Shown here: piece by piece, positions 1-64,000 of the stretch
How positions within the stretch are numbered: the first letter of the stretch is position 1
Layout of the letters: every line of letters begins with the position of its first letter
From: an uncultured Pseudomonadales bacterium
Lineage (GTDB): Bacteria > Patescibacteriota > Microgenomatia > UBA1400 > PJMF01
Direction: 5' to 3'
Length of the DNA stretch: 64,000 bases
Assembly (NCBI GenBank): GCA_964570365.1
Contig: CAZMXT010000004.1
Span: 2,792-66,791 of the forward strand
The notes under the pieces: model-generated
Database searches by the model: none
What the model was told of the DNA's origin: nothing
What the model saw: only the letters and a program-made list of their open reading frames with translations
Program-made: the position numbers and the translations under genes

Positions 1-183
1 GATATTATTTCTGAAGAAAAACCAAGAGCACCGTTATTGCTAAAAGACTATGGCTTTGAGTGGCTTTGGAGGATTTTACTCGAACCAAGAAGGTTGGCCA
101 GAAGATACTTTGCAGATGTTTTGGCTCTCACACAGCTGTTTATAAGCCATTTATTAAAAAAACTCAGACTTAACCTTAAATAG
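1..183 (+). CDS. WecB/TagA/CpsF-family (GT26) glycosyltransferase, C-terminal fragment (5' end outside window)
   Basis: Frame 1 is open from position 1 to TAG at 181-183. The translation ...YGFEWLWRILLEPRRLARRYFADV... matches the conserved C-terminal motif of TagA/WecG-type transferases. Confidence 0.5.
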   Translation, partial: DIISEEKPRAPLLLKDYGFEWLWRILLEPRRLARRYFADVLALTQLFISHLLKKLRLNLK

Positions 184-564
184 CCTTACTTTAGCCTGGG
201 TATCAGAATAAAGTGTACGAATGAGAGAGATCTTGGGTAGAAGAAGGTTGCATTCATACTCAAAGTTTGAGTGCCACTCAGCATTAAGATACTCATAACT
301 ATAGACTGTAATTAAAGTTTTCTCACCCAAATCACTTTGACCGAACTTGCAATCATATTTGCCTGGTAGGTCTATACTGTTAAAGTTAAGTTGACGGTAT
401 GTTAAGAAATTATTAGGATACTTTAAGTTGTGTTCTTTATGCATAAGCTCAGTGTTTCCATAACTAAAGAAAGTGGCATCGTCTTCAAAAAAATAAAGTA
501 CTGAGTCATATTGATAGGCAACTGCTATGTTTATGACGCTTTCTGTAAGCGGAGGCTCATTCAA
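154..564 (-). CDS. hypothetical protein
   Basis: 136-aa ORF with no motif I recognise. It fills the gap between two flanking genes. Confidence 0.3.
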   Translation of the reverse strand: MNEPPLTESVINIAVAYQYDSVLYFFEDDATFFSYGNTELMHKEHNLKYPNNFLTYRQLNFNSIDLPGKYDCKFGQSDLGEKTLITVYSYEYLNAEWHSNFEYECNLLLPKISLIRTLYSDTQAKVRLFKVKSEFF

Positions 565-751
565 GTTATTGGGGTGCAGGTCAGTACAGCAAAATCCCAG
601 TGAACATTCTGTTCCTGTTGTGCAACTTTATAAATTGAAGCAATAAGTAAAAAGAAGAATACCAAAAAGAAGAGGCTCCATAAAATTATGAGGTGATTCT
701 GAGTGGACTTTTTACTTTTTCTAATGAGATTTTTCATAAACTTAAGCTAAT

Positions 752-1456
752 CTAGAAATTCACAAAATGGTCCCAACTTCTCATATCACCGCTATGCTTT
801 TGCAAAATACAAAAACTTCCTTGATATTCACGACTTATTCTCTGTAGTCTTCGCTCGTCCCAAAAAAGGATGTTTTTAATAACCCATTCGTCATTTGCAT
901 CAATATTCCACAACTTAAATGGTAAATTCTTAATTAAGAACATCACTGCCTTGCGAACAGACGGATTCCATAAGTTGCGAATAATTAACACTCCGCCATT
1001 TTGCAAAAATTTAGTTGCAAAGTAAATGTCTGTCATGATTCCATCAAATCGTTCATCACCATCCATAAAAAGAAGATCTACTTTTTGATTTAATTTTTTT
1101 AAATTGGAACCAAAAAATTCTTGAGAACTTTGTGAAACAAAATTAATATTCTTCAATTGGAATCGCTCAACTGCCTTCAGGCCCATCATTTCAAAGTTGT
1201 CTTGAAAGTGATCCAATACATAATGTTGTTTAGGTCTAAAAGGTCCTTTCTCCATCCATAGGGTGGAGATGCCGTATCCCAGACCGATTTCTACTATTAG
1301 TTTTGGTTTAAAATCGTTAACAAATTTATTTAAAAAACTTCCTTCACCATAATTAATCGAAGTAGGGAAGTACTTTTTCCTCTGCTCTGCAAATTCTTCT
1401 CCAAAATATATTCCCTCTAAAAAATTCGATATAGTGTTGTCTCGTTTGAATGCCAT
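752..1456 (-). CDS. class I SAM-dependent methyltransferase (sugar/O-methyltransferase-like)
   Basis: Rossmann motif I (LIVEIGLGYGIS) and acidic motif II (LLFMDGD) are present. It sits within a sugar-modification cluster. Confidence 0.6.
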   Translation of the reverse strand: MAFKRDNTISNFLEGIYFGEEFAEQRKKYFPTSINYGEGSFLNKFVNDFKPKLIVEIGLGYGISTLWMEKGPFRPKQHYVLDHFQDNFEMMGLKAVERFQLKNINFVSQSSQEFFGSNLKKLNQKVDLLFMDGDERFDGIMTDIYFATKFLQNGGVLIIRNLWNPSVRKAVMFLIKNLPFKLWNIDANDEWVIKNILFWDERRLQRISREYQGSFCILQKHSGDMRSWDHFVNF

Positions 1457-1478
1457 AATAGCTATTCTAATCTAGATT

Positions 1479-2360
1479 ATGAAAATTGCCTTATTTGGTT
1501 ATGGCTACTGGGGAAAAATTGTCTATAAGGAGCTGACGGCTCTAGGCCTAAGTGTGATGATTGTCGATCCCACTCTTAAAGATCTGAAAGCGTCCACTCA
1601 AAGTGACGTCTTAAAAGATTCCACAATTCAACATTGTTTTATAGTCACACCTGAAGCTTCTCATTTCAAAGTTGCTCAAGCGTGTTTACAAAAAAATAAG
1701 CATGTTTTTGTAGAAAAGCCTCTTTGCCTGAAAGGGATTGATGCTCAAAAGCTGATTTTTCTCAGCCAACATTATAAGCAGGCGCTTTTCGTAGACTACA
1801 CCTTTCTTTATGACGAGGCCTTTCAATACATTCAGAGATATGTCCAAGAGAAGAACTTTGGCTCGTTAGTCTCTGTGCGCACTGTTCGGCATAGCCAGCG
1901 ACAGTCCCAACAGGCTATCAAGATCAGTGATGACTTAGTCATTCATGATTTGTATATCTTAGAGAGACTTTTTGACTCAAAAATTACTAATTTTGAGATT
2001 CTTTTTGCGCAAAACTCAATGCTCAAGTTACAGTTACTCTTTGAAGACAGCAGAATAGCAACTGGTGAGTACGTGTGGTCTGCTCTAAACTCAAAAAGAG
2101 AGATCACTTTAAAAGGTGAAACTGGGGAACTGACTTGGGATAAAACCCAAGCTATAAATAAAGATCAAATGACAGAAAAGTCTCAGCTAGGAAGTACTAC
2201 TACAGAATACATTAAAAAATCTTCAGCATTAAGTAACTCAGTTCAGGCTTTCTTGGAGTTGTCCAAACATACTTTTGCAAACCCCAATCTAGCTCACGAA
2301 GACTACCTTCGTCACGTTAGAATCCTAGAAGGAATTCATCATGCATGTCCCGCTTTTTAA
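1479..2360 (+). CDS. Gfo/Idh/MocA-family NAD(P)-dependent sugar oxidoreductase
   Basis: N-terminal GxGxxG (MKIALFGYGYWG) and the EKPL motif typical of the family. Confidence 0.8.
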   Translation: MKIALFGYGYWGKIVYKELTALGLSVMIVDPTLKDLKASTQSDVLKDSTIQHCFIVTPEASHFKVAQACLQKNKHVFVEKPLCLKGIDAQKLIFLSQHYKQALFVDYTFLYDEAFQYIQRYVQEKNFGSLVSVRTVRHSQRQSQQAIKISDDLVIHDLYILERLFDSKITNFEILFAQNSMLKLQLLFEDSRIATGEYVWSALNSKREITLKGETGELTWDKTQAINKDQMTEKSQLGSTTTEYIKKSSALSNSVQAFLELSKHTFANPNLAHEDYLRHVRILEGIHHACPAF

Positions 2361-3459
2361 CTTAAAACGCCAGCTTGCCAGCCTAGAAGTTGAGATTCTT
2401 CAGAAATTTCAAAGTTGTATAGAAAATACTGAGTTCACTGTTGGAGCAGAGACAGTTGCTTTTGAAAAAGCTTTTGCTGCGCTTTGTCAGACGAAGTACT
2501 CAGTTGGAGTTGGCTCAGGCACTGCCAGCCTTCTCATAGCTTTAAAAGCTGCTGGAATTTCTGAAGGTGATGAAGTGATCACTACACCATTGAGTTTTGC
2601 TGCCTCTGCCGATACAATTGCCTTGGCTGGAGGAACGCCTGTTTTTGTCGAGACACTTGCTGAAACTGGAAATATTGATCCAAAATCTATCGAACAGCAC
2701 ATTACCCCCAAGACAAAAGGATTGCTGATAGTCCATCTCTATGGTGTCCCGTGTGAGATGGATGAAATTTGCGCTATCGCGAAAAAGCATCATCTTTTCC
2801 TGATCGAAGATGCTTCACATGCCCATGCCAGTCTATATAAAGGCCAGCCAGTTGGGTCATTTGGGTTAGGTGGGTGCTTTTCTCTGTATCCTTCCAAAAC
2901 ATTGGGAGCGTTAGGAAATGCGGGGGTAGTTGTATCGAGCAATAAAGAATTTATTAAAAAAGTTCGGATGTATGCCCATCATGGAATTGCTGACTTAGCG
3001 CATAAGTACTCACATTCTGTACATGGCTATAACGAACTGATTGATAATCTCCAAGCTGCTGCCTTGAATGTCAAAATGAGGCGGTTACGTCAGTGGATTG
3101 TCCGGAAAACTGAGATTGCAGTCATATACAACCGGACTCTCCAACAACTTAATCAACCTGGAATGTGCTTCCCTGATAACACTCAGCCATCTTTATATGT
3201 TTTTGCAATTCAGGTCAATAAAAGAACAGAATTCCAAGAGTTTTTAAACAAAAAGGGGATCGAGACAGGTATCTACTATCCTACCCCCCTGCACCTTCAG
3301 CAATCCTTCAGCAACAGAAAAGACCTAAAACAGGTAAAGCTGAGTTTTCCGCTCGCAGAAACTTTTTTTGCTCAAACAATGTCTCTTCCACTTTATCCAG
3401 AATTAACAGATCTGGAAGTTGAGTATATTTGCCAAGCTATTAAAGAATTCTTTCAATAA
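2341..3459 (+). CDS. DegT/DnrJ/EryC1/StrS-family PLP-dependent nucleotide-sugar aminotransferase
   Basis: DEVITTPLSFAASADTIALAGGTPVFVE signature and a PLP-lysine context (SLYPSKTLGALGNAG). It overlaps the upstream gene by 20 nt, suggesting translational coupling. Confidence 0.85.
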   Translation: MHVPLFNLKRQLASLEVEILQKFQSCIENTEFTVGAETVAFEKAFAALCQTKYSVGVGSGTASLLIALKAAGISEGDEVITTPLSFAASADTIALAGGTPVFVETLAETGNIDPKSIEQHITPKTKGLLIVHLYGVPCEMDEICAIAKKHHLFLIEDASHAHASLYKGQPVGSFGLGGCFSLYPSKTLGALGNAGVVVSSNKEFIKKVRMYAHHGIADLAHKYSHSVHGYNELIDNLQAAALNVKMRRLRQWIVRKTEIAVIYNRTLQQLNQPGMCFPDNTQPSLYVFAIQVNKRTEFQEFLNKKGIETGIYYPTPLHLQQSFSNRKDLKQVKLSFPLAETFFAQTMSLPLYPELTDLEVEYICQAIKEFFQ

Positions 3460-3512
3460 AGTCAGCTCTCTATTGTTTAAGAGGTGATGCTCAGGATACA
3501 CTTGATGTAGTT

Positions 3513-5678
3513 ATGTTAAAGTTAGATCAAGTCTTATTTTTTCTTGGCTACTTTAGTTTGCTGTTCTTACTTTTAACCCTAGGTGATGTTGAAATTGTGG
3601 TAGTTTGGCTTGGTCTGATTGCGTCTTTTTTCTTTCTTTTTAGAGAAAAACTCACTTTGAATTTTTATCAACCTGGCTTCCTCGCTGCGACGTTACTGTT
3701 GAGCGTGACTGTCTTTTCTTTACTCACCACCGTGAGTTTGCCAGCTACTGTCTTAAGAATATTGGTGTTCTTAGGAGCTTTCTTAGCTTTCCTCTTCTTT
3801 CTTCGTCTAGATAAGAAATGGATCTCTGACGAGCTGCTGGCCTTAGGTTTTGTAGCCGTAGGTGTGGCAATTTCCCTGCTTACTTTAATCCTCCTTATTT
3901 TCCCTCAGATAAGTAGTAGGTTGCCGCCAATGAACCTGCTCGTCTCGACGTATGGCCATAACCATGCGGCGACATACTTGGGTTTTTCACTTCCTCTAGC
4001 TTTTTACTTCTGGTGGGAAAGGAGAAGTCGTTGGGTTTCGATTGCTCCATTACTGATTATTATCCTGGGGTTGGCACTTACGTTTGCTAGATGGTCAATT
4101 CTCGTTTCGCTCATATTGTTCTTTATCTTATTGAGCCGGGTTCCAACTTCTCGGAAACAGAAGCTGCTCTCGTTCGTCATAACACTCCCAATCCTGGTAT
4201 CAATTTTTATTCTGAGCTTCTTCAGTTTAGGTAAAACTGAGTGTCCTTTTTTAAGTTATCAATCCCAGTTGTGTAAATCTATTCAGGTAGAGGCCAGGCC
4301 AGAGTATTGGCAGCAAGCCATTCAGGGCCTGAAAGAAAAGCCGCTGTTTGGTTGGGGACCAGGAGCCTATTTTATTAATTCCAGAAAAAATGCTGAAGGG
4401 GCAGCCTTTTATTCAGCCTATGCTCACAATGAGTATCTTCAGATCTTGGCTGAGTATGGGTTGCTGGGTGGGGGAATTTTCTTGATCTTTCTTGCTTTTT
4501 TATTTAGGAGAGCTCTCGGTATTATCTTCCAAAAATATTCCCTACATACAGCTCTTGCAACGTCAGTACTCTTTCTGCTCTTGGATGGATTACTTGACTA
4601 TAACTGGACCTTCTCCGGTATTTTATGTATTCTTTTTTCAACGGCAGGTCTCATTTTCCGAGAGTCGGTCTCAAAGCCTTTAGTAACTTCTCCAGCTGTG
4701 AAGAAGTTGTATAAGCTTGTTTACCTAAGTATCACTACTACAATAATTCTTCTTAGTCTCCTGGCTTCTGTATCTTTGCTTTTGGGGAAACTGAAAAAGC
4801 CGGAAATAGCTAATCAATTTTTTCCTTTTTTTGAGTTTCAAACAGAGCGGTTACTTAGCTCTGAAAATTTTCCTCAGTCTCAATCTCAGCTCATAGCAAC
4901 TCTCTACTGGAATCACTCCACTATTTTGTCTAAGCTCTCTCAATCCGGTTATGAGCAGGAGCATAAAGCTCAGTTATTGACGCAAATGATTGCGCTGGAA
5001 CCGAAGAACTTGCTCTATCAGAAAGAAAGACGCAAACTGCTCATTGAGGCGAAAGATTGGCAAGGCTTGATCCAGCAAGCGCGAGACTTTCGTGTTGTGT
5101 ATCCTGGTACAACAATCTGGAATCTCTCTGAGGCTAGCCACCTGCAAATTGTTGATGAGTTGGTCAAAGCAGGAAATAAGGCTCTCGCTGATGACCCGGA
5201 GGCTGCTGCTGCTCTCTATTTGGCAGCCTATGACCTTAATCCATGGCTGATCAATGCTACTGATTTTGAGGTGAACATGTTCCAGCAATTGAATAGTCTT
5301 GAAGATGCAAAAGCGCTCGCCTTTCTAGGCTCATTTCAAGTTCAGGATATTGGCAGATACCATCCAGTTATAGGGGATTGGTGTCGGGGGAAGATCAAAG
5401 AGAAGATCATCGGTAGTCAATGGCATGAAGTGTCTGAGTATACACAGTGCGTACTTCGCTTTTCGCCTTGGAGTGGTCACTTAGTCTGGCTCGATGCTTC
5501 TCAAGTTTTTATGGCACATCCTCAATTTAAAGTAGGAAAGCCAGCTGAGCAAAGATCCTTCGTTCAGAGTTGGGCAGAAGTGCATACGATCTTAAGTTCT
5601 CATAAAGGGGAGTATGAGCTGGATAAAAAATCTGAGGAAGAGCTAGCTCTCTATCTCAACGAAGTAGACAAGCTATAG
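3513..5678 (+). CDS. O-antigen ligase/Wzy_C-family polytopic membrane protein with C-terminal TPR-like helical domain (candidate O-oligosaccharyltransferase)
   Basis: About 12 predicted TM helices. Wzy_C motif WGPGAYF...YAHNEYLQILAEYGLLGG. A roughly 330-aa soluble helical C-terminal extension follows. Confidence 0.7.
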   Translation: MLKLDQVLFFLGYFSLLFLLLTLGDVEIVVVWLGLIASFFFLFREKLTLNFYQPGFLAATLLLSVTVFSLLTTVSLPATVLRILVFLGAFLAFLFFLRLDKKWISDELLALGFVAVGVAISLLTLILLIFPQISSRLPPMNLLVSTYGHNHAATYLGFSLPLAFYFWWERRSRWVSIAPLLIIILGLALTFARWSILVSLILFFILLSRVPTSRKQKLLSFVITLPILVSIFILSFFSLGKTECPFLSYQSQLCKSIQVEARPEYWQQAIQGLKEKPLFGWGPGAYFINSRKNAEGAAFYSAYAHNEYLQILAEYGLLGGGIFLIFLAFLFRRALGIIFQKYSLHTALATSVLFLLLDGLLDYNWTFSGILCILFSTAGLIFRESVSKPLVTSPAVKKLYKLVYLSITTTIILLSLLASVSLLLGKLKKPEIANQFFPFFEFQTERLLSSENFPQSQSQLIATLYWNHSTILSKLSQSGYEQEHKAQLLTQMIALEPKNLLYQKERRKLLIEAKDWQGLIQQARDFRVVYPGTTIWNLSEASHLQIVDELVKAGNKALADDPEAAAALYLAAYDLNPWLINATDFEVNMFQQLNSLEDAKALAFLGSFQVQDIGRYHPVIGDWCRGKIKEKIIGSQWHEVSEYTQCVLRFSPWSGHLVWLDASQVFMAHPQFKVGKPAEQRSFVQSWAEVHTILSSHKGEYELDKKSEEELALYLNEVDKL

Positions 5679-6180
5679 TGGTAACTAACAAGAGAACATC
5701 TTTAGCAATACTTCCATCTCGTAACGTATTCTCTTCCAATTTCCTCCACTTCTCCAAAGAAAAATATCTCTTTGGATCAATCGCCCAAAGTGAGATCACC
5801 CCTGGTTTTACCTGGTATCGAAACTCCCACTCTTTGTCTAGTTTCTTCGCTTCTGCGAGAGGTAGGGGGCGAGGGCCAACGAGGCTCATTTCGCCTCTTA
5901 GAATATTTATTAGTTGAGGCAGTTCATCCAAACCGCTGCGAGACAGAAACTTTCCTAGGAGAGTAAAGCGGGGGTCATCTTTCATTTTAAACATTGGCCA
6001 GGGCGCTTCATTCTGGCCCAATAAAGTCTTTTTTTGCTTTTCTGCTCCCACAGTCATGGTACGAAACTTAATCAGGGGAAATGAACGCTTCTGGTACCCA
6101 ACTCGCTGCTGGATGAAGAGAATTGGCCAGCCACTCGTAATAAAAACGCCAATGAGGATCAAAAGAAAAATTGGCCACAA
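5656..6180 (-). CDS. small monotopic phosphoglycosyltransferase (PglC/WbaP-C-terminal-like bacterial sugar transferase)
   Basis: 174 aa with a single N-terminal hydrophobic helix and conserved KFRTM...DELPQLINILRGEMSLVGPRP motifs. Confidence 0.8.
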   Translation of the reverse strand: MWPIFLLILIGVFITSGWPILFIQQRVGYQKRSFPLIKFRTMTVGAEKQKKTLLGQNEAPWPMFKMKDDPRFTLLGKFLSRSGLDELPQLINILRGEMSLVGPRPLPLAEAKKLDKEWEFRYQVKPGVISLWAIDPKRYFSLEKWRKLEENTLRDGSIAKDVLLLVTTIACLLR

Positions 6181-6323
6181 AAGAAGAATCGCTAAAATCG
6201 CTGAAGTAACGTCAAAAAGACGTTTCTGTGAACTAAAGTAGTAGGGTGAGATGAACTGGCTAGAAATATCTCTGTATCTTAGTTCATCTTACTAGTATGA
6301 ACAAGCGATATTGTTGAGCGGAG

Positions 6324-7838
6324 TTAAGTAATATCCTTAGGATCATCGGCGTTGGCAAAATCAGCTTCGTTTGCGCCTCGACTTTGCCAATAACTCCAGA
6401 TTCCAGTGGCAATGCAGAGAAATCCGCCTGCTAGAAGCATTAAAGTAGTGCCTACAGAACCAGATTTAGGTAACGCACTTGAGGTAGATGGCATGGTTAC
6501 TCGGGGAGAAGCACTGGTGCTGGCACTTGATGAAGCAGTTGGTGATGGTGAAAAAAGAGGACTAGGTGACGGAATCGTAAACGGGTTATTGGTCCCAAAC
6601 GGAGTTGGTGAGGTATTTGCTTGAGCTAGTAGTCTGCTGGTCGCAGTTGAACTGACATAAAAAGTTTTGGTCTCTGTTTTTTGCTGGCCGGTTGCAGGAT
6701 CTGTATAGGTGATAGTCACTGAGTGCTCACCTGGCTCAAGTTCTTTCTCTCCTAGTGAGAGAGGGAGAGAAAAATTCCCAGCTGCATCAGCAGTCACTTG
6801 AGTAACAATTTGAGTTTCTGAGTTAACCTGAATAGTTACCACTACGCCAGGAGCTGCTTTACCCATAATGGTAGGTTGAGTGGTGTTCACCGTTGGCTGG
6901 TCTACCTTGTCTAAGTTGACTGTTACAACCTCAGTAGCAGCTGGTGTCGGAGAATCTTCTGGTAGCGGAGAAGGTGACTCACTTGGTAAAGAGCTCGGAT
7001 TTTCTGCAATCACGTCATTTTCTGCCTTATCAGGGTCTTCATCTTCACTGCTGCTATCTGTAGTGAAAGTATCTGTATCTGGCTGGGCTGCACCACCTAA
7101 ACTGATCGTGCGAACTGGCTGTGACTCGTCAACCGTAACTTGGAGTGTAGTTGTACTGGAAATTTGAGGACCCTGAACAAAAAGGTTGAGTGTTTCAGTA
7201 GAACTTACGTCAACTGGTTCTAAGGAATCTCTTTTACGAGCATTGGAGAGAGGGATTGCCCAGCTCCCAGAACTGCGCACCAGAGTAGAAAGCTCTCCTA
7301 CTTCAGGAATAGTTAGGTAGACAACTGCACCTTCGGCGGGAGAGCCACTTGCAGCCATAATATTTCCATAAACAGTTTTCGCAGCTGTAGTTGCTCTGGC
7401 GCGTTTAGCAGTTTTGACGGTAAAAGGTGCGCCATTATTATCATGCTTAGAGACTGAGGCAGTCCCCAAGGTAAAGTAATAGTCCTTATCAGGATCAACA
7501 TTCTTGACGCTAATATGATGAGTAGAGTATTGGCCAACACTACCAGACAATTGGTCTCGATCATCACTCGCCTGGAGCTTGAGCTCAGTGGCAATTTCTC
7601 CATACTTAATAAAACCACTGGTAGCTTCATCTGTTAAAAAAGAAACCGTAAAGCCCGTGTCATTCACATTCGTCACTTTAATATTTTGAGGGGTAGTCTG
7701 CGGAGTAGCTCGAGGGGTAAAAACTCCTCCTCCAGTTCCAATCATAGCAATCCCACCAATTAAGGAGAGAATAAGAATTCCAATACCCAGTAAGGTTGGA
7801 ATTTGACGTTGGGCAGTTCTTTTTTGAAAAGCAGGCAT
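6324..7838 (-). CDS. cell-surface protein with N-terminal signal anchor, Ig-like/CarboxypepD_reg-like domains, Ser/Thr/Pro-rich linkers and C-terminal LPKSG + TM segment
   Basis: N-terminal TM (LLGIGILILSLIGGIAMIG). Low-complexity PT/S-rich stretches. A GNFSL Ig-like segment. C-terminal LPKSG is followed by a hydrophobic helix and an acidic tail. Confidence 0.6.
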   Translation of the reverse strand: MPAFQKRTAQRQIPTLLGIGILILSLIGGIAMIGTGGGVFTPRATPQTTPQNIKVTNVNDTGFTVSFLTDEATSGFIKYGEIATELKLQASDDRDQLSGSVGQYSTHHISVKNVDPDKDYYFTLGTASVSKHDNNGAPFTVKTAKRARATTAAKTVYGNIMAASGSPAEGAVVYLTIPEVGELSTLVRSSGSWAIPLSNARKRDSLEPVDVSSTETLNLFVQGPQISSTTTLQVTVDESQPVRTISLGGAAQPDTDTFTTDSSSEDEDPDKAENDVIAENPSSLPSESPSPLPEDSPTPAATEVVTVNLDKVDQPTVNTTQPTIMGKAAPGVVVTIQVNSETQIVTQVTADAAGNFSLPLSLGEKELEPGEHSVTITYTDPATGQQKTETKTFYVSSTATSRLLAQANTSPTPFGTNNPFTIPSPSPLFSPSPTASSSASTSASPRVTMPSTSSALPKSGSVGTTLMLLAGGFLCIATGIWSYWQSRGANEADFANADDPKDIT

Positions 7839-7916
7839 AAACTAATCAATTTACTTTAGGTGAATGCCGGGTGGAATACAACGCGAAGAAGGTCCGAAAC
7901 ACAGTCATGACAACAG

Positions 7917-8324
7917 CTATGGGGAAGGTACTTCTTCAACTACTGGAAGAGGAGTGGGGCTCTGTCCTACAGTCTCAGTCTCAGGGCCGGCAATAGCAGG
8001 AGTAGCTGGAGGTTGGTACGGGTATGAGGGTGAGTCCACGATGACAGTTTTTTTGCCCGTCTCATCTTCGGTGAAAAGAAAGAGTGGGAAGTCAGTCAGC
8101 TCTTCTGATTGATAGCCTTTTTTTTGCTCAATCCGTGAAACAACTTCCAAGTTGATATTGGGATTGAGTGGCTCAGCTAAACGAAGCAGCTCCGGAGATG
8201 TCTCAGTCACTTGCTGGGTTCGAAAAATGCTAATTCCTATCCAGATCATGGCGGTTACAAACGTAAAGATTAGAATCCGCAAAACAGCTTGGCGTTGTTT
8301 TAAATCTTGTAAATGACTTTGCAT
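7917..8324 (-). CDS. small membrane protein in pilus-assembly cluster (PilP-like position; function unknown)
   Basis: One TM helix near the N-terminus and a Pro-rich C-terminus. It lies directly downstream of the pilO-like gene on the same strand. Confidence 0.4.
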   Translation of the reverse strand: MQSHLQDLKQRQAVLRILIFTFVTAMIWIGISIFRTQQVTETSPELLRLAEPLNPNINLEVVSRIEQKKGYQSEELTDFPLFLFTEDETGKKTVIVDSPSYPYQPPATPAIAGPETETVGQSPTPLPVVEEVPSP

Positions 8325-8331
8325 AATTATT

Positions 8332-8994
8332 CTACTTTGTTTCTACTGGTTGTGCAGGGTCAGCGGATGTCGTGGCATTGGCCGCTTCTAAATCATAGTA
8401 AGGAATATTGAGGGTGACTGTGGCTTGAAGGCCTTTTTCGCCAACTTGCTCCACTTTATTAAATAGAATTGAATCGACGGTAAAGACCCGGCGAACAGCC
8501 CTCAGGTCTTCTATAAACTTGCGAATGACTAGGTACTTACCATCAAGAATTACCACGACTGGCCTTGAAACCCGACTTTTTCGAGAAAAGAGTACATCTG
8601 GGTCAGTTTCCTGCGGTACTTGTTTCGCCTCAATCGAGGAAATAGTTAAGTTGTTTTCGCTGGCAACTTTTTCAATAATCGCCAGGGCAGTTTCAAATTG
8701 AGGCGTGGGAGGAATGGCTTCATCTAGTACTCCCAAACGTTCTTGGTTAGTGATGTACGTAGATTGGAGAGTAGATAGTGACGCAACTTTTTCTGCCAGT
8801 TTTTGATTTAATACCTGTTTGTCTTCCATTTCTTTAATCAACTTAGACATTGTCAGCAGCGTGGGGCGGATTGCAAAAACAGCAAAGAAAACAACTGCAA
8901 TGGCAGTAAAGAATAATTCTAATGAAACCTTTGCCACGGGCTTATCGTAAAACTGTTTCAGGGTATTCTGGATTTGTTTTTGTGTATTGATCAT
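8332..8994 (-). CDS. pilO: type IV pilus assembly protein PilO-like
   Basis: About 220 aa with an N-terminal TM followed by a coiled-coil, which is typical PilO architecture. It follows the pilN-like gene with a 1-nt gap. Confidence 0.6.
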   Translation of the reverse strand: MINTQKQIQNTLKQFYDKPVAKVSLELFFTAIAVVFFAVFAIRPTLLTMSKLIKEMEDKQVLNQKLAEKVASLSTLQSTYITNQERLGVLDEAIPPTPQFETALAIIEKVASENNLTISSIEAKQVPQETDPDVLFSRKSRVSRPVVVILDGKYLVIRKFIEDLRAVRRVFTVDSILFNKVEQVGEKGLQATVTLNIPYYDLEAANATTSADPAQPVETK

Positions 8995-8995
8995 G

Positions 8996-9556
8996 CTACT
9001 TAGGCTTTACTTTGGTGGTAACTGCTTGAATACGGAACTCAAAACCGCTGTTCTCGAGTTGGGCAGTTTCAATTTTCTCGACATCCACATCACTAAATCG
9101 ACCAGAAAACTGTAAGTTATTAATTAGTAAGCTCAGTGAAACATTAGACCGAGCCACTCCATTCAGAATTACTCTACCTGGCTGAATCTCTAAAGAATCC
9201 ATCACCACATCATTCGGGGTAATTTGAGTGAGAACTGGGAAAATTTCAATAATGTTTTCTTGCTGTTCAACTTGGATATAGTTGGTAGTTTTTTTCTGAA
9301 TCGCTTTAATGTTCTCTTCGAGATCTCCATAGGAATTAATAATAGATTTTTTTTGTTGAATAGCACCATTGAGATCGGTAATTCGACGATCAAGAGTGAA
9401 GCGACTAGCAAAACTTAAGATCACGATAACTTCAGTGAAAATGATTAAATATCGACCCACAGACATCGCCCACTGCAATAATTTGCCCAGTGGCGTATCA
9501 AGAAAAGGATCTTTAGGTAGTAAGTTCACCTGAAGGGACACCGGCTTTTTCATCAC
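8996..9556 (-). CDS. pilN: type IV pilus assembly protein PilN-like
   Basis: 186 aa with a short cytoplasmic N-terminus (LQVNLLPKD), one TM and a periplasmic domain, which is the PilN topology and start motif. Confidence 0.65.
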   Translation of the reverse strand: MMKKPVSLQVNLLPKDPFLDTPLGKLLQWAMSVGRYLIIFTEVIVILSFASRFTLDRRITDLNGAIQQKKSIINSYGDLEENIKAIQKKTTNYIQVEQQENIIEIFPVLTQITPNDVVMDSLEIQPGRVILNGVARSNVSLSLLINNLQFSGRFSDVDVEKIETAQLENSGFEFRIQAVTTKVKPK

Positions 9557-9603
9557 TTCATTGTATACATGAAAGGTAGCTCTAGACCAGTATTAGCTTG
9601 GGA

Positions 9604-11289
9604 TTAAAGCTCATCACCTTCGGTAGTGGGTTCCAAGAATACTTCATCGCTCTTGGCCAGGGTTTTGCGCCAGTTGCCTAATTTATCGAGAATATTTTGT
9701 AAGATATACAGCTCTCGAATATCGAACAACATGGCAAAGTAAGTGTAAACCAGCATGCCAATAGTGCCTGTGGTGAGAGTAAGCAGTATTAACTCAACTG
9801 TGCGACTGGTGTCAAAAACTAACTCATCCAAAATTCTAAACGGCAAGTAAAGAAAGATTGCCATGAAAAAGCTGGCAGTTATCATTTTTAGCTGTGGAAT
9901 CCAGAACGCTTTTCTAGCAAAACCCATTACTTTTTGGTCTAGACAGTATAAGAATAGCAACATTTCACCGATGTTGGACATGGTAATTGCGAGTGCCATG
10001 CCAATCACTCCCAGCTTCATCTGAAAAGCAAAGAGCCAACTCAAAAATAAGTAGGTCACCACAGTTAAAAAAGTAATGAAAAGCGGTGTCTTGGTGTCTT
10101 TCAGGGCATGAAAAGATCTAATCAGCAACTGCACAATTGCCTGTGCTGCTATAGAAAGCGAGATAATCGCTACTACCCGGCCGGTGGTGAGCGTGGTGGC
10201 CCAAGGAAAGTTATGAGTGCCATATGCAATTCGGACAATCGGAATCCGCAGAATTAATAAGAGAACGGCTGCCGGAAAAGCAAAAAAAGAAATTTGGTGT
10301 ATAGACTTGAGTACTAAATCCCGGAATCGACCCAGGTCCTTCTCATCGGCCTCATCAGCTAAGAACGGTAAAGCTGCCTGGCTAATTGGCACGCCAAAGA
10401 AGCGAATAGGCATCGTCATCAGGGAAAAAGCCAGGTTCATAACGACATAACTTAAGTTTCCGATTGAAGTCGTAAAGTAGCCATTGGCTAATTGTTGCAG
10501 TTGGCTTATGGCTAAGCTGGAAGTGCGGGCAGGGGTCAGCTTATAGGTATTTCTTACACCTGCGTGACGAAATGAAATCGCAAATCTAAAACGGAAACCG
10601 AGTTTATAGGCCAATGGTAACTGGATCAGCATATGAAGCGCAGCGCCAATTACTACTCCAATCCCAGCAGCATAAATTCCAAAGCGATCGGAAAGAGTGT
10701 ATGCCCCAATCAGAATTCCAACATTGTAAAAAATGGGAGAGAGCGCAGGTAAAATAAAACGCTTATAAGATTGCAACATCCCAGTCATAAAGTTGGAGAT
10801 GGCAAAAAAGAACTGTGCAGCCAGCATGATCCTGGTTAAGTTTGCTGCAATCTGCACCTGCTCCGAAGTAAATGCTGCACCAGTTCTCAGGCGAGTGAAT
10901 GGCTCGGCAAATATAAAAACGAAGATCGAAACCACTAGAAAGAAGAGTAAAACGCTGGTCATCATCAGGCTCATATAGCGTTGCTCCTCTGCCTTATCAT
11001 GTTTGTAGCTGGCGAGCATCGGGATAAAAGCTGCCGAAACCGCACCTAAAACAATCAACTGAAACATCAAATCAGGAATTTGGAAGGCAACCAGAAATGC
11101 CTCAAATGCTTGCTGGGAGCTGGGAGTGTCAAAAAAATGCGAAATGAGCAGCCGCTGGCGAATTACCCCCGAGAGTGATGAAACAATATTGGCAATCGTA
11201 ATGACAACAGCAGCTGACAAAATGCTAGTTTGCTGTCCTTCGAGCCAGTCAGTGTACGAGGTAAATAATTTAGGGAGACGGAAGACCAT
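9604..11289 (-). CDS. murJ: lipid II flippase MurJ (MviN family)
   Basis: 561-aa polytopic membrane protein. The N-terminus (ILSAAVVITIANIVSSLSGVIRQRLLISHF) is typical of MurJ/MviN. Confidence 0.85.
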   Translation of the reverse strand: MVFRLPKLFTSYTDWLEGQQTSILSAAVVITIANIVSSLSGVIRQRLLISHFFDTPSSQQAFEAFLVAFQIPDLMFQLIVLGAVSAAFIPMLASYKHDKAEEQRYMSLMMTSVLLFFLVVSIFVFIFAEPFTRLRTGAAFTSEQVQIAANLTRIMLAAQFFFAISNFMTGMLQSYKRFILPALSPIFYNVGILIGAYTLSDRFGIYAAGIGVVIGAALHMLIQLPLAYKLGFRFRFAISFRHAGVRNTYKLTPARTSSLAISQLQQLANGYFTTSIGNLSYVVMNLAFSLMTMPIRFFGVPISQAALPFLADEADEKDLGRFRDLVLKSIHQISFFAFPAAVLLLILRIPIVRIAYGTHNFPWATTLTTGRVVAIISLSIAAQAIVQLLIRSFHALKDTKTPLFITFLTVVTYLFLSWLFAFQMKLGVIGMALAITMSNIGEMLLFLYCLDQKVMGFARKAFWIPQLKMITASFFMAIFLYLPFRILDELVFDTSRTVELILLTLTTGTIGMLVYTYFAMLFDIRELYILQNILDKLGNWRKTLAKSDEVFLEPTTEGDEL

Positions 11290-11345
11290 ACACAGAGTAT
11301 ATGCTCAAGCGAGCTTCCTGACCACTTTTAGAGTTTAGGAGAAGT

Positions 11346-11723
11346 TTACTTTTTGTTTACTGAGCAGGTTCCACCTGGCAAGCAAACAGTTTCTCTCGGG
11401 CAAGGATTGGTAGAGCTACAGCGTGGAGGTAATCCAGGACGCAGGCCATTATCAGGAGGGGCAGGTGAAACAGGGCTGGTTCCGGGTTCGTCTGGCCTTG
11501 AGAATTGCACGCACCTACCAGAAATACACATCTGTCCGATGGAGCAAGCCGGCTTGCAAGTTAAGGCGTAGGCCTGCTGTCTCAAATCTTGATTTTGAGT
11601 AGATAAGAATATTGCTGCAATTCCCCCAAATGAGACTAAAATTAGGAAAAGTATGCCAACTATGGTGCCAATTGAAAACTTTTACTGAGATCTTTTGAAG
11701 GTGCTATTTGAAGAAGGTTTCAT
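11346..11723 (-). pseudogene. small secreted Cys-rich peptide gene interrupted by an in-frame TAA after codon 13 (or with non-canonical start)
   Basis: ATG at 11721-11723 encodes MKPSSNSTFKRSQ, then TAA at 11682-11684. Downstream in the same frame comes a 22-residue hydrophobic h-region, an AYA cleavage-like site, then an 8-Cys domain (CKPACSIGQMCISGRC / CSSTNPCPRETVCLPGGTC). The tool-reported ORF 11346..11585 starts at a TTG. Confidence 0.35.
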
Positions 11724-11838
11724 TTACTAAAGTTAAGTATAGGAGAAAAATTATTGATCAGTCAACAGAGGTTTGAATTTCTGGCTGATATCTAGTACAA
11801 TTGCGTATTGATCATTCGTAAGCACATGAGGATACAAC

Positions 11839-12081
11839 ATGCCAATTCTAAAAAATGCCAAAAAAGCTCTCAGAGTAAGTAAAAAGCGTGCTGCTTCTAA
11901 CTTACCAGTCAAGTCTCGTTTAAAGACTTCTTTTGACAAAGCCAAAAAGACCTCATCTCCAGAGACCATGGCGAAAGCTTTCTCAGCTATTGATAAAGCA
12001 GTTCGCAAGCATATTATTCACAAGAAAAAGGCCGCCCGGCTAAAAAGCCAAGTTTCCCGTTTTGCGGCGAAGTCAGCTTAA
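11839..12081 (+). CDS. rpsT: 30S ribosomal protein S20
   Basis: 80-aa basic protein. MPILKNAKKALRVSKKRAASN is the S20 signature. Confidence 0.9.
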   Translation: MPILKNAKKALRVSKKRAASNLPVKSRLKTSFDKAKKTSSPETMAKAFSAIDKAVRKHIIHKKKAARLKSQVSRFAAKSA

Positions 12082-12102
12082 TCTGGGTACCCCACAGGTG
12101 CC

Positions 12103-13875
12103 ATGACTACTCAAATTCGTAACTTCTCAATTATTGCTCACATTGACCATGGCAAAACTACCTTGACTGATCGGCTTTTACATCTGACTGGTACTGTTTC
12201 TGACCGTGATCTCACTGAGCGTTTAATGGACAGTAATCCAATTGAAAAAGAGCGGGGAATTACGATTAAGCTCGCTCCAGTTCGCATGGAGTACCAAGAT
12301 TTTATCTTCAACTTAATAGACACTCCTGGACACGTTGATTTTGGCTATGAAGTGAGTCGGTCCTTGGCTGCATGTGAGGGTGCGTTGCTGATAGTCGATG
12401 CGACGCAGGGTATCCAAGCCCAGACGTTATCTAACTTTGAGAAAGCCAAAGAGCTTGGTCTAGACATTATTCCGATTATTAACAAGATTGATCTTCCTTC
12501 TGCCGATATTGACGCAGCAACTTTAGACTTGATGGAGATTTTTGGAATGAAGGAAGAAGAAGTCATTGCCGTCTCGGCTAAAACTGGCCAAAACGTAGCT
12601 GCAATTTTAGAACAGATCAAGACAAGAGTTCGACAGCCCAGTGGGGACATTACCAAACCGTTAAAAGCGCTGGTTTTTACCTCCAAATTTAGTCAACACA
12701 AAGGCGTCATTGCCTACGTGAAAGTAGTGGATGGGGTTTTAGACAAAAGTAAAATGCGGCTTCTGACTACTGGGGAAAGCTTCTTACCCGTGGAAATTGG
12801 CGTTTTCTCTCCCCAGATGGTGCCAGTGGAACGGCTTTGTGCTGGAGAAGTTGGCTATGTCTGTACTGGACTGAAAAATGTCACAGAAGTTCGGGTCGGA
12901 GATACTGTGACTCAAGAAAAATTTGCTGACAGAGTGTCGCGGCTGCCAGGCTATAAAGAGCCATTGGCTATGGTGTACATGGAGTTTTATCCAATTGATG
13001 GCGATGACTTTGTGTTGCTGCAGGACGCGATGGCGAAGCTGGCACTTCATGATGCTGCTTTACGCTTTGCAGCTACTCACTCACCTGCGTTAGGAAATGG
13101 TTTGCGGGTAGGCTTTTTAGGCATCTTGCATGCAGAAATTGTCAGAGAACGACTGGAACGTGAGTTTGATATTGAGCTCATTGCTACCTCACCTTCAGTC
13201 ACGTACAAGATCGTAAAAATGGATGGAGAAGAGATTGAAGTCAGAACTCCAGCTGAAATGCCAGACCCCAGTCAAATTAAAGAAATTCACGAGCCAATGA
13301 CGAGATCTGTTGTTTTTACGCCAAAAGAATACCTGGGTGCAGTGATGCAGCTGAGCGAAGATCATCGGGGCAAGTTAATTGCGGTGCATGACATAGGTTC
13401 GCGGGTCAAAATTGAGTATGACTTGCCATTAGCAGAGCTGATTATCCAGTTTCACGATAAATTAAAGTCAATTTCTTCAGGTTTTGCTTCCCTAGAGTAT
13501 GAGTTAACCAACTTTGTGAAGGTTGATGCCATTAAGTTAAGCGTCATGGTCCAACACGAGACGATTGAGGCTTTGTCAGTCATTGTGGTAAGAGAGGATG
13601 CAGAAAAAATTGGCAGAAGCATCGTCCATAAACTCAAAGAAGTAATTCCCAAACAACTTTTTGAGATTCCGATTCAAGCCGCCATCGGCGGAAAAGTGAT
13701 CGCTCGCGAGACAATTAGTGCGTATCGCAAAGATGTAACGGCACATTTATATGGTGGTGACGTAACTCGTCGCCAGAAACTGCTGAAGAAGCAAGTGAAG
13801 GGGAAAAAGCGAATGAAAGAAATTGGAAAAGTCACTTTGAATCAGGAAGCTTTTATGGCAGTTTTGGAAAGATAA
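12103..13875 (+). CDS. lepA: elongation factor 4 (LepA)
   Basis: G-domain motifs (AHIDHGKTTL, DTPGH, NKID) and a LepA-specific C-terminal domain. 590 aa. Confidence 0.95.
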   Translation: MTTQIRNFSIIAHIDHGKTTLTDRLLHLTGTVSDRDLTERLMDSNPIEKERGITIKLAPVRMEYQDFIFNLIDTPGHVDFGYEVSRSLAACEGALLIVDATQGIQAQTLSNFEKAKELGLDIIPIINKIDLPSADIDAATLDLMEIFGMKEEEVIAVSAKTGQNVAAILEQIKTRVRQPSGDITKPLKALVFTSKFSQHKGVIAYVKVVDGVLDKSKMRLLTTGESFLPVEIGVFSPQMVPVERLCAGEVGYVCTGLKNVTEVRVGDTVTQEKFADRVSRLPGYKEPLAMVYMEFYPIDGDDFVLLQDAMAKLALHDAALRFAATHSPALGNGLRVGFLGILHAEIVRERLEREFDIELIATSPSVTYKIVKMDGEEIEVRTPAEMPDPSQIKEIHEPMTRSVVFTPKEYLGAVMQLSEDHRGKLIAVHDIGSRVKIEYDLPLAELIIQFHDKLKSISSGFASLEYELTNFVKVDAIKLSVMVQHETIEALSVIVVREDAEKIGRSIVHKLKEVIPKQLFEIPIQAAIGGKVIARETISAYRKDVTAHLYGGDVTRRQKLLKKQVKGKKRMKEIGKVTLNQEAFMAVLER

Positions 13876-13896
13876 GGTACAATTGCCTGTATTATT

Positions 13897-14616
13897 ATGC
13901 CGGAAATCTTTAACTCAGCGGCTCAACCTAGTTCCTCAGATACTCAGATACAGCCTGTCGTGGCTGTATCTGCAGCTTCCTCTGAAAAAGAATCTAAAAA
14001 GAAGCTTAGTCGTCATGTAGATGAGTATTCTCTAGTGATGAGGCAGGCAACCCCATCCTCTAGTTCGTTAAAAGCCTATACTGCAAAGCCAACCGACACT
14101 TTTTTCGATTCTCAGCAACGTGATGAAGTCGTTTTACTTTTACTCCGTCAGCATCCAGTCACTCAAGTGAAGTGGGTATTTATCGGAATTATTTTAGCGC
14201 TAGTTCCGTTCCTGCTTTCTTTTGTGGGGTTTCTCGAATTTTTACCACTTCGTTTCCAATTCGTAGCAACCCTAGGTTGGTACTTATTGGTTTTTGGGTA
14301 TAGCTTAGAAGCTTTTTTGAACTGGTTTTACAACGTCTATATCATTACTGATGAGCGAGTCATCGATGTAGATTTTCACTCCTTATTATTTAAGAACGTC
14401 TCCTATGCCAAGATTGATAATATTGAGGACATCTCAGCTACTACTAGCGGAGCGCTCGGTTCTATTTTTGATTATGGTACTGTCCGAATCCAAACAGCGG
14501 GTGCTGTCACGGAGTTTGATTTTGAGCATGTTCCACACCCAAGCAGAGTTACTGCATTCTTAAACGAGCTATTACTGGAAGAAGAGCAAGAGAACTTAGA
14601 CGGGAGGGCCAACTAA
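13897..14616 (+). CDS. membrane protein with bacterial PH (bPH_2/YdbT-like) domain
   Basis: Two TM helices followed by a YdbS/YdbT-like PH domain (ITDERVIDVDF...TVRIQTAG). Confidence 0.6.
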   Translation: MPEIFNSAAQPSSSDTQIQPVVAVSAASSEKESKKKLSRHVDEYSLVMRQATPSSSSLKAYTAKPTDTFFDSQQRDEVVLLLLRQHPVTQVKWVFIGIILALVPFLLSFVGFLEFLPLRFQFVATLGWYLLVFGYSLEAFLNWFYNVYIITDERVIDVDFHSLLFKNVSYAKIDNIEDISATTSGALGSIFDYGTVRIQTAGAVTEFDFEHVPHPSRVTAFLNELLLEEEQENLDGRAN

Positions 14617-14852
14617 TGTTCCCAGAACTACCGCCGATCTCCCTAACTTCAATTATATTGGACTCAGTCAGGATTATGTTCTTCCTGGGTTTTTTCCTCT
14701 ATCTGATCTTCGCATTTATTGCTGTTCGTCAAATTGACATTATGCGTAAAACTGTAGTTACTCCTTTTGCTGGAGTGATTCAAATTATTGGAATGCTTCA
14801 CTTACTCCTAGCTTTTGGATTATTAATTTTCTCTTTTATTTATCTGGCTTAA
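14616..14852 (+). CDS. small two-TM membrane protein
   Basis: 78 aa with two hydrophobic helices. Its start overlaps the stop of the upstream gene. Confidence 0.4.
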   Translation: MFPELPPISLTSIILDSVRIMFFLGFFLYLIFAFIAVRQIDIMRKTVVTPFAGVIQIIGMLHLLLAFGLLIFSFIYLA

Positions 14853-14878
14853 CCGTATTCGTGGTAAAATAATTTTCA

Positions 14879-16693
14879 ATGTACGGGCTTCAACAGTATC
14901 CTGTTACAACTCAAGCTACTCCAACAACCTACTCGTTAGTTGTCATCAATGAGCTGCGGACTTTTGTGGTATCGGCAGTAATCACTGCGCCAGATGCGCT
15001 TGCAGCAGCTGAATGGTTTCGTGACGAAGTGAAATCCAGCCAAGTGAGTACCAGTCTCGAACTGCACCAAGCTATCCAACGTTGGATAGCTGAAGCACGT
15101 CAGCAGGAGCGAAAGCTGCATGTAAGTGCCGCAGTTTTCAATGACAAAAATTGCTCATTTTGTACGCTGAGTGGGGCAGTGCTCTTAAAAAGAGGCTCTA
15201 AGGTGGGTACATTGCTAAGTTCAGCCACAGAGGCTGAGGTGATTGAAGGGGGGCATAGGAGTGGAGACATCTTTATTCTAGTAGCGAACTCTGAGGAACT
15301 TGAACTGAGCCAGATCCAGCAACTGACAACTCAGCAGAAAAGTACCTTAGGAATCCTAGAAAAATTAGAGACCCTTGTAGCGCAGAACGTCACTGGAGTG
15401 ACGATTGCAGTGGTTACTTTTGGCGAAGATGCTGAATCTGGGAGTAGTTCAGCCCCGGGTAAATCATTTGAAACAAACAAGGGAAAATTTACGAGCTCCG
15501 TCACCCAGCTACTTCAGAGAACTTTGCTCCGAATCAAGCAACTTCATCGGGAACTTTTTTCTCAAGATGCAGCTGTGCGAAAGCGACTCATCCGAAAGCT
15601 TTTTAAAATCATCTTTCCATTTATGCTCGTCTTAGTGATCTTGGGGGTGATCCTATTTTTCCTTCGTTCCCAGACTGCAGCTCGCGAGCGTCAGATCCAG
15701 AGTATTCTAGAGCCGGTTCGGACGCAGCTACAGCAGGCTCGCGTTGAGCTCCATCAGAATCCGGTTCTGGCACGAGAGCAAACAGAAGAAGTGATCGCTA
15801 CACTTGATCAGCTGAGCGAGCAACACAAAAGCCAGCGAGCAATTTCCCGGGCGATCACGGCAGAAAGAGAGTCAGTCCGGCAGTTTTATGATCAAATTTC
15901 TGGACAACAGGAGTTCTCAGTGCTGCCGACATTTTTTGACCTGCGCTTTGTCCAGTCCAGCTTGATCGCAAATACCTTCGATCTTCATGGTGAGACGATG
16001 ATCTTTTTAGATAAAGGACAGAAGAAAATTTTAGCTTTGAATGTGGCTCGTAAGCAGCCCACCTTGCTCCCAACTGGAGATCAAGAAATGTTGAAAGACA
16101 TTGCTTTTAATGAGAAAGAGCTTTTTATTCTGAGTAATGGAATTTTTAGATTTGATCTTTCCTCTTCAGAGTTAGCCAAGGAAGTAAGAGCTAAAGAGGA
16201 GGCCAATGAGGCTGGTGAGCAACTTCGACTTTTTGATCAATTTCTGTATGTTTTAAATAAAGAGCGACGAAATATTTATCGTTATACAATTGACAAAGAT
16301 GGTAAGTTTTCTGATCCAATTGGCTGGTTACAGTCAAGTCAGGATCTTGATTTTCCCAGCATCCAAACGTTTGCGGTTGATGGAGATCTTTGGATATCTA
16401 CTCAGACAGGTGAGATTAAAAAATTTAGTAGTGGTCGTCAGGTGGAGTTTTCAACGGTCGGCTTAAAAGAAAATTTTTCATCTCCAATTACCCTTTTCAC
16501 CAAGGCAGACTTAAAAAACCTGTATATATTGGAGCCACAGAAAAATCGGGTGGTGGTGCTGAGCAAGGCGGGAGAGTTTGTTAAAGAGATTAGGAGTAGT
16601 ACGTTAGCCTCAGTAACCGACGTTGTTGCCGAAGAGACTCAAGGTAAAATCTTTGCTTTAAGTGGATCCTTGGTTTTTGAGATTCAACTGTAG
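14879..16693 (+). CDS. hypothetical bitopic membrane protein (cytoplasmic N-domain, extracytoplasmic beta-rich C-domain)
   Basis: 604-aa ORF with a single central TM (IIFPFMLVLVILGVILFFL). No recognisable motifs. Confidence 0.5.
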   Translation: MYGLQQYPVTTQATPTTYSLVVINELRTFVVSAVITAPDALAAAEWFRDEVKSSQVSTSLELHQAIQRWIAEARQQERKLHVSAAVFNDKNCSFCTLSGAVLLKRGSKVGTLLSSATEAEVIEGGHRSGDIFILVANSEELELSQIQQLTTQQKSTLGILEKLETLVAQNVTGVTIAVVTFGEDAESGSSSAPGKSFETNKGKFTSSVTQLLQRTLLRIKQLHRELFSQDAAVRKRLIRKLFKIIFPFMLVLVILGVILFFLRSQTAARERQIQSILEPVRTQLQQARVELHQNPVLAREQTEEVIATLDQLSEQHKSQRAISRAITAERESVRQFYDQISGQQEFSVLPTFFDLRFVQSSLIANTFDLHGETMIFLDKGQKKILALNVARKQPTLLPTGDQEMLKDIAFNEKELFILSNGIFRFDLSSSELAKEVRAKEEANEAGEQLRLFDQFLYVLNKERRNIYRYTIDKDGKFSDPIGWLQSSQDLDFPSIQTFAVDGDLWISTQTGEIKKFSSGRQVEFSTVGLKENFSSPITLFTKADLKNLYILEPQKNRVVVLSKAGEFVKEIRSSTLASVTDVVAEETQGKIFALSGSLVFEIQL

Positions 16694-16721
16694 TTCGGTA
16701 ATCAGCCGAGTCTTCCTTGCG

Positions 16722-17174
16722 CTATCGAATTTTCACCTTTTCTTTTAATTCGCGCTCTAAATCTCTTTTGATATCACGTTGACGTAGCTCTGCTCGGCGT
16801 TCAAACTGCTTTTTCCCTCTGCCCAAGCCAACTTTCAGCTTAATGTTTCTACCCGCCAAATGAAACTGGAGTGGTACTAAAGTATAGCCTTTCTGGGCCA
16901 TCATCTCGCCCAGATTAAGAATCTCCTTTTTTTTCAGGAGCAACTTGCGCGTTCGTTTCGGATCATAATCTCGATTATCAGCATAGGTGTACGGGGTAAT
17001 TTGGGCATTTAATAAGAAGGCCTCTTCACCAATGATCTTGACATAACTTCCAGTAAAACTGCCACTACCTTTGCGCAAACTCTTGACTTCGCCACCAGAA
17101 AGCATGATCCCAGCTGAGTACTGCTCAAGGATCTCATACTCTTGTCTAGCTTTACGATTTTCTAACAACATCAT
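16722..17174 (-). CDS. smpB: SsrA-binding protein SmpB
   Basis: 150 aa. Conserved SmpB core (NRKARQEYEILE...GEVKSLR...KLLLKKKE). Confidence 0.9.
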   Translation of the reverse strand: MMLLENRKARQEYEILEQYSAGIMLSGGEVKSLRKGSGSFTGSYVKIIGEEAFLLNAQITPYTYADNRDYDPKRTRKLLLKKKEILNLGEMMAQKGYTLVPLQFHLAGRNIKLKVGLGRGKKQFERRAELRQRDIKRDLERELKEKVKIR

Positions 17175-17270
17175 AGGCGCATTATACAGATAGAGTGAAG
17201 ATTAGACTCGAGCTTGCAAAATATGGCTCTAATCTTGATAATGGAGTTATACAGTAGTTAAAAGGAAATT

Positions 17271-17501
17271 ATGCCCAAAAAATATTTTTGGCCCGCTTCA
17301 ATGGTTTCAATGGGATTGATCGTTCTTGCTTCAAACATGGGTTTGCTTCCATACGAGTTTCGCCAGTTATGGCCCCTAATCTTAATTGTGTGTGGTCTAG
17401 GTGGTTTACTGGTTGCTGATAGAGATGAGTGGTTAGTAGATGTCAAATCTACTCGAACTGCTGCTCGCAAAACTGCTCCTGCTGCGAAGAGGAGAAGATA
17501 G
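17271..17501 (+). CDS. small membrane protein
   Basis: 76 aa with two hydrophobic segments and a basic tail. Preferred over the overlapping antisense ORF 17258..17545 because of strand context with cmk. Confidence 0.4.
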   Translation: MPKKYFWPASMVSMGLIVLASNMGLLPYEFRQLWPLILIVCGLGGLLVADRDEWLVDVKSTRTAARKTAPAAKRRR

Positions 17502-18191
17502 ATGCCGTTGCATATTGCGATCGATGGTCCAGTTGCCGCTGGCAAAGGGACTGTAGCTCGTTTGGTTGCCCAGCGACTTGGTTTACTCTACATCGACACT
17601 GGCGCGATGTATCGGATGACGGCGTTATTGGCAACACGTCATCAGGTGGATTGTAGTGATGAAGCCAAAATTCTCGATTTGCTGGCTCAATCCAAGATGC
17701 ATATGCGTAACCCTATTGGGGAAGAGCAGGATGGTCGTTTGAGCACTGTTCTGTTAAACGATGAAGATGTGTCCTGGGAGATTCGCACCGAGAAAATCAG
17801 TGTTGGGAGCTCTAAGGTCGCAGCTCTAAAAGGCGTCCGAGAGTTTCTCGTCAGTAAACAACAGCAAATTGCCAATGATCAAGACGTGGTGATGGAAGGT
17901 CGAGATATTACCTATAAAGTTTTACCGAACGCCAATCTGAAAATTTACTTAACTGCTACGCCAGAAGTTCGAGCCAAACGTCGCCACTTTGAGCTCCAGT
18001 CCCGAGGTCAAGATGTGAGTTATGAAGATGTCTATCAGGACTTGCTTCGTCGAGACGAACAAGATACAACTAGGAATGTTGACCCGTTAAAAATAGTCAG
18101 TGATGCATGGATGCTCGATACAACGAACTTAACCATCGAAGAAGTCGTGGACTTAATAGTTAAACGCGCTCAGCCTTTACGTTCATCATGA
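17502..18191 (+). CDS. cmk: cytidylate kinase
   Basis: IAIDGPVAAGKGTVARLVAQRLGLLYIDTGAMYR is the cmk signature. It terminates with TGA, confirming TGA is a stop in this genome. Confidence 0.9.
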   Translation: MPLHIAIDGPVAAGKGTVARLVAQRLGLLYIDTGAMYRMTALLATRHQVDCSDEAKILDLLAQSKMHMRNPIGEEQDGRLSTVLLNDEDVSWEIRTEKISVGSSKVAALKGVREFLVSKQQQIANDQDVVMEGRDITYKVLPNANLKIYLTATPEVRAKRRHFELQSRGQDVSYEDVYQDLLRRDEQDTTRNVDPLKIVSDAWMLDTTNLTIEEVVDLIVKRAQPLRSS

Positions 18192-18454
18192 AATTTTTTT
18201 CCCGAGGCAAGAAAAACGAGGCAGAAGAGCAGGAAGTATCGCCTGATGATGAGTTATTAGATAAAATTGATGAGCTCCAAAAAACCACTCAAGAAATAGA
18301 GGAAGAAAAATATCAAAAGAAGCTCGCTCGTGAGGAACGAAAGTTCCACAAAGAGCAGGCGTTGAAGCGCAAAAAACGCGAACGTTGGGTTGCGCCAGTT
18401 CTATTACTCCTGACAATACTCGTTTCCTACTTGGTGTGGATTTTTTCTCGTTAA
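18188..18454 (+). CDS. small coiled-coil protein with C-terminal TM helix
   Basis: 88 aa, start overlapping the cmk stop (ATGA). Charged coiled-coil followed by a hydrophobic tail. Confidence 0.4.
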   Translation: MKFFSRGKKNEAEEQEVSPDDELLDKIDELQKTTQEIEEEKYQKKLAREERKFHKEQALKRKKRERWVAPVLLLLTILVSYLVWIFSR

Positions 18455-20826
18455 CGTTGGGTTGAAGTCCCATTCAAAATTCTATCTCTCGTAGGTACCT
18501 GGGACGGCCTGGCTGATGGTCTAGGTGAAGAATACAACTGGTTTGGAGTGCAAGCCAGCTTGGGCTGAGTGCCAGCGACAAACAATTCCTCTCTGACCAC
18601 GGGACAGCCGCGACAAGGGAGGGTACCAGTTTTGACACAGATCTGAACTTTCACTAAGCCTTCCGGTGTCGTAAAACGGTGTGGAGCTTCATCACTGAGA
18701 GAAGTTCGTATAATTTTATTCCAGATTGGAGAGGCTCCGGTAATACCTGAGGCAACATAACTCATCGGGGTATTATCATTATTACCCACCCAGACGGACA
18801 CCACTCGGTCGGTAGTGTATCCAAAGGTCCAGTTATCTCGCAAGTTGTTGGTAGTTCCCGTTTTAACGGCCACCTGTTGGTTGGGAATCGTCAGCACTGA
18901 GTTGGGGCCAAAGCCAGAAGTGCGGGCGACGTTATCAGCTAAAATATCAGTGATCTGATAGGCAACTTTGGCATCCAAGGTTTTAGTTCGGACGCACTCA
19001 GTTTTCTCCAACGCGCATGTATTTTTATAGAGTACTTCTCCTTTGGAGTTGCGAACCTCTAAGATTGGGTTGAGTTTGACGGTGTATCCACCATTGGCAA
19101 AAGTGCCATAGACCTGGGCCATCTCAGTCATCAAGATCTCTCCGCCTCCTAAAGTTAAAGACAGACCAAAGCGTTTTCGGTCCTGCCAAGTGGTGATGCC
19201 CATCTGTTCAGCTTTATCAAGCATGGTGGAAATGCCAATCGAGGCGAGGGTTTTCACCGCTGGGATGTTATACGAAGAGCCAAGTGCCTCTCGGATAGTT
19301 ACGTTGCCGTGAAAGCGACCATCATAGTTTTTGGGTGAGTACGGGGGAGAGCCAGCCACTTGGAAGGTAACGGGTTCATCAGCGATGGTGGAAGAGGGGC
19401 TTTTACCATTTTCCAAAGCAATCGCATAGGTCAACGGTTTAATTGAGGAACCAGGTTGGCGGGGGCGCAGAGTGACGTTGACCTGACCATCGTTGGCAAA
19501 GTCAAAGTAGTTTTTACTCCCAACCATTGCGAGTATTTCGCCAGTCTGAGGGGCAGTCACTAAGGCTGCACCATTGGAAATACGCAGCCGAGCTAGGTTA
19601 TCTAATTCTTGAGAGACCAGCTCTTGAGTTTGATCCTGGGTCTTCAGATCCAACGTTGTTCTGACTTCAAGTCCACCTTGATTCACTACATCTTCGCCAT
19701 AGTCTTCGGCGAGTAAATTCTTAACGTACATCACAAAGTGAGGCGCTCGAATGTCTGTCATATCAGGACGGAACTGTAAGATTTCGGCTCTGGCCTGTTG
19801 AGCTTCTTGCTCAGAAATGTAGCGATCTTCTACCATTCGTCGCAGAACTTCGCGTTGGCGTCCGTAGGCCAGCTCAGGGCTAGGACCGAATGGTGAGTAA
19901 ACTGAAGGGGCTGCTGGTAGCCCCGCCAGGAAAGAACTCTCAGCCAGATTAAGCTGGATGGCTGCTTTGCCAAAGTATTGTTGGGCTGCTTCTTCAACGC
20001 CATAGGTGGAGCCACCATAGGCAACTTCATTGAAGTACATCTCTAAAATTTCTTCTTTGGTGAAGGTGCCTTCGAGCAAGAGTGAGAGGAGTACTTCACG
20101 AATCTTGCGCTTGAGGGTTTTCTCTCTACTGAGGAGGGTGTTTTTAACCAGCTGTTGAGTAATCGTAGAACCACCTTGGAGCTTTTCTCCTTGGGAGTTT
20201 TCTCGAACTGCACGCAGAATTCCCTTTATAGAAAAACCATGGTGAGAGAAGAAGTAGCGATCTTCAATCGCTACTGTAGCGTTCTTCATCTGGTCAGGGA
20301 CGGCAGATAAGGAAATTAAGGTTCTATTCTCATCTTTGTAAATGCGGTAGAGCACCTCACCATTTCGATCCAGAATCTTCGTCGTTAAAATTTGTTGTCT
20401 TTTCGTGAGGTCGCTTACTTGAGGTAGGTCTCTAAAAACAATTTCGTAGGTGTAGTGTGCAGAAGCCAGGATGGCTACGCTGATTAAAATAGAGAAGATG
20501 GTTAACCACGGGTGGAAACGAATAACAAAGTAAAAAGGTTGAAGCAGCTCTTTCCAGATGAAGCGAAGAACAGGATTGGGTGGGCGAGGGCGTGTTCGCG
20601 GCCGACCGGGCTTTTTTTTTACCGCTGGTTTGGCTAAAAGCGCGAAAAACCAGTACCTGACTCCCTTTCCAGAAACAGTAGATGGAGTACGAGTTGGGAG
20701 TTTCTGAACCCTATTTTTTTTAGATTTTGCAGCAGTAGGCTGAGCTTTTTTGGCTTTTTTTCGAGGCGCAACTTTGGGGTAAATTATGATCGAATTTTTT
20801 CGCCTGATGGGTGGACGTTTAGCCAT
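18451..20826 (-). CDS. class A penicillin-binding protein (bifunctional GT51 transglycosylase/transpeptidase)
   Basis: GT51 motifs (EDRYFFSHHG, TITQQLVKN) and transpeptidase motifs (SSIKP, KTGTT). About 100-aa Lys/Pro-rich cytoplasmic N-terminal extension. Confidence 0.9.
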   Translation of the reverse strand: MAKRPPIRRKNSIIIYPKVAPRKKAKKAQPTAAKSKKNRVQKLPTRTPSTVSGKGVRYWFFALLAKPAVKKKPGRPRTRPRPPNPVLRFIWKELLQPFYFVIRFHPWLTIFSILISVAILASAHYTYEIVFRDLPQVSDLTKRQQILTTKILDRNGEVLYRIYKDENRTLISLSAVPDQMKNATVAIEDRYFFSHHGFSIKGILRAVRENSQGEKLQGGSTITQQLVKNTLLSREKTLKRKIREVLLSLLLEGTFTKEEILEMYFNEVAYGGSTYGVEEAAQQYFGKAAIQLNLAESSFLAGLPAAPSVYSPFGPSPELAYGRQREVLRRMVEDRYISEQEAQQARAEILQFRPDMTDIRAPHFVMYVKNLLAEDYGEDVVNQGGLEVRTTLDLKTQDQTQELVSQELDNLARLRISNGAALVTAPQTGEILAMVGSKNYFDFANDGQVNVTLRPRQPGSSIKPLTYAIALENGKSPSSTIADEPVTFQVAGSPPYSPKNYDGRFHGNVTIREALGSSYNIPAVKTLASIGISTMLDKAEQMGITTWQDRKRFGLSLTLGGGEILMTEMAQVYGTFANGGYTVKLNPILEVRNSKGEVLYKNTCALEKTECVRTKTLDAKVAYQITDILADNVARTSGFGPNSVLTIPNQQVAVKTGTTNNLRDNWTFGYTTDRVVSVWVGNNDNTPMSYVASGITGASPIWNKIIRTSLSDEAPHRFTTPEGLVKVQICVKTGTLPCRGCPVVREELFVAGTQPKLACTPNQLYSSPRPSARPSQVPTRDRILNGTSTQR

Positions 20827-20888
20827 GTTGCGGATCTTAACATATCATCCTATATCCATCAATTATGTGCTAACGAAAATTTAGTACT

Positions 20889-22184
20889 TTAATTCTTTCT
20901 TTTTATCACATCCCATAGCTCACGGGAGGCTGCTTCATAGCCTAATGCCCAAATTGCAATACCACCTAAATTGAGTTGATCTACCAGATCCATTTTATAA
21001 GAGAGGGATCTAGAGTTTTCATAATAGAGCACATAATTTTCAGTGCCTCGCTGAAAAACTAGGTAAGGAGAGAGAGCTAACTCATCCCAATTTTCTTTTA
21101 AGTTCAGCACGCTACCTTCAGTTAAGATACCCTGAACTCGCGAAAAACTGGCGGTCGCACCAGAGCCGGGATAGGTAGGAGACAGAGCCTGTTGGTCGGT
21201 AGTCTGCCACTCGTAGCCATAAAAAGGGACGCCTAGAAGCAATTTCTGGCTAGGTACAACTTTTAAAAATTCTTGTAAATGCATCATGATGTCAGTTCGC
21301 CAGTTTTCACCACCACCAAAGATAGGCGCCACTGGACCTGCTACGTTAGAAGAAGCTCGGTGAAAGTCATACGCCATGATCACAATTAAATCTACTTGAG
21401 GTGCAATCGCCGCCACGTCCCAGATATGAGGGCGGGAAACAGCACTGGGGTACATATCGATAGAGAGACGGATAGGAGTTTCCTTTTTGTCAAAGTGAGT
21501 CCTGATTTCAGTTATCAGCTGAGCTAAGCCCTTGCGCAGAGCCGGATCAGGCTCTCCAGCATACTCAATATCAATATTAATTCCTGTAATGGGAAGCTCC
21601 GAGATGACAGAATCTAAGGAACTCAAGAAACGCCTGCGGGCGTCTGGGTTAGGCAGAAAAGCCTGGATATCATCTTTTTTAAATTGAGAAAGGACTAGTT
21701 CTATCTCTGTCCCTTCGGCACGTTCCTGTTTCACCATTTGAGCGAGTGTCTCAGATTTGAACTTAGCATAACCAGGGTCTTTGCTCGACACAAAGCTACC
21801 ATCTTTGGCAATAGTCAGACCAAAGTATGCTAGGTGGGTAAGCTCGGGCTGGAGGACGACTTTTCCTACATTCCAAAAAGGGAGAAACCCATAGACGAGT
21901 TTTGAGCCAGGTTTAGATGGAGGAGTTGTTCGAGAGTGAAACTGAAAAGAAGCGATGGTTGCTAAGGGGGAAACTATTTTTCCTGAGTGGAACCAAAAAA
22001 AAGTAAAGCTGACCAAACTACTGACGATGACGATGCAAAAAACTGCTAGTGGGGAAAGCTTGGGGCCCAACTTTTCAAACAAGTTGTTACTCTCCGACTT
22101 CTTCAAACACGAAGTCGCTGCTGATATCTTGTTGCTCAAAAATGATTTTACCTGCTTCATCCACTGGTCGATTGCAGTTTTCAC
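20889..22184 (-). CDS. glycoside hydrolase family 18 protein (membrane-anchored, peptidoglycan/chitin hydrolase-like)
   Basis: GH18 catalytic motif (GINIDIEYAG) and C-terminal GGIAIWALGYEA. N-terminal TM. The start codon is uncertain because of overlap with the upstream PBP gene. Confidence 0.7.
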   Translation of the reverse strand: MKTAIDQWMKQVKSFLSNKISAATSCLKKSESNNLFEKLGPKLSPLAVFCIVIVSSLVSFTFFWFHSGKIVSPLATIASFQFHSRTTPPSKPGSKLVYGFLPFWNVGKVVLQPELTHLAYFGLTIAKDGSFVSSKDPGYAKFKSETLAQMVKQERAEGTEIELVLSQFKKDDIQAFLPNPDARRRFLSSLDSVISELPITGINIDIEYAGEPDPALRKGLAQLITEIRTHFDKKETPIRLSIDMYPSAVSRPHIWDVAAIAPQVDLIVIMAYDFHRASSNVAGPVAPIFGGGENWRTDIMMHLQEFLKVVPSQKLLLGVPFYGYEWQTTDQQALSPTYPGSGATASFSRVQGILTEGSVLNLKENWDELALSPYLVFQRGTENYVLYYENSRSLSYKMDLVDQLNLGGIAIWALGYEAASRELWDVIKRKN

Positions 22185-24579
22185 AGTACTCCACTGTAAA
22201 TGGATCTGTCAGTACATTCCGCTTTTCTAGTACTAGCCCGTCAGAAGATTCACCGGGCTTAGGTGGTAAGCCAGTTTCTGGTCTGATCCAAATTTCTTTT
22301 TCAACGTACTGTGCTTGTGAAGGTTTGGACTTTCGCCAGTAAAGCTCTTGATTTTTAACTGCGCAGTTGGGGCCACCACTTTGGGGAGGAAAGCCATTTA
22401 TACAGACGCCGCTAGCAGTCACGTCACTGGGCTTCTCAGGTAAGACGGGTGGTAATCCTCTCAGTACATAACTCATCAGATCATTAAAAATTGGAGCTGC
22501 GCCAGTGATACCAGAAACGAGAGATCGATTCATCGGTGAGCCATCGTTATTGCCGACCCAGACTATGGTCAAAAACTCTGGAGTAAAGCCTACAGTCCAG
22601 TTATCTTTTAAGTCATTGGTGGTGCCAGTCTTGACGCTGACCACTTGGTCAGGAATAACCAACTGAGATCGAGGGCCAAAAGCAGCTGTTCGAGCATTAT
22701 TATCTTGCATAATGTGCGCGGCTAAGTAAGCGGGGGCTCTATTCATGACTCTTTCTAAGCCCTCAACTTCAGTTTCTTCTTCATCCTCAGTTAGAATCTG
22801 GAGCGCTTCTTTTCGGTCAGCTAGGCTCACTGAATCAATTAAGTTGCCTTTGTAGTCTTCCACCTTGAGGATTGGAATTAAAGGAACTTTCACGCCTTGG
22901 TTGGCTAAGACGCCAAACGCTTGTGCCATGTCAATCATCCGGACTTCACCGCCACCCAGAGTTAAAGATAAGCCATAATTACTGGCGTCTACCCAGGAGC
23001 TGATGCCCATCTTGCGGGCATGCTCAATCAGTTTCTCTACGCCAATCAGGCGTAACGCCTTCACCGCGGGAATATTTAATGAGTTGCCCAAGGAAAAGCG
23101 GATACTGACTGGTCCTCTAAACGAGCCATCGTAATTTTTCGGGCAGTACGGTTTTTGACCTGGAACGGTGAAGCAGGTGGGGATATCGAGCAGATATGAG
23201 CCTGGGTTTAAAACTTTTTCTTGGAACGTGACCGCATACATAATTGGTTTGATCGAAGAACCAGGCTGGCGCTGAGAGAGAGTCACGTTCACCTGACCAT
23301 CCTCGGCAGTATTGAAATAGTCCTTGGAGCCCACCATGGCTAGAATTTCTCCTGTGTTTGGTTTCACAATTAAGGCAGCTCCATTGCCAACTCGCGAAGT
23401 CTTTAATTTCTCCACTTCTGCTGAGACAGAAGCTTGTGCTGCTTCCTGCAAATCGAGGTCTAAGGTAGTAGTGACGCGTAATCCACCTTTCTCGACAACG
23501 TCCTCACCATACTTTTGGTACAACATATCTCGGACAAAGAAGACAAAGTGAGGTGCCTGAATATCGGTCCTAGAAATTGCAAATTTGAGTACTTCCTTCT
23601 GTGCTTGTTCAGCCTGTTCTGGCGTAATGTAGCTATCTTCAGCCATACGGCGCAGCACATCACGCTGTCTTTCTTTGGCTTGCTCCGGGGTTGAGCCAAA
23701 AGGTGAGTATCTGGTGGGTGATTGAGGCAGCCCCGCCAGGACTGCCGCTTCTGAAATACTCAAATCCTTGGCTGGTTTATCAAAGTAACGCTGCGCTGCG
23801 GTCTCGATTCCCACTGAGGTTCCACCATAGGAAATATAGTTGAGATACATTTCTAAAATTTCCTCTTTTGAGTAAATTACTTCGGTTGCCATCGAGAGAA
23901 CTCCTTCTTTGATCTTGCGCTGGAGTGAACGTTCGTTGGTCAGGAGGGCATTCTTGACTAACTGTTGCGTAATGGTAGAACCACCTTCTAGGCGTTTGCC
24001 CTGCAGGGTATTTCGGAGCGCGCGGATAATTCCAGCCACGTCAAAGCCAAAGTGGTGATAAAAGTTCTTATCTTCGATGGCAATTGCTGCCTGATAGACA
24101 TGTGGTGGTAAGTCACTGATCTTGATTGGAACTCGATTCTCATCCGCAAAAATCTCATACAGTAATCGACCTTTGCGGTCAAAAATTTGCGTACTGACCG
24201 AGTAGTTTTCAGAAGAAGTCAGCCGGCGAGGCGAAGGGAGCTCTCGTAGAATATAGAGTAAGCCTAAGATGGAGCCGAGTACTACTAAAATTGTTAGGTA
24301 ACGGAACGCTTTATTGCGAACTGGGAAAGTCAGTATTCTGACAAGAAGGGGAAGTTTACGTTTTTTACTGGGCGGTGCTTTCTCAGGTTTTTCCCTTTTC
24401 TGAAAAAAATGAGGCAGCTTCCCAAACCACTTATTTTTCTTTGCTGCTGGTTTCTCCTGAGTTGGAATAGTTGGTGGAGTAGTTTTCACTGGCGCAGAAA
24501 AACCACCCTCAAACATGCTTTTTACATTTGAGAGTTTTTGGTAAGATGAACGACCAGCGTCAGCCGAGTTGCGTATCAT
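22087..24579 (-). CDS. class A penicillin-binding protein (second paralog)
   Basis: EDKNFYHHFG, TITQQLVKN, SSIKP and KTGTT motifs. 830 aa with a Lys-rich cytoplasmic N-terminal tail. Confidence 0.9.
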   Translation of the reverse strand: MIRNSADAGRSSYQKLSNVKSMFEGGFSAPVKTTPPTIPTQEKPAAKKNKWFGKLPHFFQKREKPEKAPPSKKRKLPLLVRILTFPVRNKAFRYLTILVVLGSILGLLYILRELPSPRRLTSSENYSVSTQIFDRKGRLLYEIFADENRVPIKISDLPPHVYQAAIAIEDKNFYHHFGFDVAGIIRALRNTLQGKRLEGGSTITQQLVKNALLTNERSLQRKIKEGVLSMATEVIYSKEEILEMYLNYISYGGTSVGIETAAQRYFDKPAKDLSISEAAVLAGLPQSPTRYSPFGSTPEQAKERQRDVLRRMAEDSYITPEQAEQAQKEVLKFAISRTDIQAPHFVFFVRDMLYQKYGEDVVEKGGLRVTTTLDLDLQEAAQASVSAEVEKLKTSRVGNGAALIVKPNTGEILAMVGSKDYFNTAEDGQVNVTLSQRQPGSSIKPIMYAVTFQEKVLNPGSYLLDIPTCFTVPGQKPYCPKNYDGSFRGPVSIRFSLGNSLNIPAVKALRLIGVEKLIEHARKMGISSWVDASNYGLSLTLGGGEVRMIDMAQAFGVLANQGVKVPLIPILKVEDYKGNLIDSVSLADRKEALQILTEDEEETEVEGLERVMNRAPAYLAAHIMQDNNARTAAFGPRSQLVIPDQVVSVKTGTTNDLKDNWTVGFTPEFLTIVWVGNNDGSPMNRSLVSGITGAAPIFNDLMSYVLRGLPPVLPEKPSDVTASGVCINGFPPQSGGPNCAVKNQELYWRKSKPSQAQYVEKEIWIRPETGLPPKPGESSDGLVLEKRNVLTDPFTVEYCENCNRPVDEAGKIIFEQQDISSDFVFEEVGE

Positions 24580-24611
24580 ATAAAAGCTTGTAGTTACTAA
24601 TTCGTTGCTCT

Positions 24612-24635
24612 ATAGTGGAGAGATTATCCACTATT
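24612..24635. promoter_or_regulatory. perfect 8-bp inverted repeat ATAGTGGA-N8-TCCACTAT (candidate operator) between divergent PBP and HEPN-like genes
   Basis: Read directly from the sequence. It ends 12 bp upstream of the ATG at 24647. Confidence 0.3.
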
Positions 24636-24646
24636 GACCATGTTTT

Positions 24647-25141
24647 ATGCAACGTTTCGGAGTGTTCTCTACACAGTCATGGTACCTCAATTTATCACCT
24701 TGGCAACGAGATTTAGTGCGCATTGGTCTGGAGCTGTACGCTCGGGAAGAGCGGATGAAGTCTGGGTATGACGATTATTCTTACGTTGTTTTTCCAATCG
24801 CCAAAGCCTATGAAGGCTTTCTAAAGCAGTATTTTTATGATTTAGGCTTTATTGATTATATGACATATAGCGACAGACGCTTCCGAATTGGGCGGGTATT
24901 GAATCCAGACGTGAGCCCAAGTCGTCAAGATGAGTTCTGGATGTATGGTCGATTAGCCCAGATGTGTGGTGCTGGACTGGCTCGGGGTCTGTGGGATGTC
25001 TGGTTGCAGTGTCGAAACCAAGTCTTCCATTATTACCCAGATAATCAACGGAAGTTGACACTCAGTGAAGCAAGCAACTATATTGAGATGCTTGCTTCTG
25101 CAATGGAGCAGGCGTATCAATGTCAAACTAAGAATACTTAA
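24647..25141 (+). CDS. hypothetical protein with C-terminal HEPN-like R-N-x-x-x-H motif
   Basis: 164-aa, probably all-alpha protein. WLQCRNQVFHYY fits the Rx4-6H HEPN motif, RNxxAH-like as in Abi_2/DUF4145 families. No other recognisable domain. Confidence 0.35.
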   Translation: MQRFGVFSTQSWYLNLSPWQRDLVRIGLELYAREERMKSGYDDYSYVVFPIAKAYEGFLKQYFYDLGFIDYMTYSDRRFRIGRVLNPDVSPSRQDEFWMYGRLAQMCGAGLARGLWDVWLQCRNQVFHYYPDNQRKLTLSEASNYIEMLASAMEQAYQCQTKNT

Positions 25142-25169
25142 TAAGTAAATAGTATGTATAATTCTGTAT

Positions 25170-25808
25170 ATGTCCAATACCTCTGACTTCAGCCACTACA
25201 AATACAAAAATCTGACCATATCTGGTATGCCAGGTTGCGGATCTACTACCCTGCTAAACCTTCTCCGCGAAGAACTCAAGTTTGATGGCTGGAAAGGCTT
25301 TAGTGGTGGGGAGTTCATGCGTGCCTACGCCGAGGAAAAGGGACTCTTTAATAAAGATGCTGGGTACCACCACGACGCTCGACATTATGAAGATTCATTT
25401 GACTGGCAAGTTGATATGGGGATGCGTGAGAAGCTAAAAACTCAGCGCAGCTGGATTATTGAGTCTTGGTTATCTGGATTCCTTGCTCAGCAAGTACCAC
25501 ACGTGTTGAAGATCTTGATGGTCTGCAGTGAGGACGCAGTTCGGGTGGACCGAATCGTGAATCGCGATCAAGTAACAGTTGATGTAGCCAAGAAGAACAT
25601 GCAAGATCGCTATGAAGCAAACTTGGCAAAGTGGTCAAGAATGTACAAAGCCCAGTGGGAAGAGTGGGTCGTGAAACCCGGAACCCAAAAACCCAACGAT
25701 CTAATTGATTTTTGGCGTCCAGACCTCTACGATCTAGTTATAGATACCTATTCCACGAACCAGCAACAAACGCTGCAGCTTGTCCTGAATGAGATTAAAA
25801 AAGAGTAA
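25170..25808 (+). CDS. P-loop nucleoside/nucleotide monophosphate kinase-like protein (cytidylate-kinase-2/AAA_33-like, divergent)
   Basis: Walker A ISGMPGCGSTTLLNLL. An NMP-binding-like FSGGEFMRAYAEEKG segment resembles archaeal-type CMP kinases. A canonical cmk exists elsewhere at 17502. Confidence 0.55.
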   Translation: MSNTSDFSHYKYKNLTISGMPGCGSTTLLNLLREELKFDGWKGFSGGEFMRAYAEEKGLFNKDAGYHHDARHYEDSFDWQVDMGMREKLKTQRSWIIESWLSGFLAQQVPHVLKILMVCSEDAVRVDRIVNRDQVTVDVAKKNMQDRYEANLAKWSRMYKAQWEEWVVKPGTQKPNDLIDFWRPDLYDLVIDTYSTNQQQTLQLVLNEIKKE

Positions 25809-26514
25809 GTCCTCGAGCAGACTTCGTCGGCCACCAGCCGTTCCTATTGCTGCGACCACAAATACCTATCCTGCGGGAAAACACCTTGCCTTTATCCCAT
25901 TACTTTCACTGGTTTTTATTTTGTGGGTGTTATATCGTTCTTTATTTCGCTTCCCTGTTTGGTTTGATGAGACAATCGGTAAAGCCGTTTTCTTTGGACT
26001 ACCTGTCTGGCTCTATATTTCCCTGGCTGGTAGTAAATCTATTGCCGAGACCTTTGCTCCCAACCGAATTCATAAGGGCTTAATACTGGGGATCACGATT
26101 GGTGGCTTACTTGGGTTTGGCGGAACTCTGGCGACCCTGCTTCAGCAACGAGCTGTGGTCCAAGCTGCACCGCTATTTACTTCTGATGGGTTTTGGGGTG
26201 AGTTCTTTTTGGCCATGATGACTGGGTTTTGGGAAACCCTGTTCTTTTTTAGTTGGATTATGACCATGATTACTGAAAAGTACCGCAAGTGGCCACTACT
26301 CAATCAAGTTTTACTGACCACCATTATCTTTGTGCTATTCCATATTCCTAATACCTTATTGAGGTTTGAGCTTAGCGCCGTCTTTGGTCAATTTTTCTTG
26401 TTATTTTTCTTTGCCTTAGGTCAGGCTTTCCTGTTTGCACGAACCAAAAATCTCTATGCCTTGGCCCTTTCTCACGCGATTTGGGGAATGGTTTTAGTCA
26501 TCCATACCAAGTAA
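25789..26514 (+). CDS. CPBP-family (CAAX protease/Abi-like) intramembrane protease-like protein
   Basis: 7-8 TM helices. The WETLFFFSW, VLFHIPN and LSHAIWG motifs are positioned like CPBP motifs 1-3, though degenerate. It overlaps the kinase gene by 20 nt. Confidence 0.5.
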   Translation: MRLKKSKSSSRLRRPPAVPIAATTNTYPAGKHLAFIPLLSLVFILWVLYRSLFRFPVWFDETIGKAVFFGLPVWLYISLAGSKSIAETFAPNRIHKGLILGITIGGLLGFGGTLATLLQQRAVVQAAPLFTSDGFWGEFFLAMMTGFWETLFFFSWIMTMITEKYRKWPLLNQVLLTTIIFVLFHIPNTLLRFELSAVFGQFFLLFFFALGQAFLFARTKNLYALALSHAIWGMVLVIHTK

Positions 26515-26561
26515 TATATTTGACTTTCACCCCCATACTTGATACAATTTTTCCTTGCTCT

Positions 26562-27086
26562 ATGAAAATGCGGCTTTTTTTGTCGCTTCTAGCGTTCCTC
26601 TTTGGAGGAAGCGTCCTAATTATTTCTCTGTTCAGTGCGACCCCAGTTTCATCTACGGGGTTACGTTCTGCTTCAGAGAATAAACTGTACTTTTCCAAGA
26701 CGATCCTGCCTGATCACGTCTTCTATAAAGCCATCATGGCAATGGATCGGCTGCAGCTGGAAACGGCCTCTAGCCATGAACGGATCTTTATCCAGGTTGA
26801 GTATGCTCACCGCCGTCTTGATTACTCTCAGCAACTTCTCGAAGAAGGCAAGGAAGATTTAGCCATTACTACGCTCACCAAGGCTGAGCAGTACTTGCAC
26901 CATGCGGTAAGCGAGGCCAATGAAACGAATGCTGCTCAGTCCATCAAAGATCGATTGAAGAAAGCTGTGGAGTATCACTCTAAAAAGTTAGAAGAAGTGA
27001 AGCCCAACTACACTGATGGGAACAGAGCAGTGATTGATGGAATTCTCAAAGAACACCTCATTTTGATTGATCTCCTCAAAGCCTAG
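26562..27086 (+). CDS. secreted/membrane-anchored helical protein (DUF5667-like)
   Basis: Signal/anchor MKMRLFLSLLAFLFGGSVLIISLF followed by a helical domain. Start chosen at the ATG after the CPBP stop; the tool ORF began at 26481. Confidence 0.45.
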   Translation: MKMRLFLSLLAFLFGGSVLIISLFSATPVSSTGLRSASENKLYFSKTILPDHVFYKAIMAMDRLQLETASSHERIFIQVEYAHRRLDYSQQLLEEGKEDLAITTLTKAEQYLHHAVSEANETNAAQSIKDRLKKAVEYHSKKLEEVKPNYTDGNRAVIDGILKEHLILIDLLKA

Positions 27087-27166
27087 TCAGCAATTTTTGA
27101 CTGAGTTCGATACACTTTTTTGCATTGACCGCTCATACTCTCCGTGAGATTCTTATTGCCCAGCAA

Positions 27167-27213
27167 AAAGCTATATATAGTAGGAAAATAAAAAATACCT
27201 ACTAGATCTAGTA
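27167..27213 (+). promoter_or_regulatory. tandem NrdR-box-like palindromes upstream of nrdR-nrdJ
   Basis: aaagCTATATATAGtagg at 27167-27184 and the perfect 14-bp palindrome TACTAGATCTAGTA at 27200-27213. Centres are about 31 bp apart, matching NrdR box phasing. Confidence 0.45.
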
Positions 27214-27227
27214 AAATAAGGCTAGGA

Positions 27228-27713
27228 ATGAAGTGTCCATACTGCTTTGTAAACCAGACAACTGTAACTGATACGCGTGATGCTGATGGTGAGGCGACGA
27301 TTCGTCGTCGCCGAAGGTGTGATACGTGTCTAAAACGGTTTACAACCTATGAGCGAGTAGAAGGTATTGATTTAATAGTGATTAAAAAAGATGGTCGGCA
27401 GGAACAGTTCAGTAGGGAAAAGTTGCGACGCGGGGTGGTCAAAGCAACGTGGAAACGGCCGATCACGATTGATGAGATTGAAGAGTTGCTGACTGATGTA
27501 GAGCGGCGACTACGCGCCAAATCAACTTGTCAGGTGAAAAGTTGGGAAATCGGCAACCTAATTATTAATAAATTGAAGAAAATTGACCAGCTGTCATATC
27601 TCTTGTTTGCCAGTGTCTATCGAGACTTTGATAGCTTAGAAGATTTTCAGAAGGAGATCGAACGGTTAAGTCTATCAGCTGAGTCACGGAAAACCGTTGA
27701 GGCAGTTGAGTAG
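27228..27713 (+). CDS. nrdR: transcriptional repressor NrdR
   Basis: N-terminal zinc ribbon (MKCPYC...CDTC) plus ATP-cone. Confidence 0.9.
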   Translation: MKCPYCFVNQTTVTDTRDADGEATIRRRRRCDTCLKRFTTYERVEGIDLIVIKKDGRQEQFSREKLRRGVVKATWKRPITIDEIEELLTDVERRLRAKSTCQVKSWEIGNLIINKLKKIDQLSYLLFASVYRDFDSLEDFQKEIERLSLSAESRKTVEAVE

Positions 27714-27735
27714 TACACATTCGATAGGAGGATCT

Positions 27736-29931
27736 ATGGCTGCAACACAGTCTTTGCCCAAAAAGAAAATGAAGTTTATCGAACGAAAACTCGATAACGG
27801 AATGGGAATGGCTGTAGCTAAACGAACCTACTTACGCAAAATTATTGAAAAAGGTAGTGGTGCAGAGCGTTGGGAAAGCTGGGGAGAAGTTGCAGACCGT
27901 GTTGCTAAGGGGAACTCTTTATTAATTCCTGCTGCTGAGCGCAAACATCGCCAAGATGAATTTACCTTACTCAAAAAACACATTAGTAATGGTTCAATCC
28001 TAATGTCTGGTCGTCACCTCCAACATGGTGATGAAACCCAGCCAACGCGGAATATGGAAGTTTTTACTAACTGTAGTACTGCTTCCTCCTCGTATATCCT
28101 GTTTTACTTACTGATGAATGGCTCTGGCGTAGGCCGACCCTACGATGACGACATGTGTGTGGTGAACTGGGACAACATGCCCAATGTCAGGTGTGTGATC
28201 GATGACAGCCATCCAGATTTTGTTTGGGGTTTTGATGAAAGTGTCCGTGACACAAAGCATAAGTATGGTGACGGGGAGAACATTCACTGGTTTGAAGTTC
28301 CTGACAGCCGTGAAGGTTGGGCGCAAGCAGTTGAGATGATGGAAGTGATGGCTTACGAGAAAAAATACAAAGATGACATCTTAATCTTAGATTTCTCGAA
28401 GGTGCGGGCCAAAGGCCAGCCAATCAAGGGCATGCAAGATCGTCCTTCTTCTGGACCAAAGCCATTAATGAATGCAATTGAGAAAGTGACCACTTTGAAG
28501 GGTGCCGGTCTCTCACCTTGGAAGCAGACGATGTTCGTGGACCACTACTTGGCAGAGTGTGTGCTGGTGGGGGGAGCTCGTCGTAGTGCTCGGATTGCCA
28601 CCAAAGTTTGGACCGATCCTGAAGTCTTTGACTTTATCCAAATTAAACGAGGCGGCTTTTTATGGAGCGCCAATAACTCGGTAGCTGTTGACGAAAAGTT
28701 CTGGAAGCAACGCGGGAACCATGCTCAAAAAGTTCTGGAAGCTATCATGAAGTCTTCGTATGAAGATATGACTGGTGAGCCAGGTTTTATTAACCAACAT
28801 CGCTTAGTTCAAAACGACACGGGGTATGACGGCTACCAGGATGGGAAGTATGCGGAGAGTTCTAAGTACAAGCCGCTCACTCGCACCGAGAAAATGTTAG
28901 CGCACTTAGCTCGGAATGCAGGAGCCAAAATCTACTCACAGATTCCGAACCCCTGCGGTGAAATTTCACTCAACATGTTGGGCGGGTACTGTGTGATTGC
29001 CGATGTGGTGCCATACTTTGCGCCCACAATAGACGATGCAGAAGAAGCGTTCCGCGCGGCTACCCGAGCGTTAATGCGGGTCAACACCATGGACTGTTTG
29101 TATAACCGAGAGGTGAAGCGGACCAACCGAATTGGGGTGGGCATGACTGGGATTCATGAGTTTGCCTGGAATCAATTTGGCTACAGTTTCCGTGATCTGA
29201 TCAATGAAGAAAAATCCAAAGACTTTTGGTTGACGATTGCCCGCTTTAAACGAGCCGTGCTGACCGAGAGTGAGACGTATGCCAAGAAGATGAAGATGAA
29301 TGTGCCTCATACCAATACCACCATCAAGCCATCGGGTACGATTTCTAAGCTGTTTGCCTTGACTGAAGGCGCTCATTTACCCAGTATGAGAGAGTACATT
29401 CGTTGGGTCCAGTACCGGAGTGATGATCCAATGGTCAAGAAGTACCAGAAGCAGGGCTACCCAATCAAGGAGCTGCGCAGTTACACCGGCTCCACTGCAG
29501 TTGGTTTTCCAACCCAGCCACTAATCTGCCGCATTGGCATGAATGGTGAGTTGGTCACTGCAGCTGAGGCAACTCCGGAAGAACAGTACAAGTGGTTGAT
29601 CTTGTTAGAGAAGTACTGGATTGTTGGCATCGATGAAGCAGGAAATGCCTTAGAAGATACCGGCAACCAAGTTTCCTACACCCTGAAGTACGACCCAAAG
29701 ATCGTTAAGTACGCTGAGTACAGTGAGATGGTCCGCAAGTATCAAGGACTGATTAAGTGTTGTTCAGTCATGCCACAGCAGGATGCAACGGCGTATGAGT
29801 ACCAGCCTGAGCAGCCTGTGACAATCTCTGAGTTTATGCGGGCGCTGAATGAAATTGAAAAGGATGAGACATTGCTTGAGGACATTGATTACGAGCAACT
29901 CAAGTGTGCAACAGGAGCTTGCCCAATTTAA
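27736..29931 (+). CDS. nrdJ: adenosylcobalamin-dependent ribonucleotide reductase (class II, NrdJ-like)
   Basis: Active-site NPCGEI motif and a C-terminal Cys pair (CATGAC). About 730 aa. Start chosen at the ATG preceded by AGGAGG; the tool ORF began at 27697, overlapping nrdR. Confidence 0.8.
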   Translation: MAATQSLPKKKMKFIERKLDNGMGMAVAKRTYLRKIIEKGSGAERWESWGEVADRVAKGNSLLIPAAERKHRQDEFTLLKKHISNGSILMSGRHLQHGDETQPTRNMEVFTNCSTASSSYILFYLLMNGSGVGRPYDDDMCVVNWDNMPNVRCVIDDSHPDFVWGFDESVRDTKHKYGDGENIHWFEVPDSREGWAQAVEMMEVMAYEKKYKDDILILDFSKVRAKGQPIKGMQDRPSSGPKPLMNAIEKVTTLKGAGLSPWKQTMFVDHYLAECVLVGGARRSARIATKVWTDPEVFDFIQIKRGGFLWSANNSVAVDEKFWKQRGNHAQKVLEAIMKSSYEDMTGEPGFINQHRLVQNDTGYDGYQDGKYAESSKYKPLTRTEKMLAHLARNAGAKIYSQIPNPCGEISLNMLGGYCVIADVVPYFAPTIDDAEEAFRAATRALMRVNTMDCLYNREVKRTNRIGVGMTGIHEFAWNQFGYSFRDLINEEKSKDFWLTIARFKRAVLTESETYAKKMKMNVPHTNTTIKPSGTISKLFALTEGAHLPSMREYIRWVQYRSDDPMVKKYQKQGYPIKELRSYTGSTAVGFPTQPLICRIGMNGELVTAAEATPEEQYKWLILLEKYWIVGIDEAGNALEDTGNQVSYTLKYDPKIVKYAEYSEMVRKYQGLIKCCSVMPQQDATAYEYQPEQPVTISEFMRALNEIEKDETLLEDIDYEQLKCATGACPI

Positions 29932-29952
29932 GACTTGGAATGGAGCATAACG

Positions 29953-29981
29953 AAAAACCCCGCTGCGAAGTGGGGTTTTTT
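29953..29981. terminator. bidirectional rho-independent terminator (A-run, CCCC-loop-GGGG, T-run) shared by nrdJ (+) and tsaD (-)
   Basis: aaaaaCCCCgctgcgaagtGGGGtttttt lies between convergent genes. Confidence 0.7.
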
Positions 29982-30010
29982 ATTGTCAGAATAAAAGCTG
30001 GTAACTCAGT

Positions 30011-31102
30011 TTAGTCGAGTTCCCAGCGGGGAATTCTCTCAATGGTTTGGAACTTGCTGACTTCTTCCCCACGTTGAAATTTAAAGCTAGCAACCACGCC
30101 AATCATGGCTGCATTATCAGCACACATTTTTTTGGTATATGGGACCTGGAGTTTAAGCTGGTGAGGTTTTATAGTCTGTCGAAGTGTAGCGCGCAGAGCC
30201 ATATTTGCCGCCACGCCACCACCCAACCAAACACCGAAACAAGGGGTAATTAGTAAAATTTTACTCAATTTATAGGTAATAGCTTTAAATACAGCCTTTT
30301 GAAAGCTCGCACAAAAGTCGTAAACTTGCTGGGCAGAAAGCTCTTTTTTCAGCCGCTCTGTTTCGAGTAAGTTTCGGGCCGCAGTTTTCATGCCAGAGAA
30401 GCTCAAGTTGGCATTTCCACTGGTCGTCATTGGTAAGGGAAAAGAGTACATAGTTGCATCACCGAGCTTGGCAAATTGCTCAATGACTGGTCCGGCTGGA
30501 TACCCTAAGTCCAGCATTCGCCCAACTTTATCTAAAGCTTCGCCGGCTGCGTCATCTACCGTAAATCCCAGCCGCTGATACTCACCGGGCTTCTTTACTA
30601 ACACAAACTCAGTGTGGCCACCAGAAACAATAATGGAGAGTACCGGAAGCTCTAGTTCTTCGATTTTTCGATTTACTTCTACGGCTTGTTGTCGGAGCTG
30701 CTCTTTGCTGGCTCCTACTTTTTTAGGTACTGCAAGGACTGAAAGGACGTGACCTTCAATGTGGTTCACGGGAATCAGCGGGATGCTGAGTTGAGAGGCT
30801 AAGTTTTTGGCGTGCTCAATTCCTACTTCTAGGGCAGGGGCTAGGCCGGGACCCTGGGTGACAGCAATCGCGCTCAACTCAGCCGTGGTAACCTCAGCTC
30901 GGCTCAAAGCCAGCTGTATGACTGGCTCAATATTCTCTCGATGCGCTTGCTTGGCGACAGTTGGAAAAACACCGCCATATTGTTTGTGTAGCTGGGTTTG
31001 AGAGGCGACGACGTTGGAAAGGACCACCTGACCCCAGACAACCGCGGCCGAGGTATCGTCACAGGAAGTATCGATAGCGAGTATTAAGGGAGGAGTGATC
31101 AT
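30011..31102 (-). CDS. tsaD: tRNA N6-adenosine threonylcarbamoyltransferase TsaD (Kae1/Gcp family)
   Basis: ILAIDTSCDDTSAAVV start and HxxGH metal-binding context. 363 aa. Confidence 0.9.
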   Translation of the reverse strand: MITPPLILAIDTSCDDTSAAVVWGQVVLSNVVASQTQLHKQYGGVFPTVAKQAHRENIEPVIQLALSRAEVTTAELSAIAVTQGPGLAPALEVGIEHAKNLASQLSIPLIPVNHIEGHVLSVLAVPKKVGASKEQLRQQAVEVNRKIEELELPVLSIIVSGGHTEFVLVKKPGEYQRLGFTVDDAAGEALDKVGRMLDLGYPAGPVIEQFAKLGDATMYSFPLPMTTSGNANLSFSGMKTAARNLLETERLKKELSAQQVYDFCASFQKAVFKAITYKLSKILLITPCFGVWLGGGVAANMALRATLRQTIKPHQLKLQVPYTKKMCADNAAMIGVVASFKFQRGEEVSKFQTIERIPRWELD

Positions 31103-32211
31103 CCAGCTGAAGCCTCGGGTTCTTGAATCAGCAGCTGTCGCTGAGCGAGCTGATGGGAGATAGCAGAAAAGCCGACCTGAATATATGGCAACTGATGCTC
31201 AGCCAGTGTTTCTTCTAGATACTCCCGAATATTACTCGCCCACTCAATAATGACGAGATGCCCGGGCTTAAAAAAACTCGCAAGCTCTAGACGCGTGGCT
31301 TCTGCCGTACTATCAACTTTCCAGACATCTGAGTGAATCAGCTTGCCAGAGATTCCATGCCTGGTGAAAGCATATTCCTGAACATAGCTATACGTGGGAG
31401 AAGTAATCACCTCAGGAATTTGAAGAAACTCGGCAACACCTTTGACAAAGATGGTCTTGCCCATCCCCAGTGAGCCATTCAGGCCAATCACCAAGCCCGT
31501 ATCCTTGATAGCTGACCAATACTTTAAAGCTAAACGCTGAGCAATGCCTTTGGTTTCCGCTTCATCCCCAGAATGGAGCTTAGTCTGTACTTGATTTTGC
31601 ACCAGCTCTAGCTTTCCTTGGCGAAAGACAACCGGCGTAGAAAGCGTAGTGTCGATGACAGTCGAAGGCGGGTTAGGTGGGAGTTGGCCAGCGTCTAGAA
31701 CCAGGCCAATCAATTTTTTTTGCTTCTCTGAGAGTTGGCTAAGTAAATCTGAGATGCTGTACGGCCGTTTTCCTCCGGAAGCATTGGCGGAAGTGGCGGT
31801 GATAGGGCGGCCGAGTCTATTCACAATTTCTAGGATTAAGGGATAATCCGGAATCCTGATACCTAAAGTCCCAAACTCAGACTCTACGCCTGGCGCAACT
31901 TTACCTAATGAACGGGATATTACCGTCACTGGACCAGGTAGAAAACGTTGATAAATTCGGTGGGCAGAGTCATTGACTTCCACATACTGGGAAGCCATCC
32001 TGGCATCGGCGACGGCAATCGATAAAGGCTTACCTTCTCGGCGTGTTTTATAGGCTAACAGCGTATCTACTGCATGCTGATTCAATGCATCAACACCAGC
32101 TCCATACGTTGTTTCGGTGGGGAAAATAACTAAGTTACCAGTCGCTAAACTTTCGACTGCTTCTTCAACGGCTTTTTCTTGAGAAATTTGGTGCAGATCC
32201 AGAACTCGCAT
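31099..32211 (-). CDS. tsaC-tsaE: fused threonylcarbamoyl-AMP synthase TsaC (YrdC/Sua5 domain) - TsaE (YjeE P-loop) protein
   Basis: N-terminal YrdC motifs (FPTETTYGAG ... STVIDTT). C-terminal TsaE motifs (GLNGSLGMGKT, VTSPTYSYVQEY). The stop overlaps the tsaD start (ATGA). Start set at MRVLDLHQ. Confidence 0.8.
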   Translation of the reverse strand: MRVLDLHQISQEKAVEEAVESLATGNLVIFPTETTYGAGVDALNQHAVDTLLAYKTRREGKPLSIAVADARMASQYVEVNDSAHRIYQRFLPGPVTVISRSLGKVAPGVESEFGTLGIRIPDYPLILEIVNRLGRPITATSANASGGKRPYSISDLLSQLSEKQKKLIGLVLDAGQLPPNPPSTVIDTTLSTPVVFRQGKLELVQNQVQTKLHSGDEAETKGIAQRLALKYWSAIKDTGLVIGLNGSLGMGKTIFVKGVAEFLQIPEVITSPTYSYVQEYAFTRHGISGKLIHSDVWKVDSTAEATRLELASFFKPGHLVIIEWASNIREYLEETLAEHQLPYIQVGFSAISHQLAQRQLLIQEPEASAG

Positions 32212-32256
32212 GGGCAAGCCTGGAGTATACACCAGGCAGGGGGGAAATGATATATA

Positions 32257-32610
32257 ATGGAAAAGATGCAACTCTTGCCCCTCTCCTTTTATAGCGATTT
32301 TCCAGCACATGTTCCCTTAAAAGTGAGTCTTTTTGCGCGCATTTATGAGTTGCAAGGACTAATTACTCACTTAGATCAAGTTCTTCAGCTCAGCGCGAGT
32401 AAGCAACAGGCCTGGATAAAAGAGCATGAGACAACCGTTAAAGAAGTTATGCAGACGTTGGCTCGACAATTTAACTTGGAAATAGGCAGGAATGATCTGG
32501 ATCAAGACTTGGTTCGGCTACTCACAGAGTATAGTCGATATCTGCAAGAGCTCGGCACAATTTTACAAACCCTCTTTAACTCGAAAGCATCAAAAAACCT
32601 ACACAGCTAG
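32257..32610 (+). CDS. hypothetical protein
   Basis: 117-aa ORF divergent from tsaC-tsaE. No motifs. Confidence 0.3.
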   Translation: MEKMQLLPLSFYSDFPAHVPLKVSLFARIYELQGLITHLDQVLQLSASKQQAWIKEHETTVKEVMQTLARQFNLEIGRNDLDQDLVRLLTEYSRYLQELGTILQTLFNSKASKNLHS

Positions 32611-32628
32611 CGCCGGATTTTTATTAAT

Positions 32629-33423
32629 ATGATTGGTTCTTTATTTATTCTGATCATCTATCAACCATTTCTCAACATCCTGGTTTTTTTCTACTGGATC
32701 CTCGAGTTTATCACTCGTGGAAATGCGGATATGGGTGTGGCCGTGATCTTGCTGACGATCCTGATCCGAGTACTACTACTGCCCATTTCTTTAATGGAAG
32801 ATAAAAGTGAAAAAGATCGTCGCAAGATTGTCGCCCAGATGGGCGAGCTTGACCGTACCCTGCGTCACGACCCAATGATGCAGCGTCAAGAAGTCAAGAA
32901 GTTGTTCCACCGCAACAGAGGAGTAGTCATTGCAGAGTTATTTTCTTTAGGTGTTCAGGTAGCTATCTCCCTGATGTTATGGAGAATGTTTGAAACTGGG
33001 CTATCTGGGGAAGATCTTCACCTGATTTATTCCTTCATGCCGTCTGTGGAAACACCATTTAACTTAGTTTTCTTGGGCCGATTCGATCTTACTCATACTA
33101 GCCTCTCAATAAATTTGATTCAGTCACTAATGATTTTTATAGTAGAAACATTTGCTATTTTGACCTCACCATATCCTCCAATGAAGGGAGAAGTTGTGCG
33201 GATGCAGTTGCTGTTACCAGTCTTGTCTTTTATTATCTTTTTACGTTTTCCAGCCGGAAAGAAAATTTTTGTGATTACGGCGTTAATGTTTAGTCTGATC
33301 GTCTTAATTTATAAGTATATTCGACGAAAAATTAGTGCCTATGTGCTGGAAGTAGCCGAGAAAGAGCTGCGCGAGCAAATGGGTGAGCAAGAGCCAGAAA
33401 AAATCGTCGTGGAGACAAAATAA
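32629..33423 (+). CDS. yidC: membrane protein insertase YidC (short form)
   Basis: YQPFLNILVFFYWIL...GVAVILLTILIRVLLLPIS matches the YidC/Oxa1 core. 264 aa with 5 TM. Confidence 0.75.
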   Translation: MIGSLFILIIYQPFLNILVFFYWILEFITRGNADMGVAVILLTILIRVLLLPISLMEDKSEKDRRKIVAQMGELDRTLRHDPMMQRQEVKKLFHRNRGVVIAELFSLGVQVAISLMLWRMFETGLSGEDLHLIYSFMPSVETPFNLVFLGRFDLTHTSLSINLIQSLMIFIVETFAILTSPYPPMKGEVVRMQLLLPVLSFIIFLRFPAGKKIFVITALMFSLIVLIYKYIRRKISAYVLEVAEKELREQMGEQEPEKIVVETK

Positions 33424-33471
33424 GCAGCCTAGCGTACAATATAGCCTGTAGATTTTTCAGATTTTAAACAT

Positions 33472-34125
33472 ATGGAACTCGATCGTTTAGTTGTTTCGTT
33501 CATGGTAGACGAGGTGGTCGGAGGATTTTTTATCTCTGTTCCCCCTGGTCATGTCGCCTGTGTCTATGACAGAGGTCGTGGTGTTTTACCCAGAGTCTGG
33601 GGACCTGGTCTTCACCTCAAGATTCCTTTTTGGCAAGTCGCCAAGCTATTTAATGCGCAAATTCTTGAGTACTCAATCCTCCGAGACTTTGACCACTCGG
33701 CTAACCGAGAAGCTCTGGGTGATCAACCTATTGTGACCACCACCCAAGATGGGAAAGATATCTCAATTGAAGGCTCTATCCTATTTCGAATTGACCGACA
33801 TAATGCGCCAGAATTATGGGAGAACCTGGGGGAGAACGTTGTCTCCAAAGTAGTTCGGCCATTTTCCCGCAGTCGCTTGTCAGCAGTATTTTCTAAGCTA
33901 AGCCTGAATCAAATTAAACATAATCGCAGTGAAGTCGAGACGATGATTAAAGATGATCTGAATCATCACTTTGAAGATCGCGGCTTAGTGTGCGAAGGTT
34001 TCTTGCTGTCAGAAGTAAAGTACATTGCTTCTCCTGGAAAAGAAGAGACGATTCTCAAAGAAGATACCACAATTGTTAGTCAACACGCCCTCAATAGCAT
34101 ACCCACTTTACCTGAAACTCGATAG
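33472..34125 (+). CDS. SPFH/band-7 domain protein
   Basis: N-terminal hydrophobic segment plus an SPFH-like core (GLHLKIPF... ISIEGSILFRI). Confidence 0.6.
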   Translation: MELDRLVVSFMVDEVVGGFFISVPPGHVACVYDRGRGVLPRVWGPGLHLKIPFWQVAKLFNAQILEYSILRDFDHSANREALGDQPIVTTTQDGKDISIEGSILFRIDRHNAPELWENLGENVVSKVVRPFSRSRLSAVFSKLSLNQIKHNRSEVETMIKDDLNHHFEDRGLVCEGFLLSEVKYIASPGKEETILKEDTTIVSQHALNSIPTLPETR

Positions 34126-34163
34126 TTGACATCATTTTAGCAGTCGGATATATTTGCTGCTAG
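34126..34163 (+). promoter_or_regulatory. groESL promoter (-35 TTGACA at 34126-34131, -10 TATATT at 34149-34154) overlapping a degenerate CIRCE-like inverted repeat
   Basis: TTAGCAGTC-N9-TGCTGCTAG at 34137-34163, against the CIRCE consensus TTAGCACTC-N9-GAGTGCTAA. 17-bp promoter spacer. Confidence 0.45.
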
Positions 34164-34224
34164 CAATCAACGCTGCGAGGAATCTCTTCGCCAGCAACAA
34201 TTTATCTCTACAAAGGAGGATATT

Positions 34225-34530
34225 ATGGTAGGAAGCATCTCGGTTTCCCAACTCCATCCGATGGCTGGTTATGTTCTGGTTGAGCCAGCACAAACCCAAA
34301 CGAAAACCTCATCGGGCATTTACTTGCCTGAGAGTAGTAGCGAAAAGCCACAGCACGGCACAGTTCTAGCAGTTGGTGCTGACGCTCTCATTGATGGTGC
34401 GAAAGTCACTGCCCCAGTCAAAAAAGGTGAGAGTGTCCTCTATAAAAAGTGGGGTGGTAATGACGTCAAGATCGGTGATGTAGAGTACCAGTTTTTGAAG
34501 TTTGAAGATATTTTAGCAACCGTAAAGTAA
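34225..34530 (+). CDS. groES: co-chaperonin GroES
   Basis: 101 aa with the mobile-loop region and YLPESSSEKPQHGTVLAVG. An AAGGAGGA ribosome-binding site is present. Confidence 0.95.
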   Translation: MVGSISVSQLHPMAGYVLVEPAQTQTKTSSGIYLPESSSEKPQHGTVLAVGADALIDGAKVTAPVKKGESVLYKKWGGNDVKIGDVEYQFLKFEDILATVK

Positions 34531-34591
34531 TTTTAGGCCCAGTATATATCTGGGAAATTTTATTACGCAATATAATTATTAAGGAGGATTC

Positions 34592-36226
34592 ATGGCAGCA
34601 AAACAACTCGCATTTGGCGATAGTGCTCGACAAAAAATGTTGATTGGTATTAATAAGTTGGCTTCAGCAGTCACTATTACGTTGGGACCAAAAGGTCGCA
34701 ACGTGGCGATTGATAAATCTTGGGGCGCGCCAACCGTGCTTCATGATGGTGTCTCAGTAGCCAAAGAAATTAAGTTAGAAGATCCCTTTGAAAACATGGG
34801 AGCTCAGTTAGTCAAAGAGGCTGCCTCCAAGACCAATGATGCCGCAGGTGACGGTACAACCACTGCTACTTTATTAGCTCAACAAATTGCGATTAAAGGT
34901 ATGAAGTATGTGACTGCTGGTACTAACCCAATGATGATGAAGCTGGGAATTGATCGCGCAGTCGATGCGGTCGTTACTGAGATTCGTCGCTTGGCAAAGC
35001 CAGTGACTGAGAGTGACTGGGAAAAAGTAGCTACGATTTCAGCACAGAATCCAATCATCGGTAAAAAAGTGGCTCAAGCTTTGAAGTTAGTAGGTAAAGA
35101 TGGCGTGGTCGAAGTCGAAGAAGGCAAGACCATGGAAATTACTATTGATCACCGCGAGGGTATGGAGCTGGAGAAAGGGTATGCCTCTCCTTACTTCGTC
35201 ACTCACTCCGATGATATGGAAGCCGTCATTGAGAACCCGTACATTTTAGTTACAGATCAAAAAATTGCTTCAATTCAGGACTTACTTCCTCTCTTAGAGA
35301 AGTTAATGCCAATCAGTAAAAACTTTGTGATTATTGCTGAAGATGTCGAAGGTGAAGCCTTAACCACCTTGGTGGTGAATAAGTTGCGCGGTGCCTTTAA
35401 TGTTTTGGCTGTTAAGGCTCCTGGCTTTGGTGACCGACGAAAAGCCATGCTGCAGGACATTGCTGTCTTGACTGGGGCTCAGTTTATCTCTGCCGAAACT
35501 GGTCGAGACCTCAAGACTGTTGAAGTCGAGGACTTGGGCCGAGCTGACTCTGTTCGCTCATCTAAGGACACGACTCGCATAGTGGGTGGTAAAGGCAAAG
35601 CCAATGATATCGCTGCTCGAGTAGCTCAGATTGAGTCAGAGATTGATAAATCGACCTCTAGCTTTGATACTGAGAAGCTGCAAGAGCGCAAAGCCAAGTT
35701 GGCCGGTGGCGTTGCTGTCATCCAGGTTGGGGCGGCAACCGAAGTGGAGATGAAAGACCTTCAGGAGCGGGTCAAGGATGCTAAAGAAGCAACCAAGGCC
35801 GCAATCGAAGAGGGTATCATCCCAGGCGGTGGCGTGACCTTGCTCTTAGCTGGAAAAGTTTTGGCGAAGATCAAAGGCAACACTGATGATGAGCAGGTCG
35901 GTATTGATCTGATTAAGTCAGTCTTAGAAGAGCCACTGCGCATGTTGGCCCGCAACTCAGGAGTTGATGATGGTTGGGTTGTGCGAATGGTTGCTGACAA
36001 GAACGATGGTCAGTATGGCTTTAACGCCATGACCAACGAGTTTGGAGATATGGTCAAAGCCGGTATTATTGAGCCGGCTAAGGTGCCAATCTCAGCCCTG
36101 CTCTATGCCTCTTCAACGGCTTCGATGATCTTAACAACTGAATGTTTGATCACAGATCTGCCAGAGAAGGATAAAGCTCCCGCAATGGGAGGCGGCATGG
36201 ATGGGGGTATGGGTGGAATGATGTAG
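34592..36226 (+). CDS. groEL: chaperonin GroEL
   Basis: AAGDGTTTATLLA ATP-binding motif and a C-terminal GGM-repeat tail. 544 aa. Confidence 0.97.
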   Translation: MAAKQLAFGDSARQKMLIGINKLASAVTITLGPKGRNVAIDKSWGAPTVLHDGVSVAKEIKLEDPFENMGAQLVKEAASKTNDAAGDGTTTATLLAQQIAIKGMKYVTAGTNPMMMKLGIDRAVDAVVTEIRRLAKPVTESDWEKVATISAQNPIIGKKVAQALKLVGKDGVVEVEEGKTMEITIDHREGMELEKGYASPYFVTHSDDMEAVIENPYILVTDQKIASIQDLLPLLEKLMPISKNFVIIAEDVEGEALTTLVVNKLRGAFNVLAVKAPGFGDRRKAMLQDIAVLTGAQFISAETGRDLKTVEVEDLGRADSVRSSKDTTRIVGGKGKANDIAARVAQIESEIDKSTSSFDTEKLQERKAKLAGGVAVIQVGAATEVEMKDLQERVKDAKEATKAAIEEGIIPGGGVTLLLAGKVLAKIKGNTDDEQVGIDLIKSVLEEPLRMLARNSGVDDGWVVRMVADKNDGQYGFNAMTNEFGDMVKAGIIEPAKVPISALLYASSTASMILTTECLITDLPEKDKAPAMGGGMDGGMGGMM

Positions 36227-36286
36227 ATTTGGCTTGTATAAAACTGAATTTCCCCGAGGCTCTGCCGAGGGGAAATTCATTAGGGA

Positions 36287-36324
36287 AAAGACCTTGTGGC
36301 TTCAAAAGCGCAGGGTCTTTTTTT
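36287..36324 (+). terminator. rho-independent terminator after groEL
   Basis: AAAGACC ... GGTCTTT stem followed by an 8-T run. A perfect 10-bp palindrome GAATTTCCCC-N13-GGGGAAATTC lies upstream of it at 36246-36279. Confidence 0.55.
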
Positions 36325-36331
36325 ATGGTGA

Positions 36332-37966
36332 TTATCGGGAAGTGCGGTCGTGAGTATGAGTTTGAAAGGTACTGTACCTTCGCTCATCTAAAATTGGACC
36401 AGCTGCTTCGACTTGTTTAGTCGCAAAGTCTTTATAAAGATCTTGAGAAATACCTTCTAGTGGCTCAAAAATTGAAAAATGAAGTAGGTCTGGACTCTCA
36501 ACAATTGTCAACATGCTTGGACCAAAAGAACCAGATTGAGATGAGCCATAGAAGTTGGGGGTATAGCCGTACTTTGATTTACCATACCAATTATATAAGT
36601 ATGCCCAAGTCGTGTTGTAGCCATAGGGAACTGTCAGGGTGGAAATGGAGAATGGTTGTCCAGCTGCTTTTTGGTAAGTGTCGTCTAGTAAATCTAACTG
36701 GTGCTTGAGCAGACCTCTGCTCTGAATAGATGCTATGTGAAAGGATTCTTGTTTGGCATAGATGAGCTGACTAATATTTGCCGAGAGGAATCCAATAACA
36801 AGGATGACTGCAAAGACTTTCCCAACTCTATCTTTACTGGCCTGCACAATGAGCACTGCGAGCAAGATGTAGAGCACAAAAGATAGTCCAATTAAGCTGT
36901 GGTAGTTGTTCCGAAACAGAAAGCTCAAAAGTAGCAGTGGAGCAAAAAACCATAGACTTAGAAAGTATCTCACTGGCTGCGAAGAAGTTTTTTTAACTGT
37001 CCAAACGATCACCCCGAAAAGTAATAAAGAAAATAATCCAAGCTGGGGAAAGTAGACCATATTAATGTGGCGAGCATAAATATGGAAAGTTTGAGAGAGT
37101 TGTTCGATTAAGCCGGTAGTACCACTTTTACTCAGAGTGCCAATAAACTCTAATGGTCGGAGCACTCCATTTCTCAACAGCAGTAAGTGGTTGAGTACTA
37201 GCGTGCTAACGGTAGCAAGATACACGACTGCACTGAGAATTAAAGTCCGTAGCGGAAAAGTGAAGCGCTGCGTAGTATTTCTCCGACTAGCTATCCAGTA
37301 CCCAAGCAGAATAATTAACCATAAGTAGCCGCTAAAAATAACTGCTTGATTCGTCAAGCCTAAGAAAAGCATTAACCAGGGCAGCTCCTGAGTTCTGTTC
37401 TGAAAAAAGATTCGCCAGAAAAACCAGTAAAAAAATGGCAAGGTCATCATCACCATCACTGGATTTGATAGCCAGGTGCCGGTTTGACTGGCTTCAAAAG
37501 AAAATGCATACAGGCCAGCCGCCAAAATTCCCGCCCACCGATTTTGAGTTAAGTTCTTGGTTAGGTAGAAAAGCGGAACAACGGCGATGGAGCTCAAAAG
37601 GGCAAAGAAGTAGCTAACTAGCTGTGGGTTGCCCCGGGCTACGGCATATACTGGTGCAATTAGATAATAATACAGCGCCCCATGATAGATCATGTCATTC
37701 GTTCCAGAAGCTGAAGGTCCCTGAATTTTTAAATCACGCTGCGTTATCATTTCTTGAACAATAGTTGCATCTCTGGCTTGGTCAAATAAAAAGTAAATTG
37801 TGTTGTCAGAAACAGTCAAGAAACGAAAAATGACTGCAAAAAGGAAGATCGCGAAGATCAATAGTTTTTCTCGCTGGGCTACAAATGACTGAAAACTGCT
37901 ACGCTCCGAGGCAGCTTGGGGGAGGTCTACTTGAGTTTGTAGTATTCGAGTTAGTTTTTTCGCCAT
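36332..37966 (-). CDS. GT-C fold membrane glycosyltransferase (GT39/GT83-like, PMT/ArnT family)
   Basis: About 12 TM. N-terminal loop motif YFLFDQARDA is typical of PMT/ArnT-type GT-C enzymes. Confidence 0.6.
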   Translation of the reverse strand: MAKKLTRILQTQVDLPQAASERSSFQSFVAQREKLLIFAIFLFAVIFRFLTVSDNTIYFLFDQARDATIVQEMITQRDLKIQGPSASGTNDMIYHGALYYYLIAPVYAVARGNPQLVSYFFALLSSIAVVPLFYLTKNLTQNRWAGILAAGLYAFSFEASQTGTWLSNPVMVMMTLPFFYWFFWRIFFQNRTQELPWLMLFLGLTNQAVIFSGYLWLIILLGYWIASRRNTTQRFTFPLRTLILSAVVYLATVSTLVLNHLLLLRNGVLRPLEFIGTLSKSGTTGLIEQLSQTFHIYARHINMVYFPQLGLFSLLLFGVIVWTVKKTSSQPVRYFLSLWFFAPLLLLSFLFRNNYHSLIGLSFVLYILLAVLIVQASKDRVGKVFAVILVIGFLSANISQLIYAKQESFHIASIQSRGLLKHQLDLLDDTYQKAAGQPFSISTLTVPYGYNTTWAYLYNWYGKSKYGYTPNFYGSSQSGSFGPSMLTIVESPDLLHFSIFEPLEGISQDLYKDFATKQVEAAGPILDERRYSTFQTHTHDRTSR

Positions 37967-39591
37967 TGTTCTATCGTCATATTACCGCTAGTTTGAGCTC
38001 GAATAAGTTCACCACTCGCCGTTGCATTGCGATACCAAGGTTCAAAAATAGGCGACTTATATTCATTACCCCAGCTTTCAATAACCAGAAACCAATCTTT
38101 GTCATCTGCCTGGCGTACAGTTCGGGGAATAGGCTTATTTCTTTGCTTTGCTTGCCACCTAAATAAGTAGTCGTAGTGTTCCGTGTAAATAATAGGAGTA
38201 AAAACCTGGATAACAGGCTCTATGCTTTGTTCTGTTGACCACTGGTACACTATTTGTGTCGCGCCCATCATCTTGGCTAGACCACCATTGTTTATAGGTT
38301 TAAGGATAGTAGCTGACCAGTGGCTAAATGAGTAAACCCCTACTAAACCAACTGCACCAAAGATGATGATTGAGCTATATAGTGGAGCCAGTCTGGTGCG
38401 ATACATTTGGTTGGTAATTTTCTGTAAGCCTAGAACTAATAAAGGGACTAGAAAAATAAAGTGGCAGGTTAGATAGTAACTAAAAAAGTACCCCATATTT
38501 CCTCTCCAAATCATAAAGAAGGGATAAGGGATAAGTGCAAACAGAGCTATTAAGTGCCAAAGATACTGCTGATCAGCATTTTTCTCTGCTCCTGGTTCAG
38601 CAGTTGTAGCTTGGTGGCTAAACAGAAGTACAGAAATAATCCCAATTAAAAATAGTCCGAGCAGACTGATTGATAGCCAAAAATTAGCTTCACTTTGACC
38701 TGGACCAAGGATTAAGTTGACCGAGTTATCAAGTAATTGCAAGGGACGCTGCTGGAAAAGTTGACCCCAGCTCACACTTTTACTGGTATCTTGCATTCCG
38801 GCCAATAATGACTTGGTCATAATAAATTGATTTCGGACTTCAAATAGCAGCTGAGGAAGCAATGTACTGCCCACGGCAAAGGCGGCCGTAACATAATCAA
38901 GGATGTGAGGCCGTTGTTTTCTGAGCCACGGAATAAGCAAAAATAATGGTGGTAAGAAAAAGATGGCATACGCGAACTCACTCTGCAGTGTAAGAGCAAC
39001 CAGCAAGAAACCCAGTCCAAACCAGATTCTGGAACTTCGAGCTTTTGAAAAGCTATATAAAGCTCCCAGCATTAGCGGCACAGAAATTAATGGGTTCCAG
39101 ACAGTTAGGCTGGCCCCCAGACTTCCAGGGATAATGGCGAGCAGGATTGCAGTGAGTACTGCAAATTTTTTGGGAAATAAGCGGTGACTCAGCCACCAAT
39201 ACAGTGGAAAAGCAAGCGAGCCTAAGAAGATATACCACAAGCAAATGCCATACGGATTCCCACCCGAGAGAAGGTAACCCGGTAAGCCCACATAGTACCA
39301 AAGCGGACCCAAGAAAAATCCGCTTAACCCGCTCGTAGGTCCCACTAAAATAAAGTCACCCTGAGCAATTCTTTGCAAGGTTAGAGCATCACGGCCTTGG
39401 TCATAGATAAAGTATAAAGATTCTTTAAAGTTCCAAACTCGGATTAGGATGGCGAAAACTACATACGTCAGGAGTTGCCAATGGAGGGAGAAGAAGGTCT
39501 TCAGTTTGGCTGAAGAGACAGTGGTAGGAGAGACATGTACACTTTGAGGAATTGGCGCAGCCTGTCTTGGCGTTTTTTTAGCTTTCTTCAT
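37951..39591 (-). CDS. GT-C fold membrane glycosyltransferase (paralog of the preceding gene)
   Basis: The same architecture and motif (YFIYDQGRDA). The tool-reported start at 39678 overlaps a tRNA, so the start was moved to MKKAKK at 39591. Confidence 0.6.
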   Translation of the reverse strand: MKKAKKTPRQAAPIPQSVHVSPTTVSSAKLKTFFSLHWQLLTYVVFAILIRVWNFKESLYFIYDQGRDALTLQRIAQGDFILVGPTSGLSGFFLGPLWYYVGLPGYLLSGGNPYGICLWYIFLGSLAFPLYWWLSHRLFPKKFAVLTAILLAIIPGSLGASLTVWNPLISVPLMLGALYSFSKARSSRIWFGLGFLLVALTLQSEFAYAIFFLPPLFLLIPWLRKQRPHILDYVTAAFAVGSTLLPQLLFEVRNQFIMTKSLLAGMQDTSKSVSWGQLFQQRPLQLLDNSVNLILGPGQSEANFWLSISLLGLFLIGIISVLLFSHQATTAEPGAEKNADQQYLWHLIALFALIPYPFFMIWRGNMGYFFSYYLTCHFIFLVPLLVLGLQKITNQMYRTRLAPLYSSIIIFGAVGLVGVYSFSHWSATILKPINNGGLAKMMGATQIVYQWSTEQSIEPVIQVFTPIIYTEHYDYLFRWQAKQRNKPIPRTVRQADDKDWFLVIESWGNEYKSPIFEPWYRNATASGELIRAQTSGNMTIEQWRKN

Positions 39592-39644
39592 AGCAGAAAA
39601 GGCATCATGACCTTGACAAGGTTGTAGTCTGAAGAGAGTGAGAG

Positions 39645-39718
39645 TGTCAAGGGGGAGACTCGAACTCCCAACCTCCACGTTATGAGTGTGGCGCTCTAAC
39701 CAGTTGAGCTACCCTGAC
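39645..39718 (-). tRNA. tRNA with CAU anticodon (elongator Met or Ile2-lysidine type; G1-C72 paired)
   Basis: Hand-folded cloverleaf: GTCAGGG/TA/GCTC-AACTGGTTA-GAGC/G/CCACA-CTCATAA-CGTGG/AGGTT/GGGAG-TTCGAGT-CTCCC/CCTTGAC/A. 74 nt, CCA not encoded. Confidence 0.85.
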
Positions 39719-39901
39719 AAAAGGCAAGCGGTTTTCACCGCGAGCACAAATTATACCAAAGGAGGAGCGAAAAGAGTGGATCAAGGGTGGAACTGGGGGT
39801 TGGGGAGATGTGATAAGGAAAATGAGAAGGCAGTCTCAGCCACCGCGGTTTACTGTTTTGTATGCTGACTTTTCCCTGCAAAAATATCACAATACTAGAG
39901 A

Positions 39902-41557
39902 ATGTTTAATTTTGACAACCTCCGTTCACCAAAATCACACAAGTGCCGTTTTTTTACTGGACTAGTTCTTTGCACAGCTCTTACAGTTCTTGTGAGCACG
40001 GGAAGTGTGGTCCAAGCCAGTTCTGGGAGTCTGAAGGCTGATCCTAATTTTGATGCTTCTCGTTTTAGTCCGGAAGCTGCTCTGTGGTATGACCGCTTGG
40101 TCAGGGGAGTTCAAGGTGGCCAATATCCAGACACGGTTGCCTGTAGTAAGTCAGGAGATGTCTATACTTTGGGCCGTTGTGCGGGTATGGGAATACTCTC
40201 ACTCTCTATGGCTACAAGAGCAACGGGTGATCCTCAGTTCATTTCCCAGATAGATATGATGCTAGACAACATGAGAGCTGACTTAAAAGATGTGTGGCGA
40301 CCAGAGTGTGAGAAGTTTAGCCGTTGCGAGTCGATGCAGGATGGGTATCTCAATTTTACTTCGACTATAAATCCAAATGACGCCAATTTCTATGGTAATG
40401 ACACACTAGAGTTAGATGAGATACTCAGCCACGCCGCAATCACGGCAGGGGTTCGGGCTCTCAAAGAAAATGTAGATCTCCATCCTGAGTATCAAGAAAA
40501 GGTGAGTTTTTGGACTGATTACTTAGAGAATCACTTTCTCAAAAAATGGAAAACAAGATCAAGAATTCCTATTAATGATGAGACTCAATACAGTCGAATT
40601 TTGGGAAAGAGCTTAACGCATCCTTATATCAGTTTTGTCTCCTTTTATAACGATCTTTACTTTTTAACCGGGAAGCAAGTCTATCGAGATGAAGCGCTCC
40701 GGCGCGGTCAGATAGTTAAGCAAACTTTGCATGAAACTGTTTTACAGAATGGGACAACTGGCGTAATTTGGTGACATGGAGTGGCAGGAAGTCGGCCCGG
40801 TTACACACTTTGTCAGCCAGTTGAGTACTCAACCTACACCTTGGCGTATCTGTTGAAGTTAAATCAGGAGGGCTTCGATAACTTTAATCAAGATGCTCAG
40901 ATGGAGCAAATTGCAAACACCATTTCCTACCAAGTCTTACCCAACTCATCGCTAGCTACTGGCCTAACGCCAACAGTTTGTGGCACCAATACGTATAATT
41001 TTCCGCCAGAAATTCTCAATGATATGGATGGTTCATCTCAATATACCAAGAGAAAGCCCTACTCAAGTTTATCGAGCTTCGGTGGGTTTATTGGTTTTGC
41101 CCGCTGGGACCGAAGTGGAACCATTGCTCAAGCAGTAGAAGCCAGTTTTAGAGCTGGAAGCTCTAATTGGGAACGCCCAGGTTCAGATTTACTAAACCCA
41201 ATAGCAGGTGCGTATATGCTAATGGCAATACCGAATACACGAGGTGGAATTTTAGTCAGTCCTAGTCCCACCTTGGTGCCAACTCCGAGCCCTGTGGCTA
41301 GTCCTAGCTCGAGCCCAAGTGTAAGTCCCACGCCATTAGTCAGCCCCACGCCAACACCAGAGATTTCTCCTAGTATTTCTGCATGTGTGGGTGACATTAA
41401 CGACGATCGAAGAGTTGATTTAGCTGACTACTCGTTGCTGTCTGGCTCATTCTTCAGAACCGCCTCAGTTCAGCCCAAGGCAGATCTCAACCAAGATGGG
41501 AGTATTAATATAAGTGACTACTCAATCTTGGTCGACAGATTCTTTAAGCCTTGCTGA
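39902..41557 (+). pseudogene. secreted protein with PT-rich linker and C-terminal dockerin-like domain, interrupted by a single in-frame TGA (40772-40774)
   Basis: Tool ORFs 39902..40774 and 40781..41557 share one frame, separated only by TGG-TGA-CAT. The N-terminus has a signal-peptide-like segment. The C-terminus carries two Ca-binding dockerin repeats (GDINDDRRVDLADYSLL / DLNQDGSINISDYSIL). Confidence 0.6.
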
Positions 41558-41614
41558 TCTTGCTACATTTCATGCTTGGTCTCAACAATTTAACGCAACA
41601 GGTAAGATACCTGA

Positions 41615-41752
41615 AGGCAAAGAACATACAAACGAATACGTGAGTGGGAGCGGGAGGAAATTAGCCTTTGGATAGCCCGTGGTAAATCGTTTCGGGCGAT
41701 AGCCCGAAACCTAAATAGATCTCCCAGAACAATCAGCAGAGAGATTCATTGA
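41615..41752 (+). mobile_element. IS30-family transposase N-terminal HTH fragment (remnant, no start codon)
   Basis: The 45-codon open frame reads ...EEISLWIARGKSFRAIARNLNRSPRTISREIH*. It matches the IS30 HTH_38 motif (GxSxReIARxLgRspSTISRE) and is truncated by TGA. Confidence 0.55.
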
Positions 41753-41879
41753 GGGATATCTCTGTCGCAAACGTTGGATCACTTCTTCATCTTGGGGTAA
41801 ATCGAGGTGAGTAGCAGCAACTCTTTTCGTAACAGCGTCACAAAGGAGCCATTTATAGATATTTTTCGCAATACTGCTC

Positions 41880-41897
41880 TTATGTTGCGGGACTAGG
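41880..41897. repeat. 18-bp exact direct repeat of the tRNA 3' end (TTATGTTGCGGGACTAGG), distal copy (att-like)
   Basis: Identical to 42017..42034, which lies inside and just beyond the 3' end of the tRNA at 42022..42090. Confidence 0.7.
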
Positions 41898-41985
41898 CCC
41901 TCCGCTTCTGCTTCGGGCATTCCCTCGCTCAGCTCGGTCAGAGTCGTGGCTTCGCCAACAATTTCTATTCAATCACAAAATAAAT

Positions 41986-42012
41986 AAAAAAACTACCATT
42001 TGGTAGTTTTCT
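41986..42012. terminator. bidirectional hairpin terminator (AAAACTACCA-TT-TGGTAGTTTT) between the two repeat copies
   Basis: An A-run, a stem and a T-run visible directly in the sequence. Confidence 0.55.
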
Positions 42013-42016
42013 TTTA

Positions 42017-42034
42017 TTATGTTGCGGGACTAGG
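42017..42034. repeat. 18-bp direct repeat, proximal copy overlapping tRNA 3' end
   Basis: Exact match to 41880..41897. Confidence 0.7.
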
Positions 42035-42090
42035 AGTCGAACCTAGCCTGTGAGATTATGAGCCTCACGTGCACCCTACACTATCCCGCG
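42022..42090 (-). tRNA. tRNA-like gene with CAU anticodon, C1·A72 mismatch (initiator-like) and unusually short D-arm (69 nt)
   Basis: Hand-folded: CGCGGGA/TA/GTG-TAGGGTG-CAC/G/TGAGG-CTCATAA-TCTCA/CAGG/CTAGG-TTCGACT-CCTAG/TCCCGCA/A. The 5' and 3' ends closely resemble E. coli tRNA-fMet (CGCGGGG...CCCCGCAACCA). Confidence 0.7.
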
Positions 42091-42194
42091 CGAGTGTTTG
42101 ATTTTACCACGTTACCAGAGAAAAGTAACCCCTCGACCCTTTGCTTCCCCTTCTTAACACTCTGGTTCAATCAAAAAGTTATCCGCCTAAGTTT

Positions 42195-42551
42195 TCAATT
42201 GAACAACAGTTTCTTCCATTGCTGCCAAGGCTTTAGTGGTTTAACAATTACTTTTGGCATTGGACTAGGAATTGGTAGGTCGGGAACCTGGACAATGTAC
42301 TCACCCGGCTTCTGCATCAGTAGTTCATTACGAAAGATTTTTTCTTTGGCTGCAGTCGAAGTGGCGACCTGAGTTTCTCTTTCGAGTTCAGTGACTTCGT
42401 CAGCCATGATACTCACTTCTCGCTCTAACTTAGAGAGTTGATGGGTGGATTGACGAATTTCTCTTTGGTTAAAATAAAGGGATATACATAAAATGACTAC
42501 AAAAAGCGCCGAAAGTATGTACGCCAGAGGAGATGAGAGAAGTCGCCGCAT
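42195..42551 (-). CDS. septum formation initiator FtsB/DivIC/FtsL-like protein
   Basis: 118 aa with an N-terminal TM followed by a coiled coil (HQLSKLEREVSIMADEVTELERE). Confidence 0.6.
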   Translation of the reverse strand: MRRLLSSPLAYILSALFVVILCISLYFNQREIRQSTHQLSKLEREVSIMADEVTELERETQVATSTAAKEKIFRNELLMQKPGEYIVQVPDLPIPSPMPKVIVKPLKPWQQWKKLLFN

Positions 42552-42632
42552 TGATTTAAAACCCCAATTATGTTATTATAAGCCCTTAATTACTCGATAC
42601 TAATGGTTGAGTTACTATCATTGTGAATATCT

Positions 42633-43499
42633 ATGAAAGAAACATTGCTTGAACTACGCACTAAATTTACACAGCATCTTGAAAGTGCGGGTCGTGCTCA
42701 TGCAACTGTGATTGCGTACAGCAAAGATGTAGAGCAGATTATCCAGTTTTTATCTGAAAAAGGAAAGCACTCTTTAGAGGAAATTTCTTCGGAAGATATT
42801 GAAGAGTTTAAAGAATTACTGCGCAAGCAGCGTTATATCGGTAAGTCCATTTCTCGTAAAATTAACTCGGTTAAGTCATTTTTTCGTTTTTTAATTTCTG
42901 AAGGTCTCATTACTGAGAACCCAGCCGAGATCGTGGTGCACCCAAAGTATGATCAATCCCCACCACGAGTACTTTCGAAGTTAGAGTATCGCGCCCTGCG
43001 TGATGCTTGCCGTGCTGATGTCCGCATCCACGCTATCGTGGAAGTTCTGCTGCAGACAGGGATGAGGATTAGTGAGTTAGCAGCCTTGCAAACTCAGGAG
43101 CTAGATCTTGAAAGAAACGTGATCCAAATTAAAGCCCAAAACTCTCGTGATGAGCGAAAAGTTCCCTTAAATACAGCGGCAAAGAATTCTCTAAATGATT
43201 ACCTAAAAGTCCGGCCACGGGCTCGTGAGAAAACTGTTTTCTTAACCAAAACCTGTCGTCCATTTTTAGTTCGTAACATTCGGACTGCGATTGATCGTTA
43301 CTTTAGATTAGCTGGAATTAAAGATGGTAAAGTCAATGACCTTCGCCATACTTTTATTATTGAGCAGCTCAAAGCCGGAACGCCATTAGTCTATGTTTCC
43401 CAATTAGTGGGTCACAAAAGAATTACCACGACTGAAAAATATCTCAAGTTAATTGATGCTCCAGATATGAATCCGAGTGTGCGGATTGAAGAGCTATAA
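42633..43499 (+). CDS. xerC: tyrosine site-specific recombinase, XerC/XerD family
   Basis: 288 aa with an N-terminal core-binding domain and a C-terminal catalytic region (RHTF...LVGHKRITTTEKYLKL) carrying the R..HxxR..Y catalytic residues. Confidence 0.8.
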   Translation: MKETLLELRTKFTQHLESAGRAHATVIAYSKDVEQIIQFLSEKGKHSLEEISSEDIEEFKELLRKQRYIGKSISRKINSVKSFFRFLISEGLITENPAEIVVHPKYDQSPPRVLSKLEYRALRDACRADVRIHAIVEVLLQTGMRISELAALQTQELDLERNVIQIKAQNSRDERKVPLNTAAKNSLNDYLKVRPRAREKTVFLTKTCRPFLVRNIRTAIDRYFRLAGIKDGKVNDLRHTFIIEQLKAGTPLVYVSQLVGHKRITTTEKYLKLIDAPDMNPSVRIEEL

Positions 43500-43513
43500 A
43501 AAATTGGTATACT
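43486..43513 (+). promoter_or_regulatory. candidate sigma70 promoter for trp leader: -35 TTGAAG, 16-bp spacer, extended -10 TGgTATACT
   Basis: -35 at 43486-43491 and -10 at 43508-43513 with TG at 43505-43506. The predicted transcription start is about 43520, at or next to the leader ATG, so the leader mRNA may be leaderless. Confidence 0.45.
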
Positions 43514-43520
43514 TCACACA

Positions 43521-43583
43521 ATGCAAAGTCGCATCATTCTCAGCTCTTGGTGGAGCTCCCTTTCAGAAACGGGAGTCTTTTAG
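43521..43583 (+). CDS. trpL: trp leader peptide (MQSRIILSSWWSSLSETGVF) with tandem Trp codons
   Basis: ATG at 43521. TGG TGG at 43548-43553. Stop TAG at 43581-43583. The Trp codons abut RNA segment 1 of the downstream alternative hairpins. Confidence 0.5.
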   Translation: MQSRIILSSWWSSLSETGVF

Positions 43584-43642
43584 CGTGTAGTAATTATCAC
43601 TGATAAATACAAGTACGAGGCTCCCACAAGGAGTCTTTTTTT
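43553..43642 (+). promoter_or_regulatory. transcription attenuator: alternative hairpins 1:2 (GAGCTCCC/GGGAGTC), 2:3 (GGGAGTC/GGCTCCC) and terminator 3:4 (GGCTCC-CACAA-GGAGTC + T7)
   Basis: Segments at 43553-43560, 43571-43577, 43619-43625 and 43630-43635, followed by TTTTTTT at 43636-43642. The mutually exclusive pairings were checked base by base. Confidence 0.55.
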
Positions 43643-43754
43643 GCTTAAAAAAACTCACTCCGCAGAAAAATATAGAAAAAATTACTAATTAAAGGAAGAT
43701 ATGAATGAACGATTATCAATTTACCATCATCTCTCAATCTCAAAAGGAGTCCAA

Positions 43755-44996
43755 ATGAAGTTACGAAAAACTGATCACTTTGGCATCTTTGGCGGCCGCT
43801 ATGTACCGGAAATGTTGATCTCGACTTTAGATGAGTTAAAGAAAGCGTATCGTGCCGCCAAGCATGATAAAACATTTCAAAAAGAGCTCCAGGAACTCTA
43901 TAAAACATTTAGTGGTCGGCCAACGCCATTGACCTTTGCGGCGAATCTCACAGAGTATCTAGGTGGGGCCAAGATTTACTTAAAAAATGAAGGAGCAAAT
44001 CACACTGGCGCCCACAAAATCACTCATTGCTTGGGGCAAGTTCTGTTGGCCAAAAAAATGGGTAAGAAGCGAATTATTGCGGAGACTGGCGCGGGTCAGC
44101 ACGGTTTAGCTACTGCGACTGTTGCGGCAAAATTTGGTTTGGCATGTACCATTTATATGGGTGCCAAAGACATTCAGCGTCAACGGCAAAATGTCTTTTT
44201 TATGGAGCAGCTAGGGGCAGAAGTCGTCTCAGTCAGTTTTGGTGGTCAGACTTTAAAAGATGCAGTCAATGCGGCGATTAAAGATTTACTTGCTCACTCA
44301 GCAGACACGCACTATGTGATTGGCTCGGTGCTAGGTCCGGACCCGTATCCTCGAATGAATCGTGATTTTCAGTCGATAATTGGCAGAGAAGTGCGACAGC
44401 AACTGCAGCGAGTTGAAGACAGATTGCCTGACCTGTTAATTGCTTGTGTAGGAGGTGGCAGTAATGCGATGGGTTTGTTCACAGCCTTTTTGCGAGACAC
44501 CAACGTGACGCTCTGTGGTGTCGAAGCCGGCGGAGTTGGCACCAAGTTGGGTGAGCACGCGAGTCGATTTAATGGTGGAAAAGTCGGCGTGATCGAAGGC
44601 TACAAGTCGTACTTTTTACAGACCGATGATGGCCAAGTGGCAGCAACCAGAAGCATTGCAGCAGGATTAGACTACGCCGGGATTGGGCCCGAGCTTGCCG
44701 AGCTGCATGACACAGGAAGAGTTGAGTTCACCATCGCCACCGACGCTGAAGCACTCGCCGCTTTTCAAGTTCTCGCCAAAACAGAAGGCATTTTTCCCGC
44801 GCTAGAATCCGCGCACGCGGTGGCGGAAGTGATCAAGCGCGCACCCAAAATGAAGAATACTCAAATTATAGTCGTCAATATCTCTGGCCGTGGTGACAAA
44901 GATTTATTTACGGTGGCCCGCGCTTTGAAAGATGAATCATTTCACCAGTTTTTGCAGGAAGAAGCCAACAGACCTTATTCTCAGGAGCAAACATGA
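43755..44996 (+). CDS. trpB: tryptophan synthase beta chain
   Basis: HFGIFGGRYVPE and GANHTGAHKI (PLP-lysine) motifs. AAGGAG ribosome-binding site 5 nt upstream. An alternative upstream ATG at 43701 also has a ribosome-binding site. Confidence 0.9.
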   Translation: MKLRKTDHFGIFGGRYVPEMLISTLDELKKAYRAAKHDKTFQKELQELYKTFSGRPTPLTFAANLTEYLGGAKIYLKNEGANHTGAHKITHCLGQVLLAKKMGKKRIIAETGAGQHGLATATVAAKFGLACTIYMGAKDIQRQRQNVFFMEQLGAEVVSVSFGGQTLKDAVNAAIKDLLAHSADTHYVIGSVLGPDPYPRMNRDFQSIIGREVRQQLQRVEDRLPDLLIACVGGGSNAMGLFTAFLRDTNVTLCGVEAGGVGTKLGEHASRFNGGKVGVIEGYKSYFLQTDDGQVAATRSIAAGLDYAGIGPELAELHDTGRVEFTIATDAEALAAFQVLAKTEGIFPALESAHAVAEVIKRAPKMKNTQIIVVNISGRGDKDLFTVARALKDESFHQFLQEEANRPYSQEQT

Positions 44997-45742
44997 AAAA
45001 ATTATCGTTAATGACCCACGTTGTGATTGGCTATCCTGATCTAGAATCGACCTACAGAATTGTTGAGCAGATGGTTGAGGAAGGAGTTGCCTATATCGAG
45101 CTCCAAATCCCATTCTCTGATCCCTTAGCTGATGGGCCAGTGATCATGGCGGCGAATGACCGAGCACTCAAAAATGGAGTGACGTTGAAGGATTGTTTTA
45201 AGTTCATGGAGCGAGTAAGTCACGATTTCCCTATCAATTTTCTGTTTATGGGCTACTTTAACTCGGTTTTTCACTTTGGGGTGGAAGATTTTTGCCAGCG
45301 CGCTCAGCAAGTAGGTGCCTATGGCTTAATTATCCCTGACATTCCGATTGATGAAGAACCAGCTGAGAACTTTATCAAGTCATGCGAGACACACAATTTG
45401 CATCACATACGACTACTTTCGCCGACCAGCACCTTAGAAAGAATTCAACTCAACGCCCGGTACCAAAATGGCTTTGTCTACTGCACCAGCCGGGTGGGGA
45501 CCACTGGAGCTGGGGTACAAGTAGATCCGCAGCTAGAGCAGTTTCTACAACTAGTTCGCCAGTACTTCACTGTACCAGTAGCAGTTGGGTTTGGTATTTC
45601 GCAGCCAGAACACGTCAGGGCGCTTCGTGGCATTGCTGACATTGCAGTGATTGGGAGTGCTGTGATTGAGCAGATCACTAAAAACGGGGTAGAATCGGTC
45701 CAGCCATTTATTCGACAATTAATAGAGGCTACTCAAAACTAG
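44993..45742 (+). CDS. trpA: tryptophan synthase alpha chain
   Basis: YIELQIPFSDPLADGPVI motif. The start overlaps the trpB stop (ATGA). Confidence 0.9.
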   Translation: MKKLSLMTHVVIGYPDLESTYRIVEQMVEEGVAYIELQIPFSDPLADGPVIMAANDRALKNGVTLKDCFKFMERVSHDFPINFLFMGYFNSVFHFGVEDFCQRAQQVGAYGLIIPDIPIDEEPAENFIKSCETHNLHHIRLLSPTSTLERIQLNARYQNGFVYCTSRVGTTGAGVQVDPQLEQFLQLVRQYFTVPVAVGFGISQPEHVRALRGIADIAVIGSAVIEQITKNGVESVQPFIRQLIEATQN

Positions 45743-45749
45743 GAGATTT

Positions 45750-46733
45750 ATGAAACATCGCGTTTTATCGGGAATTCGGGCCACTGGCCGTTTACACCTG
45801 GGAAACTATCTCGGTGCTGTGAAAGGCATGTTAGAGCTCCAAGCCGACCCAGATTATGAAACATTATTTATGGTCGCTGATGCCCACGCTGTCACCACCC
45901 CATTTGAGATTGAGCAACTGCGCAAAAATCGCCGCGAAGTCATTATCGATTATCTTTCGTGCGGTCTGGATCCCGTAAAAAGTGTCATTTTCCAGCAAGC
46001 TGAAGTAAGCCAACACTTTGAGCTAGCATTTTACTTCTCAGCTGTGATGACGATTGCCAAGATGCAGCACTTGCCGACCTTCAAAGACAAGGTGAAGCAG
46101 TACCCTGAACATGCCACCATGGCGTTACTGAACTACCCATTACTGATGGCAGCAGATATTTTGGTTTACAAGGCTGACTCAGTGCCAGTTGGTATTGATC
46201 AAGAACCACACTTAGAAGTGACTCGCGAAGTTGCTCGCCGAATGAACCAAGAGTACGGCACAGATTTTCCAGAACCTAAGCGGTTTGCCACCACAGGCGG
46301 CTATGTGCCATCCTTGGTAGGAGAAGGAAAAATGAGCAAGTCAGTGGAGGGTAGTTTTATTAACTTGACTGATTCACTGGAAGAAATTCAAAAGGCCCTA
46401 TCTACGGCACCGACAGACTCTGGAAAAGGTGCAACAGTTCCGACAGAAGGTGGTGTGGCAAACTTGCTCAAGTTTGTTGAGCTCTTCCAAGGTATGGAAC
46501 GTCGCCAAGCCTATGAGCAGCTGTATCAAGGAGATGGCATTCGGTATAAGCAGCTCAAAGATGAGTTAGCTGCTGCAATTTTTGCTGTACTCGAGCCTAT
46601 CCAGAAGCAGCGGGCAGAGCTTGAAGCTAAGCCGGGGTACGTAGATCAGGTTATCAAAGACGGAGCAGAAAAGGCCAGAGCAATTGCCAAGCAAACAGTC
46701 GATGAAGTGAGACAGAAGATGGGGCTGAAGTAG
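45750..46733 (+). CDS. trpS: tryptophanyl-tRNA synthetase
   Basis: Class I HIGH-like (TGRLHLGNYLGA) and KMSKS motifs. 327 aa. Confidence 0.92.
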   Translation: MKHRVLSGIRATGRLHLGNYLGAVKGMLELQADPDYETLFMVADAHAVTTPFEIEQLRKNRREVIIDYLSCGLDPVKSVIFQQAEVSQHFELAFYFSAVMTIAKMQHLPTFKDKVKQYPEHATMALLNYPLLMAADILVYKADSVPVGIDQEPHLEVTREVARRMNQEYGTDFPEPKRFATTGGYVPSLVGEGKMSKSVEGSFINLTDSLEEIQKALSTAPTDSGKGATVPTEGGVANLLKFVELFQGMERRQAYEQLYQGDGIRYKQLKDELAAAIFAVLEPIQKQRAELEAKPGYVDQVIKDGAEKARAIAKQTVDEVRQKMGLK

Positions 46734-46938
46734 TTACCCCTCTTTAATATCTACTAAGGTACTGTGAATCTTAAACATTAAGAGGATGACCTCGGCGTAG
46801 ACACGCACTGCAATCGGTCCCAAGATAATCATTAAAATTCCACCTACTGGCTCACCACTATGTTGTTGAGGCAAGGCACAGTACCTTGGATTCCAAGGAC
46901 CTTCAGCTAATTTTAAGGTCGCACCGTATAATACACGT

Positions 46939-47286
46939 ATGAAACCAACCATTGAGTACAGTGATTTTGACAAAATTGAGTTCCGAGTCGGACAGATTAT
47001 TGAGGCCAGTGCCCCTGAATGGAGTCGCAAGCTGCTGGAATTCAGAGTTGACTTTGGATCTGAGTTTGGAGTAAAAACCATCTTGTCAGGTGTTCGCCAG
47101 TGGTACCAACCTGAAGATTTTTTAAATAAAAAGTTTCCCTTCATCATTAACTTGGCGGAGCGAAAAATGGGCGAGGGTGTTAGTCAGGGCATGATGTTTA
47201 TGGCTGACGCAGAAATAAACGGTGAGCTGCGCCCAGTCTCTCTTCCACTCTCAGTGGAGCTACCCGTTGGTTCTCAACTCCGCTAA
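46939..47286 (+). CDS. csaA: tRNA-binding domain protein (CsaA/Trbp111/EMAP-like)
   Basis: 115-aa OB-fold tRNA-binding signature (FRVGQIIEA...KLLEFRVDFG...ILSGV). Confidence 0.7.
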   Translation: MKPTIEYSDFDKIEFRVGQIIEASAPEWSRKLLEFRVDFGSEFGVKTILSGVRQWYQPEDFLNKKFPFIINLAERKMGEGVSQGMMFMADAEINGELRPVSLPLSVELPVGSQLR

Positions 47287-47326
47287 GAAAGTGATACACT
47301 ACGGGACCTAGTAGCCGAGGATTTAT

Positions 47327-49261
47327 ATGGATACACAGTTTAAGACTACTCAACGCAAAGACTCACCTAAGTCGAGTGAAAAAAACAGCGACCTGCCCCC
47401 AAATCAACCCATCAAAAAGATGGAGTTTCGTTTTGATTTGAGCCAATTATTTGGTCGCAGTTTACTTTTCCTTTTACTTGGACTGCTTTTCTTACCCTTC
47501 CTCTATTCTTTAATGACTGGAAATCCAGAGAATAATATTGGCATTTCCCAGCTGATTACTGATGTCCGCGAGAAGAAGATCGAGCGCTTAGAAGTCGCGG
47601 GTAGTGAGGTCAAAGCTCGGTACAAAGACTCCACATTGAAAGTGGCGCGCAAAGAAGATGGTCAGGCATTGACTCAGGTATTGGATCAAGCTGGGATTGA
47701 CTTGGCTGAAGCGAATGTGGAAGTGAAGAATCTTACCCCTCAGGATATTGCCATTCAGCTAGTGCTCAATATCTTGCCAATTGTGGTGATGGCAGTAATT
47801 TTTCTCTTTTTATTTCGCCAGGCTCGTGGTGCTCAAGATGGGATAATGGGTATCGGCCGGAGTAAGGCCAAGTTATTTATCAAGGGGAAACAAGACACCA
47901 AGTTCTCTGATGTCGGTGGCATGGATGAGGCCAAGCAGGAGCTGGAAGAAATTGTCGACTTTTTAAAGAATCCAAAAAAGTATAAGAAAGTGGGCGCCCG
48001 GACTCCCAAGGGTGTGCTGCTGGTAGGTCCTTCTGGAACTGGTAAGACGTTACTGGCTCGGGCAGTGGCAGGTGAGGCCAATGTCCAGTTTCTTTCTATG
48101 GCAGGCTCGGAGTTTATGGAGATGCTGGTCGGTGTCGGTGCTTCTCGTGTACGTGATCTTTTTCAAACTGCCAAGAAGTTTGCACCTTCAATCATTTTTA
48201 TTGATGAAATTGACGCAATTGGCCGAGTTCGGGGTCATGGCAGCATGGGTGGACATGACGAGCGAGAGCAAACTCTCAACCAAATTCTCGTGGAGATGGA
48301 CGGCTTTACCCAAAACGATAACGTGATCGTGATGGCAGCCACTAACCGTGGTGACATGCTTGATCCAGCTTTAGTCCGACCTGGTCGCTTTGACCGGAGA
48401 GTGCAAGTAAGCTTACCAGACCTGGCGGAGCGCAAATATATTCTGAGCATTCATGCTCGGGGTAAAGTGTTTGCCAAAGACGTCAACTGGGATCGAGTAT
48501 CGAAGCGCACAGTTGGTTTTTCTGGTGCGGATCTGGAGAATATGTTGAATGAGTCGGCAATTGGGATTGCTAGGGACAATAGAGAAGAAATCACCATGGC
48601 AGACATTGAAGAGGCGTCCCTGAAAGTCAAGTTGGGACCCAGCAAGAAGCGGATGCATGACGAAGAAGAGCGCGCTATGACTGCTTACCACGAGGCGGGC
48701 CACGCGGTGATTGCTCACTTTTCTAAGCACTCAGATCCAGTTCATCGCATCTCGATTGTTTCCCGCGGTATGGCACTGGGCTTTACTTTGACCCCACCAG
48801 AGCGAGATAAGGTGCAAGTGACGCGATCCGAGTTAATTGACCAAATTGCCGTACTCCTGGGTGGTCGTGCTGCCGAGCAACTGGTTTTTAATGAATTAAC
48901 CGCTGGTGCTAGCTCCGACATTGAGCGCGCAACGCACATTGCCCGAGCCATGGTGGTGAGTTATGGTATGAGTAAACTCGGAGCGATGAACTTTGGTCCA
49001 GAGTATGACGTTATGAACTACATGAAAGCAGCCGGCGAAGCAGCCACCATCTCTGATCGTCTTCAAGAGAAAGTAGATCAGGAAATTGGGAACATGATTA
49101 CCGAAGGCGAGAAAAAGGCCATGGAAATGATCACCAAGTATCGTAAACAACTGGATCTGGTCTCAAAGCGACTCTTAGAGACAGAAACAATTGATGCTGA
49201 TGAATTCGTGAAGTTAATGGGATCACCAAAAGCAACTAAAACTGCTCATCGTGCCGAGTAA
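47327..49261 (+). CDS. ftsH: ATP-dependent zinc metalloprotease FtsH
   Basis: Two N-terminal TM helices. AAA+ Walker A (GPSGTGKT), second region of homology, and HEAGHA zinc-binding motif. Confidence 0.95.
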
Positions 49262-50276
49262 AAAAAAACTTGTTACCTCTCCATTACAGTCCCCAGCGGC
49301 TACTATCTCTGTGCCCAGTGAAAAGGGTCAAAAATTTGTCATTATTGATGGTCACGCCTTAATTTATCGCGCGTATCACGCCTTCCATGACCTTTCGACG
49401 CCAGAGGGTTTACTGGTGAATGCAGTCTATGGTTTTTCGCGCATTTTGCTCACAGTCATTCGGGATCTAGAGCCGACGTATATTGCGGTGGCTTTTGACT
49501 GTGCCGAGCCCACCTTCAGACACATAGATTATCTGGGCTATAAAGCCAACCGAGCCGAGATGCCCGAGGACATGAAGCCGCAGATCGACATCATTAAAGA
49601 AATTGTGACGGCGTTCAACATTCCACAGTTTGCCTTACCTGGGTATGAGGCTGATGACATCATTGGCACCATGGTGACTCAGCTCAAGCCGGTTTCCCGC
49701 ACTCACGACCTAACCACTATTATTGTGACTGGCGACCGCGATGCTTTCCAGTTGGTTGATGAGTATGTGCATGTCTGGATGCCAGGTCGCTCCAAGCCAA
49801 TTAGAACTCCTGACATGGAGTATGAGGCTGAAGGTGTGGTCAAGAAGATGGGAGTGACTCCAGGGCAAATCATCGACCTCAAGGCTCTGATGGGCGATGC
49901 CTCAGACAATATTCCTGGCGTAGCTGGAGTGGGTGCCAAGACCGCCGTTAAGCTGATTCAAGAGTTTGGCAGTCTGGAGAAAATATACCAAACCATTCAA
50001 GAACAGAACCTGACTTTTGAAGCTTCCAAACATCCTACCCTGCGGGCCGGCCTCTTAAAAAAACTGGCAATCGGTCACCAAGACGCAGTCATGAGTCAAA
50101 AATTGGCTACCATTGAGTCTGACGTTCCGATTACACTAGAGTTAGAAAAGTGCCGGCTGTCGGGATATAAAAAAGATGACGTGATTAAGATTTTTGAACG
50201 ACTGAGCTTTACATCTTTAATGAGATTATTGCCTGCCGATGCGTTTGAGTTAGAAGTGCAAACAGCCTTATTTTAA
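49251..50276 (+). CDS. standalone 5'-3' exonuclease (DNA polymerase I N-terminal/FEN-like domain only)
   Basis: VIIDGHALIYRAYHAF and an H3TH region (GDASDNIPGVAGVGAKTA). At 341 aa, no polymerase domain follows. Confidence 0.8.
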   Translation: MPSKKKLVTSPLQSPAATISVPSEKGQKFVIIDGHALIYRAYHAFHDLSTPEGLLVNAVYGFSRILLTVIRDLEPTYIAVAFDCAEPTFRHIDYLGYKANRAEMPEDMKPQIDIIKEIVTAFNIPQFALPGYEADDIIGTMVTQLKPVSRTHDLTTIIVTGDRDAFQLVDEYVHVWMPGRSKPIRTPDMEYEAEGVVKKMGVTPGQIIDLKALMGDASDNIPGVAGVGAKTAVKLIQEFGSLEKIYQTIQEQNLTFEASKHPTLRAGLLKKLAIGHQDAVMSQKLATIESDVPITLELEKCRLSGYKKDDVIKIFERLSFTSLMRLLPADAFELEVQTALF

Positions 50277-50287
50277 CTGGACATCAT

Positions 50288-51505
50288 ATGAGTTCTGTTT
50301 CATCGGCCAAAAAACTTCGGGTAGCGTTAGTTCATGATTTTCTGCGCGAGTATGGAGGAGCTGAGAGGGTAGTCGAAGCGCTGCACGAACTCTTTCCAGA
50401 CGCCCCTTTATATACTGCTTTTACAGATCGCTCAGCCATGGGCATTCACTGGCAGAAATTTGCTGATTGGGATATTCGCCAAAGCTGGATGTCGAAGATT
50501 CCGTTTCACCGTCGCTTTTTTTCTCCGCTGCGAATTATTGCTGCTGCCTGCTTTCGCTCCTTCGATTTCAGCAACTATGACGTGGTGATTTCCTCATCCA
50601 ATGCCTACTTTGCTAAGGCAGTCCAAGTTCCTCATCCAGCCATTCATATCTGTTACTGTCACACCCCACCCAGGTCTTTATATGGGTACTCGACCATGAC
50701 TGATTGGCAGAAAAATCCAGTTATTCATGTCGCGGGAACTTTGATTAATCATGTTTGCCGAGTGATTGACGTTCGTGCAGCCCAAAAAGTAGACTACTTC
50801 CTAGCCAACTCTGCAGAGGTGCAGGGCAGGATCCAGAAGTTTTATCGACGGGACTCTACCATTATTTTTCCTCCCGTAAATCTTTCTAGTGAGCCAGTCT
50901 CTGACCAGAAAGTTCACTCTAAAAAGCCCTATTATTTGTACGTAAACCGTTTAGCTTTTTCTAAGCACCCTGAGTTAGCTGTAGCTGCCTGCACCCAGCT
51001 CGGTCGCACGCTAAAAGTTGTAGGCACAGGAAAGATGGAAACTCGTCTGCGCCAAGTTGCGGGACCCACGATTGAGTTTGTGGGCGCAGTCAAAGACGAG
51101 TACTTGGCTGAACTATATCAGGGAGCTGAGGCGCTCTTATACCCAGTTGAAGACGAAGACTTTGGTATTGTGCCAGTGGAGGCTATGGGACACGGCGTGC
51201 CAGTGATTGCCCATCGGTCTGGGGGGCCACAAGAGACGATTATCGGCGTAGATGCCAAGCACAAGAATATGGCAGCCACAGGTCTATTCTTTGATGACTT
51301 AAGTACTCAGGGCGTGATCGATGCGATCCAAGAGTTTGAAGCACTCCAAAAAGAAGCTAAAACTCGCTTTGACCGGCAAAAGATTCACCTCCACGCGCAA
51401 AGCTTCAGCAAAACAAGGTTTCAAAAAGAAATAAAGCAGTTTATGGAAAAGAGTCTTCACGCTAGTATTACTTCTTCCGTACTTCCACAAAAGCCACGTT
51501 ATTAG
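50288..51505 (+). CDS. GT4-family glycosyltransferase (GT-B fold)
   Basis: EDFGIVPVEAMGHGVPVIA (E-x7-E) motif of retaining GT4 enzymes. Confidence 0.8.
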   Translation: MSSVSSAKKLRVALVHDFLREYGGAERVVEALHELFPDAPLYTAFTDRSAMGIHWQKFADWDIRQSWMSKIPFHRRFFSPLRIIAAACFRSFDFSNYDVVISSSNAYFAKAVQVPHPAIHICYCHTPPRSLYGYSTMTDWQKNPVIHVAGTLINHVCRVIDVRAAQKVDYFLANSAEVQGRIQKFYRRDSTIIFPPVNLSSEPVSDQKVHSKKPYYLYVNRLAFSKHPELAVAACTQLGRTLKVVGTGKMETRLRQVAGPTIEFVGAVKDEYLAELYQGAEALLYPVEDEDFGIVPVEAMGHGVPVIAHRSGGPQETIIGVDAKHKNMAATGLFFDDLSTQGVIDAIQEFEALQKEAKTRFDRQKIHLHAQSFSKTRFQKEIKQFMEKSLHASITSSVLPQKPRY

Positions 51506-52889
51506 CGCTCATCAGGACTTGAAGTTGGAGTGTCGTACCCTCTGCTGTTACGTTCTCAGTTTGTTTCCGTCCCCCGAGGAACTCTTTGGTCACGGTGTAC
51601 TCACCTGGTTCCACATTTTGAAAAGTAATGGGCACGTTCTCGGAGTTGCGCCCAGCTGGGTCAAAGTTGGCGAGTACCACCTGGGTGGCTCCATCATCTC
51701 CTCTGGCGGCCGTGGCTTTGACAAAACTGCCCTTGCCCAATAATTGAAGTCGTTGAGTTCCAATTCGGTTGAGCATGCGCAGTGCTTGGTATCTTGGCTT
51801 GGGTTTGCTGCCAAAGTCTTGGTGCGTAAACATGCCCCAGCGACCCCATTTTTCTTGCCCAGCCGGGTCTTTGCCATCTTGAATCTCAAACACAAACGCG
51901 CGATCGACGATATTCATCATCTCAATCGCTCCGGCCACCGTATGCGCCGCCCCAAAGTTTGTATCATAGCCAGGGTGCACATCACTCTCATGGCCCCACT
52001 CCGTAATATGTAGTTCTAGGGAAGCTTCCAGCTGAGGGTAGTTCTGCAGCCAGCTTCTTACCTCAAACATATCTTTTTTATATTGATCGAGGTCCATGCT
52101 GTACCGATGCCAAGAGAAAAAGTCCAGCCGTAAGTTATTTTTTGTAGCGTGTTTAGCGAGCGCATCAAACCAATTGCGGTATAGCGCTGTAATTGCTGGC
52201 CCACCAATCTTAAATGACGAGACACCGCGAGCATTTTGAGCCCCCCGAGCTGCATACTCATATAAAGTAATGTAGTTTTTCTCGCCATAGTACTTCCAGC
52301 CGCCAAATAAGTCGGGTTCATTCCAGACTTCATAGTACACATCTGCAGTACGCCGAGTGCCACTGATGTGCTCAATGGTTTTCTGGACAGTTAGCTGCCA
52401 ATCTTCCCAACGGACTGGCGTGGCAATAATGTCTCCACTCGATATAGCGGGTGGCATGTAACTCAATGCAATGTACGGTTTCGCACCCACCTTTTTAATA
52501 TCATCCAAGATCACGTCGAGCTTAGAAAAATTAAAAGTGAGATTCCCCGGTGTACCCTGGACAATTTCATAAAAGTCATAGATATGATCAATTCGGATGT
52601 ACTCTGGCTGCAGCGCTCTCACCTGACCAGAAATTGGTTCCAGACGCCAGTCATGAGCTTCACCACCCTGAGCGAGGTGTCGCCACGGCCGCGGAACTGG
52701 ACCTAGTACCGCTCGGGTATCGATCATAATATTGGCTGGTTCACCACTGGCGCGACTAAAAAACTCCCTTACCACTTGGATTTGTGAAAGGCCAAAGACA
52801 GTAGCTAGCATGAGCAAAATAAATGGCAGCACACTCAGCGCCAATTTTAGTCGCTGAGTCCGGTAAACACTGCGGTACGAGCTGTGCAT
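51468..52889 (-). CDS. clan GH-A glycoside hydrolase (GH5/GH39-like), membrane-anchored/secreted
   Basis: N-terminal signal anchor. Acid/base VWNEPD and nucleophile-like LHITEWG motifs. Confidence 0.65.
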   Translation of the reverse strand: MHSSYRSVYRTQRLKLALSVLPFILLMLATVFGLSQIQVVREFFSRASGEPANIMIDTRAVLGPVPRPWRHLAQGGEAHDWRLEPISGQVRALQPEYIRIDHIYDFYEIVQGTPGNLTFNFSKLDVILDDIKKVGAKPYIALSYMPPAISSGDIIATPVRWEDWQLTVQKTIEHISGTRRTADVYYEVWNEPDLFGGWKYYGEKNYITLYEYAARGAQNARGVSSFKIGGPAITALYRNWFDALAKHATKNNLRLDFFSWHRYSMDLDQYKKDMFEVRSWLQNYPQLEASLELHITEWGHESDVHPGYDTNFGAAHTVAGAIEMMNIVDRAFVFEIQDGKDPAGQEKWGRWGMFTHQDFGSKPKPRYQALRMLNRIGTQRLQLLGKGSFVKATAARGDDGATQVVLANFDPAGRNSENVPITFQNVEPGEYTVTKEFLGGRKQTENVTAEGTTLQLQVLMSANNVAFVEVRKK

Positions 52890-52971
52890 GACTTAACCCT
52901 AACATACTACGCCTTGAGTAGACAATGGGTGGTAAAATATCAAACCACTTTGTTTTAGAGGAGGTTCTGAG

Positions 52972-53406
52972 ATGTATGAATTTGAGCCGTTTAATGATTT
53001 TGCAGAATTTACGAATCATGCGAATGCCTTACTAAAATATAGTCGAGATAGGGGGGTTGCGTTTCGTCGCCTACATGATAAAGCTGATATTGAGCAGCAT
53101 TTTATTAACTTAGCCCAAGCACTTTATCCAGAGAAGAAAAAACCGACATATGTTGCTCGAGCCCTTTTAAGGAGGTTAATTAAGATGGGGGTTATTACTG
53201 AGGGTGTAATAGAGCGAGAGAATGTGAAACGGGTAATACAAAGCTCAACTGAGCTTGAGGTGCGATCACAGATTAGTGAATCACGTGCGGGACGGCTCAT
53301 GCCGGTTGAAACTTTCTTAGTTATTCAATATGCGCTCTTGACGTATCTGATCCATCTGAAGTTGCAGGAGCAAGCCAGTCTTGACACGTTAGCAGTTAAT
53401 GGGTAA
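52972..53406 (+). CDS. hypothetical protein
   Basis: 144-aa ORF. Its 3' end overlaps the hrcA promoter/CIRCE element. Confidence 0.35.
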   Translation: MYEFEPFNDFAEFTNHANALLKYSRDRGVAFRRLHDKADIEQHFINLAQALYPEKKKPTYVARALLRRLIKMGVITEGVIERENVKRVIQSSTELEVRSQISESRAGRLMPVETFLVIQYALLTYLIHLKLQEQASLDTLAVNG

Positions 53407-53415
53407 CATTGCTAA
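53381..53415 (+). promoter_or_regulatory. hrcA-grpE-dnaK-dnaJ promoter (-35 TTGACA at 53381-53386, -10 TAACAT at 53404-53409) with overlapping CIRCE-like operator
   Basis: TTAGCAGTT-N9-CATTGCTAA at 53389-53415, against the CIRCE consensus TTAGCACTC-N9-GAGTGCTAA (7/9 + 7/9 matches). Confidence 0.55.
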
Positions 53416-53417
53416 TT

Positions 53418-54146
53418 ATGATAGATCTTACCCCCAGACAAATCCAAATCTTGCGGGCTATTATTGAAGAATTCATTCAAACTGCTGAACCAGTTGGCTC
53501 AGAAACAATTGACCGTAAGTTTAACCTGGGAGTTTCGCCAGCCACGATTCGTAACGAGATGGTCTACTTGACCAAGCAAGGATACTTGCAGAAAACCCAC
53601 AGTAGCGCTGGTCGAGCGCCAACCTCAATTGCGATGAAGCTCTATGTCAATGAGCTGATGAAGGAGAAAGAGCTGTCAGTCGCTGACGAGGTCTCGGCAA
53701 AAGAGAAAATTTGGGACTGTCGTCGGGAAGTGGATGGCTTGTTAAAACAAGTCACGATGGCCTTGGCGGAGCGTTCGCAGGCAATTGGAATTACTTTAAC
53801 CAGCCAACCAAAACTCTACTCAGCCGGCTACTCCAACTTGCTCCAGATGCCAGAGTTTTACGACATCCAAGTTATGCGGAATGTCTTGGCCTTAATCGAG
53901 GAAGTCCAGTTACTCGAAGAAATTTTTGCCTATGGCGCCAATGAAAGCATTATCCACGTTGTCTATGGCTCAGAACTTGGTAATAAATACCTAGATCCAG
54001 TTGGTGTCATGTTTATGACATTTTCAATTGGTGAAATAGACTGCAAGATGGGCGTGATCGGTTCACAGCGCTTCAACTACTCGTATATTATTCCGATGAT
54101 GAAGTACTATCGGGGATTGATTCAGGAGATGGCACAGCCAGAGTAA
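53418..54146 (+). CDS. hrcA: heat-inducible transcription repressor HrcA
   Basis: N-terminal winged HTH (LTPRQIQILRAIIEEFIQTAEPVGSETI). ATG at 53418 is preferred over the tool's TTG at 53409. Confidence 0.85.
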   Translation: MIDLTPRQIQILRAIIEEFIQTAEPVGSETIDRKFNLGVSPATIRNEMVYLTKQGYLQKTHSSAGRAPTSIAMKLYVNELMKEKELSVADEVSAKEKIWDCRREVDGLLKQVTMALAERSQAIGITLTSQPKLYSAGYSNLLQMPEFYDIQVMRNVLALIEEVQLLEEIFAYGANESIIHVVYGSELGNKYLDPVGVMFMTFSIGEIDCKMGVIGSQRFNYSYIIPMMKYYRGLIQEMAQPE

Positions 54147-54148
54147 AG

Positions 54149-54655
54149 ATGAGTAAAATTACACCTAAAAATGACGAACTGGAGAAGCTGGAAAAAGAGC
54201 TGGAAGAAGCGCGAGCTGCGGAGCAGCGAGCAAAGGATGGTGAGCTGCGCGCTCTGGCTGACTACCATAACTTGAGTCGGCGGACTCAGGATGATCGAAG
54301 CAAGATGGTCAAGTTTGCTGGACGTGATATTATCGAGAACTTGTTCCAGCCACTGGAGCATTTGTATCTGGCCACCGAACAGCTCAAAAATCCTGGCCTG
54401 ACAATGGTCTACCAGCAGTTTCAAAAAGTGTTGCAGGATGAAGGAGTGAGTGAGATCACTGCGTTAGACCAGCCCTTTGATGCAGCTACCATGGAAGTGC
54501 TGGATAAAGCGGTAACTGAGGATCCAAAACAAGTGGATAAAGTAATCAAGGTTGCGCAACGAGGGTACTTGCTTCATGGCGAAGTCATCAGATTTTCTAA
54601 AGTAGTACTCGGGATAGCTGCTGACGAGGAAGAGCAAAAAACAAACATAAAGTAA
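54149..54655 (+). CDS. grpE: nucleotide exchange factor GrpE
   Basis: A coiled-coil N-terminus and a conserved GrpE core ([15 protein letters not shown]...). Confidence 0.9.
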
Positions 54656-54674
54656 CTTAATAAATGGAGGATGT

Positions 54675-56663
54675 ATGACAGACACAAATACAAAAACCGC
54701 GACCGGTAAAATTATCGGAATTGACTTAGGGACCACCAACTCGGCAATCGCCGTTATGGAAGGTGGAACACCGAAGATTATCCCAACGACAGAAGGCAGA
54801 AATACTTTTCCCTCAATTGTTTCCTTTAAGGGAGAGGCAGTGACTGTGGGAGACGCAGCCAAGCGACAGATGGTCTTGAATGCCAAAGCGACGATCAACT
54901 CAGTCAAGCGGTTCATGGGCCAGAAATATAAGTCAGAGAAGGTGCTCAATGCCATCAAGCACGTTGGCTATGAAGTGGTAGACGGAAAAGATGGAATGGC
55001 GGTCATTAAGGTCGCTGGTAAAACATACACCCCACAAGAAATCTCGGCCAAAATTCTGAGTAAAGCCAAGGCAGATGCTGAAGCCTATCTGGGCCAGCCA
55101 GTCAGCAGGGCCGTTATTACCGTACCGGCTTACTTTGATGATGCGCAGCGCCAAGCCACCAAGCAGGCGGGTGAGATCGCTGGATTGACAGTAGAGCGAA
55201 TTGTTAACGAGCCTACAGCTGCTGCTTTAGCCTATGGTTTAGATAAAAAAGAGAACTCCACGATCGCTGTCTATGACTTAGGTGGTGGCACATTTGATAT
55301 CTCCGTCTTAGAAATTGGTGGGGGCGTGTTTGAGGTCAAGTCCACCAATGGTGATACCTTCTTAGGTGGTGATGACTTTGATGGCAAGATCATCGAGTGG
55401 ATCATCAGTGAGTTTAAGAAAGAATCTGGCAAAGACCTGTCTAAGGATCCTCAGGCGTTGCAAAGAATTAAAGATGCTGCTGAAAAAGCCAAAATTGAGC
55501 TTTCTTCTGCGCAGCAAACCGAGATCAACCAACCATTCATTACTCAAGGTGAGGATGGTCAAGCGTTGCACTTAACGATGAGCCTAACCCGGGCCAAACT
55601 CGAGGAGTTGGTAGATAGCTTGATCCAACGTTCCTTTGAGCCAGTGCGTAAAGCACTCGCTGATGCGGGTTTGAAGCCGGCAGACATTCACGAAGTGATC
55701 TTGGTCGGTGGTCAGACTCGGATGCCAAAAGTCCAAGAAGAAGTCAAGAAATACTTTGGCAAGGAACCTCATAAAGGTGTCAACCCAGACGAAGTGGTGG
55801 CGGTAGGAGCGGCCGTTCAAGCCGGTGTAATTGGCGGAGACGTCAAAGACGTTGTGCTTTTAGATGTTACCCCACTGACTTTAGGATTGGAAACCTTGGG
55901 CGGAGTGCGTACACCATTAATTGAGCGCAACACCACCGTTCCCACCAGCAAATCTCAAGTCTTTTCTACTGCGGCAGACAACCAAACCCAAGTGGAGATC
56001 AATGTGCTCCAAGGTGAGCGCGAGATGGCTATAGATAATAAGTCTCTGGGGCGATTTATTTTGGACGGTATTCCACCAGCAATGCGCGGTATGCCTCAAG
56101 TAGAAGTGACGTTTGACATTGACTCAAATGGCATTTTACACGTGACTGCCAAGGATAAAACTAGTGGGAAAGAACAGAAGATCACCATTCAGAACTCAAC
56201 CAATCTCTCTGATGAGGAAGTCGAGAAAATGAAAGCTGATGCTGAAAAATACGCTGAAGAAGATAAGAAAAAACGCGAGACAGTGGAGGCACGAAATCAC
56301 GCCCAAGGCGTCGTCTTTGAGCTGGAAAAGCAACTCAAGGATTATGGCAGCAAGGTAGAGGAAAAGGATCGTCAGACCATCGAAGAGAACGTCAAGAAGC
56401 TCAAAGAATTGGTCGAGAAGACTGATGCTACCAAAGAAGAGCTAGATAAAGCTAGCGAGGAAACCTTGACTTCAGCCCAAAAACTTGGCGAAGCGATGAT
56501 GAAAGAGCAACAAGCCAAGGGAGCCCAGCCTGGTGCCGGTCCCGAAGCCAGTGGTGAAGCCCCGGCAACCGATGCCGAGCCTGCTTCTGAAGCAGACAAA
56601 GCCAAGGAAGAGAAGAAGAAAGAGAAGGGCTCAGCTGAAGAAGGCGAAGTGGTGAAGGAGTAA
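54675..56663 (+). CDS. dnaK: molecular chaperone DnaK (Hsp70)
   Basis: [18 protein letters not shown] and [11 protein letters not shown] Hsp70 signatures. 662 aa. Confidence 0.97.
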
Positions 56664-56723
56664 AAAGAATATTCAATCTAGAAGGCGAGGGCAATTGCTC
56701 TCGCCTTTTGTTAAGTAGAAATT

Positions 56724-57599
56724 ATGCCAACCAAACGAGATTACTATGAAGTTTTGGGAGTCCAAAAAGGGAGTTCCGCGGCGGAAATCAAGACTGCCTA
56801 CCGTAAGATGGCGCTCCAGTATCACCCGGATAAGAATAAGGCCAAAGACGCGGAGACCAAGTTCAAAGAAATTAATGAAGCCTACCAAGTGCTTTCTGAC
56901 GCGCAAAAGAAGCAAGCTTATGACCAGTTTGGTCATGCGGCCTTTGATCCAGCCAGTGGTGGCGCAGCTGGGAATCCATTTGCGGGCGGCTTTCGATCAG
57001 GTGGTCCATTCACTTGGTCGTACTCAAGTGGGGCTAGTGGTCAAGGGAATCCATTTGAAGGCATGGACTTTAATGATCCATTTGAGATCTTCGAGGGCAT
57101 CTTTGGCGGAGGTGGATTTGGTGGCCAAGCCTCACGACGACCTCGCTACTCCTTAGCGGTGGAGTTCATGGATGCAGTCAAGGGAACTGAGAAAGCCGTC
57201 GAGATTGATGGCAAAAAACACACAATTAAAATTCCCGCTGGAGCCAATGATGGCACCAGAATTCGTTTTGAGAACTTTGATATCACTTTGAGTGTCAGGG
57301 AGCACGAGCACTTCAAGCGTGATGAATACGACTTGTATTTGGATCAGAAAATTACTTACACCACGGCGGTGCTGGGTGGAGAAATTCAGGTGCCGACGGT
57401 AACGGGCCAGCTGAAGCTCAAAGTTCGGGCGGGTACTCAGTCTCATACCCTGGTGCGTTTAAGAGGTGAGGGTGTTCAGCACCTCCAGGGTCGGGGGAAG
57501 GGTGATCTGTATGTGAGGTTGATTGTCACTGTGCCTGAGAAGTTGAGCCGAGAAGAAAAACAGGTTTTGGAACAGTTGCAGCGGGTGGAGTCAGTCTAG
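56724..57599 (+). CDS. dnaJ: DnaJ-like co-chaperone (J domain + G/F-rich + C-terminal domains, no Zn-finger)
   Basis: DYYEVLGV...YHPDKN J-domain with the HPD motif. A Gly/Phe-rich region follows. No CxxCxGxG repeats. Confidence 0.85.
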
Positions 57600-57718
57600 G
57601 AACTCCAAACCCAGTTTGAATCCCCTTGATTTTCCTGTATAATACGCCTTGAGAAGGGACTCCCAAAGCAGTCCTTTTTTTATATCAGAACAAAAAAAAT
57701 TTAGAATCGAAGGGATGT

Positions 57719-59020
57719 ATGTCCAACAACGCCAAAGTCGCCCGCACCGAGTTCTCCGCTGCAATTGCACAAATTGCTAATGAAAGAAACATTAGTCCTG
57801 AATCAATTGTCGAAGGTATCCGCCAGGCATTAGTGTCTGCATACCGCAAGCAGTTTGGCCCTTTTGAGGAAGATGTCCACTATATTGCTGAAGTAAATGC
57901 CGAGTCAGGTGAGTCAAAGATCTTCAAGTATGCAGTTATCGAAAAAGACGAAGAAACAGGCGAAGTGACTAAGTGGGATGACTCCAAGAGTGAAGATGTG
58001 ACTCCAGCTGGTTTTGGTCGAATTGCCGCTCAAACTGCGAAGCAGGTGATTTTGCAGAAAATTCGTGAGTCTGAGAAGGATCAAATTTTAGCTGACTTTT
58101 CCGAAAAAATTGGCGAGATTGTCTCTGGCCAGGTTCTGCGCATGGATGGCAAGATGGTCATCATTGATGTCGGTCGTGGTCAAGGTGTCATGCCTCCAGA
58201 AGAGCAGATGCGCGGGGAGTTTTATCGCCTCAACAATAGAATTACTGTCTTTATTCGCGAAATCCGAGATACCTTCAAGGGTAGATCGATCATTGTCTCT
58301 CGTTCAGCGAAGGAACTCGTTTCTAAGCTGTTTGAGCGCGAAGTGCCAGAAGTCGCTTCCGGTGCCGTCAAGATTGTGAACATTGCCCGCGAGGCGGGTG
58401 TGCGGACCAAGTTAGCTGTCACCTCTACTCAAGAAGGTGTCGATCCAGTTGGTTCCTGTGTCGGACAGCGAGGTGTTCGTGTTCAAGAAGTCATCCGTGA
58501 GTTAAATAACGAAAAGATTGACATTATTCCGTACTCTGAAGATCAGGTCGCGTATCTCCGTGGTGCTTTAGCTCCAGCTGAGAACCTGAAGATTGACATA
58601 GACGTTGAGCAGAACTTAGTCACTGTGACTGCTCCAGACGATCAGCTTTCCTTGGCCATTGGTCGGGGTGGCCAAAACGTTCGTTTAGCAGCCAAGCTGA
58701 CTGGGTATAAAATTACCATTAAGTCTGCGGCTGGTGAAGTTCAATCTGCCGTGACTGGAGCTGAAGAGTATGAGATCGACACCTTTGAAGGCTTAGAGCC
58801 AGAGGTGCGCGCACTCTTAATCCAGAATAAGTTCACCACCCTCAATGACCTGTCTCGCTTTAAGACTCGCTGGATGGAGATGGAGGAGGTAAATGAGGCG
58901 CAAAAGAAAATGCTTCTGGATCGCGTAACCACCTTCGATGCAGAGATGGCTGAGCGTGAACGATTGAATCCTCGTATAGATAGAATAGATCGAGTAGATA
59001 GAGATAATAAGGCGGCATAA
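57719..59020 (+). CDS. nusA: transcription termination/antitermination factor NusA
   Basis: N-terminal domain, S1 and KH domains (GxxG: IGRGGQNVR). The acidic/Arg-rich C-terminal tail carries RIDRIDRVDRD repeats. Confidence 0.93.
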   Translation: MSNNAKVARTEFSAAIAQIANERNISPESIVEGIRQALVSAYRKQFGPFEEDVHYIAEVNAESGESKIFKYAVIEKDEETGEVTKWDDSKSEDVTPAGFGRIAAQTAKQVILQKIRESEKDQILADFSEKIGEIVSGQVLRMDGKMVIIDVGRGQGVMPPEEQMRGEFYRLNNRITVFIREIRDTFKGRSIIVSRSAKELVSKLFEREVPEVASGAVKIVNIAREAGVRTKLAVTSTQEGVDPVGSCVGQRGVRVQEVIRELNNEKIDIIPYSEDQVAYLRGALAPAENLKIDIDVEQNLVTVTAPDDQLSLAIGRGGQNVRLAAKLTGYKITIKSAAGEVQSAVTGAEEYEIDTFEGLEPEVRALLIQNKFTTLNDLSRFKTRWMEMEEVNEAQKKMLLDRVTTFDAEMAERERLNPRIDRIDRVDRDNKAA

Positions 59021-59025
59021 AAAAT

Positions 59026-60474
59026 ATGGCAACTCAACCAAGACCACCAATTGTCACCATCATGGGTCATGTCGATCACGGCAAGACGTCATTGTTGGAT
59101 TACATTCGTAAGACACATGTGGTGGACCGCGAAGCTGGGGGGATTACTCAGCATATTGGTGCGTATCAGATCGAGTTCAAGAACAAAAAAATCACCTTCA
59201 TTGATACTCCAGGTCACGCTGCCTTTAATAAAATGCGTGCCCGAGGAGCCCAGGTTACAGATTTTGTGATCCTAGTCGTGGCCGCCAACGATGGTGTCAA
59301 ACCGCAAACTATTGAATCAATCCGTCACATAAAAGAAGCAAATGTACCAGTTGTAGTCGCAATCAATAAAATTGATCTACCAAACGTCTACCCAGATATG
59401 GCTAAAGCCCAGCTGGCTGAGAATGACATCTTGGTCCAGGGGTACGGCGGTGACGTTGATGTGGTGGAAGTCTCAGCCAAGACAGGCAAAGGCGTAGATG
59501 ATTTACTCGACTTAATCCTGGTCATGGCAGAGCTGAAAGGCCTTGAAGCAGACCCAGCTGCTGATCTCAAAGCGGTAGTCATCGAAGCTACCAAAGACGT
59601 TCGTCGAGGCCCAGTGACCACAATCCTAGTCCAACAAGGCACGCTCAAGCTTCGTCAAGATATCGTGGCTGACGAAAATGAAGGTCGAGTTCGCCAGATG
59701 ACTGACGAAAATCGTAAGGCTCTCGTGGAGGTTCTCCCTGGTGGCCCTGCTGAACTAATTGGATTTACTGCGTTGCCAGCAGTTGGGGCAATTGTCTCAG
59801 AAAAAGGCAAAGTTCCTGCTCCAGATGCAGATGCGCGAGTAGCAGCTCCTCCACCAGCGAAAGATAACTTTGCTGACCTGTTTAATGAAAAACCAAAGCT
59901 GAAGTTAATTCTGAAGGCAGATGCACAAGGAACTCTTGAGGCAGTTGCCCAGAACTTAGATGATGAGAGCGTCGAGCTGCTCCGCTCTGAGGTTGGCGAA
60001 GTGACTGAAGATGACGTTGTTTTTGCCCAGACCACAGGTGCTTCTATCTTGGTGTTCCACACTAAGGTTCCTCGTCAAATTGAAGAAGCAGCCAAAAATG
60101 CTGGAGTCAAGATTAAGTCTTACGACATTATCTATAAGCTGCTCGAAGACCTCCAAAAGCAGATGCTCAAGCTGATCGAACCCACCATTGATGAAGTGGT
60201 CCTCGGAGAAGCCGAGATTATGCAGATTTTTGAGATGCGCGGTGAACGGATCGCTGGCTGCCGCATGATTACAGGTGAGATGAAGAAAACTGATTTACTC
60301 CACTTAAAACGAGGCGATGAAATTATCTCCAACCCAGATCTCAAATCGTTAATGCACGGCAAAGAGCAGATCGATTCCGTCAAAGCTAAGAATGAGTTTG
60401 GCATGACCTTCAAGAAGAAAAAAGAAGAGTTTCAAGTAGGTGATAAGGTGGTGGCGTATAAGGTGGAGGAGTAA
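59026..60474 (+). CDS. infB: translation initiation factor IF-2 (short form lacking N-terminal domains)
   Basis: [24 protein letters not shown] and NKID G-motifs. 482 aa. Confidence 0.93.
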
Positions 60475-60750
60475 GTTTCACTCTTTTTGCTCAATTTTCA
60501 AAAAGTAAGCTAGATTAAAGCAAATAATTACAATTGTGTCACATAATTTATGACATATAAACATATGTTAGATAAACGAGACATGATCTCACTTGGTGAA
60601 GCTTTCCCTCAATCTAAAGTTACAGAAGAGACCTCTAGATCAAGTTTAGATTCGTCTATACCTCCTTTTAGTAACCCCACCTCTTCCCCAAGCGTTTTTG
60701 AGAAACAGTATCGCGAGCTGACGAACTCTTTAGTCTTTTAGAGCTCCTAT

Positions 60751-60759
60751 GGTATAATC
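60751..60759 (+). promoter_or_regulatory. extended -10 promoter element TGgTATAAT upstream of rpsO
   Basis: TG at 60751-60752 and TATAAT at 60754-60759, about 67 nt before the rpsO ATG. Confidence 0.4.
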
Positions 60760-60825
60760 CCCTTTCAATAAATAGGTTACTTGGACTGTCGGTCTCGACT
60801 GACAACACCAGGGAAAGATACCAGT

Positions 60826-61095
60826 ATGGCATTAACGACTGCCACTAAAACACAAATTATCAAAGACTTCGCTCTTTTCGAGGGAGACACTGGGTCCCCA
60901 GAAGTACAAGTTGCACTGCTTACCAACTCGATCAATGAGTTGACTGAGCACTTAAAGAAACACAAAAAAGATAACCACTCCCGCCGAGGTTTATTGAAGC
61001 AGGTTGCCAAGCGCCGCCGTCTCTTAAACTTCTTATTGGCCAAGAGTGAAGAGCGTTACCGAGCCTTGATCAACCGGTTGGGTTTAACGAAGTAA
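60826..61095 (+). CDS. rpsO: 30S ribosomal protein S15
   Basis: 89 aa. [16 protein letters not shown]...[14 protein letters not shown] is the S15 signature. The tool ORF started upstream at 60781. Confidence 0.92.
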
Positions 61096-61290
61096 CTTTC
61101 CACACCCCATTCTTACTCTGTTTCTGACGACCAGATCTTCAACGTGCTATAATTCCCCCAGTATAAATTGGACGGAGAACTGAGGATTCAAGAGAAACAG
61201 TGAATTTTGCTTTAGATAGCCTTACCAGGTTACGGCCATTCGCTTGTTCTCCAGAGTACTCGCACCTCTCCCTCACATGAAAGGATTACT

Positions 61291-63642
61291 ATGTCATACC
61301 CGACATATGGTCAAACATATAAAAAAGATATTCAGGTGGGCGATAAAGTCGTTTCCATTGAAATCGGTAAGTACTCAGAGCAAGCTTCGGCTGCAGTGCT
61401 GGCTACTTGTGGTGGTACGGTGGTTCACTCCACGATCGTCTTAGGTCGCAAAGTCGACTTGGGATACTTCCCCCTCTCAGTTGAGTTTATTGAAAAGCTC
61501 TCTGCCGGTGGCATTATTAAAGGTTCTCGCTGGGTTAAGCGCGATGGTCGGCCAACCGATGATGCTGTCTTAAAAGGTCGCGTCATTGATCGAACTCTTC
61601 GCCCGATGTTCCCAGAAGGCATGACCAATGAAGTCCAGATCGCCGTCACGGTTTTTTCTACTGATAAAGAAAATGATGCTGATATGGTTGGTATGTTGGC
61701 GACCTCAATTGCCTTATCTGTTTCTGAGATTCCATTTGATGGACCAGTGACTGGTTTAAGAATGGGCTACAGCAAGGCAGATCAGAAATACTCGATTAAC
61801 CCAACTGATACTGAGCGCAAAGAGCTGGACATGGACTTAATTGTCTCTGGAAATGCTGATGCGATTGTAATGGTTGAGGCAGGTGCCAACGAAGTGACTG
61901 AGGCTGTGATTCTGGAAGCATTCAAGCAAGCTCAAGCTGAGCTGGGCAAGATCTGCACCGAGATTAACGCCATCGTCAAAGAAATTGGCAAAACCAAGCG
62001 CACCGACGTGTTGCCGAAGCCAGTCGAAGCTTCCGTGACTGAAGTGAAGGCAACCTTGGCCAAGAAGTACAAAAAAGAAGTTCAAGACATGATCCGTAAG
62101 GAAGGTGTTTTGGAGGAAACAGGCCTGAGTGAACTGATCGAGAAGATCGTCGCCGAAAACCAACCAGCTGAGGGGCAAGCACCAAGTCTGATGGCAGATG
62201 CCAAAGTCTTAGGAAACCTGTTCCAGGAGCTGATGGCTGAAGAAGGTCGCCGGATGATCGTTGAAGAACAGGTCCGTCCAGATGGTCGCAAGACTGATGA
62301 GATTCGCCCAATCTGGTGTGAAGTCGATATTTTCCCTCGCACACATGGTTCCGCCATGTTCAAGCGTGGAGCTACCCAAGTGCTATCAGTGGCCACTTTA
62401 GGTTCACCATCACTTGGTCAGTTGATTGAAGATATGACAGGTGAGCAAGTTCGTCACTACATACATCACTACAGCATGCCCCCATATGCTGCTGGCGAAA
62501 CCGGTCGCTTTGGTTCACCAAAACGCCGCGAAATTGGGCACGGAGCCTTAGCCGAGCGCGCACTCTGGCCGGTGATCCCGTCCCAAAAAGAATTCCCATA
62601 CACTATTCACGTTATCTCCGAAGTGGTCAGTTCCAACGGCTCTACCTCTCAAGGTTCAGTCTGTGGCTCCACCATGTCATTGATGGCTGCTGGTGTACCA
62701 ATCAAGGCACCCGTCGCAGGAATTGCAATGGGCTTGATGACCAATGGGAAAGGCAAGTACGTCGTACTTTCTGACATCCAGGGTTTGGAAGATCACATCG
62801 GTGATATGGACTTTAAAGTCGCCGGTACTGCCAATGGTGTAACTGCTCTCCAGATGGACATCAAGATCAAAGGTATTCCTTCTGATGTCATGACTCAAGC
62901 TCTTAACCAAGCTCAGGTCGGTCGGATGCATATCTTAGGCAAGATGCTGGAAGTGATTCCAGAGTCCAGAAAGACCCTCTCTGAGTACGCGCCAAAGATC
63001 CAACAGCTCGAGATCCCAGCTGACCGAATTGGTGAGTTAATCGGCCCAGGTGGGAAGATGATTAAGAGTATCATCGAAGAAACCGGTGCGCAGATCGACG
63101 TCGACGAAGATGAAGAACGCGGAGTTGGTTTAGTCAATATTTCTTCACCAGATCAGAAAAAGCTCGATAATGCCTATAAATTCATTAGTGACATGATGCG
63201 CAGCATTGAGGTCGGCGAAGAGTTTGATGGCGAAGTCAACCGAGTTGAGAGCTATGGTGCTTTTGTGAACATTGCTCCTAACAAAGATGGACTCGTCCAC
63301 GTTTCTGGCATGTCTACTGAGTATGTCCGAGATGCGAGTGACATTGTCAAACTTGGAGATAGGATTCACGTTCGCGTGAGCGAGATTCAAGAAGATGGCA
63401 AGATTAAGTTAACCATGCTGACCCCTGAACAAGAGGAAGCGGCGGCCGCAGGCCGACGCGGTGGTGGGGATCGAGGCGGATCTTCGTTCGGTCCAGACCG
63501 CAGCTCAGATCGCGGTGGCTTTGGTGGCGGACGACCTCCATTCAGAGGAGGAGATCGCGGTGGAGACCGAGGCGGTAGCCGAGGGGGCTTTGGTGGGAGT
63601 AGACCTCCATTCCGCGGTGGTGACCGTGGAGATCGTCGGTAA
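61291..63642 (+). CDS. pnp: polynucleotide phosphorylase (PNPase) with C-terminal Arg/Gly-rich repeat tail
   Basis: Two RNase PH domains, KH and S1 domains. An extra ~70-aa C-terminal RGG/GD low-complexity tail contains two GGFGG(G/S)RPPFRGGDRG repeats. Confidence 0.95.
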   Translation: MSYPTYGQTYKKDIQVGDKVVSIEIGKYSEQASAAVLATCGGTVVHSTIVLGRKVDLGYFPLSVEFIEKLSAGGIIKGSRWVKRDGRPTDDAVLKGRVIDRTLRPMFPEGMTNEVQIAVTVFSTDKENDADMVGMLATSIALSVSEIPFDGPVTGLRMGYSKADQKYSINPTDTERKELDMDLIVSGNADAIVMVEAGANEVTEAVILEAFKQAQAELGKICTEINAIVKEIGKTKRTDVLPKPVEASVTEVKATLAKKYKKEVQDMIRKEGVLEETGLSELIEKIVAENQPAEGQAPSLMADAKVLGNLFQELMAEEGRRMIVEEQVRPDGRKTDEIRPIWCEVDIFPRTHGSAMFKRGATQVLSVATLGSPSLGQLIEDMTGEQVRHYIHHYSMPPYAAGETGRFGSPKRREIGHGALAERALWPVIPSQKEFPYTIHVISEVVSSNGSTSQGSVCGSTMSLMAAGVPIKAPVAGIAMGLMTNGKGKYVVLSDIQGLEDHIGDMDFKVAGTANGVTALQMDIKIKGIPSDVMTQALNQAQVGRMHILGKMLEVIPESRKTLSEYAPKIQQLEIPADRIGELIGPGGKMIKSIIEETGAQIDVDEDEERGVGLVNISSPDQKKLDNAYKFISDMMRSIEVGEEFDGEVNRVESYGAFVNIAPNKDGLVHVSGMSTEYVRDASDIVKLGDRIHVRVSEIQEDGKIKLTMLTPEQEEAAAAGRRGGGDRGGSSFGPDRSSDRGGFGGGRPPFRGGDRGGDRGGSRGGFGGSRPPFRGGDRGDRR

Positions 63643-63841
63643 ATTGAATTGAAATAAATCGTATGGGGACTGGGCGCAGCACTGGGAACAGGACAAGCGG
63701 CAGTCCCCGTTAAATACTTCAAGAACCCTTATTTCTAGGAGTACTGTCGGACTCTTGCTATCCATAAATTTTTTCGATGTCATTTTGTGACTTCTGAACG
63801 ATATTTGTCATGAATGAATTCTAGCATGCTACACTCTTAGC

Positions 63842-64000
63842 ATGACCCTTTCCTCAATCCAAACCTCAGATGGTATGTTCACGATTGCTCCGTTTGACCA
63901 TCGGGGTTCCCTGGCGCAGTTGATCGGTGTAGACATGAACACTACCATGGGCCAAGAAGCAGTGACTCAACTCAAAGTGTTGTTTATGGAGGCATTTTCG
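63842..64000 (+). CDS. class I aldolase-like protein (LacD/tagatose-bisphosphate-aldolase-like), N-terminal fragment running off the window
   Basis: MTLSSIQTSDGMFTIAPFDHRGSLAQL resembles the LacD N-terminal motif (AFDQRGAL). Partial only. Confidence 0.3.
   Translation, partial: MTLSSIQTSDGMFTIAPFDHRGSLAQLIGVDMNTTMGQEAVTQLKVLFMEAFS

Follow-up and report, generated by a model that had tools for sequence, protein, structure and literature searches.

The right-hand end of a glycan-assembly island was found in a CPR bacterium that has no LPS context. In the reading that we favour, tentatively and with a probability of about 0.4, a 721-aa Wzy_C protein would transfer an assembled glycan en bloc to a surface-protein acceptor such as S504, a 504-aa protein encoded nearby. 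The features of the window (the whole 64,000-nucleotide stretch analysed) that bear on this reading are as follows.

1..183, + strand: GT26 WecG/TagA-family glycosyltransferase, C-terminal 61 codons of 246 aa (PF03808)
154..564, - strand: hypothetical ORF of at most 136 aa, no family
752..1456, - strand: SAM-dependent methyltransferase Methyltransf_24, 234 aa (PF13578, E 8.7e-9)
1479..2360, + strand: Gfo/Idh/MocA sugar oxidoreductase, 293 aa (PF01408, E 2e-11)
2341..3459, + strand: DegT/DnrJ/EryC1 PLP-dependent sugar aminotransferase, 372 aa (PF01041, E 1.9e-104)
3513..5678, + strand: Wzy_C-superfamily protein, candidate en bloc glycan ligase or O-oligosaccharyltransferase (O-OTase), 721 aa (PF04932)
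5656..6267, - strand: small monotopic PglC-like initiating phosphoglycosyltransferase, PGT (PF02397 Bac_transf, E 5e-44)
6324..7838, - strand: S504, conserved CPR surface protein with fn3-like and Big_13 domains, 504 aa
7917..8324, - strand: p135, bitopic membrane protein with a Pro/Thr-rich tail, no known family
8332..8994, - strand: PilO homologue, 220 aa (PF04350, E 8.7e-8)
8996..9556, - strand: PilN homologue, 186 aa (PF05137, E 3.9e-13)
9604..11289, - strand: MurJ lipid II flippase homologue, 561 aa (PF03023, E 8.5e-70)
18451-20826 and 22087-24579: two class A PBPs

The glycan island and its host

A preliminary description of this DNA had proposed a protein O-glycosylation locus fused to a type IV pilus cluster, and as a whole its interpretation is partly supported. 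The genes that it listed are all present with significant family matches, including MurJ (E about 9e-70) and the two class A PBPs nearby, and the gene content supports a glycan-assembly locus. The host genome is that of an uncultivated, ultra-small bacterium of Patescibacteria/CPR (Pacebacteria/Microgenomates-type), and CPR bacteria are known to lack LPS. The earlier claim that an LPS context is lacking agrees with this, as a search of about 87 kb (the window and its flanks) revealed no lpx, waa or lpt genes and the relatives of the window are all Patescibacteria.

Window positions 1-6267 form the right-hand end of a glycan island of about 26 kb, which contains at least seven glycosyltransferases, sugar-modifying enzymes, the small PglC-like PGT and two Wzy_C proteins, the second of which (527 aa) adjoins a DUF4330 protein. 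The rest of the GT26 gene lies left of the window and is complete at 5931-6671 on contig L001 (99.97% identical to the window, offset 6488), with a translation that includes GFEWLWRILLEPRRLARRY. Contig L087 shares 6 kb with the window's contig, at about 90% identity, and carries a GT4 gene in place of the hypothetical ORF and the methyltransferase. Upstream it encodes a Wzm/Wzt-like ABC-2 permease with an ABC ATPase and further glycosyltransferases, and this exporter was seen only in L087. The best explanation is that the island is strain-variable and that 1-6267 is its conserved end. The hypothetical ORF, which is 96 aa long in the JGI gene call (window 154-444), occupies a strain-variable spot.

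The Gfo/Idh/MocA and DegT genes overlap by 20 nt. The former product is likely a nucleotide-sugar 3-dehydrogenase, although its match to UDP-GlcNAc 3-dehydrogenase is weak (46 bits, far under the cut-off), and the top match of the DegT protein is PseC-type (223 bits, under the equivalog cut-off). The methyltransferase probably modifies or caps the glycan.

The PGT consists of the Bac_transf catalytic domain alone and is 51% identical to a 200-aa relative. Its longest canonical ORF is 5656-6180 (TTG start, 174 aa), while the conserved N-terminus (SPYYFSSQKRLFD) extends in frame upstream of 6180, where only ATC (6252) or ATT (6267) could serve as starts. This in-frame N-terminus reads SSQKRLFDVTSAILAILLLWPIF, with a KRxFD motif and a Pro-containing re-entrant helix. 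From the upstream stop (6291-6289) to the conserved N-terminus, the frame offers no ATG, GTG or TTG, and the PGT could be inactive in the window strain. The PGT and Wzy_C/TPR genes are convergent and their 3' ends overlap, both in the window and in contig L003.

The Wzy_C/TPR protein as a candidate ligase

The 721-aa protein contains a Wzy_C domain at residues 180-324 (E 1.4e-18; 67.5 bits against a Pfam gathering threshold of 31.7). On the helices of the AlphaFold model, 13 TM helices are predicted, 9 before the catalytic loop (residues 239-306) and 4 after it, and residues from about 430 to 721 form all-helical repeats. The helix count and the predicted cytoplasmic loops, every one of which is rich in Arg/Lys, put the predicted position of this C-terminal domain outside the membrane. 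The name "TPR-like" given to it earlier is backed by these repeats and by one TPR unit in the family profile, which matches consensus TPR proteins, but the window protein itself has no such Pfam match. The protein is a member of a large subfamily, so far uncharacterised, whose full-length architecture is kept in 451 cluster representatives (50% identity, E<=1e-30), and all homologues with known genomic context (24 of 24) are in Patescibacteria contigs.

Across 22 family members, R193, R262 and H305 do not vary, and neither do G148, H151, C244, C254, G280 and G282. In a profile alignment, the three residues align with R224, R298 and H349 of PDB 9rmk, which we take from its sequence to be PglL. 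Catalytic roles have been reported for these PglL residues (PMC3643930), and the conserved triad of E. coli WaaL is R215, R288 and H338. The earlier claim of a Wzy_C protein with an extra C-terminal domain is in this respect confirmed, with a ligase/O-OTase triad and a repeat domain predicted outside the membrane. Neisseria PglL shares the Wzy_C domain, the aligned triad, a G-x-G motif after the loop and an extra C-terminal domain outside the membrane (predicted here), and a C-terminal TPR motif has been reported both in PglL and in the S-layer O-OTase WsfB (PMC2943079). However, neither the window protein nor any of 7 relatives has PglL_A (PF15864) or Wzy_C_2, at a threshold as loose as E<=1. 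At the PglL_A sites, the equivalent of H400 is N/D, there is no Pro at P406 and E404 is replaced by Asp, so only the acidic residue is retained. The invariant loop pair C244/C254 is specific to the subfamily, the host here has no outer membrane, and the region of PglL Q178/N180 (PglL_B) did not align; at residues 147-151 the family carries a YGHNH motif of its own.

The family profile scores 34.8 bits against PglL (9rmk) and 28.7 bits against WaaL of Cupriavidus metallidurans (7tpg, E 5.5e-6), a margin of only 6 bits and a modest similarity even to PglL, and the sole significant Foldseek match is WaaL (E 1.5e-4). The profile scores give no firm grouping with WaaL, and the absence of the PglL-specific PglL_A motif weakens the earlier interpretation. 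WaaL and TacL have the fold core and catalytic loop in common with the protein, and transfer en bloc from an Und-PP-linked donor, as is proposed here. It is conceivable, though rather unlikely, that the acceptor is not a protein but a TacL-like glycolipid or another envelope polymer. The product of the island would then be a secondary wall polymer or one resembling teichoic acid, with S504 adjacent by synteny only. Besides the Foldseek match, there is a precedent for this in a monoderm, since pneumococcal TacL, a Wzy_C protein, links teichoic acid chains built on Und-PP to a membrane glycolipid (PMC5727136). The TagA/WecG-type GT26 enzyme of the island is typical of wall-polymer linkage units, the neighbours are cell-wall-themed (MurJ, and a class A PBP and GH18 in relatives), and most species (40 of 58) have no glycan genes adjoining S504. 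However, TacL and WaaL are proteins of about 400 aa with 12 TM helices and no external repeat domain, compared with 721 aa, a thirteenth TM helix and an external repeat domain of about 300 aa here, which is kept full length in the 451 representatives. Nothing in this locus evidently corresponds to their acceptors (glycolipid, lipid A-core), and neither the 64-kb window nor its flanks showed LCP or LTA-type genes.

Pfam Wzy_C spans polymerases as well as ligases, and because the island has two Wzy_C proteins, the roles could be split differently. The 721-aa protein might then be a Wzy-type repeat-unit polymerase, with attachment by the 527-aa protein or by an enzyme encoded elsewhere, a division that two Wzy_C proteins per island would fit, as would a MOP-family flippase (MurJ) close by. 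We consider this quite improbable, since MurJ is universally conserved with or without the island and is thus a housekeeping flippase, no Wzx flippase or Wzz-type regulator of chain length turned up in the island, and the close relative has a Wzm/Wzt-type ABC exporter, a pathway that needs no Wzy. The Arg/Arg/His triad also aligns with ligase and O-OTase structures, and a large external TPR domain is normally missing from polymerases. On our analysis, the protein is best read as an en bloc glycan ligase, most plausibly an O-oligosaccharyltransferase for surface proteins such as S504.

The murJ-pilN-pilO-p135-S504 block and the candidate acceptor

The PilN and PilO homologues are genuine; for example, the PilO family profile matches Myxococcus PilO (3jc8) at E 2.5e-7 over nearly its full length. 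In canonical PilN, an INLLP motif binds PilM, and PilN here has a conserved N-terminal INL-PKDPF motif of this type. As in the PilM-PilN-PilO subcomplex, the two genes are adjacent and co-oriented. In Saccharibacteria, pilM, pilN and pilO are grouped with pilB and pilC (PMC11623550). Here, in contrast, no pilM/B/C/T/D or pilin-family genes (Pfam) were found in about 87 kb (the window with about 23 kb of flanks), and the pair is fixed between murJ, the first gene of a conserved block, and the clade-specific p135 and S504. This block occurs in 65 of 65 related species, whether glycan genes are adjacent or not, and p135 always lies between pilO and S504. A type IV pilus gene cluster was therefore rejected, as only pilN and pilO are present, inside a conserved envelope block; of the fusion proposed earlier, the pilN/pilO part stands and the pilus cluster does not.

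Pilins were likewise named earlier as possible targets, which would make the enzyme a pilin-directed O-OTase (PglL/TfpO type, the latter being PilO of P. aeruginosa) acting on pilins assembled with the adjacent PilN/PilO. Apart from these homologues, the occurrence of type IV pili in CPR and the pilin glycosylation predicted there (PMC11623550) are in its favour. Nevertheless, it is very unlikely. No prepilin motif (G[FMLIVAY][ST][LIVF][LIVPMT]E) was found in any frame of the window and 6.6 kb upstream, and no pilin gene lies in the 87 kb, whereas known pilin O-OTase genes usually adjoin their pilin (21 of 31 cases; PMC3643930). PglL_A is missing, and pilN/pilO exist in all the species, mostly without adjacent glycan genes.

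S504, described earlier as a Ser/Thr/Pro-rich surface protein, is indeed of this kind. From its N- to its C-terminus it has a TM helix, three beta-sandwich domains, two linkers (about 254-302 and 401-449) that are disordered and Ser/Thr/Pro/Ala-rich (about 30% Ser+Thr), a conserved [LI]P[KRV]SGS motif and a second TM helix. Known PglL-family enzymes prefer disordered Ser/Ala/Pro-rich segments, which the linkers match, and S504 is a plausible but unproven candidate acceptor. The linkers show no difference in composition according to whether a species has the PGT and Wzy_C/TPR pair next to S504. Two PMT_2-type GT-C enzymes encoded elsewhere in the window could be alternative glycosylators of S504-like linkers.

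The pair lies beside S504 in 31% of species (18 of 58). In the window's deep clade, 61% of the deep-branching species (19 of 31) retain it there, with the remainder of the island changing, and in the sister clade none of 22 has it there. In 16 of 18 species, the PGT is on the strand of S504 and starts 13-169 bp past its stop, and the island end, which abuts the murJ-pilN-pilO-p135-S504 operon, is probably partly co-transcribed with it. However, synteny is just as strong for the unrelated neighbours S20 and LepA (47 of 47), so adjacency alone is weak evidence. The argument from physical linkage is thus weakened, though the position of the PGT directly downstream of S504 in many relatives still speaks for it.

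Proposed route and its meaning

In the favoured reading, the PglC-like PGT would place a sugar phosphate onto undecaprenyl phosphate at the cytoplasmic face, and GT26, GT2 and GT4 enzymes would extend the glycan. The Gfo/DegT pair may supply a 3-amino sugar, and the methyltransferase may modify or cap the chain. The lipid-linked glycan would cross the membrane via a Wzm/Wzt-type ABC exporter, presumably also in the window strain. The Wzy_C enzyme would then transfer it en bloc from Und-PP to the acceptor by its outward-facing Arg/Arg/His loop, with the external TPR-like domain recruiting the acceptor. The likeliest acceptors would be Ser/Thr in disordered Ser/Thr/Pro-rich segments of surface proteins, and S504, whose gene is immediately upstream of the PGT gene, would be the prime candidate.

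This logic would be that of Gram-positive S-layer O-glycosylation (WsaP, Wzm/Wzt, WsaB/WsfB) and not of pilin glycosylation. The slg clusters of Geobacillus stearothermophilus NRS 2004/3a and Paenibacillus alvei share with this locus an LPS-free envelope, an initiating polyprenyl-phosphate sugar-phosphate transferase, several glycosyltransferases, methylation, a Wzy_C-domain transferase and a glycan cluster near a surface-protein gene. They also have an ABC-2 exporter, of which a counterpart was seen in L087 (about 90% identical). The likeness to WsaB/WsfB is drawn from described features. In contrast to the slg clusters, where the initiating enzyme (WsaP/WsfP) is of the large WbaP type, the PGT here is small and PglC-like, there is a second Wzy_C protein, and S504, as acceptor only putative, is a membrane-anchored stalk with three beta-sandwich domains and not a recognised S-layer protein.

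A wider proposal, which we regard as unlikely, is that the Wzy_C/TPR subfamily is the first CPR lineage of protein O-oligosaccharyltransferases and decorates S504, which with PilN, PilO and p135 forms a CPR-specific envelope-spanning module. If this is true, the module would be a pilus-alignment complex remodelled to suit an envelope that has no outer membrane, and the hypervariable glycan would provide a serotype-like surface identity toward hosts and phages.

Gene content of the locus

According to the ORF map and the Pfam and NCBIfam scans, every gene in the list of the preliminary description is present, in the following arrangement.

752-1456, minus strand: methyltransferase (Methyltransf_24)
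1479-2360, plus strand: Gfo/Idh/MocA oxidoreductase (Pfam/NCBIfam scans)
2341-3459, plus strand: DegT aminotransferase (E 2e-104), overlapping the preceding Gfo/Idh/MocA gene by 20 nt
3513-5678, plus strand: Wzy_C protein, 721 aa (E 1.4e-18), hereafter the Wzy_C/TPR protein
5656-6180, minus strand: phosphoglycosyltransferase (PGT; Bac_transf)
6324-7838, minus strand: surface protein S504, 504 aa (fn3/Big_13)
7917-8324, minus strand: p135, 135 aa, no family
8332-8994, minus strand: PilO
8996-9556, minus strand: PilN
9604-11289, minus strand: MurJ
18451-24579: two class A PBPs and a GH18 gene

The GT26 fragment at the left edge also proved genuine: a 246-aa WecG/TagA gene on the JGI contig Ga0163149_10000086 (L001; 99.97% identity with the window) ends at window position 183. 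The remaining genes of the window are housekeeping genes of a CPR flavour (Sua5-TsaE fusion, DUF5667, short IF-2), and MAGs of Patescibacteria, Pacebacteria, Woesebacteria or Microgenomates are the source of all the related loci (80 of 80). Two tRNA-Met genes occupy 39644-39718 and 42021-42090; the second is closely followed by a gene for a tyrosine recombinase of the phage-integrase family (42633-43499), and a dockerin-domain protein is encoded at 40781-41557. This region could represent a small integrated element. Beyond the right end of the window, at a distance of about 6 kb, lies a gene for a 1413-aa SufB with multiple inteins and LAGLIDADG domains (17879-22120 of the stretch L088).

The conserved N-terminus of the PGT (ISPYYFSSQKRLFD..., as in its relatives) precedes the first canonical start in the same reading frame, and no ATG, GTG or TTG exists between the upstream stop and this N-terminus (5656-6291, minus strand). 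The only possible starts are ATT (6267-6265; 203 aa) or ATC (6252-6250; 198 aa), which give lengths like those of the relatives; the JGI gene caller reports a truncated product of 133 aa. Either an ATC or ATT start may be used, or the start codon may have been lost in the strain of the window.

A conserved envelope operon

The genes on the right side of the locus had been taken for a type IV pilus assembly cluster, with pilins among the possible glycosylation targets. PilN and PilO are genuine homologues by Pfam; the PilO family profile matches Myxococcus PilO (3jc8) over nearly the full length (E 2.5e-7), and PilN has a weak match in the PDB. Besides these two, no pilM, pilB, pilT, pilC, pilD or pilin-family gene was found in the 64-kb window, 13 kb to its left or 10 kb to its right, and scanning the window plus 6.6 kb upstream for prepilin motifs gave no match. 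In Saccharibacteria, pilM, pilN and pilO are grouped with pilB and pilC (PMC11623550), whereas here pilN and pilO stand with no pilM, pilB or pilC nearby. Neither the pilus cluster nor the pilin target is upheld by this gene content, and a pilin-specific O-oligosaccharyltransferase (O-OTase) is among the less likely roles for the Wzy_C/TPR protein.

A set of 80 species-level S504 loci was fetched and annotated using HMMs derived from the proteins of the window. The p135, PilO, PilN and MurJ genes are located upstream of S504 in all loci having enough sequence (65 of 65), and S20 and LepA, which are transcribed divergently, occur in 47 of 47; the block is thus a fixed part of a strongly syntenic region. 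What had been read as the "pilus" side is a conserved envelope operon rather than a pilus cluster, and murJ-pilN-pilO-p135-S504 appears to form an uncharacterised CPR envelope module that lacks pilM and sits in a peptidoglycan-synthesis neighbourhood. In the sister clade of the window's clade, genes for GH18 and a class A PBP stand back-to-back with the five-gene block.

A variable glycan island linked to the operon

The glycan genes of the window belong to a larger, variable island, of which they form one end. Its continuation on the JGI contig, left of the window, comprises GT2, a second Wzy_C protein (527 aa), DUF4330, GT2, GT4, epimerase and GT26 genes. A relative contig (L087), about 90% identical over the common 6 kb, runs further with three to four additional glycosyltransferases, and its extra stretch contains an ABC ATPase and an ABC-2 permease (a Wzm/Wzt-like exporter). 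In L087 a GT4 gene takes the place of the 96-aa ORF and methyltransferase segment of the window strain, so the island is variable even between close strains; past this replacement 100% identity with L001 resumes over 113 bp, and the difference has the appearance of mosaic, recombination-like variation inside the island.

The second Wzy_C protein (~520 aa) and the DUF4330 protein that follows it (420-2833 of L001) recur as a pair in the islands of two other loci carrying the Wzy_C/TPR gene (L002 and L006). Outside the catalytic motif, the island's two Wzy_C proteins share no detectable similarity, and a literature search on DUF4330 found nothing.

Adjacency was counted in the 58 species whose sequence continues for at least 4 kb past S504. 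Among them the PGT is found in 18, a Wzy_C/TPR homologue in 18 and both in 17, and in 16 of 18 cases the PGT starts 13-169 bp past the S504 stop on the same strand. In other species S504 is followed by GH18 and class A PBP genes (here at 20889-27086), by giant ORFs exceeding 3000 aa, by LAGLIDADG endonucleases, or by unrelated genes. A giant ORF of ~2800-3300 aa on the same strand follows S504 in several sister-clade species (L041, L056, L063, L069, L071, L082). In L016, L036, L052, L054, L059 and others, S504 is followed by ORFs for LAGLIDADG homing endonucleases and by a 23S rRNA intervening-sequence protein, which suggests that an intron-bearing rRNA operon abuts the block in those loci.

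Adjacency by itself is no proof of functional coupling, because unrelated genes here are equally syntenic, and the raw value of 31% is misleading alone since it is clade-structured. In a neighbour-joining tree of concatenated MurJ, PilN, PilO and S504, the PGT and/or the Wzy_C/TPR gene lies beside S504 in 19 of 31 deep-branching leaves of the window's clade and in none of the 22 of the sister clade, and this pattern is better support for linkage than the raw percentage. In 19 species having the PGT/Wzy_C pair beside S504 (in L074, the Wzy_C gene alone) the rest of the island varies in its make-up, drawing on GT4, GT2, epimerases/dehydratases, GT26 and methyltransferases; the Gfo/DegT genes were found again in one other locus only. 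Given the clade pattern, the PGT and Wzy_C/TPR arrangement looks ancestral to the window's clade and retained through the turnover of the other island genes. This resembles O-antigen and capsule loci, in which conserved genes flank a variable core.

The candidate ligase and its possible acceptor

In a 22-member alignment of the Wzy_C/TPR protein, the YGHNH motif (G148, H151), R193, C244, C254, R262, G280-x-G282 and H305 are invariant. The profile of the membrane domain matches 9rmk ("Oligosaccharyltransferase", 610 aa) at 34.8 bits (E 7.9e-8) and WaaL (7tpg) at 28.7 bits (E 5.5e-6). We identify 9rmk as PglL because P313, G316, G318 and H349 of its sequence are those described for Neisseria PglL in PMC3643930. 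R224, R298 and H349 of PglL align with R193, R262 and H305, a triad common to WaaL; H400 and P406 of PglL are not conserved in the alignment, and the Pfam PglL_A motif has no match in the window protein or seven relatives. The protein does not group firmly with WaaL, yet it does not join the PglL family either; by these scores and motifs, it is roughly equidistant from both.

A single-sequence search against PDB sequences returned only chance ankyrin matches, and family profiles were needed. A word-indexed search found few close relatives even with the 22-sequence profile, so the alignment for AlphaFold was shallow (mean pLDDT 73.6; low beyond residue 580), with the membrane domain at pLDDT 85-95. 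Having nine TM helices before the catalytic loop, four after it and predicted cytoplasmic loops that are all Arg/Lys-rich, the model predicts a location outside the membrane for the C-terminal domain of helical repeats (300 residues). A TPR unit is detected in this domain at the family-profile level; Pfam TPR matches are weak in the relatives and absent in the window protein. At E<=1e-30 an exhaustive profile search yielded 451 representatives of clusters at 50% identity; of the best 150, most align along the greater part of the profile and also over a large share of the C-terminal domain. The family is a large, uncharacterised subfamily, and a literature search combining CPR and O-antigen ligase found nothing.

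S504 has more than 400 relatives with 44-55% identity over the full length. Its AlphaFold model (mean pLDDT 77.9) consists of a TM helix, three confident beta-sandwich domains with two disordered linkers (residues 254-302 and 401-449; Ser+Thr ~30%) and a second TM helix. FAPRATPQTTP (residues 40-50), directly after the N-terminal TM helix, and SDDRDQLSG (residues 89-99), in the first beta-sandwich, are strictly conserved, and the fold search gave only generic tandem FN3/Ig matches, adhesin-like and S-layer-like. The conserved [LI]P[KRV]SGS motif just before the C-terminal TM helix resembles an LPXTG sortase-type sorting signal; no NCBIfam anchor model matches S504 and the window contains no sortase gene. 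S504 was also considered as a prepilin and rejected, having neither Gly at -1 nor Glu at +5.

We propose that the Wzy_C/TPR protein would act as an en bloc ligase. This is favoured over a Wzy polymerase, a less likely role, by the absence of LPS context, by the ligase-type catalytic loop, and by the Wzm/Wzt-like exporter of the close relative, as a Wzy polymerase is unneeded in that export pathway. The glycan acceptor may be a protein, since the predicted external domain is of a protein-interaction type and a C-terminal TPR motif was reported in PglL and WsfB (PMC2943079). Of the rival readings, the strongest is a TacL-like enzyme that would join the glycan to a glycolipid or wall polymer (PMC5727136); it fits the GT26 gene and the cell-wall neighbourhood. 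If the acceptor is a protein, S504 would be the obvious candidate because of its disordered Ser/Thr/Pro/Ala-rich linkers and its place immediately upstream of the PGT; linker Ser/Thr richness shows no meaningful difference between species with and without the adjacent PGT/Wzy_C pair (0.31 vs 0.27, p 0.08), a comparison that informs neither way. We give the protein O-OTase reading a probability of roughly 0.4. In function, the nearest parallel is the O-glycosylation of Gram-positive S-layers (WsaP, Wzm/Wzt, WsaB/WsfB) rather than that of pilins. From the preliminary interpretation, a candidate ligase/O-OTase locus stands; the pilus cluster, reduced to a lone pilN/pilO, and the pilin target do not.

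Two adjacent PMT_2-type GT-C proteins (36332-39678, minus strand; 544 and 575 aa; PMT/ArnT-like, weak Pfam matches) could provide an alternative route to O-glycosylation of Ser/Thr-rich surface proteins or S504-like linkers.

CPR/Patescibacteria are obligate epibionts with tiny genomes, and their surface mediates host attachment; to our knowledge, almost nothing is known about how it is built and decorated. The locus offers a concrete, testable candidate enzyme/substrate pair (Wzy_C/TPR protein and S504), a universally conserved, uncharacterised envelope operon, to which a CPR-specific Wzy_C/TPR subfamily is anchored, and evidence of a variable glycan island anchored to that operon over a deep clade. 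If the Wzy_C/TPR protein is not an O-OTase, the locus would still be a useful marker of surface-glycan diversity, biologically ordinary; if it is, en bloc protein O-glycosylation would be extended to CPR, with a new enzyme class for glycoengineering.

Follow-up and report, generated by a model that had tools for sequence, protein, structure and literature searches.

HEPN RNases are known mostly as toxins and defence effectors. The closest described relatives of the protein considered here are RnlA and LsoA of E. coli (PF18869/PF19034), which reside in prophage or plasmid and are toxins with their antitoxin gene directly downstream (PMC3710099). RnlA carries two TBP-like N-terminal domains in addition to its HEPN domain. 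Four of its residues, R255, E258, R318 and H323, are each essential for activity (PMC8266594). HEPN proteins can also be associated with membranes: three groups with transmembrane segments have been described (Anantharaman et al., 2013, PMC3710099), and these are proposed to cleave RNA at the membrane in response to a stimulus, a logic comparable by analogy to that of the Ire1/RNase L KEN domains. Finally, in the Las1-Grc3 pair a HEPN nuclease is partnered by a polynucleotide kinase.

Here we analyse a locus of four genes, A to D, in a 64,000-nucleotide stretch of DNA (hereafter the window) from a Microgenomates-type member of the Patescibacteria. Gene A encodes a HEPN domain of the RnlA/LsoA type, and its deeply conserved partner is the CPBP membrane protein gene C, not the kinase gene B that lies between them.

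Layout and inheritance of the locus

Four plus-strand ORFs were verified in the window sequence (Table 1), and the tight same-strand packing and the 20-nt kinase/CPBP overlap claimed in the initial annotation both proved exact, the ATG of C lying at 25789 and the TAA of B at 25806–25808. The other gaps are 28 nt (A-B), 47 nt (C-D) and 141 nt (D-nrdR).

Table 1. Features of the A–D region and its neighbours (positions in the window).
Feature	Position	Strand	Description
Canonical cmk	17502-18191		PF02224, E = 1.2e-72
Class A PBP	18451-20826	-	Conserved divergent neighbour
GH18 protein	20889-22184	-	Conserved divergent neighbour
Second class A PBP	22087-24579	-	Conserved divergent neighbour, nearest to gene A
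Inverted repeat	24612-24634	none	ATAGTGGA-N7-TCCACTAT, in the 67-nt intergenic region between gene A and the divergently transcribed PBP gene
Gene A	24647-25141	+	164 aa, stand-alone HEPN domain of RnlA/LsoA (RNase LS) type
Gene B	25170-25808	+	212 aa, NMP-kinase-fold protein, PF13189/AAA_18
Gene C	25789-26514	+	241 aa, CPBP/Rce1-like polytopic membrane protein
Gene D	26562-27086	+	174 aa, N-terminal hydrophobic anchor/signal, then DUF5667 helical domain
NrdR	27228-27713	+	Conserved downstream neighbour
Class II-type ribonucleotide reductase (RNR)	27697-29931	+	Conserved downstream neighbour

At least 554 species genomes contain relatives of A, and every named one belongs to the Patescibacteria. 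The family is confined to that group (Microgenomates type) and forms only 228 clusters at 50% identity among 1.84 billion representatives. In the window's clade (clade I) the whole block is syntenic, with the PBP, GH18 and PBP genes running divergently from A-B-C-D-NrdR-RNR, and A keeps an unchanged chromosomal position in about 76 species genomes. The initial annotation presented the four genes as a module. Their co-conservation is real in this one clade, but synteny there extends just as well to the flanking PBP, GH18, NrdR and RNR genes, and the kinase is missing in other clades. Across the family A is found in at least five different neighbourhoods, and the leaves of a neighbour-joining tree of A group into one block per genomic context; context therefore tracks the phylogeny of A, as expected for vertical inheritance. 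The neighbours are housekeeping genes both here (PBPs, cmk, smpB, nrdR, RNR, tsaD) and in other contexts (mnmA, rplA, alaS), and GC content is uniform, with no compositional island. The region is thus best explained as a vertically inherited chromosomal block of Microgenomates-type Patescibacteria rather than a mobile four-gene module, and the fixed position, phylogeny-tracking context, uniform composition and housekeeping neighbours are at odds with the patchy, island-like distribution of defence genes. An RnlA-type HEPN protein with an intact active site, in other words, behaves as a lineage-wide vertical gene in these ultra-small uncultured bacteria.

Gene A is a stand-alone RnlA/LsoA-type HEPN domain

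By both profile and structure search, A falls in the same HEPN subfamily as RnlA and LsoA. Its AF2 model is all-helical (pLDDT 95.7), with the all-alpha helical-bundle fold of HEPN proteins, and the structure search proposed in the initial annotation returned RnlA (6y2p) as the best Foldseek match in the PDB (probability 0.99, TM-score 0.62–0.65, albeit with weak E-values of 0.4), followed by other HEPN proteins. LsoA is the top PDB sequence match of the family profile, and Pfam RnlA-HEPN models match 24 of 30 family members at E ≤ 0.01 (best 3e-6), with no other family matched. Because the window protein itself scores below the Pfam gathering thresholds (21.7 versus 29 bits for PF18869, 19 versus 27 for PF19034), it should be regarded as a distant relative and not a curated member of RnlA/LsoA.

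The active site is complete. Alignment to E. coli RnlA with hhalign places K53, E56, R123 and H128 of A on R255, E258, R318 and H323, so that all four catalytic positions correspond, and the blocks DYxxxxFP...[KR]xxEGxLK and RxxxFH are common to both proteins. The Rx4-6H motif, which the initial annotation had recognised as a HEPN signature, reads R123-N124-Q-V-F-H128 on the C-terminal core helix, the Arg being followed by a polar residue; the segment in which it was noticed, WLQCRNQVFHYY, is indeed present, but at residues 119–130 of 164 and not at the C-terminal end. The second catalytic pair of RnlA (R255/E258) appears as K53/E56, with Lys in place of Arg as the first basic residue. None of K53, E56, R80, R123, N124 and H128 varies among 30 family members, and the 25 fusions of A to C described below keep the catalytic residues, with Lys at the K53 position at least 90% conserved. 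A accordingly combines a solitary HEPN domain of RnlA/LsoA type with the full catalytic set K53-x2-E56, R123-N-x3-H128, and the prediction is that it acts as a metal-independent endoribonuclease requiring dimerisation.

In other respects A differs from RnlA and LsoA. It is a solo HEPN domain of 164 aa that lacks N-terminal TBP-like or RNase H-like domains; it is chromosomal, vertically inherited and confined to CPR bacteria; and it is paired with a CPBP membrane protein instead of an RnlB-type antitoxin, with no RnlB match among the downstream genes.

The conserved partner of A is the CPBP gene C

Within clade I, several features favour the kinase as the partner of A: of the 80 loci long enough to reach beyond A, 76 have B beside it, the four genes are tightly packed, B and C overlap in 51 of 54 loci, and B is strongly conserved (55–77% identity). 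Since these genomes share synteny over the entire 13-kb block, however, the adjacency of A and B by itself weighs little. Outside the clade B is absent from all of the roughly 90 loci of other A clades, including those with fusion genes, and no A-B fusion occurs among the 150 best A-family representatives.

Gene C, in contrast, stays with A across clades. It directly follows A without an intervening B in one locus of the PBP...NrdR context (L084), and does so again in about 20 loci of an unrelated second neighbourhood, with gaps down to 2 nt. Moreover, at least 25 clusters (90% identity) consist of an N-terminal A fused to a C-terminal CPBP domain, with both motif sets conserved. These proteins, of 369–393 aa and 42–100% identical, fall into two subgroups, and their genes occupy the equivalent place, divergent from the PBP pair. 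The fused form occurs in Shapirobacteria-type relatives; in the window the genes are separate, and A and C are collinear with the two halves of one fusion (P0206; E = 2e-33 and 5e-11), C being orthologous to the C-terminal half. Artefacts of assembly or gene calling are unlikely, as the fusions come from several sources and lie on many separate contigs. The pairing is nevertheless not obligatory in cis, since in three A clades (contexts III, V and VI; about 56 loci) A has no CPBP neighbour. Packing and co-conservation within a single clade can thus suggest the wrong partner; it was comparison across clades, together with the fusions, that gave the right one.

This arrangement resembles the membrane-associated HEPN proteins in that a HEPN RNase is joined to a membrane module or encoded alongside one, but a CPBP/Rce1-like module is not in the survey of those proteins (PMC3710099), and in the window A and C are encoded apart, on either side of a kinase gene. 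More distant A-like HEPN domains have transmembrane segments at their N-termini. We found no description of a HEPN-CPBP pairing in the literature searched on HEPN with CPBP, CAAX or Patescibacteria.

The product of C exceeds the threshold for PF02517 (37.4 versus 22.4 bits) and has several hydrophobic segments, as expected of a polytopic membrane protein like the CPBP/Rce1-like intramembrane glutamic proteases. It departs from these in its catalytic motifs (EExxxR, FxxxH, HxxxN), of which the window protein has W-E149-xxx-F, with Phe for the motif-1 Arg, FxxxH185 intact, and H229-xxx-G, with Gly for the motif-3 Asn; the initial description of C as a degenerate CPBP protein was apt. No association with bacteriocin or histidine-kinase genes was seen. 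The H229 position, furthermore, is Gln in 30 of 85 C orthologues, whereas the fused orthologues and those outside clade I keep xExxxR, FxxxH and HxxxN. These losses weaken a protease-based mechanism and make C of the window's clade likelier a scaffold or sensor than a protease.

Gene B is an NMP-kinase-fold protein

The AF2 model of B (pLDDT 90) has a P-loop NMP-kinase fold with a LID region. Its best Foldseek matches are the uncharacterised PF13189 kinases 3hdt and 3fdi (E = 2.5e-8), later ones being archaeal AK, AK5, Fap7 and UMP/CMP kinase, and the top 50 structure matches include no polynucleotide kinase. PF13189, AAA_17 and AAA_18 all score above their cut-offs. Both motifs reported initially, GMPGCGSTT and FSGGEFMRAYAEEKG, are present. 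The P-loop, GxPGCGSTT, has Ser replacing the usual Lys, and Methanococcus adenylate kinase has the identical pattern GxPGxGSTT; B also has an SGGEFxR segment resembling that of archaeal CMP kinase. The NMP-kinase fold is thus common to B, the Cytidylate_kin2 proteins (PF13189; 3hdt, 3fdi) and the archaeal adenylate and CMP kinases (AdkA; TIGR02173), but B is set apart from all of these by an invariant Trp-rich C-terminal part. It also falls short of the TIGR02173 equivalog of archaeal (d)CMP kinases (63.6 versus 102.1 bits), and a canonical cmk already exists in the window, as had been noted. Profiles and structure therefore agree with its earlier classification as a divergent cytidylate-kinase-2-like P-loop kinase distinct from cmk.

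Most simply, B is an enzyme of nucleotide metabolism, and it is best read as a lineage-specific insert between A and C in the window's clade, although, given the clade-I packing and the overlap with C, it may have a role in the same process. A different PF13189 kinase adjoins A in five context-V loci; we rejected it as a relative of B, the similarity being generic to P-loop kinases (hhalign probability 13.5%).

Proposed mechanism and alternatives

The explanation we favour, with moderate confidence, is that the region is a vertically inherited block in which A and C form a membrane-coupled HEPN RNase/CPBP pair and B is a clade-specific insert. It builds on the observed fold, motifs, phyletic and context pattern and fusions, from which we infer RNase activity, coupling to the membrane and a physiological role. 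A and C, co-encoded ancestrally and fused in some lineages, would be the functional core. The CPBP partner would tether or control the HEPN RNase on the cytoplasmic side of the membrane, and a signal from the membrane or envelope would in this way be linked to RNA cleavage. C would more probably serve as scaffold or sensor than as protease in the window's clade, where B, inserted between A and C, would be translationally coupled to C. If the coupling is functional, it would link RNA cleavage to the bacterial membrane by a new route, and would provide a role for two of the many CPR-restricted unknown protein families. One could go further, by analogy, and see in the pair a membrane-coupled RNA-cleavage device of the Microgenomatia, a bacterial counterpart of the Ire1/RNase L logic, in which a membrane or envelope signal sensed by the CPBP protein, next to cell-wall synthase genes, would switch HEPN dimerisation and RNase activity, with the kinase recruited into the same operon and process in the window's clade; as a whole this more specific proposal is unlikely.

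The initial annotation suggested instead a toxin/repair or nucleotide-linked defence pair. In its fullest form, A to D would be one system in which a HEPN RNase, as toxin or processing nuclease, works with a kinase for RNA-end repair or nucleotide defence, as in PrrC/T4 Pnk or Las1-Grc3. The near-constant adjacency, packing and conservation of B in clade I speak for such a system, as does the presence of an unrelated PF13189 kinase beside A in another clade, but we judge it very improbable. In no other clade does B accompany A, nor does it accompany any fusion gene; it is never fused to A in the representatives covered, adjoins A within a block that is syntenic throughout, and has NMP-type kinases as its nearest structures, so that it does not qualify as a co-conserved kinase of the Clp1/Grc3 type. 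Nor do the defence libraries offer support: PADLOC gave nothing credible for A, C, D or the fusions and matched B only to the generic kinase part of pVip-kinase (3.7e-6), while a PHROG scan of A–D and the fusions gave weak kinase matches only. A defence or phage origin was rejected on these scans.

A toxin–immunity pair of A and C, akin to a type II TA or abortive infection system in which CPBP neutralises an RnlA-like toxin, seems distinctly unlikely as well. The gene order, toxin then partner, is that of RnlA/LsoA (PMC3710099; seen in locus L171), and CPBP proteins carry a self-immunity annotation. Against the pair stand a context that tracks phylogeny over hundreds of species among housekeeping neighbours, the lack of a compositional island, the absence of PADLOC matches for A, C and the fusions, and the loci in which A has no adjoining C; a stable fusion that keeps both catalytic sets is also unlike the usual layout of a toxin with a labile antitoxin. 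It is, lastly, improbable that there is no functional link at all, and that slow decay of gene order in small CPR genomes has simply kept four lineage-specific genes together. The equal synteny of the PBP, GH18, NrdR and RNR flanks, the variety of neighbourhoods of A and the promoter-like sites before B and D (though their count does not exceed that in shuffles) would fit such decay. What it leaves unexplained is that A and C are fused in two subgroups with motifs conserved in both halves, and that they remain adjacent after a move to an unrelated neighbourhood.

Upstream elements and gene D

The palindrome of the initial annotation is present and ends 12 nt before the ATG of A, but its spacer is 7 nt and not 8. 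It could be a promoter or operator element, though only weakly supported as such: at least one match with three or fewer mismatches occurs in 21 of 100 window shuffles, five comparable inverted repeats lie within the same 2.9 kb, and in the closest relatives the sequence at the site is similar but has no dyad symmetry. As a conserved operator it was rejected, for it recurs in only one of 167 related loci (L007) and is at chance level in the shuffles. Promoter and terminator scans likewise gave counts no greater than in shuffles, for which reason no operon boundaries can be claimed, and an Rfam scan found two tRNAs only, both far from the A–D region. We also rejected a conserved small ORF 5′ of A; the families found there (f8, f19 and f20) are mutually unrelated, namely a secreted protein, a membrane protein and ribosomal protein L1.

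Gene D lies within an ORF (26481–27086) that starts with TTG, but the ATG at 26562 is the likely start, and the protein read from it has a hydrophobic N-terminal segment at residues 2–30. It matches PF18915 (DUF5667) with 39.1 bits against a cut-off of 27, so that what had been described as a secreted helical protein is a membrane-anchored or secreted DUF5667 protein. A DUF5667 gene is also found downstream of A-C in three further loci (L084, L168 and L170). We read D as an envelope-facing protein that usually accompanies C.

Gene layout

The window carries four plus-strand ORFs, A (HEPN protein), B (P-loop kinase), C (CPBP-like membrane protein) and D (DUF5667 protein), between a divergent class A PBP gene and nrdR, just as the initial annotation had placed them, and B and C do overlap by exactly 20 nt. 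GC content of A–D (0.44–0.45) equals that of the flanks, and the surroundings are housekeeping in character (smpB, cmk, two PBPs, GH18, nrdR, RNR, tsaD). Two details needed correction: the quoted peptide motifs are present, but WLQCRNQVFHYY is internal to A (residues 119–130) rather than at the protein end; and the palindrome upstream of A exists with a spacer of N7, not N8, is shared by just one of 167 related loci and is statistically unremarkable.

Features of the window and of related loci (window coordinates unless a locus is named)
Feature	Coordinates	Strand	Remark
A	24647–25141	+	164 aa ORF
B	25170–25808	+	212 aa ORF
C	25789–26514	+	241 aa ORF
D	26481–27086	+	likely start ATG 26562, giving 174 aa
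Class A PBP gene	22087–24579	minus	divergent from A
GH18 ORF	20889–22184
nrdR	27228–27713		downstream of D
Canonical cmk	17502–18191		PF02224, E = 1.2e-72
Palindrome	24612–24634		ATAGTGGA-N7-TCCACTAT, upstream of A
Palindromic boxes	27171–27211		CTATATATAGTAGG / CCTACTAGATCTAG
Promoter-like site	25055–25084		TTGACA-18-TATATT
Promoter-like site	26520–26548		TTGACT-17-TACAAT
tRNA-Met(CAT)	39644–39718	minus
tRNA-Met(CAT)	42021–42090	minus
PF13189 kinase, locus L146	5243–5983		beside A
PF13189 kinase, locus L149	913–1587		beside A
PF13189 kinase, locus L158	2199–2867		beside A
PF13189 kinase, loci L161, L163			beside A

Protein A and the RNase LS-type HEPN fold

Against Pfam, A matches HEPN_RnaseLS and RnlA-toxin_DBD, in both cases below the curated threshold; 24 of 30 family members independently match these two models and nothing else. 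The top PDB sequence for the family profile is LsoA, with DYS..F..[KR]A.EGF and W.E.R...FH paired in the alignment. The AF2 model is all-helical (pLDDT 95.7), and in Foldseek searches of the PDB, where E-values were weak, RnlA ranked best (probability 0.99, TM-score 0.62–0.65), followed by classical HEPN proteins. Using hhalign, we aligned residues 37–162 of A with residues 239–350 of E. coli RnlA (locus L171), which places K53, E56, R123 and H128 opposite R255, E258, R318 and H323; these four residues of A, as well as N124 and R80, are invariant across the family. In RnlA, alanine substitution of any of the four abolishes RNase activity and toxicity, and RnlA is active only as the canonical HEPN dimer (PMC8266594). 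On the Pfam, profile, structural, RnlA-alignment and invariance results, A is a stand-alone HEPN domain of minimal size whose RNase LS-type active site is complete, bearing out its annotation as a HEPN protein with Rx4H-type residues. Unlike RnlA, it has neither the N-terminal domains nor an RnlB antitoxin.

Proteins B, C and D

The initial annotation of these three proteins also held. B, described as divergent and NMP-kinase-like with a canonical cmk elsewhere, exceeds the thresholds of AAA_18, AAA_17 and Cytidylate_kin2 and scores 63.6 bits against the archaeal (d)CMP kinase model TIGR02173 (cut-off 102). Most kinases carry Lys at a P-loop position where B has Ser (GxPGCGSTT, invariant among its orthologues); the best PDB sequence matches of B, Methanococcus adenylate kinases, share the pattern (GVPGVGSTT). 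The closest structures to its AF2 model (pLDDT 90) are 3hdt and 3fdi, both uncharacterised kinases, then archaeal AK, AK5, Fap7 and UMP/CMP kinase; no polynucleotide kinase appeared among the top 50 structures. The modelled fold argues for a nucleotide kinase over an RNA-end kinase.

C passes the PF02517 threshold and is degenerate as proposed: E149 and H185 are conserved, but in the window's clade Phe or Tyr stands in for the motif-1 Arg and Gly for the motif-3 Asn, and 30 of 85 orthologues carry Gln at the H229 position. Outside this clade, orthologues retain xExxxR, FxxxH and HxxxN. D combines a hydrophobic N-terminal stretch with a DUF5667 domain, fitting a helical protein of secreted type.

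Conservation within and beyond the window's clade

When one genome per species was scanned by pattern, at least 554 turned out to contain an A relative; homologues come from sources named Woesebacteria, Pacebacteria, Gottesmanbacteria, Roizmanbacteria, Shapirobacteria and 'Microgenomates group'. On these names, the window belongs to a Patescibacteria (CPR) genome of Microgenomates type. In the window's own clade (clade I) we compared the best 80 loci plus three from look-ups. Eighty loci continue past A, and B comes after A in 76 of these; the B/C overlap is seen in 51 of 54 (median 23 nt with longest-ORF starts), and the most frequent order is PBP<GH18<PBP<|A>B>C>D>NrdR>RNR>. Because the PBP, GH18, NrdR and RNR flanks are equally syntenic, co-conservation of A–D alone cannot show a functional module. 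Identity to the window is 39–63% for A, 55–72% for B, 34–65% for C and 25–59% for D, compared with about 58–72% for the adjacent PBP and about 64–88% for RNR; A is therefore under ordinary purifying selection. Two clade-I loci (L024, 8499–15662, and L050) have an opposite-strand giant ORF (1226–2387 aa) after A in place of B–C–D, and locus L029 has an insertion of ~4 kb between A and B.

More distant relatives were gathered by look-ups and a metagenome scan whose profile had the most divergent member at its head, and their neighbours annotated by clustering and by profiles built from the loci.

Neighbourhoods of A relatives outside clade I (f8 and f19 are neighbour labels)
Context	Loci	Order	Remark
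II	L084	PBP<.<PBP< x>A>C>D>NrdR>RNR>	same place, without the kinase
III	about 40	f8>A>mnmA>	without C
IV, with Gottesmanbacteria locus L086	about 20	f19>A>C>	unrelated neighbourhood, A–C gaps down to 2 nt
V	11	rplA>(PF13189 kinase<)A>
VI	5	alaS<A>ytxH<

On a neighbour-joining tree of A the leaves of any one context sit together in a single contiguous block, the pattern that vertical inheritance with an occasional rearrangement would give. B adjoins A in clade I only, so that the proposed co-conservation of all four genes stands within one clade and fails elsewhere, whereas C is the only neighbour of A that recurs in independent neighbourhoods. Another clade of the family has a different, much more canonical PF13189 kinase (131 bits) on the opposite strand between rplA and A; its resemblance to B goes no further than generic P-loop features.

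A–C gene fusions

Searching 1.84 billion representative proteins with the A profile (E <= 1e-3) returned only 228 clusters, and the family is therefore small. Two of the proteins, P0185 and P0206 (383 aa each), combine an N-terminal A domain with a C-terminal CPBP domain, confirmed by Pfam (PF18869 and PF02517). With P0185 as query we found 25 full-length fusion clusters (369–393 aa, 42–100% identical, two subgroups) from sources named Microgenomates group bacterium and Shapirobacteria. In their HEPN half Lys is present in at least 90% and E, R, N and H are invariant, while the CPBP half conserves EExxxR, FxxxH and the motif-3 His. The fusion genes occupy the same chromosomal place, divergent from a PBP pair, with DUF5667 and RNR genes further downstream in two of three loci examined. 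A and C of the window are collinear with the two halves of P0206 (E = 2e-33 and 5e-11).

More distant A-like HEPN domains lie behind N-terminal TM helices, inside RNase HIII-like proteins, or with other domains. P0265, P0273, P0276 and P0294, with two to four predicted transmembrane helices N-terminal to the domain, appear to be a further membrane-anchored form of this HEPN subfamily. P0280 and P0303 (about 590 aa) are RNase HIII-like, with the HEPN domain, carrying KxxEGF and CRNxxLH, inserted between DUF3378 and RNase_HII; P0316 has a HEPN domain together with an RnlA N-domain and a cold-shock domain.

A proposed A–C pair

The best-supported interpretation makes A and C partners of ancestral origin that are functionally linked. 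That A–D are unrelated genes held together by synteny alone would suit the equally syntenic flanks, but is unlikely, as the fusions contradict it and A–C adjacency outlasts relocation. A HEPN–kinase module in which A works with B, the pairing first proposed, draws on their adjacency in clade I; both the phyletic pattern and the fold of B speak against it, and we consider it very improbable. A toxin–immunity relationship between A and C would accommodate the gene order and the toxin homologue RnlA, yet it is hard to square with vertical inheritance, housekeeping genes all around, stable fusions and no matches in the defence library. We regard it as quite unlikely, and the suggested defence system was abandoned on the same inheritance, neighbourhood and library evidence.

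For the linked A–C pair, we propose that A would be a cytoplasmic RNase LS-type HEPN domain acting with, or on, the membrane protein C. The strongly basic N-terminus of C (MRLKKSKSSSRLRR) would, by the positive-inside rule, be cytoplasmic, as the fusion topology requires. Having lost part of its catalytic signature, C of the window may serve as an anchor or sensor. In the window's clade, B would have come in between A and C and become translationally coupled to C. From the dimer requirement of RnlA (PMC8266594) and an earlier proposal for membrane-associated HEPN proteins (PMC3710099), we infer that HEPN dimerisation and RNA cleavage are controlled by coupling to the membrane; RNase activity of A, A–C interaction and a physiological role are likewise predictions. 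The pair lies beside cell-wall synthase genes, often with the DUF5667 envelope protein next. Its components belong to known families, and membrane-associated HEPN RNases are a known kind of which it is a variant. Neither the HEPN survey nor full-text searches of the open-access literature turned up the HEPN–CPBP combination. What emerges, in place of a defence system, is a clean, testable pairing backed by gene fusion in a poorly understood bacterial lineage.

Other features

The two AT-rich palindromic boxes ~20–55 nt 5' of the nrdR start look like tandem NrdR boxes; if so, nrdR and the RNR gene would be autoregulated. One promoter-like site lies within the 3' end of A, ahead of B, and another, with an upstream TG, just 5' of the D ATG; across the region the total count of such sites is no higher than in shuffles. 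The GH18 and upstream PBP ORFs overlap by 98 nt as listed, and one listed start probably lies upstream of the true one. The two tRNA-Met(CAT) genes are separated by 2.3 kb. Many public Patescibacteria MAG records with the A–D block go under titles such as 'uncultured Pseudomonadales', 'TM6', 'Limisphaerales' or 'Vitreimonas', taxonomies that are evidently mislabelled.

Follow-up and report, generated by a model that had tools for sequence, protein, structure and literature searches.

Genomic islands integrated at tRNA genes (attL/attR) are flanked by direct repeats of the tRNA 3' end and leave the tRNA itself intact. Integrase-less derivatives of such islands, e.g., the cis-mobilisable elements of Streptococcus, are mobilised in trans. 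Integron attC sites and the folded attP of CTX-type phages (IMEX, relying on the host XerCD) offer a second comparison, with a cargo that carries no integrase and a conserved imperfect hairpin, with a bulged base, as the site. Casposons reportedly make duplications of 14-15 bp at tRNA 3' ends. Finally, type V-K CRISPR-associated transposons are homed to tRNA genes by a short delocalized crRNA (PMC11656645).

The locus described here shares traits with each of these systems, and its duplicated tRNA 3' end is read as a feature of an integrative site linked to a tRNA, although a smaller probability remains that it is something more unusual. In the window (the whole 64,000-nucleotide stretch of DNA that was analysed), TTATGTTGCGGGACTAGG occurs exactly and in direct orientation at 41880-41897 and at 42017-42034, as the initial annotation had stated. 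These are its only copies in the window, where a third is absent even when up to three mismatches are allowed, and at least two matches to the 18-mer were obtained in none of 100 dinucleotide shuffles. ARAGORN calls a tRNA-Met(CAU) at 42021-42090 on the minus strand, and the Rfam tRNA model (RF00005) scores 48.7 bits at 42022-42090, so that both tools support the tRNA proposed there. From these placements, the proximal 18-mer, also on the minus strand, corresponds to tRNA positions 61-74 (3' half of the T-stem, 3' strand of the acceptor, A73, and C74) and four trailer bases (ATAA). The tRNA is of the initiator type, 70 nt long, with a C1.A72 mismatch, a short D-arm (3-bp stem), and no encoded CCA.

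The two 18-mers, taken as bounds, delimit a unit of 137 bp, with 119 bases between the copies and no integrase ORF inside them. The first part of this inserted unit, directly after the tRNA, is a terminator-like hairpin at 41986-42013, found by a terminator scan on both strands, with A/T runs on each side; the bidirectional terminator reported between the copies is, thus, real. The distal 18-mer (41880-41897, minus strand), hereafter the tail, might have belonged to a decayed second tRNA, but this was rejected, as the sequence to its right bears no likeness to a tRNA body on inspection, and no second Rfam tRNA was found. Both copies, 137 bp apart, are present in six of six long contigs of the same population. 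The exact sequence of the Xer-like protein encoded nearby was also found on long contigs of several mat metagenomes, which are about 100% identical to the window. Neither an empty site of the inserted unit nor an excised circle was seen in the window's own population, all contigs of which are about 100% identical. Breaks in Logan contigs at 41604 and 42045 were not retained as polymorphism, since they are more simply explained by 31-mers common to the tRNA ends or IS30 copies of other species.

The tRNA had been described as unusual; it appears, on the contrary, to be the standard initiator tRNA of its clade. The relatives at the species level in GTDB are Patescibacteria/Paceibacteria MAGs, with Xer proteins 60-84% identical to that of the window, and a tRNA-Met with C1.A72 and a 3-bp D-stem is kept in 9 of 10 related Paceibacteria species loci. 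Compensatory changes affect its T, anticodon, and D stems across these relatives, which, together with this conservation, indicates a functional initiator tRNA. Bacterial initiator tRNAs are recognized by a CAU anticodon, A11:U24, an anticodon stem with three G-C pairs, and the lack of pairing between positions 1 and 72. The window's tRNA has CAU and C1.A72, while its positions 11:24 are U:A, not A:U; the anticodon-stem G-C run is partial (GAGG/UCUC) and is fuller in the related loci L011, L013, and L017 (GGGG/CCCA). A separate ordinary tRNA-Met of 75 nt, with G1:C72, lies nearby. The DNA 3' of the initiator tRNA is different in each species, and the orientation of the tRNA relative to the Xer gene also flips.

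The DNA between the repeats is shared by other species. In L017, a copy of CCTAGTCCCGCAAC lies 134 nt behind the tRNA, and positions 41882-41993 of the window align with positions 819-938 of L017 at 77.5% identity (E = 3e-18), the remaining intergenic DNA of the two being unalignable. Metagenome contigs were scanned with exact words representing two conserved blocks (GACCGAGCT N1-5 GCGAGGGAATG). This yielded 118 loci, in which most high-GC matches are coding or due to chance; an extended motif is common to about 30 low-GC loci, and nhmmer gives 42-54 bits in 29 low-GC loci. The order tRNA-fMet, terminator, module, tail recurs on the same strand in about ten distinct lineages, designated class A (the window, L135/L144, L017, L088/L182, L093/L099, L106, L118, L123, L143, L178/L194, and L190). 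The gap between tRNA and core is 62-89 nt across these lineages, and every class A locus has a hairpin with a T-run at the same place, the stem sequence being lineage-specific. Judging by this sequence conservation, the 119-bp 'spacer' is a conserved structured module, not debris.

Read on the tRNA strand, the module comprises the terminator hairpin, a variable region of 40-60 nt, the invariant single-stranded box UCUGACCGAGCU, a spacer of 1-5 nt, GCGAGGGAAUG, a hairpin, and the copy of the tRNA 3' end. In the window, where all these parts are taken on the minus strand, the module 5' region (41940-41985, GUGAUUGAAU...) aligns with L017, L190, L088, L099, and others. It includes an optional small hairpin, GGCGAAGCC (41948-41956 in plus-strand positions), which the window shares with L017 and L190; L143 has another hairpin in its place, and the remaining loci have none. 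The invariant box with its spacer and GCGAGGGAAUG occupies 41918-41942, and the inner hairpin 41897-41918. Gene finders also call a 69-aa ORF across the tail and module (41711-41920, minus strand), without a Pfam match. This ORF is most likely an annotation artefact, because the 1-5 nt variation of the spacer shifts its frame and third codon positions show no excess of substitutions; annotators should drop the call. The same length variation, which breaks any frame, led us to reject a protein-coding remnant, and the high-GC matches from phages and gut samples lie in coding sequence (..ALTELSEGM..) at chance frequency.

The element appears to be undescribed, as no Rfam family and no description in the literature were found for it. 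A search of positions 41560-42120 against Rfam 15 returned, besides the tRNA, only six weak matches (E 0.2-9; 16-23 bits, compared with gathering scores of 50-98), and none of 16 related loci has a match at gathering score over the motif. Hammerhead and other small ribozymes, T-box, SRP, RNase P, and tmRNA were discarded, as the sequence does not match their consensus cores and Rfam gave no match. Phage and plasmid collections contained no module-like sequence. A viral or plasmid origin was likewise rejected, since scans of viral contigs with the module, tail, and P arm (defined below) gave only chance matches or full tRNAs. A 44-nt core without the tRNA tail (class B) occurs in other CPR-like contigs, after terminators, after 5S rRNA, upstream of promoters, and at varied points of a conserved promoter-hairpin element. 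This tail-less core is a better fit to a general RNA motif or dispersed repeat than to an att arm.

The predicted fold was obtained with RNAalifold from nine distinct class A sequences on the tRNA-sense strand. It has three helices and 12 pairs: H1, GCG(A)GGG/UCCCGC, followed by an unpaired AAC; H2, GUCC/GGAC; and H3, of 2 bp, closing a tetraloop. In the window, the H1 5' strand lies at 41922-41928 and its 3' strand, within the tail, at 41887-41892, with AAC unpaired after it, as in the tRNA; the inner hairpin has H2 as GCCC/GGGC (GUCC/GGAC in most relatives), H3 as GC/GC, and purine-rich internal loops. Across the alignment, 99% of cells are paired, versus 30-48% with slid partners. Compensatory double changes affect three pairs (two of the four in H2 and one of the two in H3), a count equalled by 3 of 500 shuffles, and the window itself holds one of them (GCCC/GGGC). 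The conservation of H1 is partly preset, as its 5' strand was fixed by the search words, and its changes are mostly C-to-U, which mutation bias alone could yield. H1 mirrors G2:C71, C3:G70, G4:C69, G5:C68, and G6:C67 of the initiator tRNA, with the unpaired 1:72 and A73, so that, in the model, the outer helix and unpaired AAC reproduce the tRNA-fMet acceptor stem. The 5' half of a class II tRNA, or a split tRNA, was also considered, because one register is D-arm-like; the compensatory changes favour the other register.

This fold underlies the main rival to the reading favoured below, namely, that the module is first of all a small RNA gene or cis-acting RNA that mimics the tRNA-fMet acceptor stem (G2:C71, C3:G70, G4:C69). 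It would be read through or processed from the tRNA transcript, the 18-mer would be repeated since the RNA must resemble the tRNA end, and the unit would have spread by ordinary homologous exchange with the tRNA as an anchor. This is possible, although rather doubtful, and it is compatible with a mobile insert, as the two are not exclusive. The three-helix fold conserved with compensatory changes argues for it, as do the H1 variation, which only G.U pairs on the tRNA-sense strand can accommodate, the strictly conserved single-stranded box 5' of the fold, a strand and position that are constant in all lineages, and the presence of the core beside promoters and terminators outside tRNA contexts. 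The tail also keeps the GCAACA context of the tRNA gene, so that it could be processed at its 3' end and receive CCA as the tRNA does. Nevertheless, a terminator hairpin and T-run stand between tRNA and module in every locus, with no conserved promoter between them. The spread is sporadic (8 of 10 related species loci have no module), no Rfam family emerges even at E <= 10, and single-sequence MFE z-scores are unremarkable (-0.9 and -0.1). An RNA by itself would also not account for the loss of similarity between genomes exactly at the tail.

The tail varies with the tRNA of its own locus. The last 14 nt of the module copy that tRNA, including lineage-specific variants: L135/L144 have the T-stem CTGGG/CCCAG and the tail CCCAG, L118 has the acceptor strand TTCCGC in tRNA and tail alike, and L088 has A66 in both. 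A variant module in L092, with the same core and a different inner hairpin, lies about 125 nt behind a tRNA-Ser, the 3' end of which recurs as its tail, CCTACTCCTCCG. Ending in ...CCGCCA, unlike the trailer of the tRNA-Ser gene, this tail still pairs with GCG, which again suits an RNA mimic. The identity between tRNA and tail regularly ends at GCAACA (the tRNA end plus one base), the 18 bp of the window being the longest. Both cores are of the host type in the window and in L135. Under simple conservative recombination with a donor-type attP, one of the two cores should be of the donor type, and the observed pair would need the variable base to be in the overlap region or to have been homogenised later. 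Host-type cores on both sides also fit a target-site duplication.

The module has moved between species. In L135/L144, the Xer protein is 71% identical to that of the window and the neighbouring DNA 66-70%, whereas the 213 bp from tRNA to tail are 97% identical. The substitutions all lie in the tRNA, apart from one tail base that mirrors the tRNA; outside the tRNA, the 119 bases, the fast-evolving terminator among them, differ only by one extra T in a homopolymer. The L135/L144 organism is as far from the window organism as are other carriers, the modules of which are 62-86% identical to each other, and the module is missing from L011-L014 and L018, which are closer to the window (Xer 80-84%). 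A near-identical module in so distant an organism, together with its absence from closer relatives, requires recent horizontal transfer; from these alignments, a structured unit of 120 nt has evidently crossed recently between species sharing about 70% protein identity.

The ends of the shared segments coincide with the cores. The similarity of L135 and of L144 to the window stops at the tail (GCAACAT, 41882), with unrelated DNA beyond. From CGCAAC onward, across terminator, module, and tail, L088 and L182 are 100% identical over more than 270 nt; upstream of CGCAAC, L088 has an intact tRNA and L182 unrelated foreign DNA. The latter ends in a 'P arm', a diverged copy of the segment of the tRNA from anticodon loop to acceptor. 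P arms also lie downstream of the modules in L093, L099/L131/L193, L106, L178, and L194, and in L194 two units (P arm, terminator, module, tail) stand in tandem, followed by one gene. L093 and L099 diverge within the tail, where L093 has an extra 2.85 kb with three genes, and are 99% identical thereafter. The genes that follow modules are cargo-like (peptidase S51, M15/VanY, GNAT, and MFS), and no recombinase, integrase, transposase, or Cas gene was found near any module in ORF lists and Pfam scans of the neighbours. Breakpoints of similarity exactly at the cores mark the 3' end of tRNA-fMet, at the level of sequence comparison, as a recombination hot spot. The comparison of occupied and empty sites that had been proposed gave a partial answer: L088 and L182 reveal another insert at the same core, and the module itself varies in presence only between species.

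These features resemble those of tRNA-gene islands, in which a direct repeat of the tRNA 3' end also flanks the insert, the tRNA stays intact, similarity breaks at the repeats, and partial-tRNA arrays and cargo follow, with no recombinase in cis. The module differs in being an insert of only about 120 bp that is conserved and folded, with neither a parent element nor a cognate integrase found, and in having a distal repeat that takes part in a helix of the element and changes along with the host tRNA. The initial annotation had taken the repeats for the attL/attR trace of tyrosine-integrase-mediated integration, enclosing a decayed or excised element. An inert scar of this kind, left by an island of which an IS30 fragment and the Xer gene would be the remains, is very unlikely. 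It would explain why an intact tRNA is followed by a direct repeat of its 3' end, as well as the true insertion polymorphism at tRNA-fMet in the clade and the proximity of the IS30 fragment and a tyrosine recombinase. The att-like reading is right in that the duplication lies at a true recombination site, but the enclosed 119 bp are not a decayed or excised element, since about ten lineages keep their sequence, their fold, and their short length, and they are near-identical in two distant species. In addition, none of the 118 metagenome loci has a longer parent element between tRNA and module.

The two presumed remains do not belong to the repeats either. The frame at 41615-41752 (plus strand; 45 codons, no start codon) matches Pfam HTH_38 (E = 1.8e-16), with no NCBIfam match, and is 57-76% identical by tblastn to genes annotated as IS30 family transposase, which bears out the IS30 homology ascribed to it. 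A complete IS30 element encodes a transposase with HTH and DDE (rve) domains, has terminal inverted repeats, and makes a target duplication of 2-3 bp. The frame has no DDE domain and, by its sequence, is the remnant of an N-terminal HTH and not a complete element. It is, however, no part of the repeat-bounded unit: it lies outside the repeats and is unique to the window lineage, with no second copy in the window and no homologue in other module loci, and this position and lack of a counterpart in carriers indicate a separate, older event in the cargo region.

The Xer-family recombinase is also genuine. The 288-aa protein (42633-43499) has Phage_integrase and SAM-like domains, and its best NCBIfam matches are XerD/XerC at about 163 bits, compared with equivalog cut-offs of about 330. 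By position, the gene cannot be linked to the repeat: it stands 5' of the tRNA, the wrong flank, and beyond the repeats, and its synteny is kept in all relatives, those that lack the module included. The order DivIC, Xer, TrpRS, tRNA-binding protein, FtsH is conserved in relatives with and without the repeat, which makes the Xer gene part of the core neighbourhood and not cargo. No dif site was identified, and GC skew is positive on both sides of the locus, with no change of sign. A dif/IMEX site was, therefore, rejected, there being also no 28-bp dyad; the constant skew sign indicates that the locus is not a dif/terminus region, unlike IMEX sites.

Alternatively, the repeats could be a target-site duplication produced by staggered-cut insertion of a unit of 119-121 bp, through a casposase-like or other transposition. 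As in casposon insertions, the insert is flanked by a direct duplication, about 15 bp long, of a tRNA 3' end. In every lineage, the host's variant of the tRNA is found in both copies, as such an origin would predict, and the shared length is 15-18 bp at the tRNA 3' end. Little probability is, nevertheless, given to it. The insert is a mere 120 bp, no terminal inverted repeat joins the ends of the unit, neither a Cas1 casposase gene nor PolB was found, and no transposase lies nearby. The left end (terminator) is not conserved between lineages, and the L088/L182 and L093/L099 junctions look like exchange at the core rather than fresh duplications.

A crRNA-like RNA, made of a repeat and a 3' guide segment of 14-18 nt that targets the tRNA-fMet gene, would bring the module close to the delocalized crRNA of type V-K transposons (PMC11656645), in which a tRNA-matching segment also sits on a conserved hairpin, just downstream of the targeted tRNA gene. 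The module does have a conserved hairpin handle followed by a variable 3' segment, and two handle copies stand 15-16 nt apart in L194, L097, and L186. Still, this origin is highly improbable. CRISPR-associated transposon hallmarks (cas12k/Cascade, tnsB/tnsC/tniQ) are absent from the ORF lists and Pfam scans of the neighbours, and no locus has a cas12k, Tn7-type tnsB/C, tniQ, TnpB, or IscB gene. The 'guide' is oriented like the tRNA and is paired to GCGAGGG of the module itself, and 'spacer 1' of L194 resembles a decayed tRNA end, not another target.

We tentatively favour, at a probability just short of even, the explanation of the module as a small mobile insert that has no integrase and sits at the tRNA-fMet hot spot. 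The two tRNA-end cores of 15-18 bp that bound it would be the crossover sites of a site-specific, probably tyrosine, recombinase; supplied in trans, this enzyme would move or exchange the module, which would itself be non-autonomous. The fold may act as RNA or as single-stranded DNA, either in recombination or in insulating the tRNA gene. Excision at the cores would leave a 137-bp deletion allele, with the tRNA joined to GAGCAGTATT. Neither the IS30 fragment nor the neighbouring Xer-like gene is needed in this model, and one point against a mobile insert is that genomes lacking the module have the local Xer-like gene just as carriers do. This gene is, however, the only tyrosine recombinase in view, and so remains a candidate despite having no positional tie.

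A more far-reaching version, which is unlikely, would make the tRNA-fMet 3' end the entry site of an integrase-less cassette system, with the module as a recombination or insulation site that mimics the acceptor stem and a host recombinase, possibly the Xer-like enzyme that is always encoded next to it, acting in trans. This version draws on integron attC sites and the folded attP of CTX phage. As in those systems, the cargo is integrase-less, a Xer-family recombinase is encoded nearby, and the candidate site is a conserved imperfect hairpin with a bulged base, which would rebuild a duplex resembling the target, here the tRNA end. The module differs from them in having no RYYYAAC/GTTRRRY boxes, and its repeats are direct, not inverted.

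CPR bacteria (Patescibacteria) have tiny genomes, and their routes of gene exchange are poorly known. In this group, the module, which in class A loci always lies behind the initiator tRNA gene, marks the start of a variable cargo region without a recombinase of its own. If the module acts at the RNA level, it would be a mimic of the initiator tRNA with no earlier description; if its fold is a recombination site, it would represent a new kind of attachment site, built as a mimic of the tRNA acceptor stem. Should the cassette system be real, CPR bacteria would possess an integron-like platform for gene capture, built on a tRNA mimic.

When the related species (L011-L020) are compared with window 39644-42090, the orientation of the initiator tRNA gene (window 42021-42090, minus strand) with respect to the DivIC-Xer block flips. 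In some cases, the gene adjoins the second tRNA-Met gene; in others, 1.5-6.5 kb of unrelated genes lie between the two. Given this flipped orientation and variable distance, the initiator tRNA locus is, therefore, a rearrangement hot spot.

In the window, two lineage-specific genes (39902-41557) fill the stretch of cargo that separates the two tRNA-Met genes. One encodes a 290-aa protein assigned to no family, and the other a 258-aa protein in which a dockerin domain is combined with a linker rich in Pro, Ser, and Thr; neither has homologues in the related loci. In sister contigs, these genes are split or fused by single-base differences (255 + 89 aa, or 516 aa).

Same-population Logan contigs, which are k-mer based, end at window 41604/41605 and 42045/42046, each in two to three independent samples. 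The intervening 440 bp, absent from those contigs, comprises the IS30 transposase fragment, the tail (the distal copy of the 18-mer), the module (the conserved folded insert behind the initiator tRNA), and the 3' part of the tRNA. These ends probably reflect 31-mers common to tRNA ends or IS30 copies of other species, but a structural variant may instead lie behind them. Same-population contigs also differ in length upstream of trpB: an indel of about 172 bp in the interval from Xer to TrpB (window about 43500-43700) sets L001, L003, L006, and L008 apart from L002, L004, and L007. Both forms give a TrpB gene call of 413 aa, and the longer one bears an additional 75-aa ORF.

About 150 nt downstream of its core motif (the 44-nt conserved part of the module), locus L112 has a tRNA-like sequence for which neither ARAGORN nor Rfam returned a call. 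It shares the short D-arm (GTGTAGGTGCAC); the acceptor and T-arm are good, and the anticodon loop is oversized. At L164 3193-3455, both core words, the conserved blocks of the motif, are present in a strongly structured 180-nt segment (fold z-score of -12) flanked by the arms of a 40-bp perfect inverted repeat. This element looks MITE-like, and its kinship with the module family is uncertain.

In four loci (L089, L091, L162, and L191), the core motif lies within a second conserved element, about 65 nt long, that precedes differing genes (tRNA-Asp, glycyl-tRNA synthetase). This element is a hairpin that overlaps with a perfect TTGCAA-17-TATAAT promoter. The motif is inserted at varying positions within it, suggesting that the motif is a small unit in its own right, either mobile or modular.

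Follow-up and report, generated by a model that had tools for sequence, protein, structure and literature searches.

The tryptophan synthase genes trpB and trpA and the tryptophanyl-tRNA synthetase gene trpS lie in a row in the 64-kb stretch of DNA analysed here (the window), which belongs to a Patescibacteria (Pacebacteria/Microgenomatia-like) genome. This placement follows from the named matches of FtsH and TrpB, which are assigned to the Patescibacteria group, Pacebacteria, Levybacteria and Daviesbacteria. The Patescibacteria, or candidate phyla radiation (CPR), are ultra-small, mostly uncultured bacteria with reduced genomes that take metabolites from hosts or neighbours, and to our knowledge almost nothing is known about how they regulate their genes. 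A first, sequence-only reading of the locus proposed that a classical attenuator with a tandem-Trp leader peptide precedes trpB. We wondered whether these three genes are in fact governed in this way: Our analysis indicates that the region is very probably a ribosome-mediated leader-peptide transcription attenuator, which would sense charged tRNA-Trp and control trpB-trpA-trpS. The features are collected in Table 1; every coordinate and feature given by the sequence-only reading was reproduced from the sequence, the promoter scan and the terminator scan.

Table 1 Features of the putative attenuator and of the genes downstream of it (window positions).
Feature	Position	Strand	Description
Putative promoter	43486..43513	+	-35-like TTGAAG (43486-91) and extended -10 TGg-TATACT (43505-13); promoter scan
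Leader ORF	43521..43583	+	20 codons and TAG (43581-83); peptide MQSRIILSSWWSSLSETGVF; no Shine-Dalgarno sequence
Tandem Trp codons TGG-TGG	43548..43553	+	Putative sensing site; invariant in four leaders
Segment 1	43553..43560	+	GAGCTCCC (RNA GAGCUCCC, core GCUCCC); pairs with segment 2; CUCCC core invariant
Segment 2	43571..43577	+	GGGAGUC; partner is segment 1 or segment 3; ACGGGAGU invariant
Variable spacer inside 2:3 helix	43584..43616	+	Small local hairpin in folds; sequence differs between relatives
Intrinsic terminator	43617..43642	+	Segment 3 (GAGGCUCC), loop, segment 4 (GGAGUCUU) and U7; terminator scan
orfY remnant	43701..43754	+	Small ORF, conserved between leader and trpB in relatives
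trpB	43755..44996	+	Tryptophan synthase beta; Pfam PALP, 9.5e-42
trpA	44993..45742	+	Tryptophan synthase alpha; Pfam Trp_syntA, 7.5e-71; 4-nt overlap with trpB
trpS	45750..46733	+	Tryptophanyl-tRNA synthetase; Pfam tRNA-synt_1b, 1.5e-58; 7 nt after trpA

TrpB is 78% identical to tryptophan synthase beta chains annotated by JGI, its gene is preceded by an AAAGGAG Shine-Dalgarno sequence, and the order trpB-trpA-trpS is kept in relatives. The small ORF between the leader and trpB is intact in one strain contig (L172), where orfY encodes 75 amino acids, while the window and five other strain contigs share a 172-nt deletion; none of the aligned orfY homologues has a Pfam match, nor does orfX. Loci identical to that of the window are carried by the samples JGI 3300020192 and 3300020203 and ENA ERZ505514. 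The sequence-only reading had suggested that the unit serves salvage of indole to Trp. No trpE, trpG, trpD, trpC or trpF gene is present within the 64-kb window, as it had said, but TrpA keeps its catalytic motif IELQIPFSDPLADGP intact and salvage is not established.

The two promoter hexamers are separated by 16 nt, with TG at 43505-06 and TATACT at 43508-13, and a promoter scan also reports 43486-43513 (9/12 matches, TG present). TATACT is invariant in the window and in three relatives, L182, L183 and L184, and each time lies 6-7 nt 5' of the leader ATG (7 nt in the window); the -35 position is not kept in L183 and L184. This spacing agrees with the earlier proposal of a transcription start at the leader ATG: transcription would begin ~7 nt past TATACT, at or next to the leader AUG, and the ribosome would load on the 5' end of the transcript. 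While trpB, trpA and trpS each have a Shine-Dalgarno sequence, the leader ORF has none, and its translation therefore depends on such a leaderless start. Both the -10/ATG spacing and the absence of a Shine-Dalgarno sequence hold in all four genomes. Furthermore, the same layout, with 6-7 nt from the -10 box to the ATG and no Shine-Dalgarno sequence, recurs at the tRNA-binding gene at 46939 and at five or more other genes of the window. Leaderless starts appear plausible in this genome, and translation of the leader ORF probably begins at a leaderless 5' AUG. Its tandem Trp codons stand out against the surrounding genes: Trp makes up 1.0% of the residues in the long ORFs of the window, with two instances of WW among 17,787 residues.

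Downstream of the Trp codons, four segments can form three alternative helices. Segment 3 (GGCTCCC, 43619-25) and segment 4 (GGAGTC, 43630-35), followed by T7 (43636-42), make up the terminator, in which the terminator scan finds an 8-pair stem (43617-37) plus the T-run. Duplex energies calculated for the window are -10.5 kcal/mol for helix 1:2, -16.0 kcal/mol for 2:3 and -11.9 kcal/mol for 3:4. All three helices are possible in each of the five sequences for which we computed them, with ranges of -6.7 to -10.5, -11.4 to -16.0 and -11.9 to -18.0 kcal/mol, respectively.

The positions of these segments relative to the leader ORF fit sensing by a ribosome. Segment 1 begins 0-2 nt past the second UGG and segment 2 begins 10 nt later. 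The size of the ribosome footprint is well known, and because segment 1 directly follows the second Trp codon, a ribosome stalled there would cover it. By this geometry a ribosome on the Trp codons is predicted to mask segment 1 and not segment 2, and one at the stop codon to mask segment 2. When a ribosome was placed on one or the other Trp codon before segment 4 had been transcribed, the constrained MFE fold contained the 2:3 antiterminator in 4/4 leaders, as the sequence-only reading would have it, and with the ribosome at the stop the terminator alone formed. Equilibrium folds of the full-length RNA with segment 1 masked still preferred the terminator in L182-L184, so the switch must be kinetic, as in E. 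coli. In the window, the truncated RNA folded with no ribosome preferred an upstream hairpin (AGCUCU/GGAGCU) plus 2:3 over 1:2.

To compare leaders we relied on relatives found with TrpS as the query. Searches of genome and metagenome contigs with TrpB returned relatives of at most 71% identity; the CPR-like ones have trpF directly 5' of trpB, so that no leader adjoins trpB and they are of no use for this comparison. Many of the closest TrpB proteins (76-78% identity) are encoded within full trpEGDCFBA operons. The TrpS query led to homologous leaders in L182, L183 and L184, whose TrpS proteins are 81-82% identical, which with the window gives four full leader sequences, L183 and L184 being close to each other. 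Their leader ORFs have 16-17 codons (MLDNKQSLAPSWWHSQI, MFSRTTSTTAWWNSLS and MFGHANSTTAWWNSLQ). The distance from ATG to TGGTGG is 27, 33, 30 and 30 nt, in frame in 4/4 leaders including that of the window, and the length changes thus preserve the frame. The blocks CUUGGUGG..CUCCC and ACGGGAGU are invariant in the four leaders, while the N-terminal codons, the loops and the spacer between segments 2 and 3 differ. All three relatives have GCUCCC...GGGAG terminators with U6-U7, and a homologous terminator is also present at the 5' end of L161. The tandem Trp codons, the three exclusive helices and the intrinsic terminator claimed for the window are therefore kept in three divergent relatives, including the alternative pairing.

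One detail of the earlier description needs a different reading. The leader stop does lie just past segment 2 in the window (its UAG is 3 nt 3' of that segment), but this is the derived state: In the relatives the stop, UAA, falls exactly four codons after WW, within the 1:2 loop and immediately 5' of ACGGGAGU; the corresponding codon of the window is GAA, and the frame stays open as far as the TAG at 43581.

The genes that follow the leader also vary. In L182 it precedes trpS with no trpBA, whereas in L183, L184 and L161 it precedes orfX/orfY-trpBA-trpS, and the more distant L162 has a degenerate leader, with TGG-CGG in place of the tandem Trp codons, before trpBA alone. As far as the gene order in these sequences tells, the leader tracks Trp genes whatever the neighbours. 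Helix 1:2 of L162 shows a CUCCA/UGGAG change that keeps the pairing, and changes of this kind are found in L162 and L161 only. A check for covariation was also proposed: The segments proved conserved, but no pair had changed on both sides in the four leaders, and shuffles equalled the observed count. The paired positions are almost invariant, which makes covariation counting uninformative, and the structure accordingly rests on conservation and logic. Support for the predicted exclusive helices is hence thermodynamic and from conservation rather than from covariation.

Could the same sequences simply be two ordinary, unrelated terminators, one that serves the recombinase gene upstream and a spare one after it, with the ORF arising by chance? 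Hairpin 1:2 of the window, 54 nt past the recombinase stop, has UUUU after it, and CUCCC...GGGAG terminators are found elsewhere in related genomes. The MFE z-score of the whole region is only -1.4, which is unremarkable, as expected of a switch with competing folds. However, segment 2 of the relatives has no U-run after it, and in L182 another gene, a 108-aa ORF, lies before the element and trpS after it. In addition, genomes whose TrpS proteins are 81-82% identical keep the start codon, the reading frame, TGG-TGG and the place of the stop, which is unexpected for chance ORFs. We consider the arrangement of unrelated terminators very improbable.

The frequency of such a combination of features also speaks against chance: A generic screen of 1.45 Mb on both strands for ORFs of up to 45 codons that contain WW or WxW and have a terminator no more than 220 nt away returned this leader family and only 3 other matches, a background of ~3 per 2.9 Mb scanned. 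The combination exceeds chance expectation. In viral contigs a pattern scan produced 59 matches, and none of these had a terminator downstream. The covariance model R1 recovered the leader family, weak matches in L162 and L161, and two others, one an aromatic leader in L002 that is unrelated and the other a terminator close to the tRNA-Met gene.

The locus thus presents a Trp-type attenuator's clustered-codon ORF, an intervening intrinsic terminator, exclusive 1:2, 2:3 and 3:4 helices and the masking geometry. We propose that, when charged tRNA-Trp is scarce, the ribosome would stall on UGG-UGG and cover segment 1; segment 2 would then pair with segment 3 once this is made, the terminator would be blocked and the polymerase would read into trpB-trpA-trpS. 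When charged tRNA-Trp is plentiful, the ribosome would reach the stop (UAG in the window, UAA in the 1:2 loop in the relatives) and cover segment 2, so that segment 3 would pair with segment 4. The 3:4 helix and U7 would then end transcription at ~43642, and the transcript would be ~120 nt long. Since the controlled unit includes trpS, the loop would report both Trp supply and TrpRS activity.

The same hairpin switch might instead be set by something other than a ribosome: uncharged tRNA-Trp in the manner of a T-box, a TRAP-like protein or a tryptophan riboswitch, with the ORF being incidental. In favour of this reading, CUUGGUGGnnCUCCC and ACGGGAGU are invariant and might serve as a binding site, UGGUGG resembles the UGGN in the bulge of a T-box, there is no Shine-Dalgarno sequence in the leader, and no covariation tells the models apart. 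The T-box of Firmicutes trpS and trp genes (RF00230) likewise raises expression through a terminator/antiterminator choice when charged tRNA-Trp is low; it does so by reading uncharged tRNA through Stem I and a bulge, elements that the Rfam searches did not find here. Searches found no T-box or other rival Rfam RNA at E values up to 10 in the window and L183, and no Rfam match at E values up to 1 in L182-L184 and L162. The predicted transcription start is ~27-33 nt from UGGUGG, which leaves no room for Stem I. With these search results and only ~30 nt 5' of UGGUGG, identity with RF00230 was rejected. A TRAP-regulated leader was rejected too: those of Bacillus contain 9-11 GAG/UAG triplets spaced 2-3 nt apart, while the leaders here hold 3-6 scattered triplets with irregular gaps and no array. 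A switch of this kind would also leave unexplained why the ATG keeps a distance of 6-7 nt from the -10 box, why the length changes preserve the frame and why the stop falls four codons after WW. We therefore regard a ribosome-independent switch as unlikely.

Even a genuine attenuator might act mainly elsewhere, through coupling or reinitiation on the small ORFs and trpB, or through its RNA or peptide in trans. A stable terminated transcript of ~120 nt is predicted, and trans roles of trp attenuator RNA and peptide are documented for rnTrpL and peTrpL of Sinorhizobium (PMC6614838, PMC7298713). However, the N-terminal peptide sequence is not conserved and the U6-7 tracts indicate transcription termination in cis. 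Such a role, to which we assign very little probability as the main one, would supplement the cis mechanism and not replace it.

The ribosome-mediated attenuator that we favour closely resembles E. coli trpL (RF00513). In both, a short ORF, of 14 aa in E. coli and of 16-20 aa in these leaders, has its tandem Trp codons where segment 1 begins and ends a few codons further on; both can form the 1:2, 2:3 and 3:4 helices and have a U-tract terminator. The element described here differs in its lack of a Shine-Dalgarno sequence and its probable leaderless start, in its Patescibacteria host, and in controlling trpB-trpA-trpS instead of trpEDCBA, and it shows no detectable homology to that leader in sequence or structure. 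The Rfam Trp_leader model RF00513 scores the window at 17.8 bits (E 2.3) against a gathering threshold of 41 and does not match L182-L184 or L162, and no Rfam family reaches its threshold at the window element, which works like RF00513 but is not a member of it. An aminoacyl-tRNA synthetase operon governed by ribosome stalling on cognate codons is E. coli pheM-pheST (cited in PMC1262725). That leader-peptide attenuator differs from ours in sensing Phe, in its proteobacterial host and in having a leader with a Shine-Dalgarno sequence.

The sequence-only reading considered attenuation outside Proteobacteria, and on a trpBA-trpS unit, to be unusual. This was overstated: Classical attenuators have been predicted in Actinobacteria 5' of trp operons, trpS and trpB2A (PMC1262725), and RNA-seq of Streptomyces lividans revealed leaderless leader peptides, one of them 5' of trpS (PMC8079986). 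Streptomyces trpL1 (trpE) and trpL2 (trpS) and the Corynebacterium trp and trpB2A leaders share with the window attenuators before trpS and trpBA; their leader peptides are transcribed leaderless, as is probable here, and their multi-pairing segments are strongly conserved as well. They differ in phylum and in using GGCC/GCC-type segments where CUCCC/GGGAG is found here, and in the window a single leader precedes both trpBA and trpS. A further difference is that the trpS leader of S. lividans has a single Trp codon and no U-tract. The trpRBA operon of Chlamydia trachomatis, which serves indole salvage, is similar in being a trpBA-only unit in a reduced genome under Trp-dependent control, as proposed here; its annotated TrpL is atypical and unvalidated, with attenuation via YtgR (PMC7755916), in contrast to the canonical WW design here. 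The mechanism proposed for the window is thus classical, each of its unusual aspects has a precedent in Actinobacteria, and the new point is its occurrence in Patescibacteria. No earlier report of an attenuator from Patescibacteria or the candidate phyla radiation came up in a literature search.

Leaders for other aromatic amino-acid genes are present in related lineages. An NYFWFYF leader precedes a DAHP synthase gene in L002, L003 (a Patescibacteria group bacterium) and L082, and a YYYTF leader precedes a prephenate-dehydrogenase-like gene in L085, a metagenome contig. Leader-peptide attenuation on leaderless transcripts may be a general device of Patescibacteria for aromatic amino-acid genes: the WW leader would have stood first on trpS, the state of L182 in a Pacebacteria-like clade, and later also over an inserted orfX/orfY-trpBA cassette, with separate NYFWFYF and YYY leaders in other related lineages. 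We put this forward tentatively, giving it somewhat less than even chances.

A canonical attenuator in such an organism would show that transcription and translation are coupled closely enough for ribosome position to serve as a sensor, that initiation on leaderless mRNAs is probable, and that charged tRNA-Trp is monitored to control TrpRS as well as the final steps in Trp synthesis (or else indole salvage). Being small and conserved, the element lends itself to direct assay in E. coli or cell-free systems, and it provides a search image for attenuators in metagenomes: a -10 box and, 6-7 nt past it, the ATG of a short ORF that holds a codon run, followed by a terminator. If the device is indeed general, it would imply tight transcription-translation coupling and 70S loading at 5' AUGs in these reduced, largely uncultured bacteria, and would offer a sequence-based readout of the amino acids that they sense.

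The promoter, leader ORF, tandem Trp codons (WW) and four pairing segments that the sequence-only reading proposed upstream of trpB are all present at its coordinates on inspection of the sequence (see table below). We consider it very probable that this element is a classical-design Trp attenuator, with charged tRNA-Trp as its signal and trpB-trpA-trpS as its targets. In the window's long ORFs, Trp accounts for 1.0% of residues and two WW pairs are found among 17,787 residues, and a generic screen of both strands of 1.45 Mb (ORFs of ≤45 codons with WW or WxW, and a hairpin with T-run within 220 nt downstream) returned the window element, its homologues and just three further matches. A plain MFE calculation gives the region an unremarkable z-score (−1.4), as expected for a sequence selected for competing folds.

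Features of the window and of related loci (window coordinates unless a locus is named)
Feature	Location	Strand	Basis or details
Promoter −35-like TTGAAG	43486-91	+	sequence; site also found by promoter scan
Extended −10 TGg-TATACT	43505-13	+	sequence; promoter scan agrees
Leader ORF MQSRIILSSWWSSLSETGVF	ATG 43521, stop TAG 43581-83	+	sequence
Tandem Trp codons TGG-TGG	43548-53	+	sequence
Segment 1 GAGCTCCC	43553-60	+	sequence
Segment 2 GGGAGTC	43571-77	+	sequence
Segment 3 GGCTCCC	43619-25	+	sequence
Segment 4 GGAGTC, then seven T	43630-35	+	sequence
Intrinsic terminator, 8-pair stem and T-run	43617-37 (stem)	+	terminator scan
Tyrosine recombinase gene, upstream of leader	42633-43499		Pfam
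trpB	43755-44996	+	Pfam
trpA	44993-45742	+	Pfam
trpS	45750-46733	+	Pfam
tRNA-binding-domain gene and ftsH	downstream of trpS		Pfam
−10-like hexamer (TATAAT/TATACT/TACAAT) 6-7 nt before ATG, no Shine-Dalgarno	9553(−), 11289(−), 14038(+), 17174(−), 25170(+), 46939(+)		
L182 leader			TATACT-7nt-ATG; MLDNKQSLAPSWWHSQI, stop; terminator GCUCC-cucg-GGAGC-U7
L183 leader			TATACT-6nt-ATG; MFSRTTSTTAWWNSLS, stop; terminator GCUCCCG-cuggu-CGGGAGU-U6
L184 leader			TATACT-6nt-ATG; MFGHANSTTAWWNSLQ, stop; terminator stem as in L183, loop different
orfY	window 43701-43754; L172:3782-4009; L183:4700-5002; L184:4714-5004; L161:456-890; L162:3810-4004		
orfX, between leader and orfY or trpS	L161:108-428; L182:5681-5975; L183:4505-4700; L184:4461-4646		
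Second leader-peptide kind	L002:3068-3190; L003:7254-7373; L082:8254-8373		loci related by TrpB

TrpB-seeded searches returned mostly genomes with trpB after trpF in a full trp operon and no leader beside trpB; comparable DNA from relatives was obtained from a TrpS-seeded search. The leader is identical in six same-species contigs from different samples, and a clearly homologous element is found in three distinct relatives, L182, L183 and L184 (TrpS 81-82% identical), where the alignment bears out the tandem Trp codons and the alternative pairing segments. Invariant blocks are TATACT, CTTGGTGG, CTCCC, AACGGGAGT, GCTCCC, GGGAG and the T-run, with variation in the N-terminal codons, the 1:2 loop, a 35-42-nt spacer and the terminator loop. 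The distance from ATG to TGGTGG is 27, 33, 30 and 30 nt (window, L182, L183, L184), so length changes keep the reading frame. The stop in the three relatives lies exactly four codons after WW, within the 1:2 loop, which mirrors the E. coli trpL arrangement; in the window, GAA replaces this stop and termination comes five codons further, just past segment 2. The element is built like E. coli trpL, with no detectable homology to it.

Helices 1:2, 2:3 (antiterminator) and 3:4 (terminator) are each possible in the window, L182-L184 and the more distant locus L162, with energies of −6.7 to −10.5, −11.4 to −16.0 and −11.9 to −18.0 kcal/mol, respectively. Constrained folding and covariation in relatives had both been proposed as checks. 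When a ribosome with its A site on one or the other Trp codon was modelled by masking through +13 nt, and segment 4 was left untranscribed, the MFE fold is the 2:3 antiterminator in all four leaders (−13.1 to −18.6 kcal/mol), and with the ribosome at the stop the terminator alone forms. Full-length equilibrium folds of L182-L184 with segment 1 masked still favour the terminator, and therefore the switch must be kinetic. The E. coli trp switch is likewise kinetic, its terminator being more stable than its antiterminator. The window's truncated RNA without a ribosome prefers 2:3 together with an upstream hairpin (AGCUCU/GGAGCU), which in these models appears to be a local peculiarity. Paired positions are near-invariant across the four leaders (pairing 98-100%); no pair changed on both sides, and shuffles equalled the observed values. 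The structure is thus supported, at the level of sequence, by conservation of dual-pairing segments and the logic of their arrangement, not by covariation statistics. Conservation of segments serving two pairings is a pattern noted in attenuators (PMC1262725).

Other regulatory classes were searched for in the window and the relatives. No Rfam family reached threshold; the proteobacterial Trp_leader model gave 17.8 bits in the window (E 2.3, threshold 41) and no match in the relatives. No T-box was detected at permissive thresholds, and the leaders contain no TRAP-type triplet array. A reading as two unrelated terminators was rejected: segment 2 in the relatives has no U-run, and the L182 element follows a different gene.

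The leader ORF is likely carried on a predicted leaderless transcript, because its ATG has no Shine-Dalgarno sequence (trpB, trpA and trpS have AGGAG-type sites), the 6-7-nt spacing from −10 box to ATG is conserved in four genomes, and the same layout recurs at at least five other window genes and at the tRNA-binding gene (TATAAT 6 nt before ATG 46939). This suggests that leaderless mRNAs may be frequent in this genome.

As its varying contexts show, the leader travels with Trp-related genes rather than with the recombinase. L182 lacks trpBA and has the leader, a small ORF and trpS, while L183, L184 and L161, a contig that begins inside the terminator, have the leader, small ORFs and trpB-trpA-trpS. 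L162 is a trpBA-only locus with a diverged leader version (ORF MCKHSYDLRVGSWRNSNK, stop) in which TGG-CGG stands in place of TGG-TGG and the stop offset is unchanged; segments 1 and 2 are CUCCA and UGGAG, a substitution that retains pairing. Its promoter is strong and its 2:3 and 3:4 helices are perfect; the U-tract is poor, and the layout is not leaderless. A small conserved ORF without a Pfam match, orfY (RLSLIDGS..EPVF..V.RV..TLDG.EE.E.K...GFR.R), sits immediately 5' of trpB and overlaps the trpB start. It is intact in the strain contig L172 and in the window is a remnant after a 172-nt deletion; a 2-nt TC indel at ~43731 separates other strain contigs from the window. orfX is intact in L161 (106 aa) but broken in two at a similar position in L182, L183 and L184; the two L182 frames share an overlap at CTTTTTTAG (~5838), interpretable as a frameshift site or as decay.

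The closest lineages share the order DivIC - recombinase - small ORFs - trpB - trpA - trpS - tRNA_bind - ftsH. As the sequence-only reading held, there is no trpE/G/D/C/F within the 64-kb window, and none adjoins trpB in the closest syntenic relatives. Indole salvage by this organism is best called plausible, because the view is of 64 kb and the TrpA catalytic motif is retained. The nearest named relatives of TrpB are from Levybacteria, Daviesbacteria, Microgenomates and 'Patescibacteria group' (66-69% identity), and those of FtsH from 'Patescibacteria group bacterium' (75%) and Candidatus Pacebacteria (71-73%). These matches place the window in a CPR/Patescibacteria genome of Microgenomatia/Pacebacteria type. 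The 205-nt gap between trpS and the tRNA-binding-domain gene (46734-46938) has its own −10 box and no obvious intrinsic terminator; the two genes are just 15-19 nt apart in L183 and L184. An 18-nt direct repeat, TTATGTTGCGGGACTAGG, occurs at 41880-41897 and 42017-42034, the latter copy being the 3' end of a tRNA-Met gene (42021-42090, minus strand), and looks like a scar left by integration at this tRNA, ~600 nt upstream of the recombinase gene. A pattern search found abundant Arg-Gly repeats (GGDRGG/RGG-like) in coding sequence at ~63500-63650.

Separate leader peptides occur on other contigs. Those of L002 (a Gammaproteobacteria record) and L003 (a Patescibacteria group record), MNINQVNYFWFYFATRREVS and MNKVQTNYFWFYFTTIMGVG, each followed by a stop, precede a U7-tailed CUCCC..GGGAG terminator, beyond which lie the genes for DAHP synthase and 3-dehydroquinate synthase; L082 shares peptide and terminator with L003. 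This leader looks like an aromatic-amino-acid attenuator. At L085:5625-5765 an ORF (MSGFINQTQAYYYTFASFGEVDDAIEQT, stop) is followed by a CUCCCC-gaaa-GGGGAG-U7 terminator and a gene which, by eye from its GLGLIGGS N-terminus, resembles prephenate dehydrogenase, making it a candidate Tyr/Phe attenuator.

Attenuation of this type had been called unusual outside Proteobacteria, a view that overstates its rarity, as classical attenuators are established beyond that phylum, with predicted examples in Actinobacteria (PMC1262725). RNA-seq of S. lividans revealed leaderless leader peptides including trpL1 (MFAHSTRNWWWTAHPAAH, trpE) and trpL2 (trpS) (PMC8079986), and control of trpBA in Chlamydia follows a different route (PMC7755916). 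We found no report of leader-peptide attenuation in Patescibacteria/CPR in a literature search with incomplete journal coverage. The element described here brings attenuation logic, probably with leaderless translation, to Patescibacteria, and offers a testable handle on regulation in this group.
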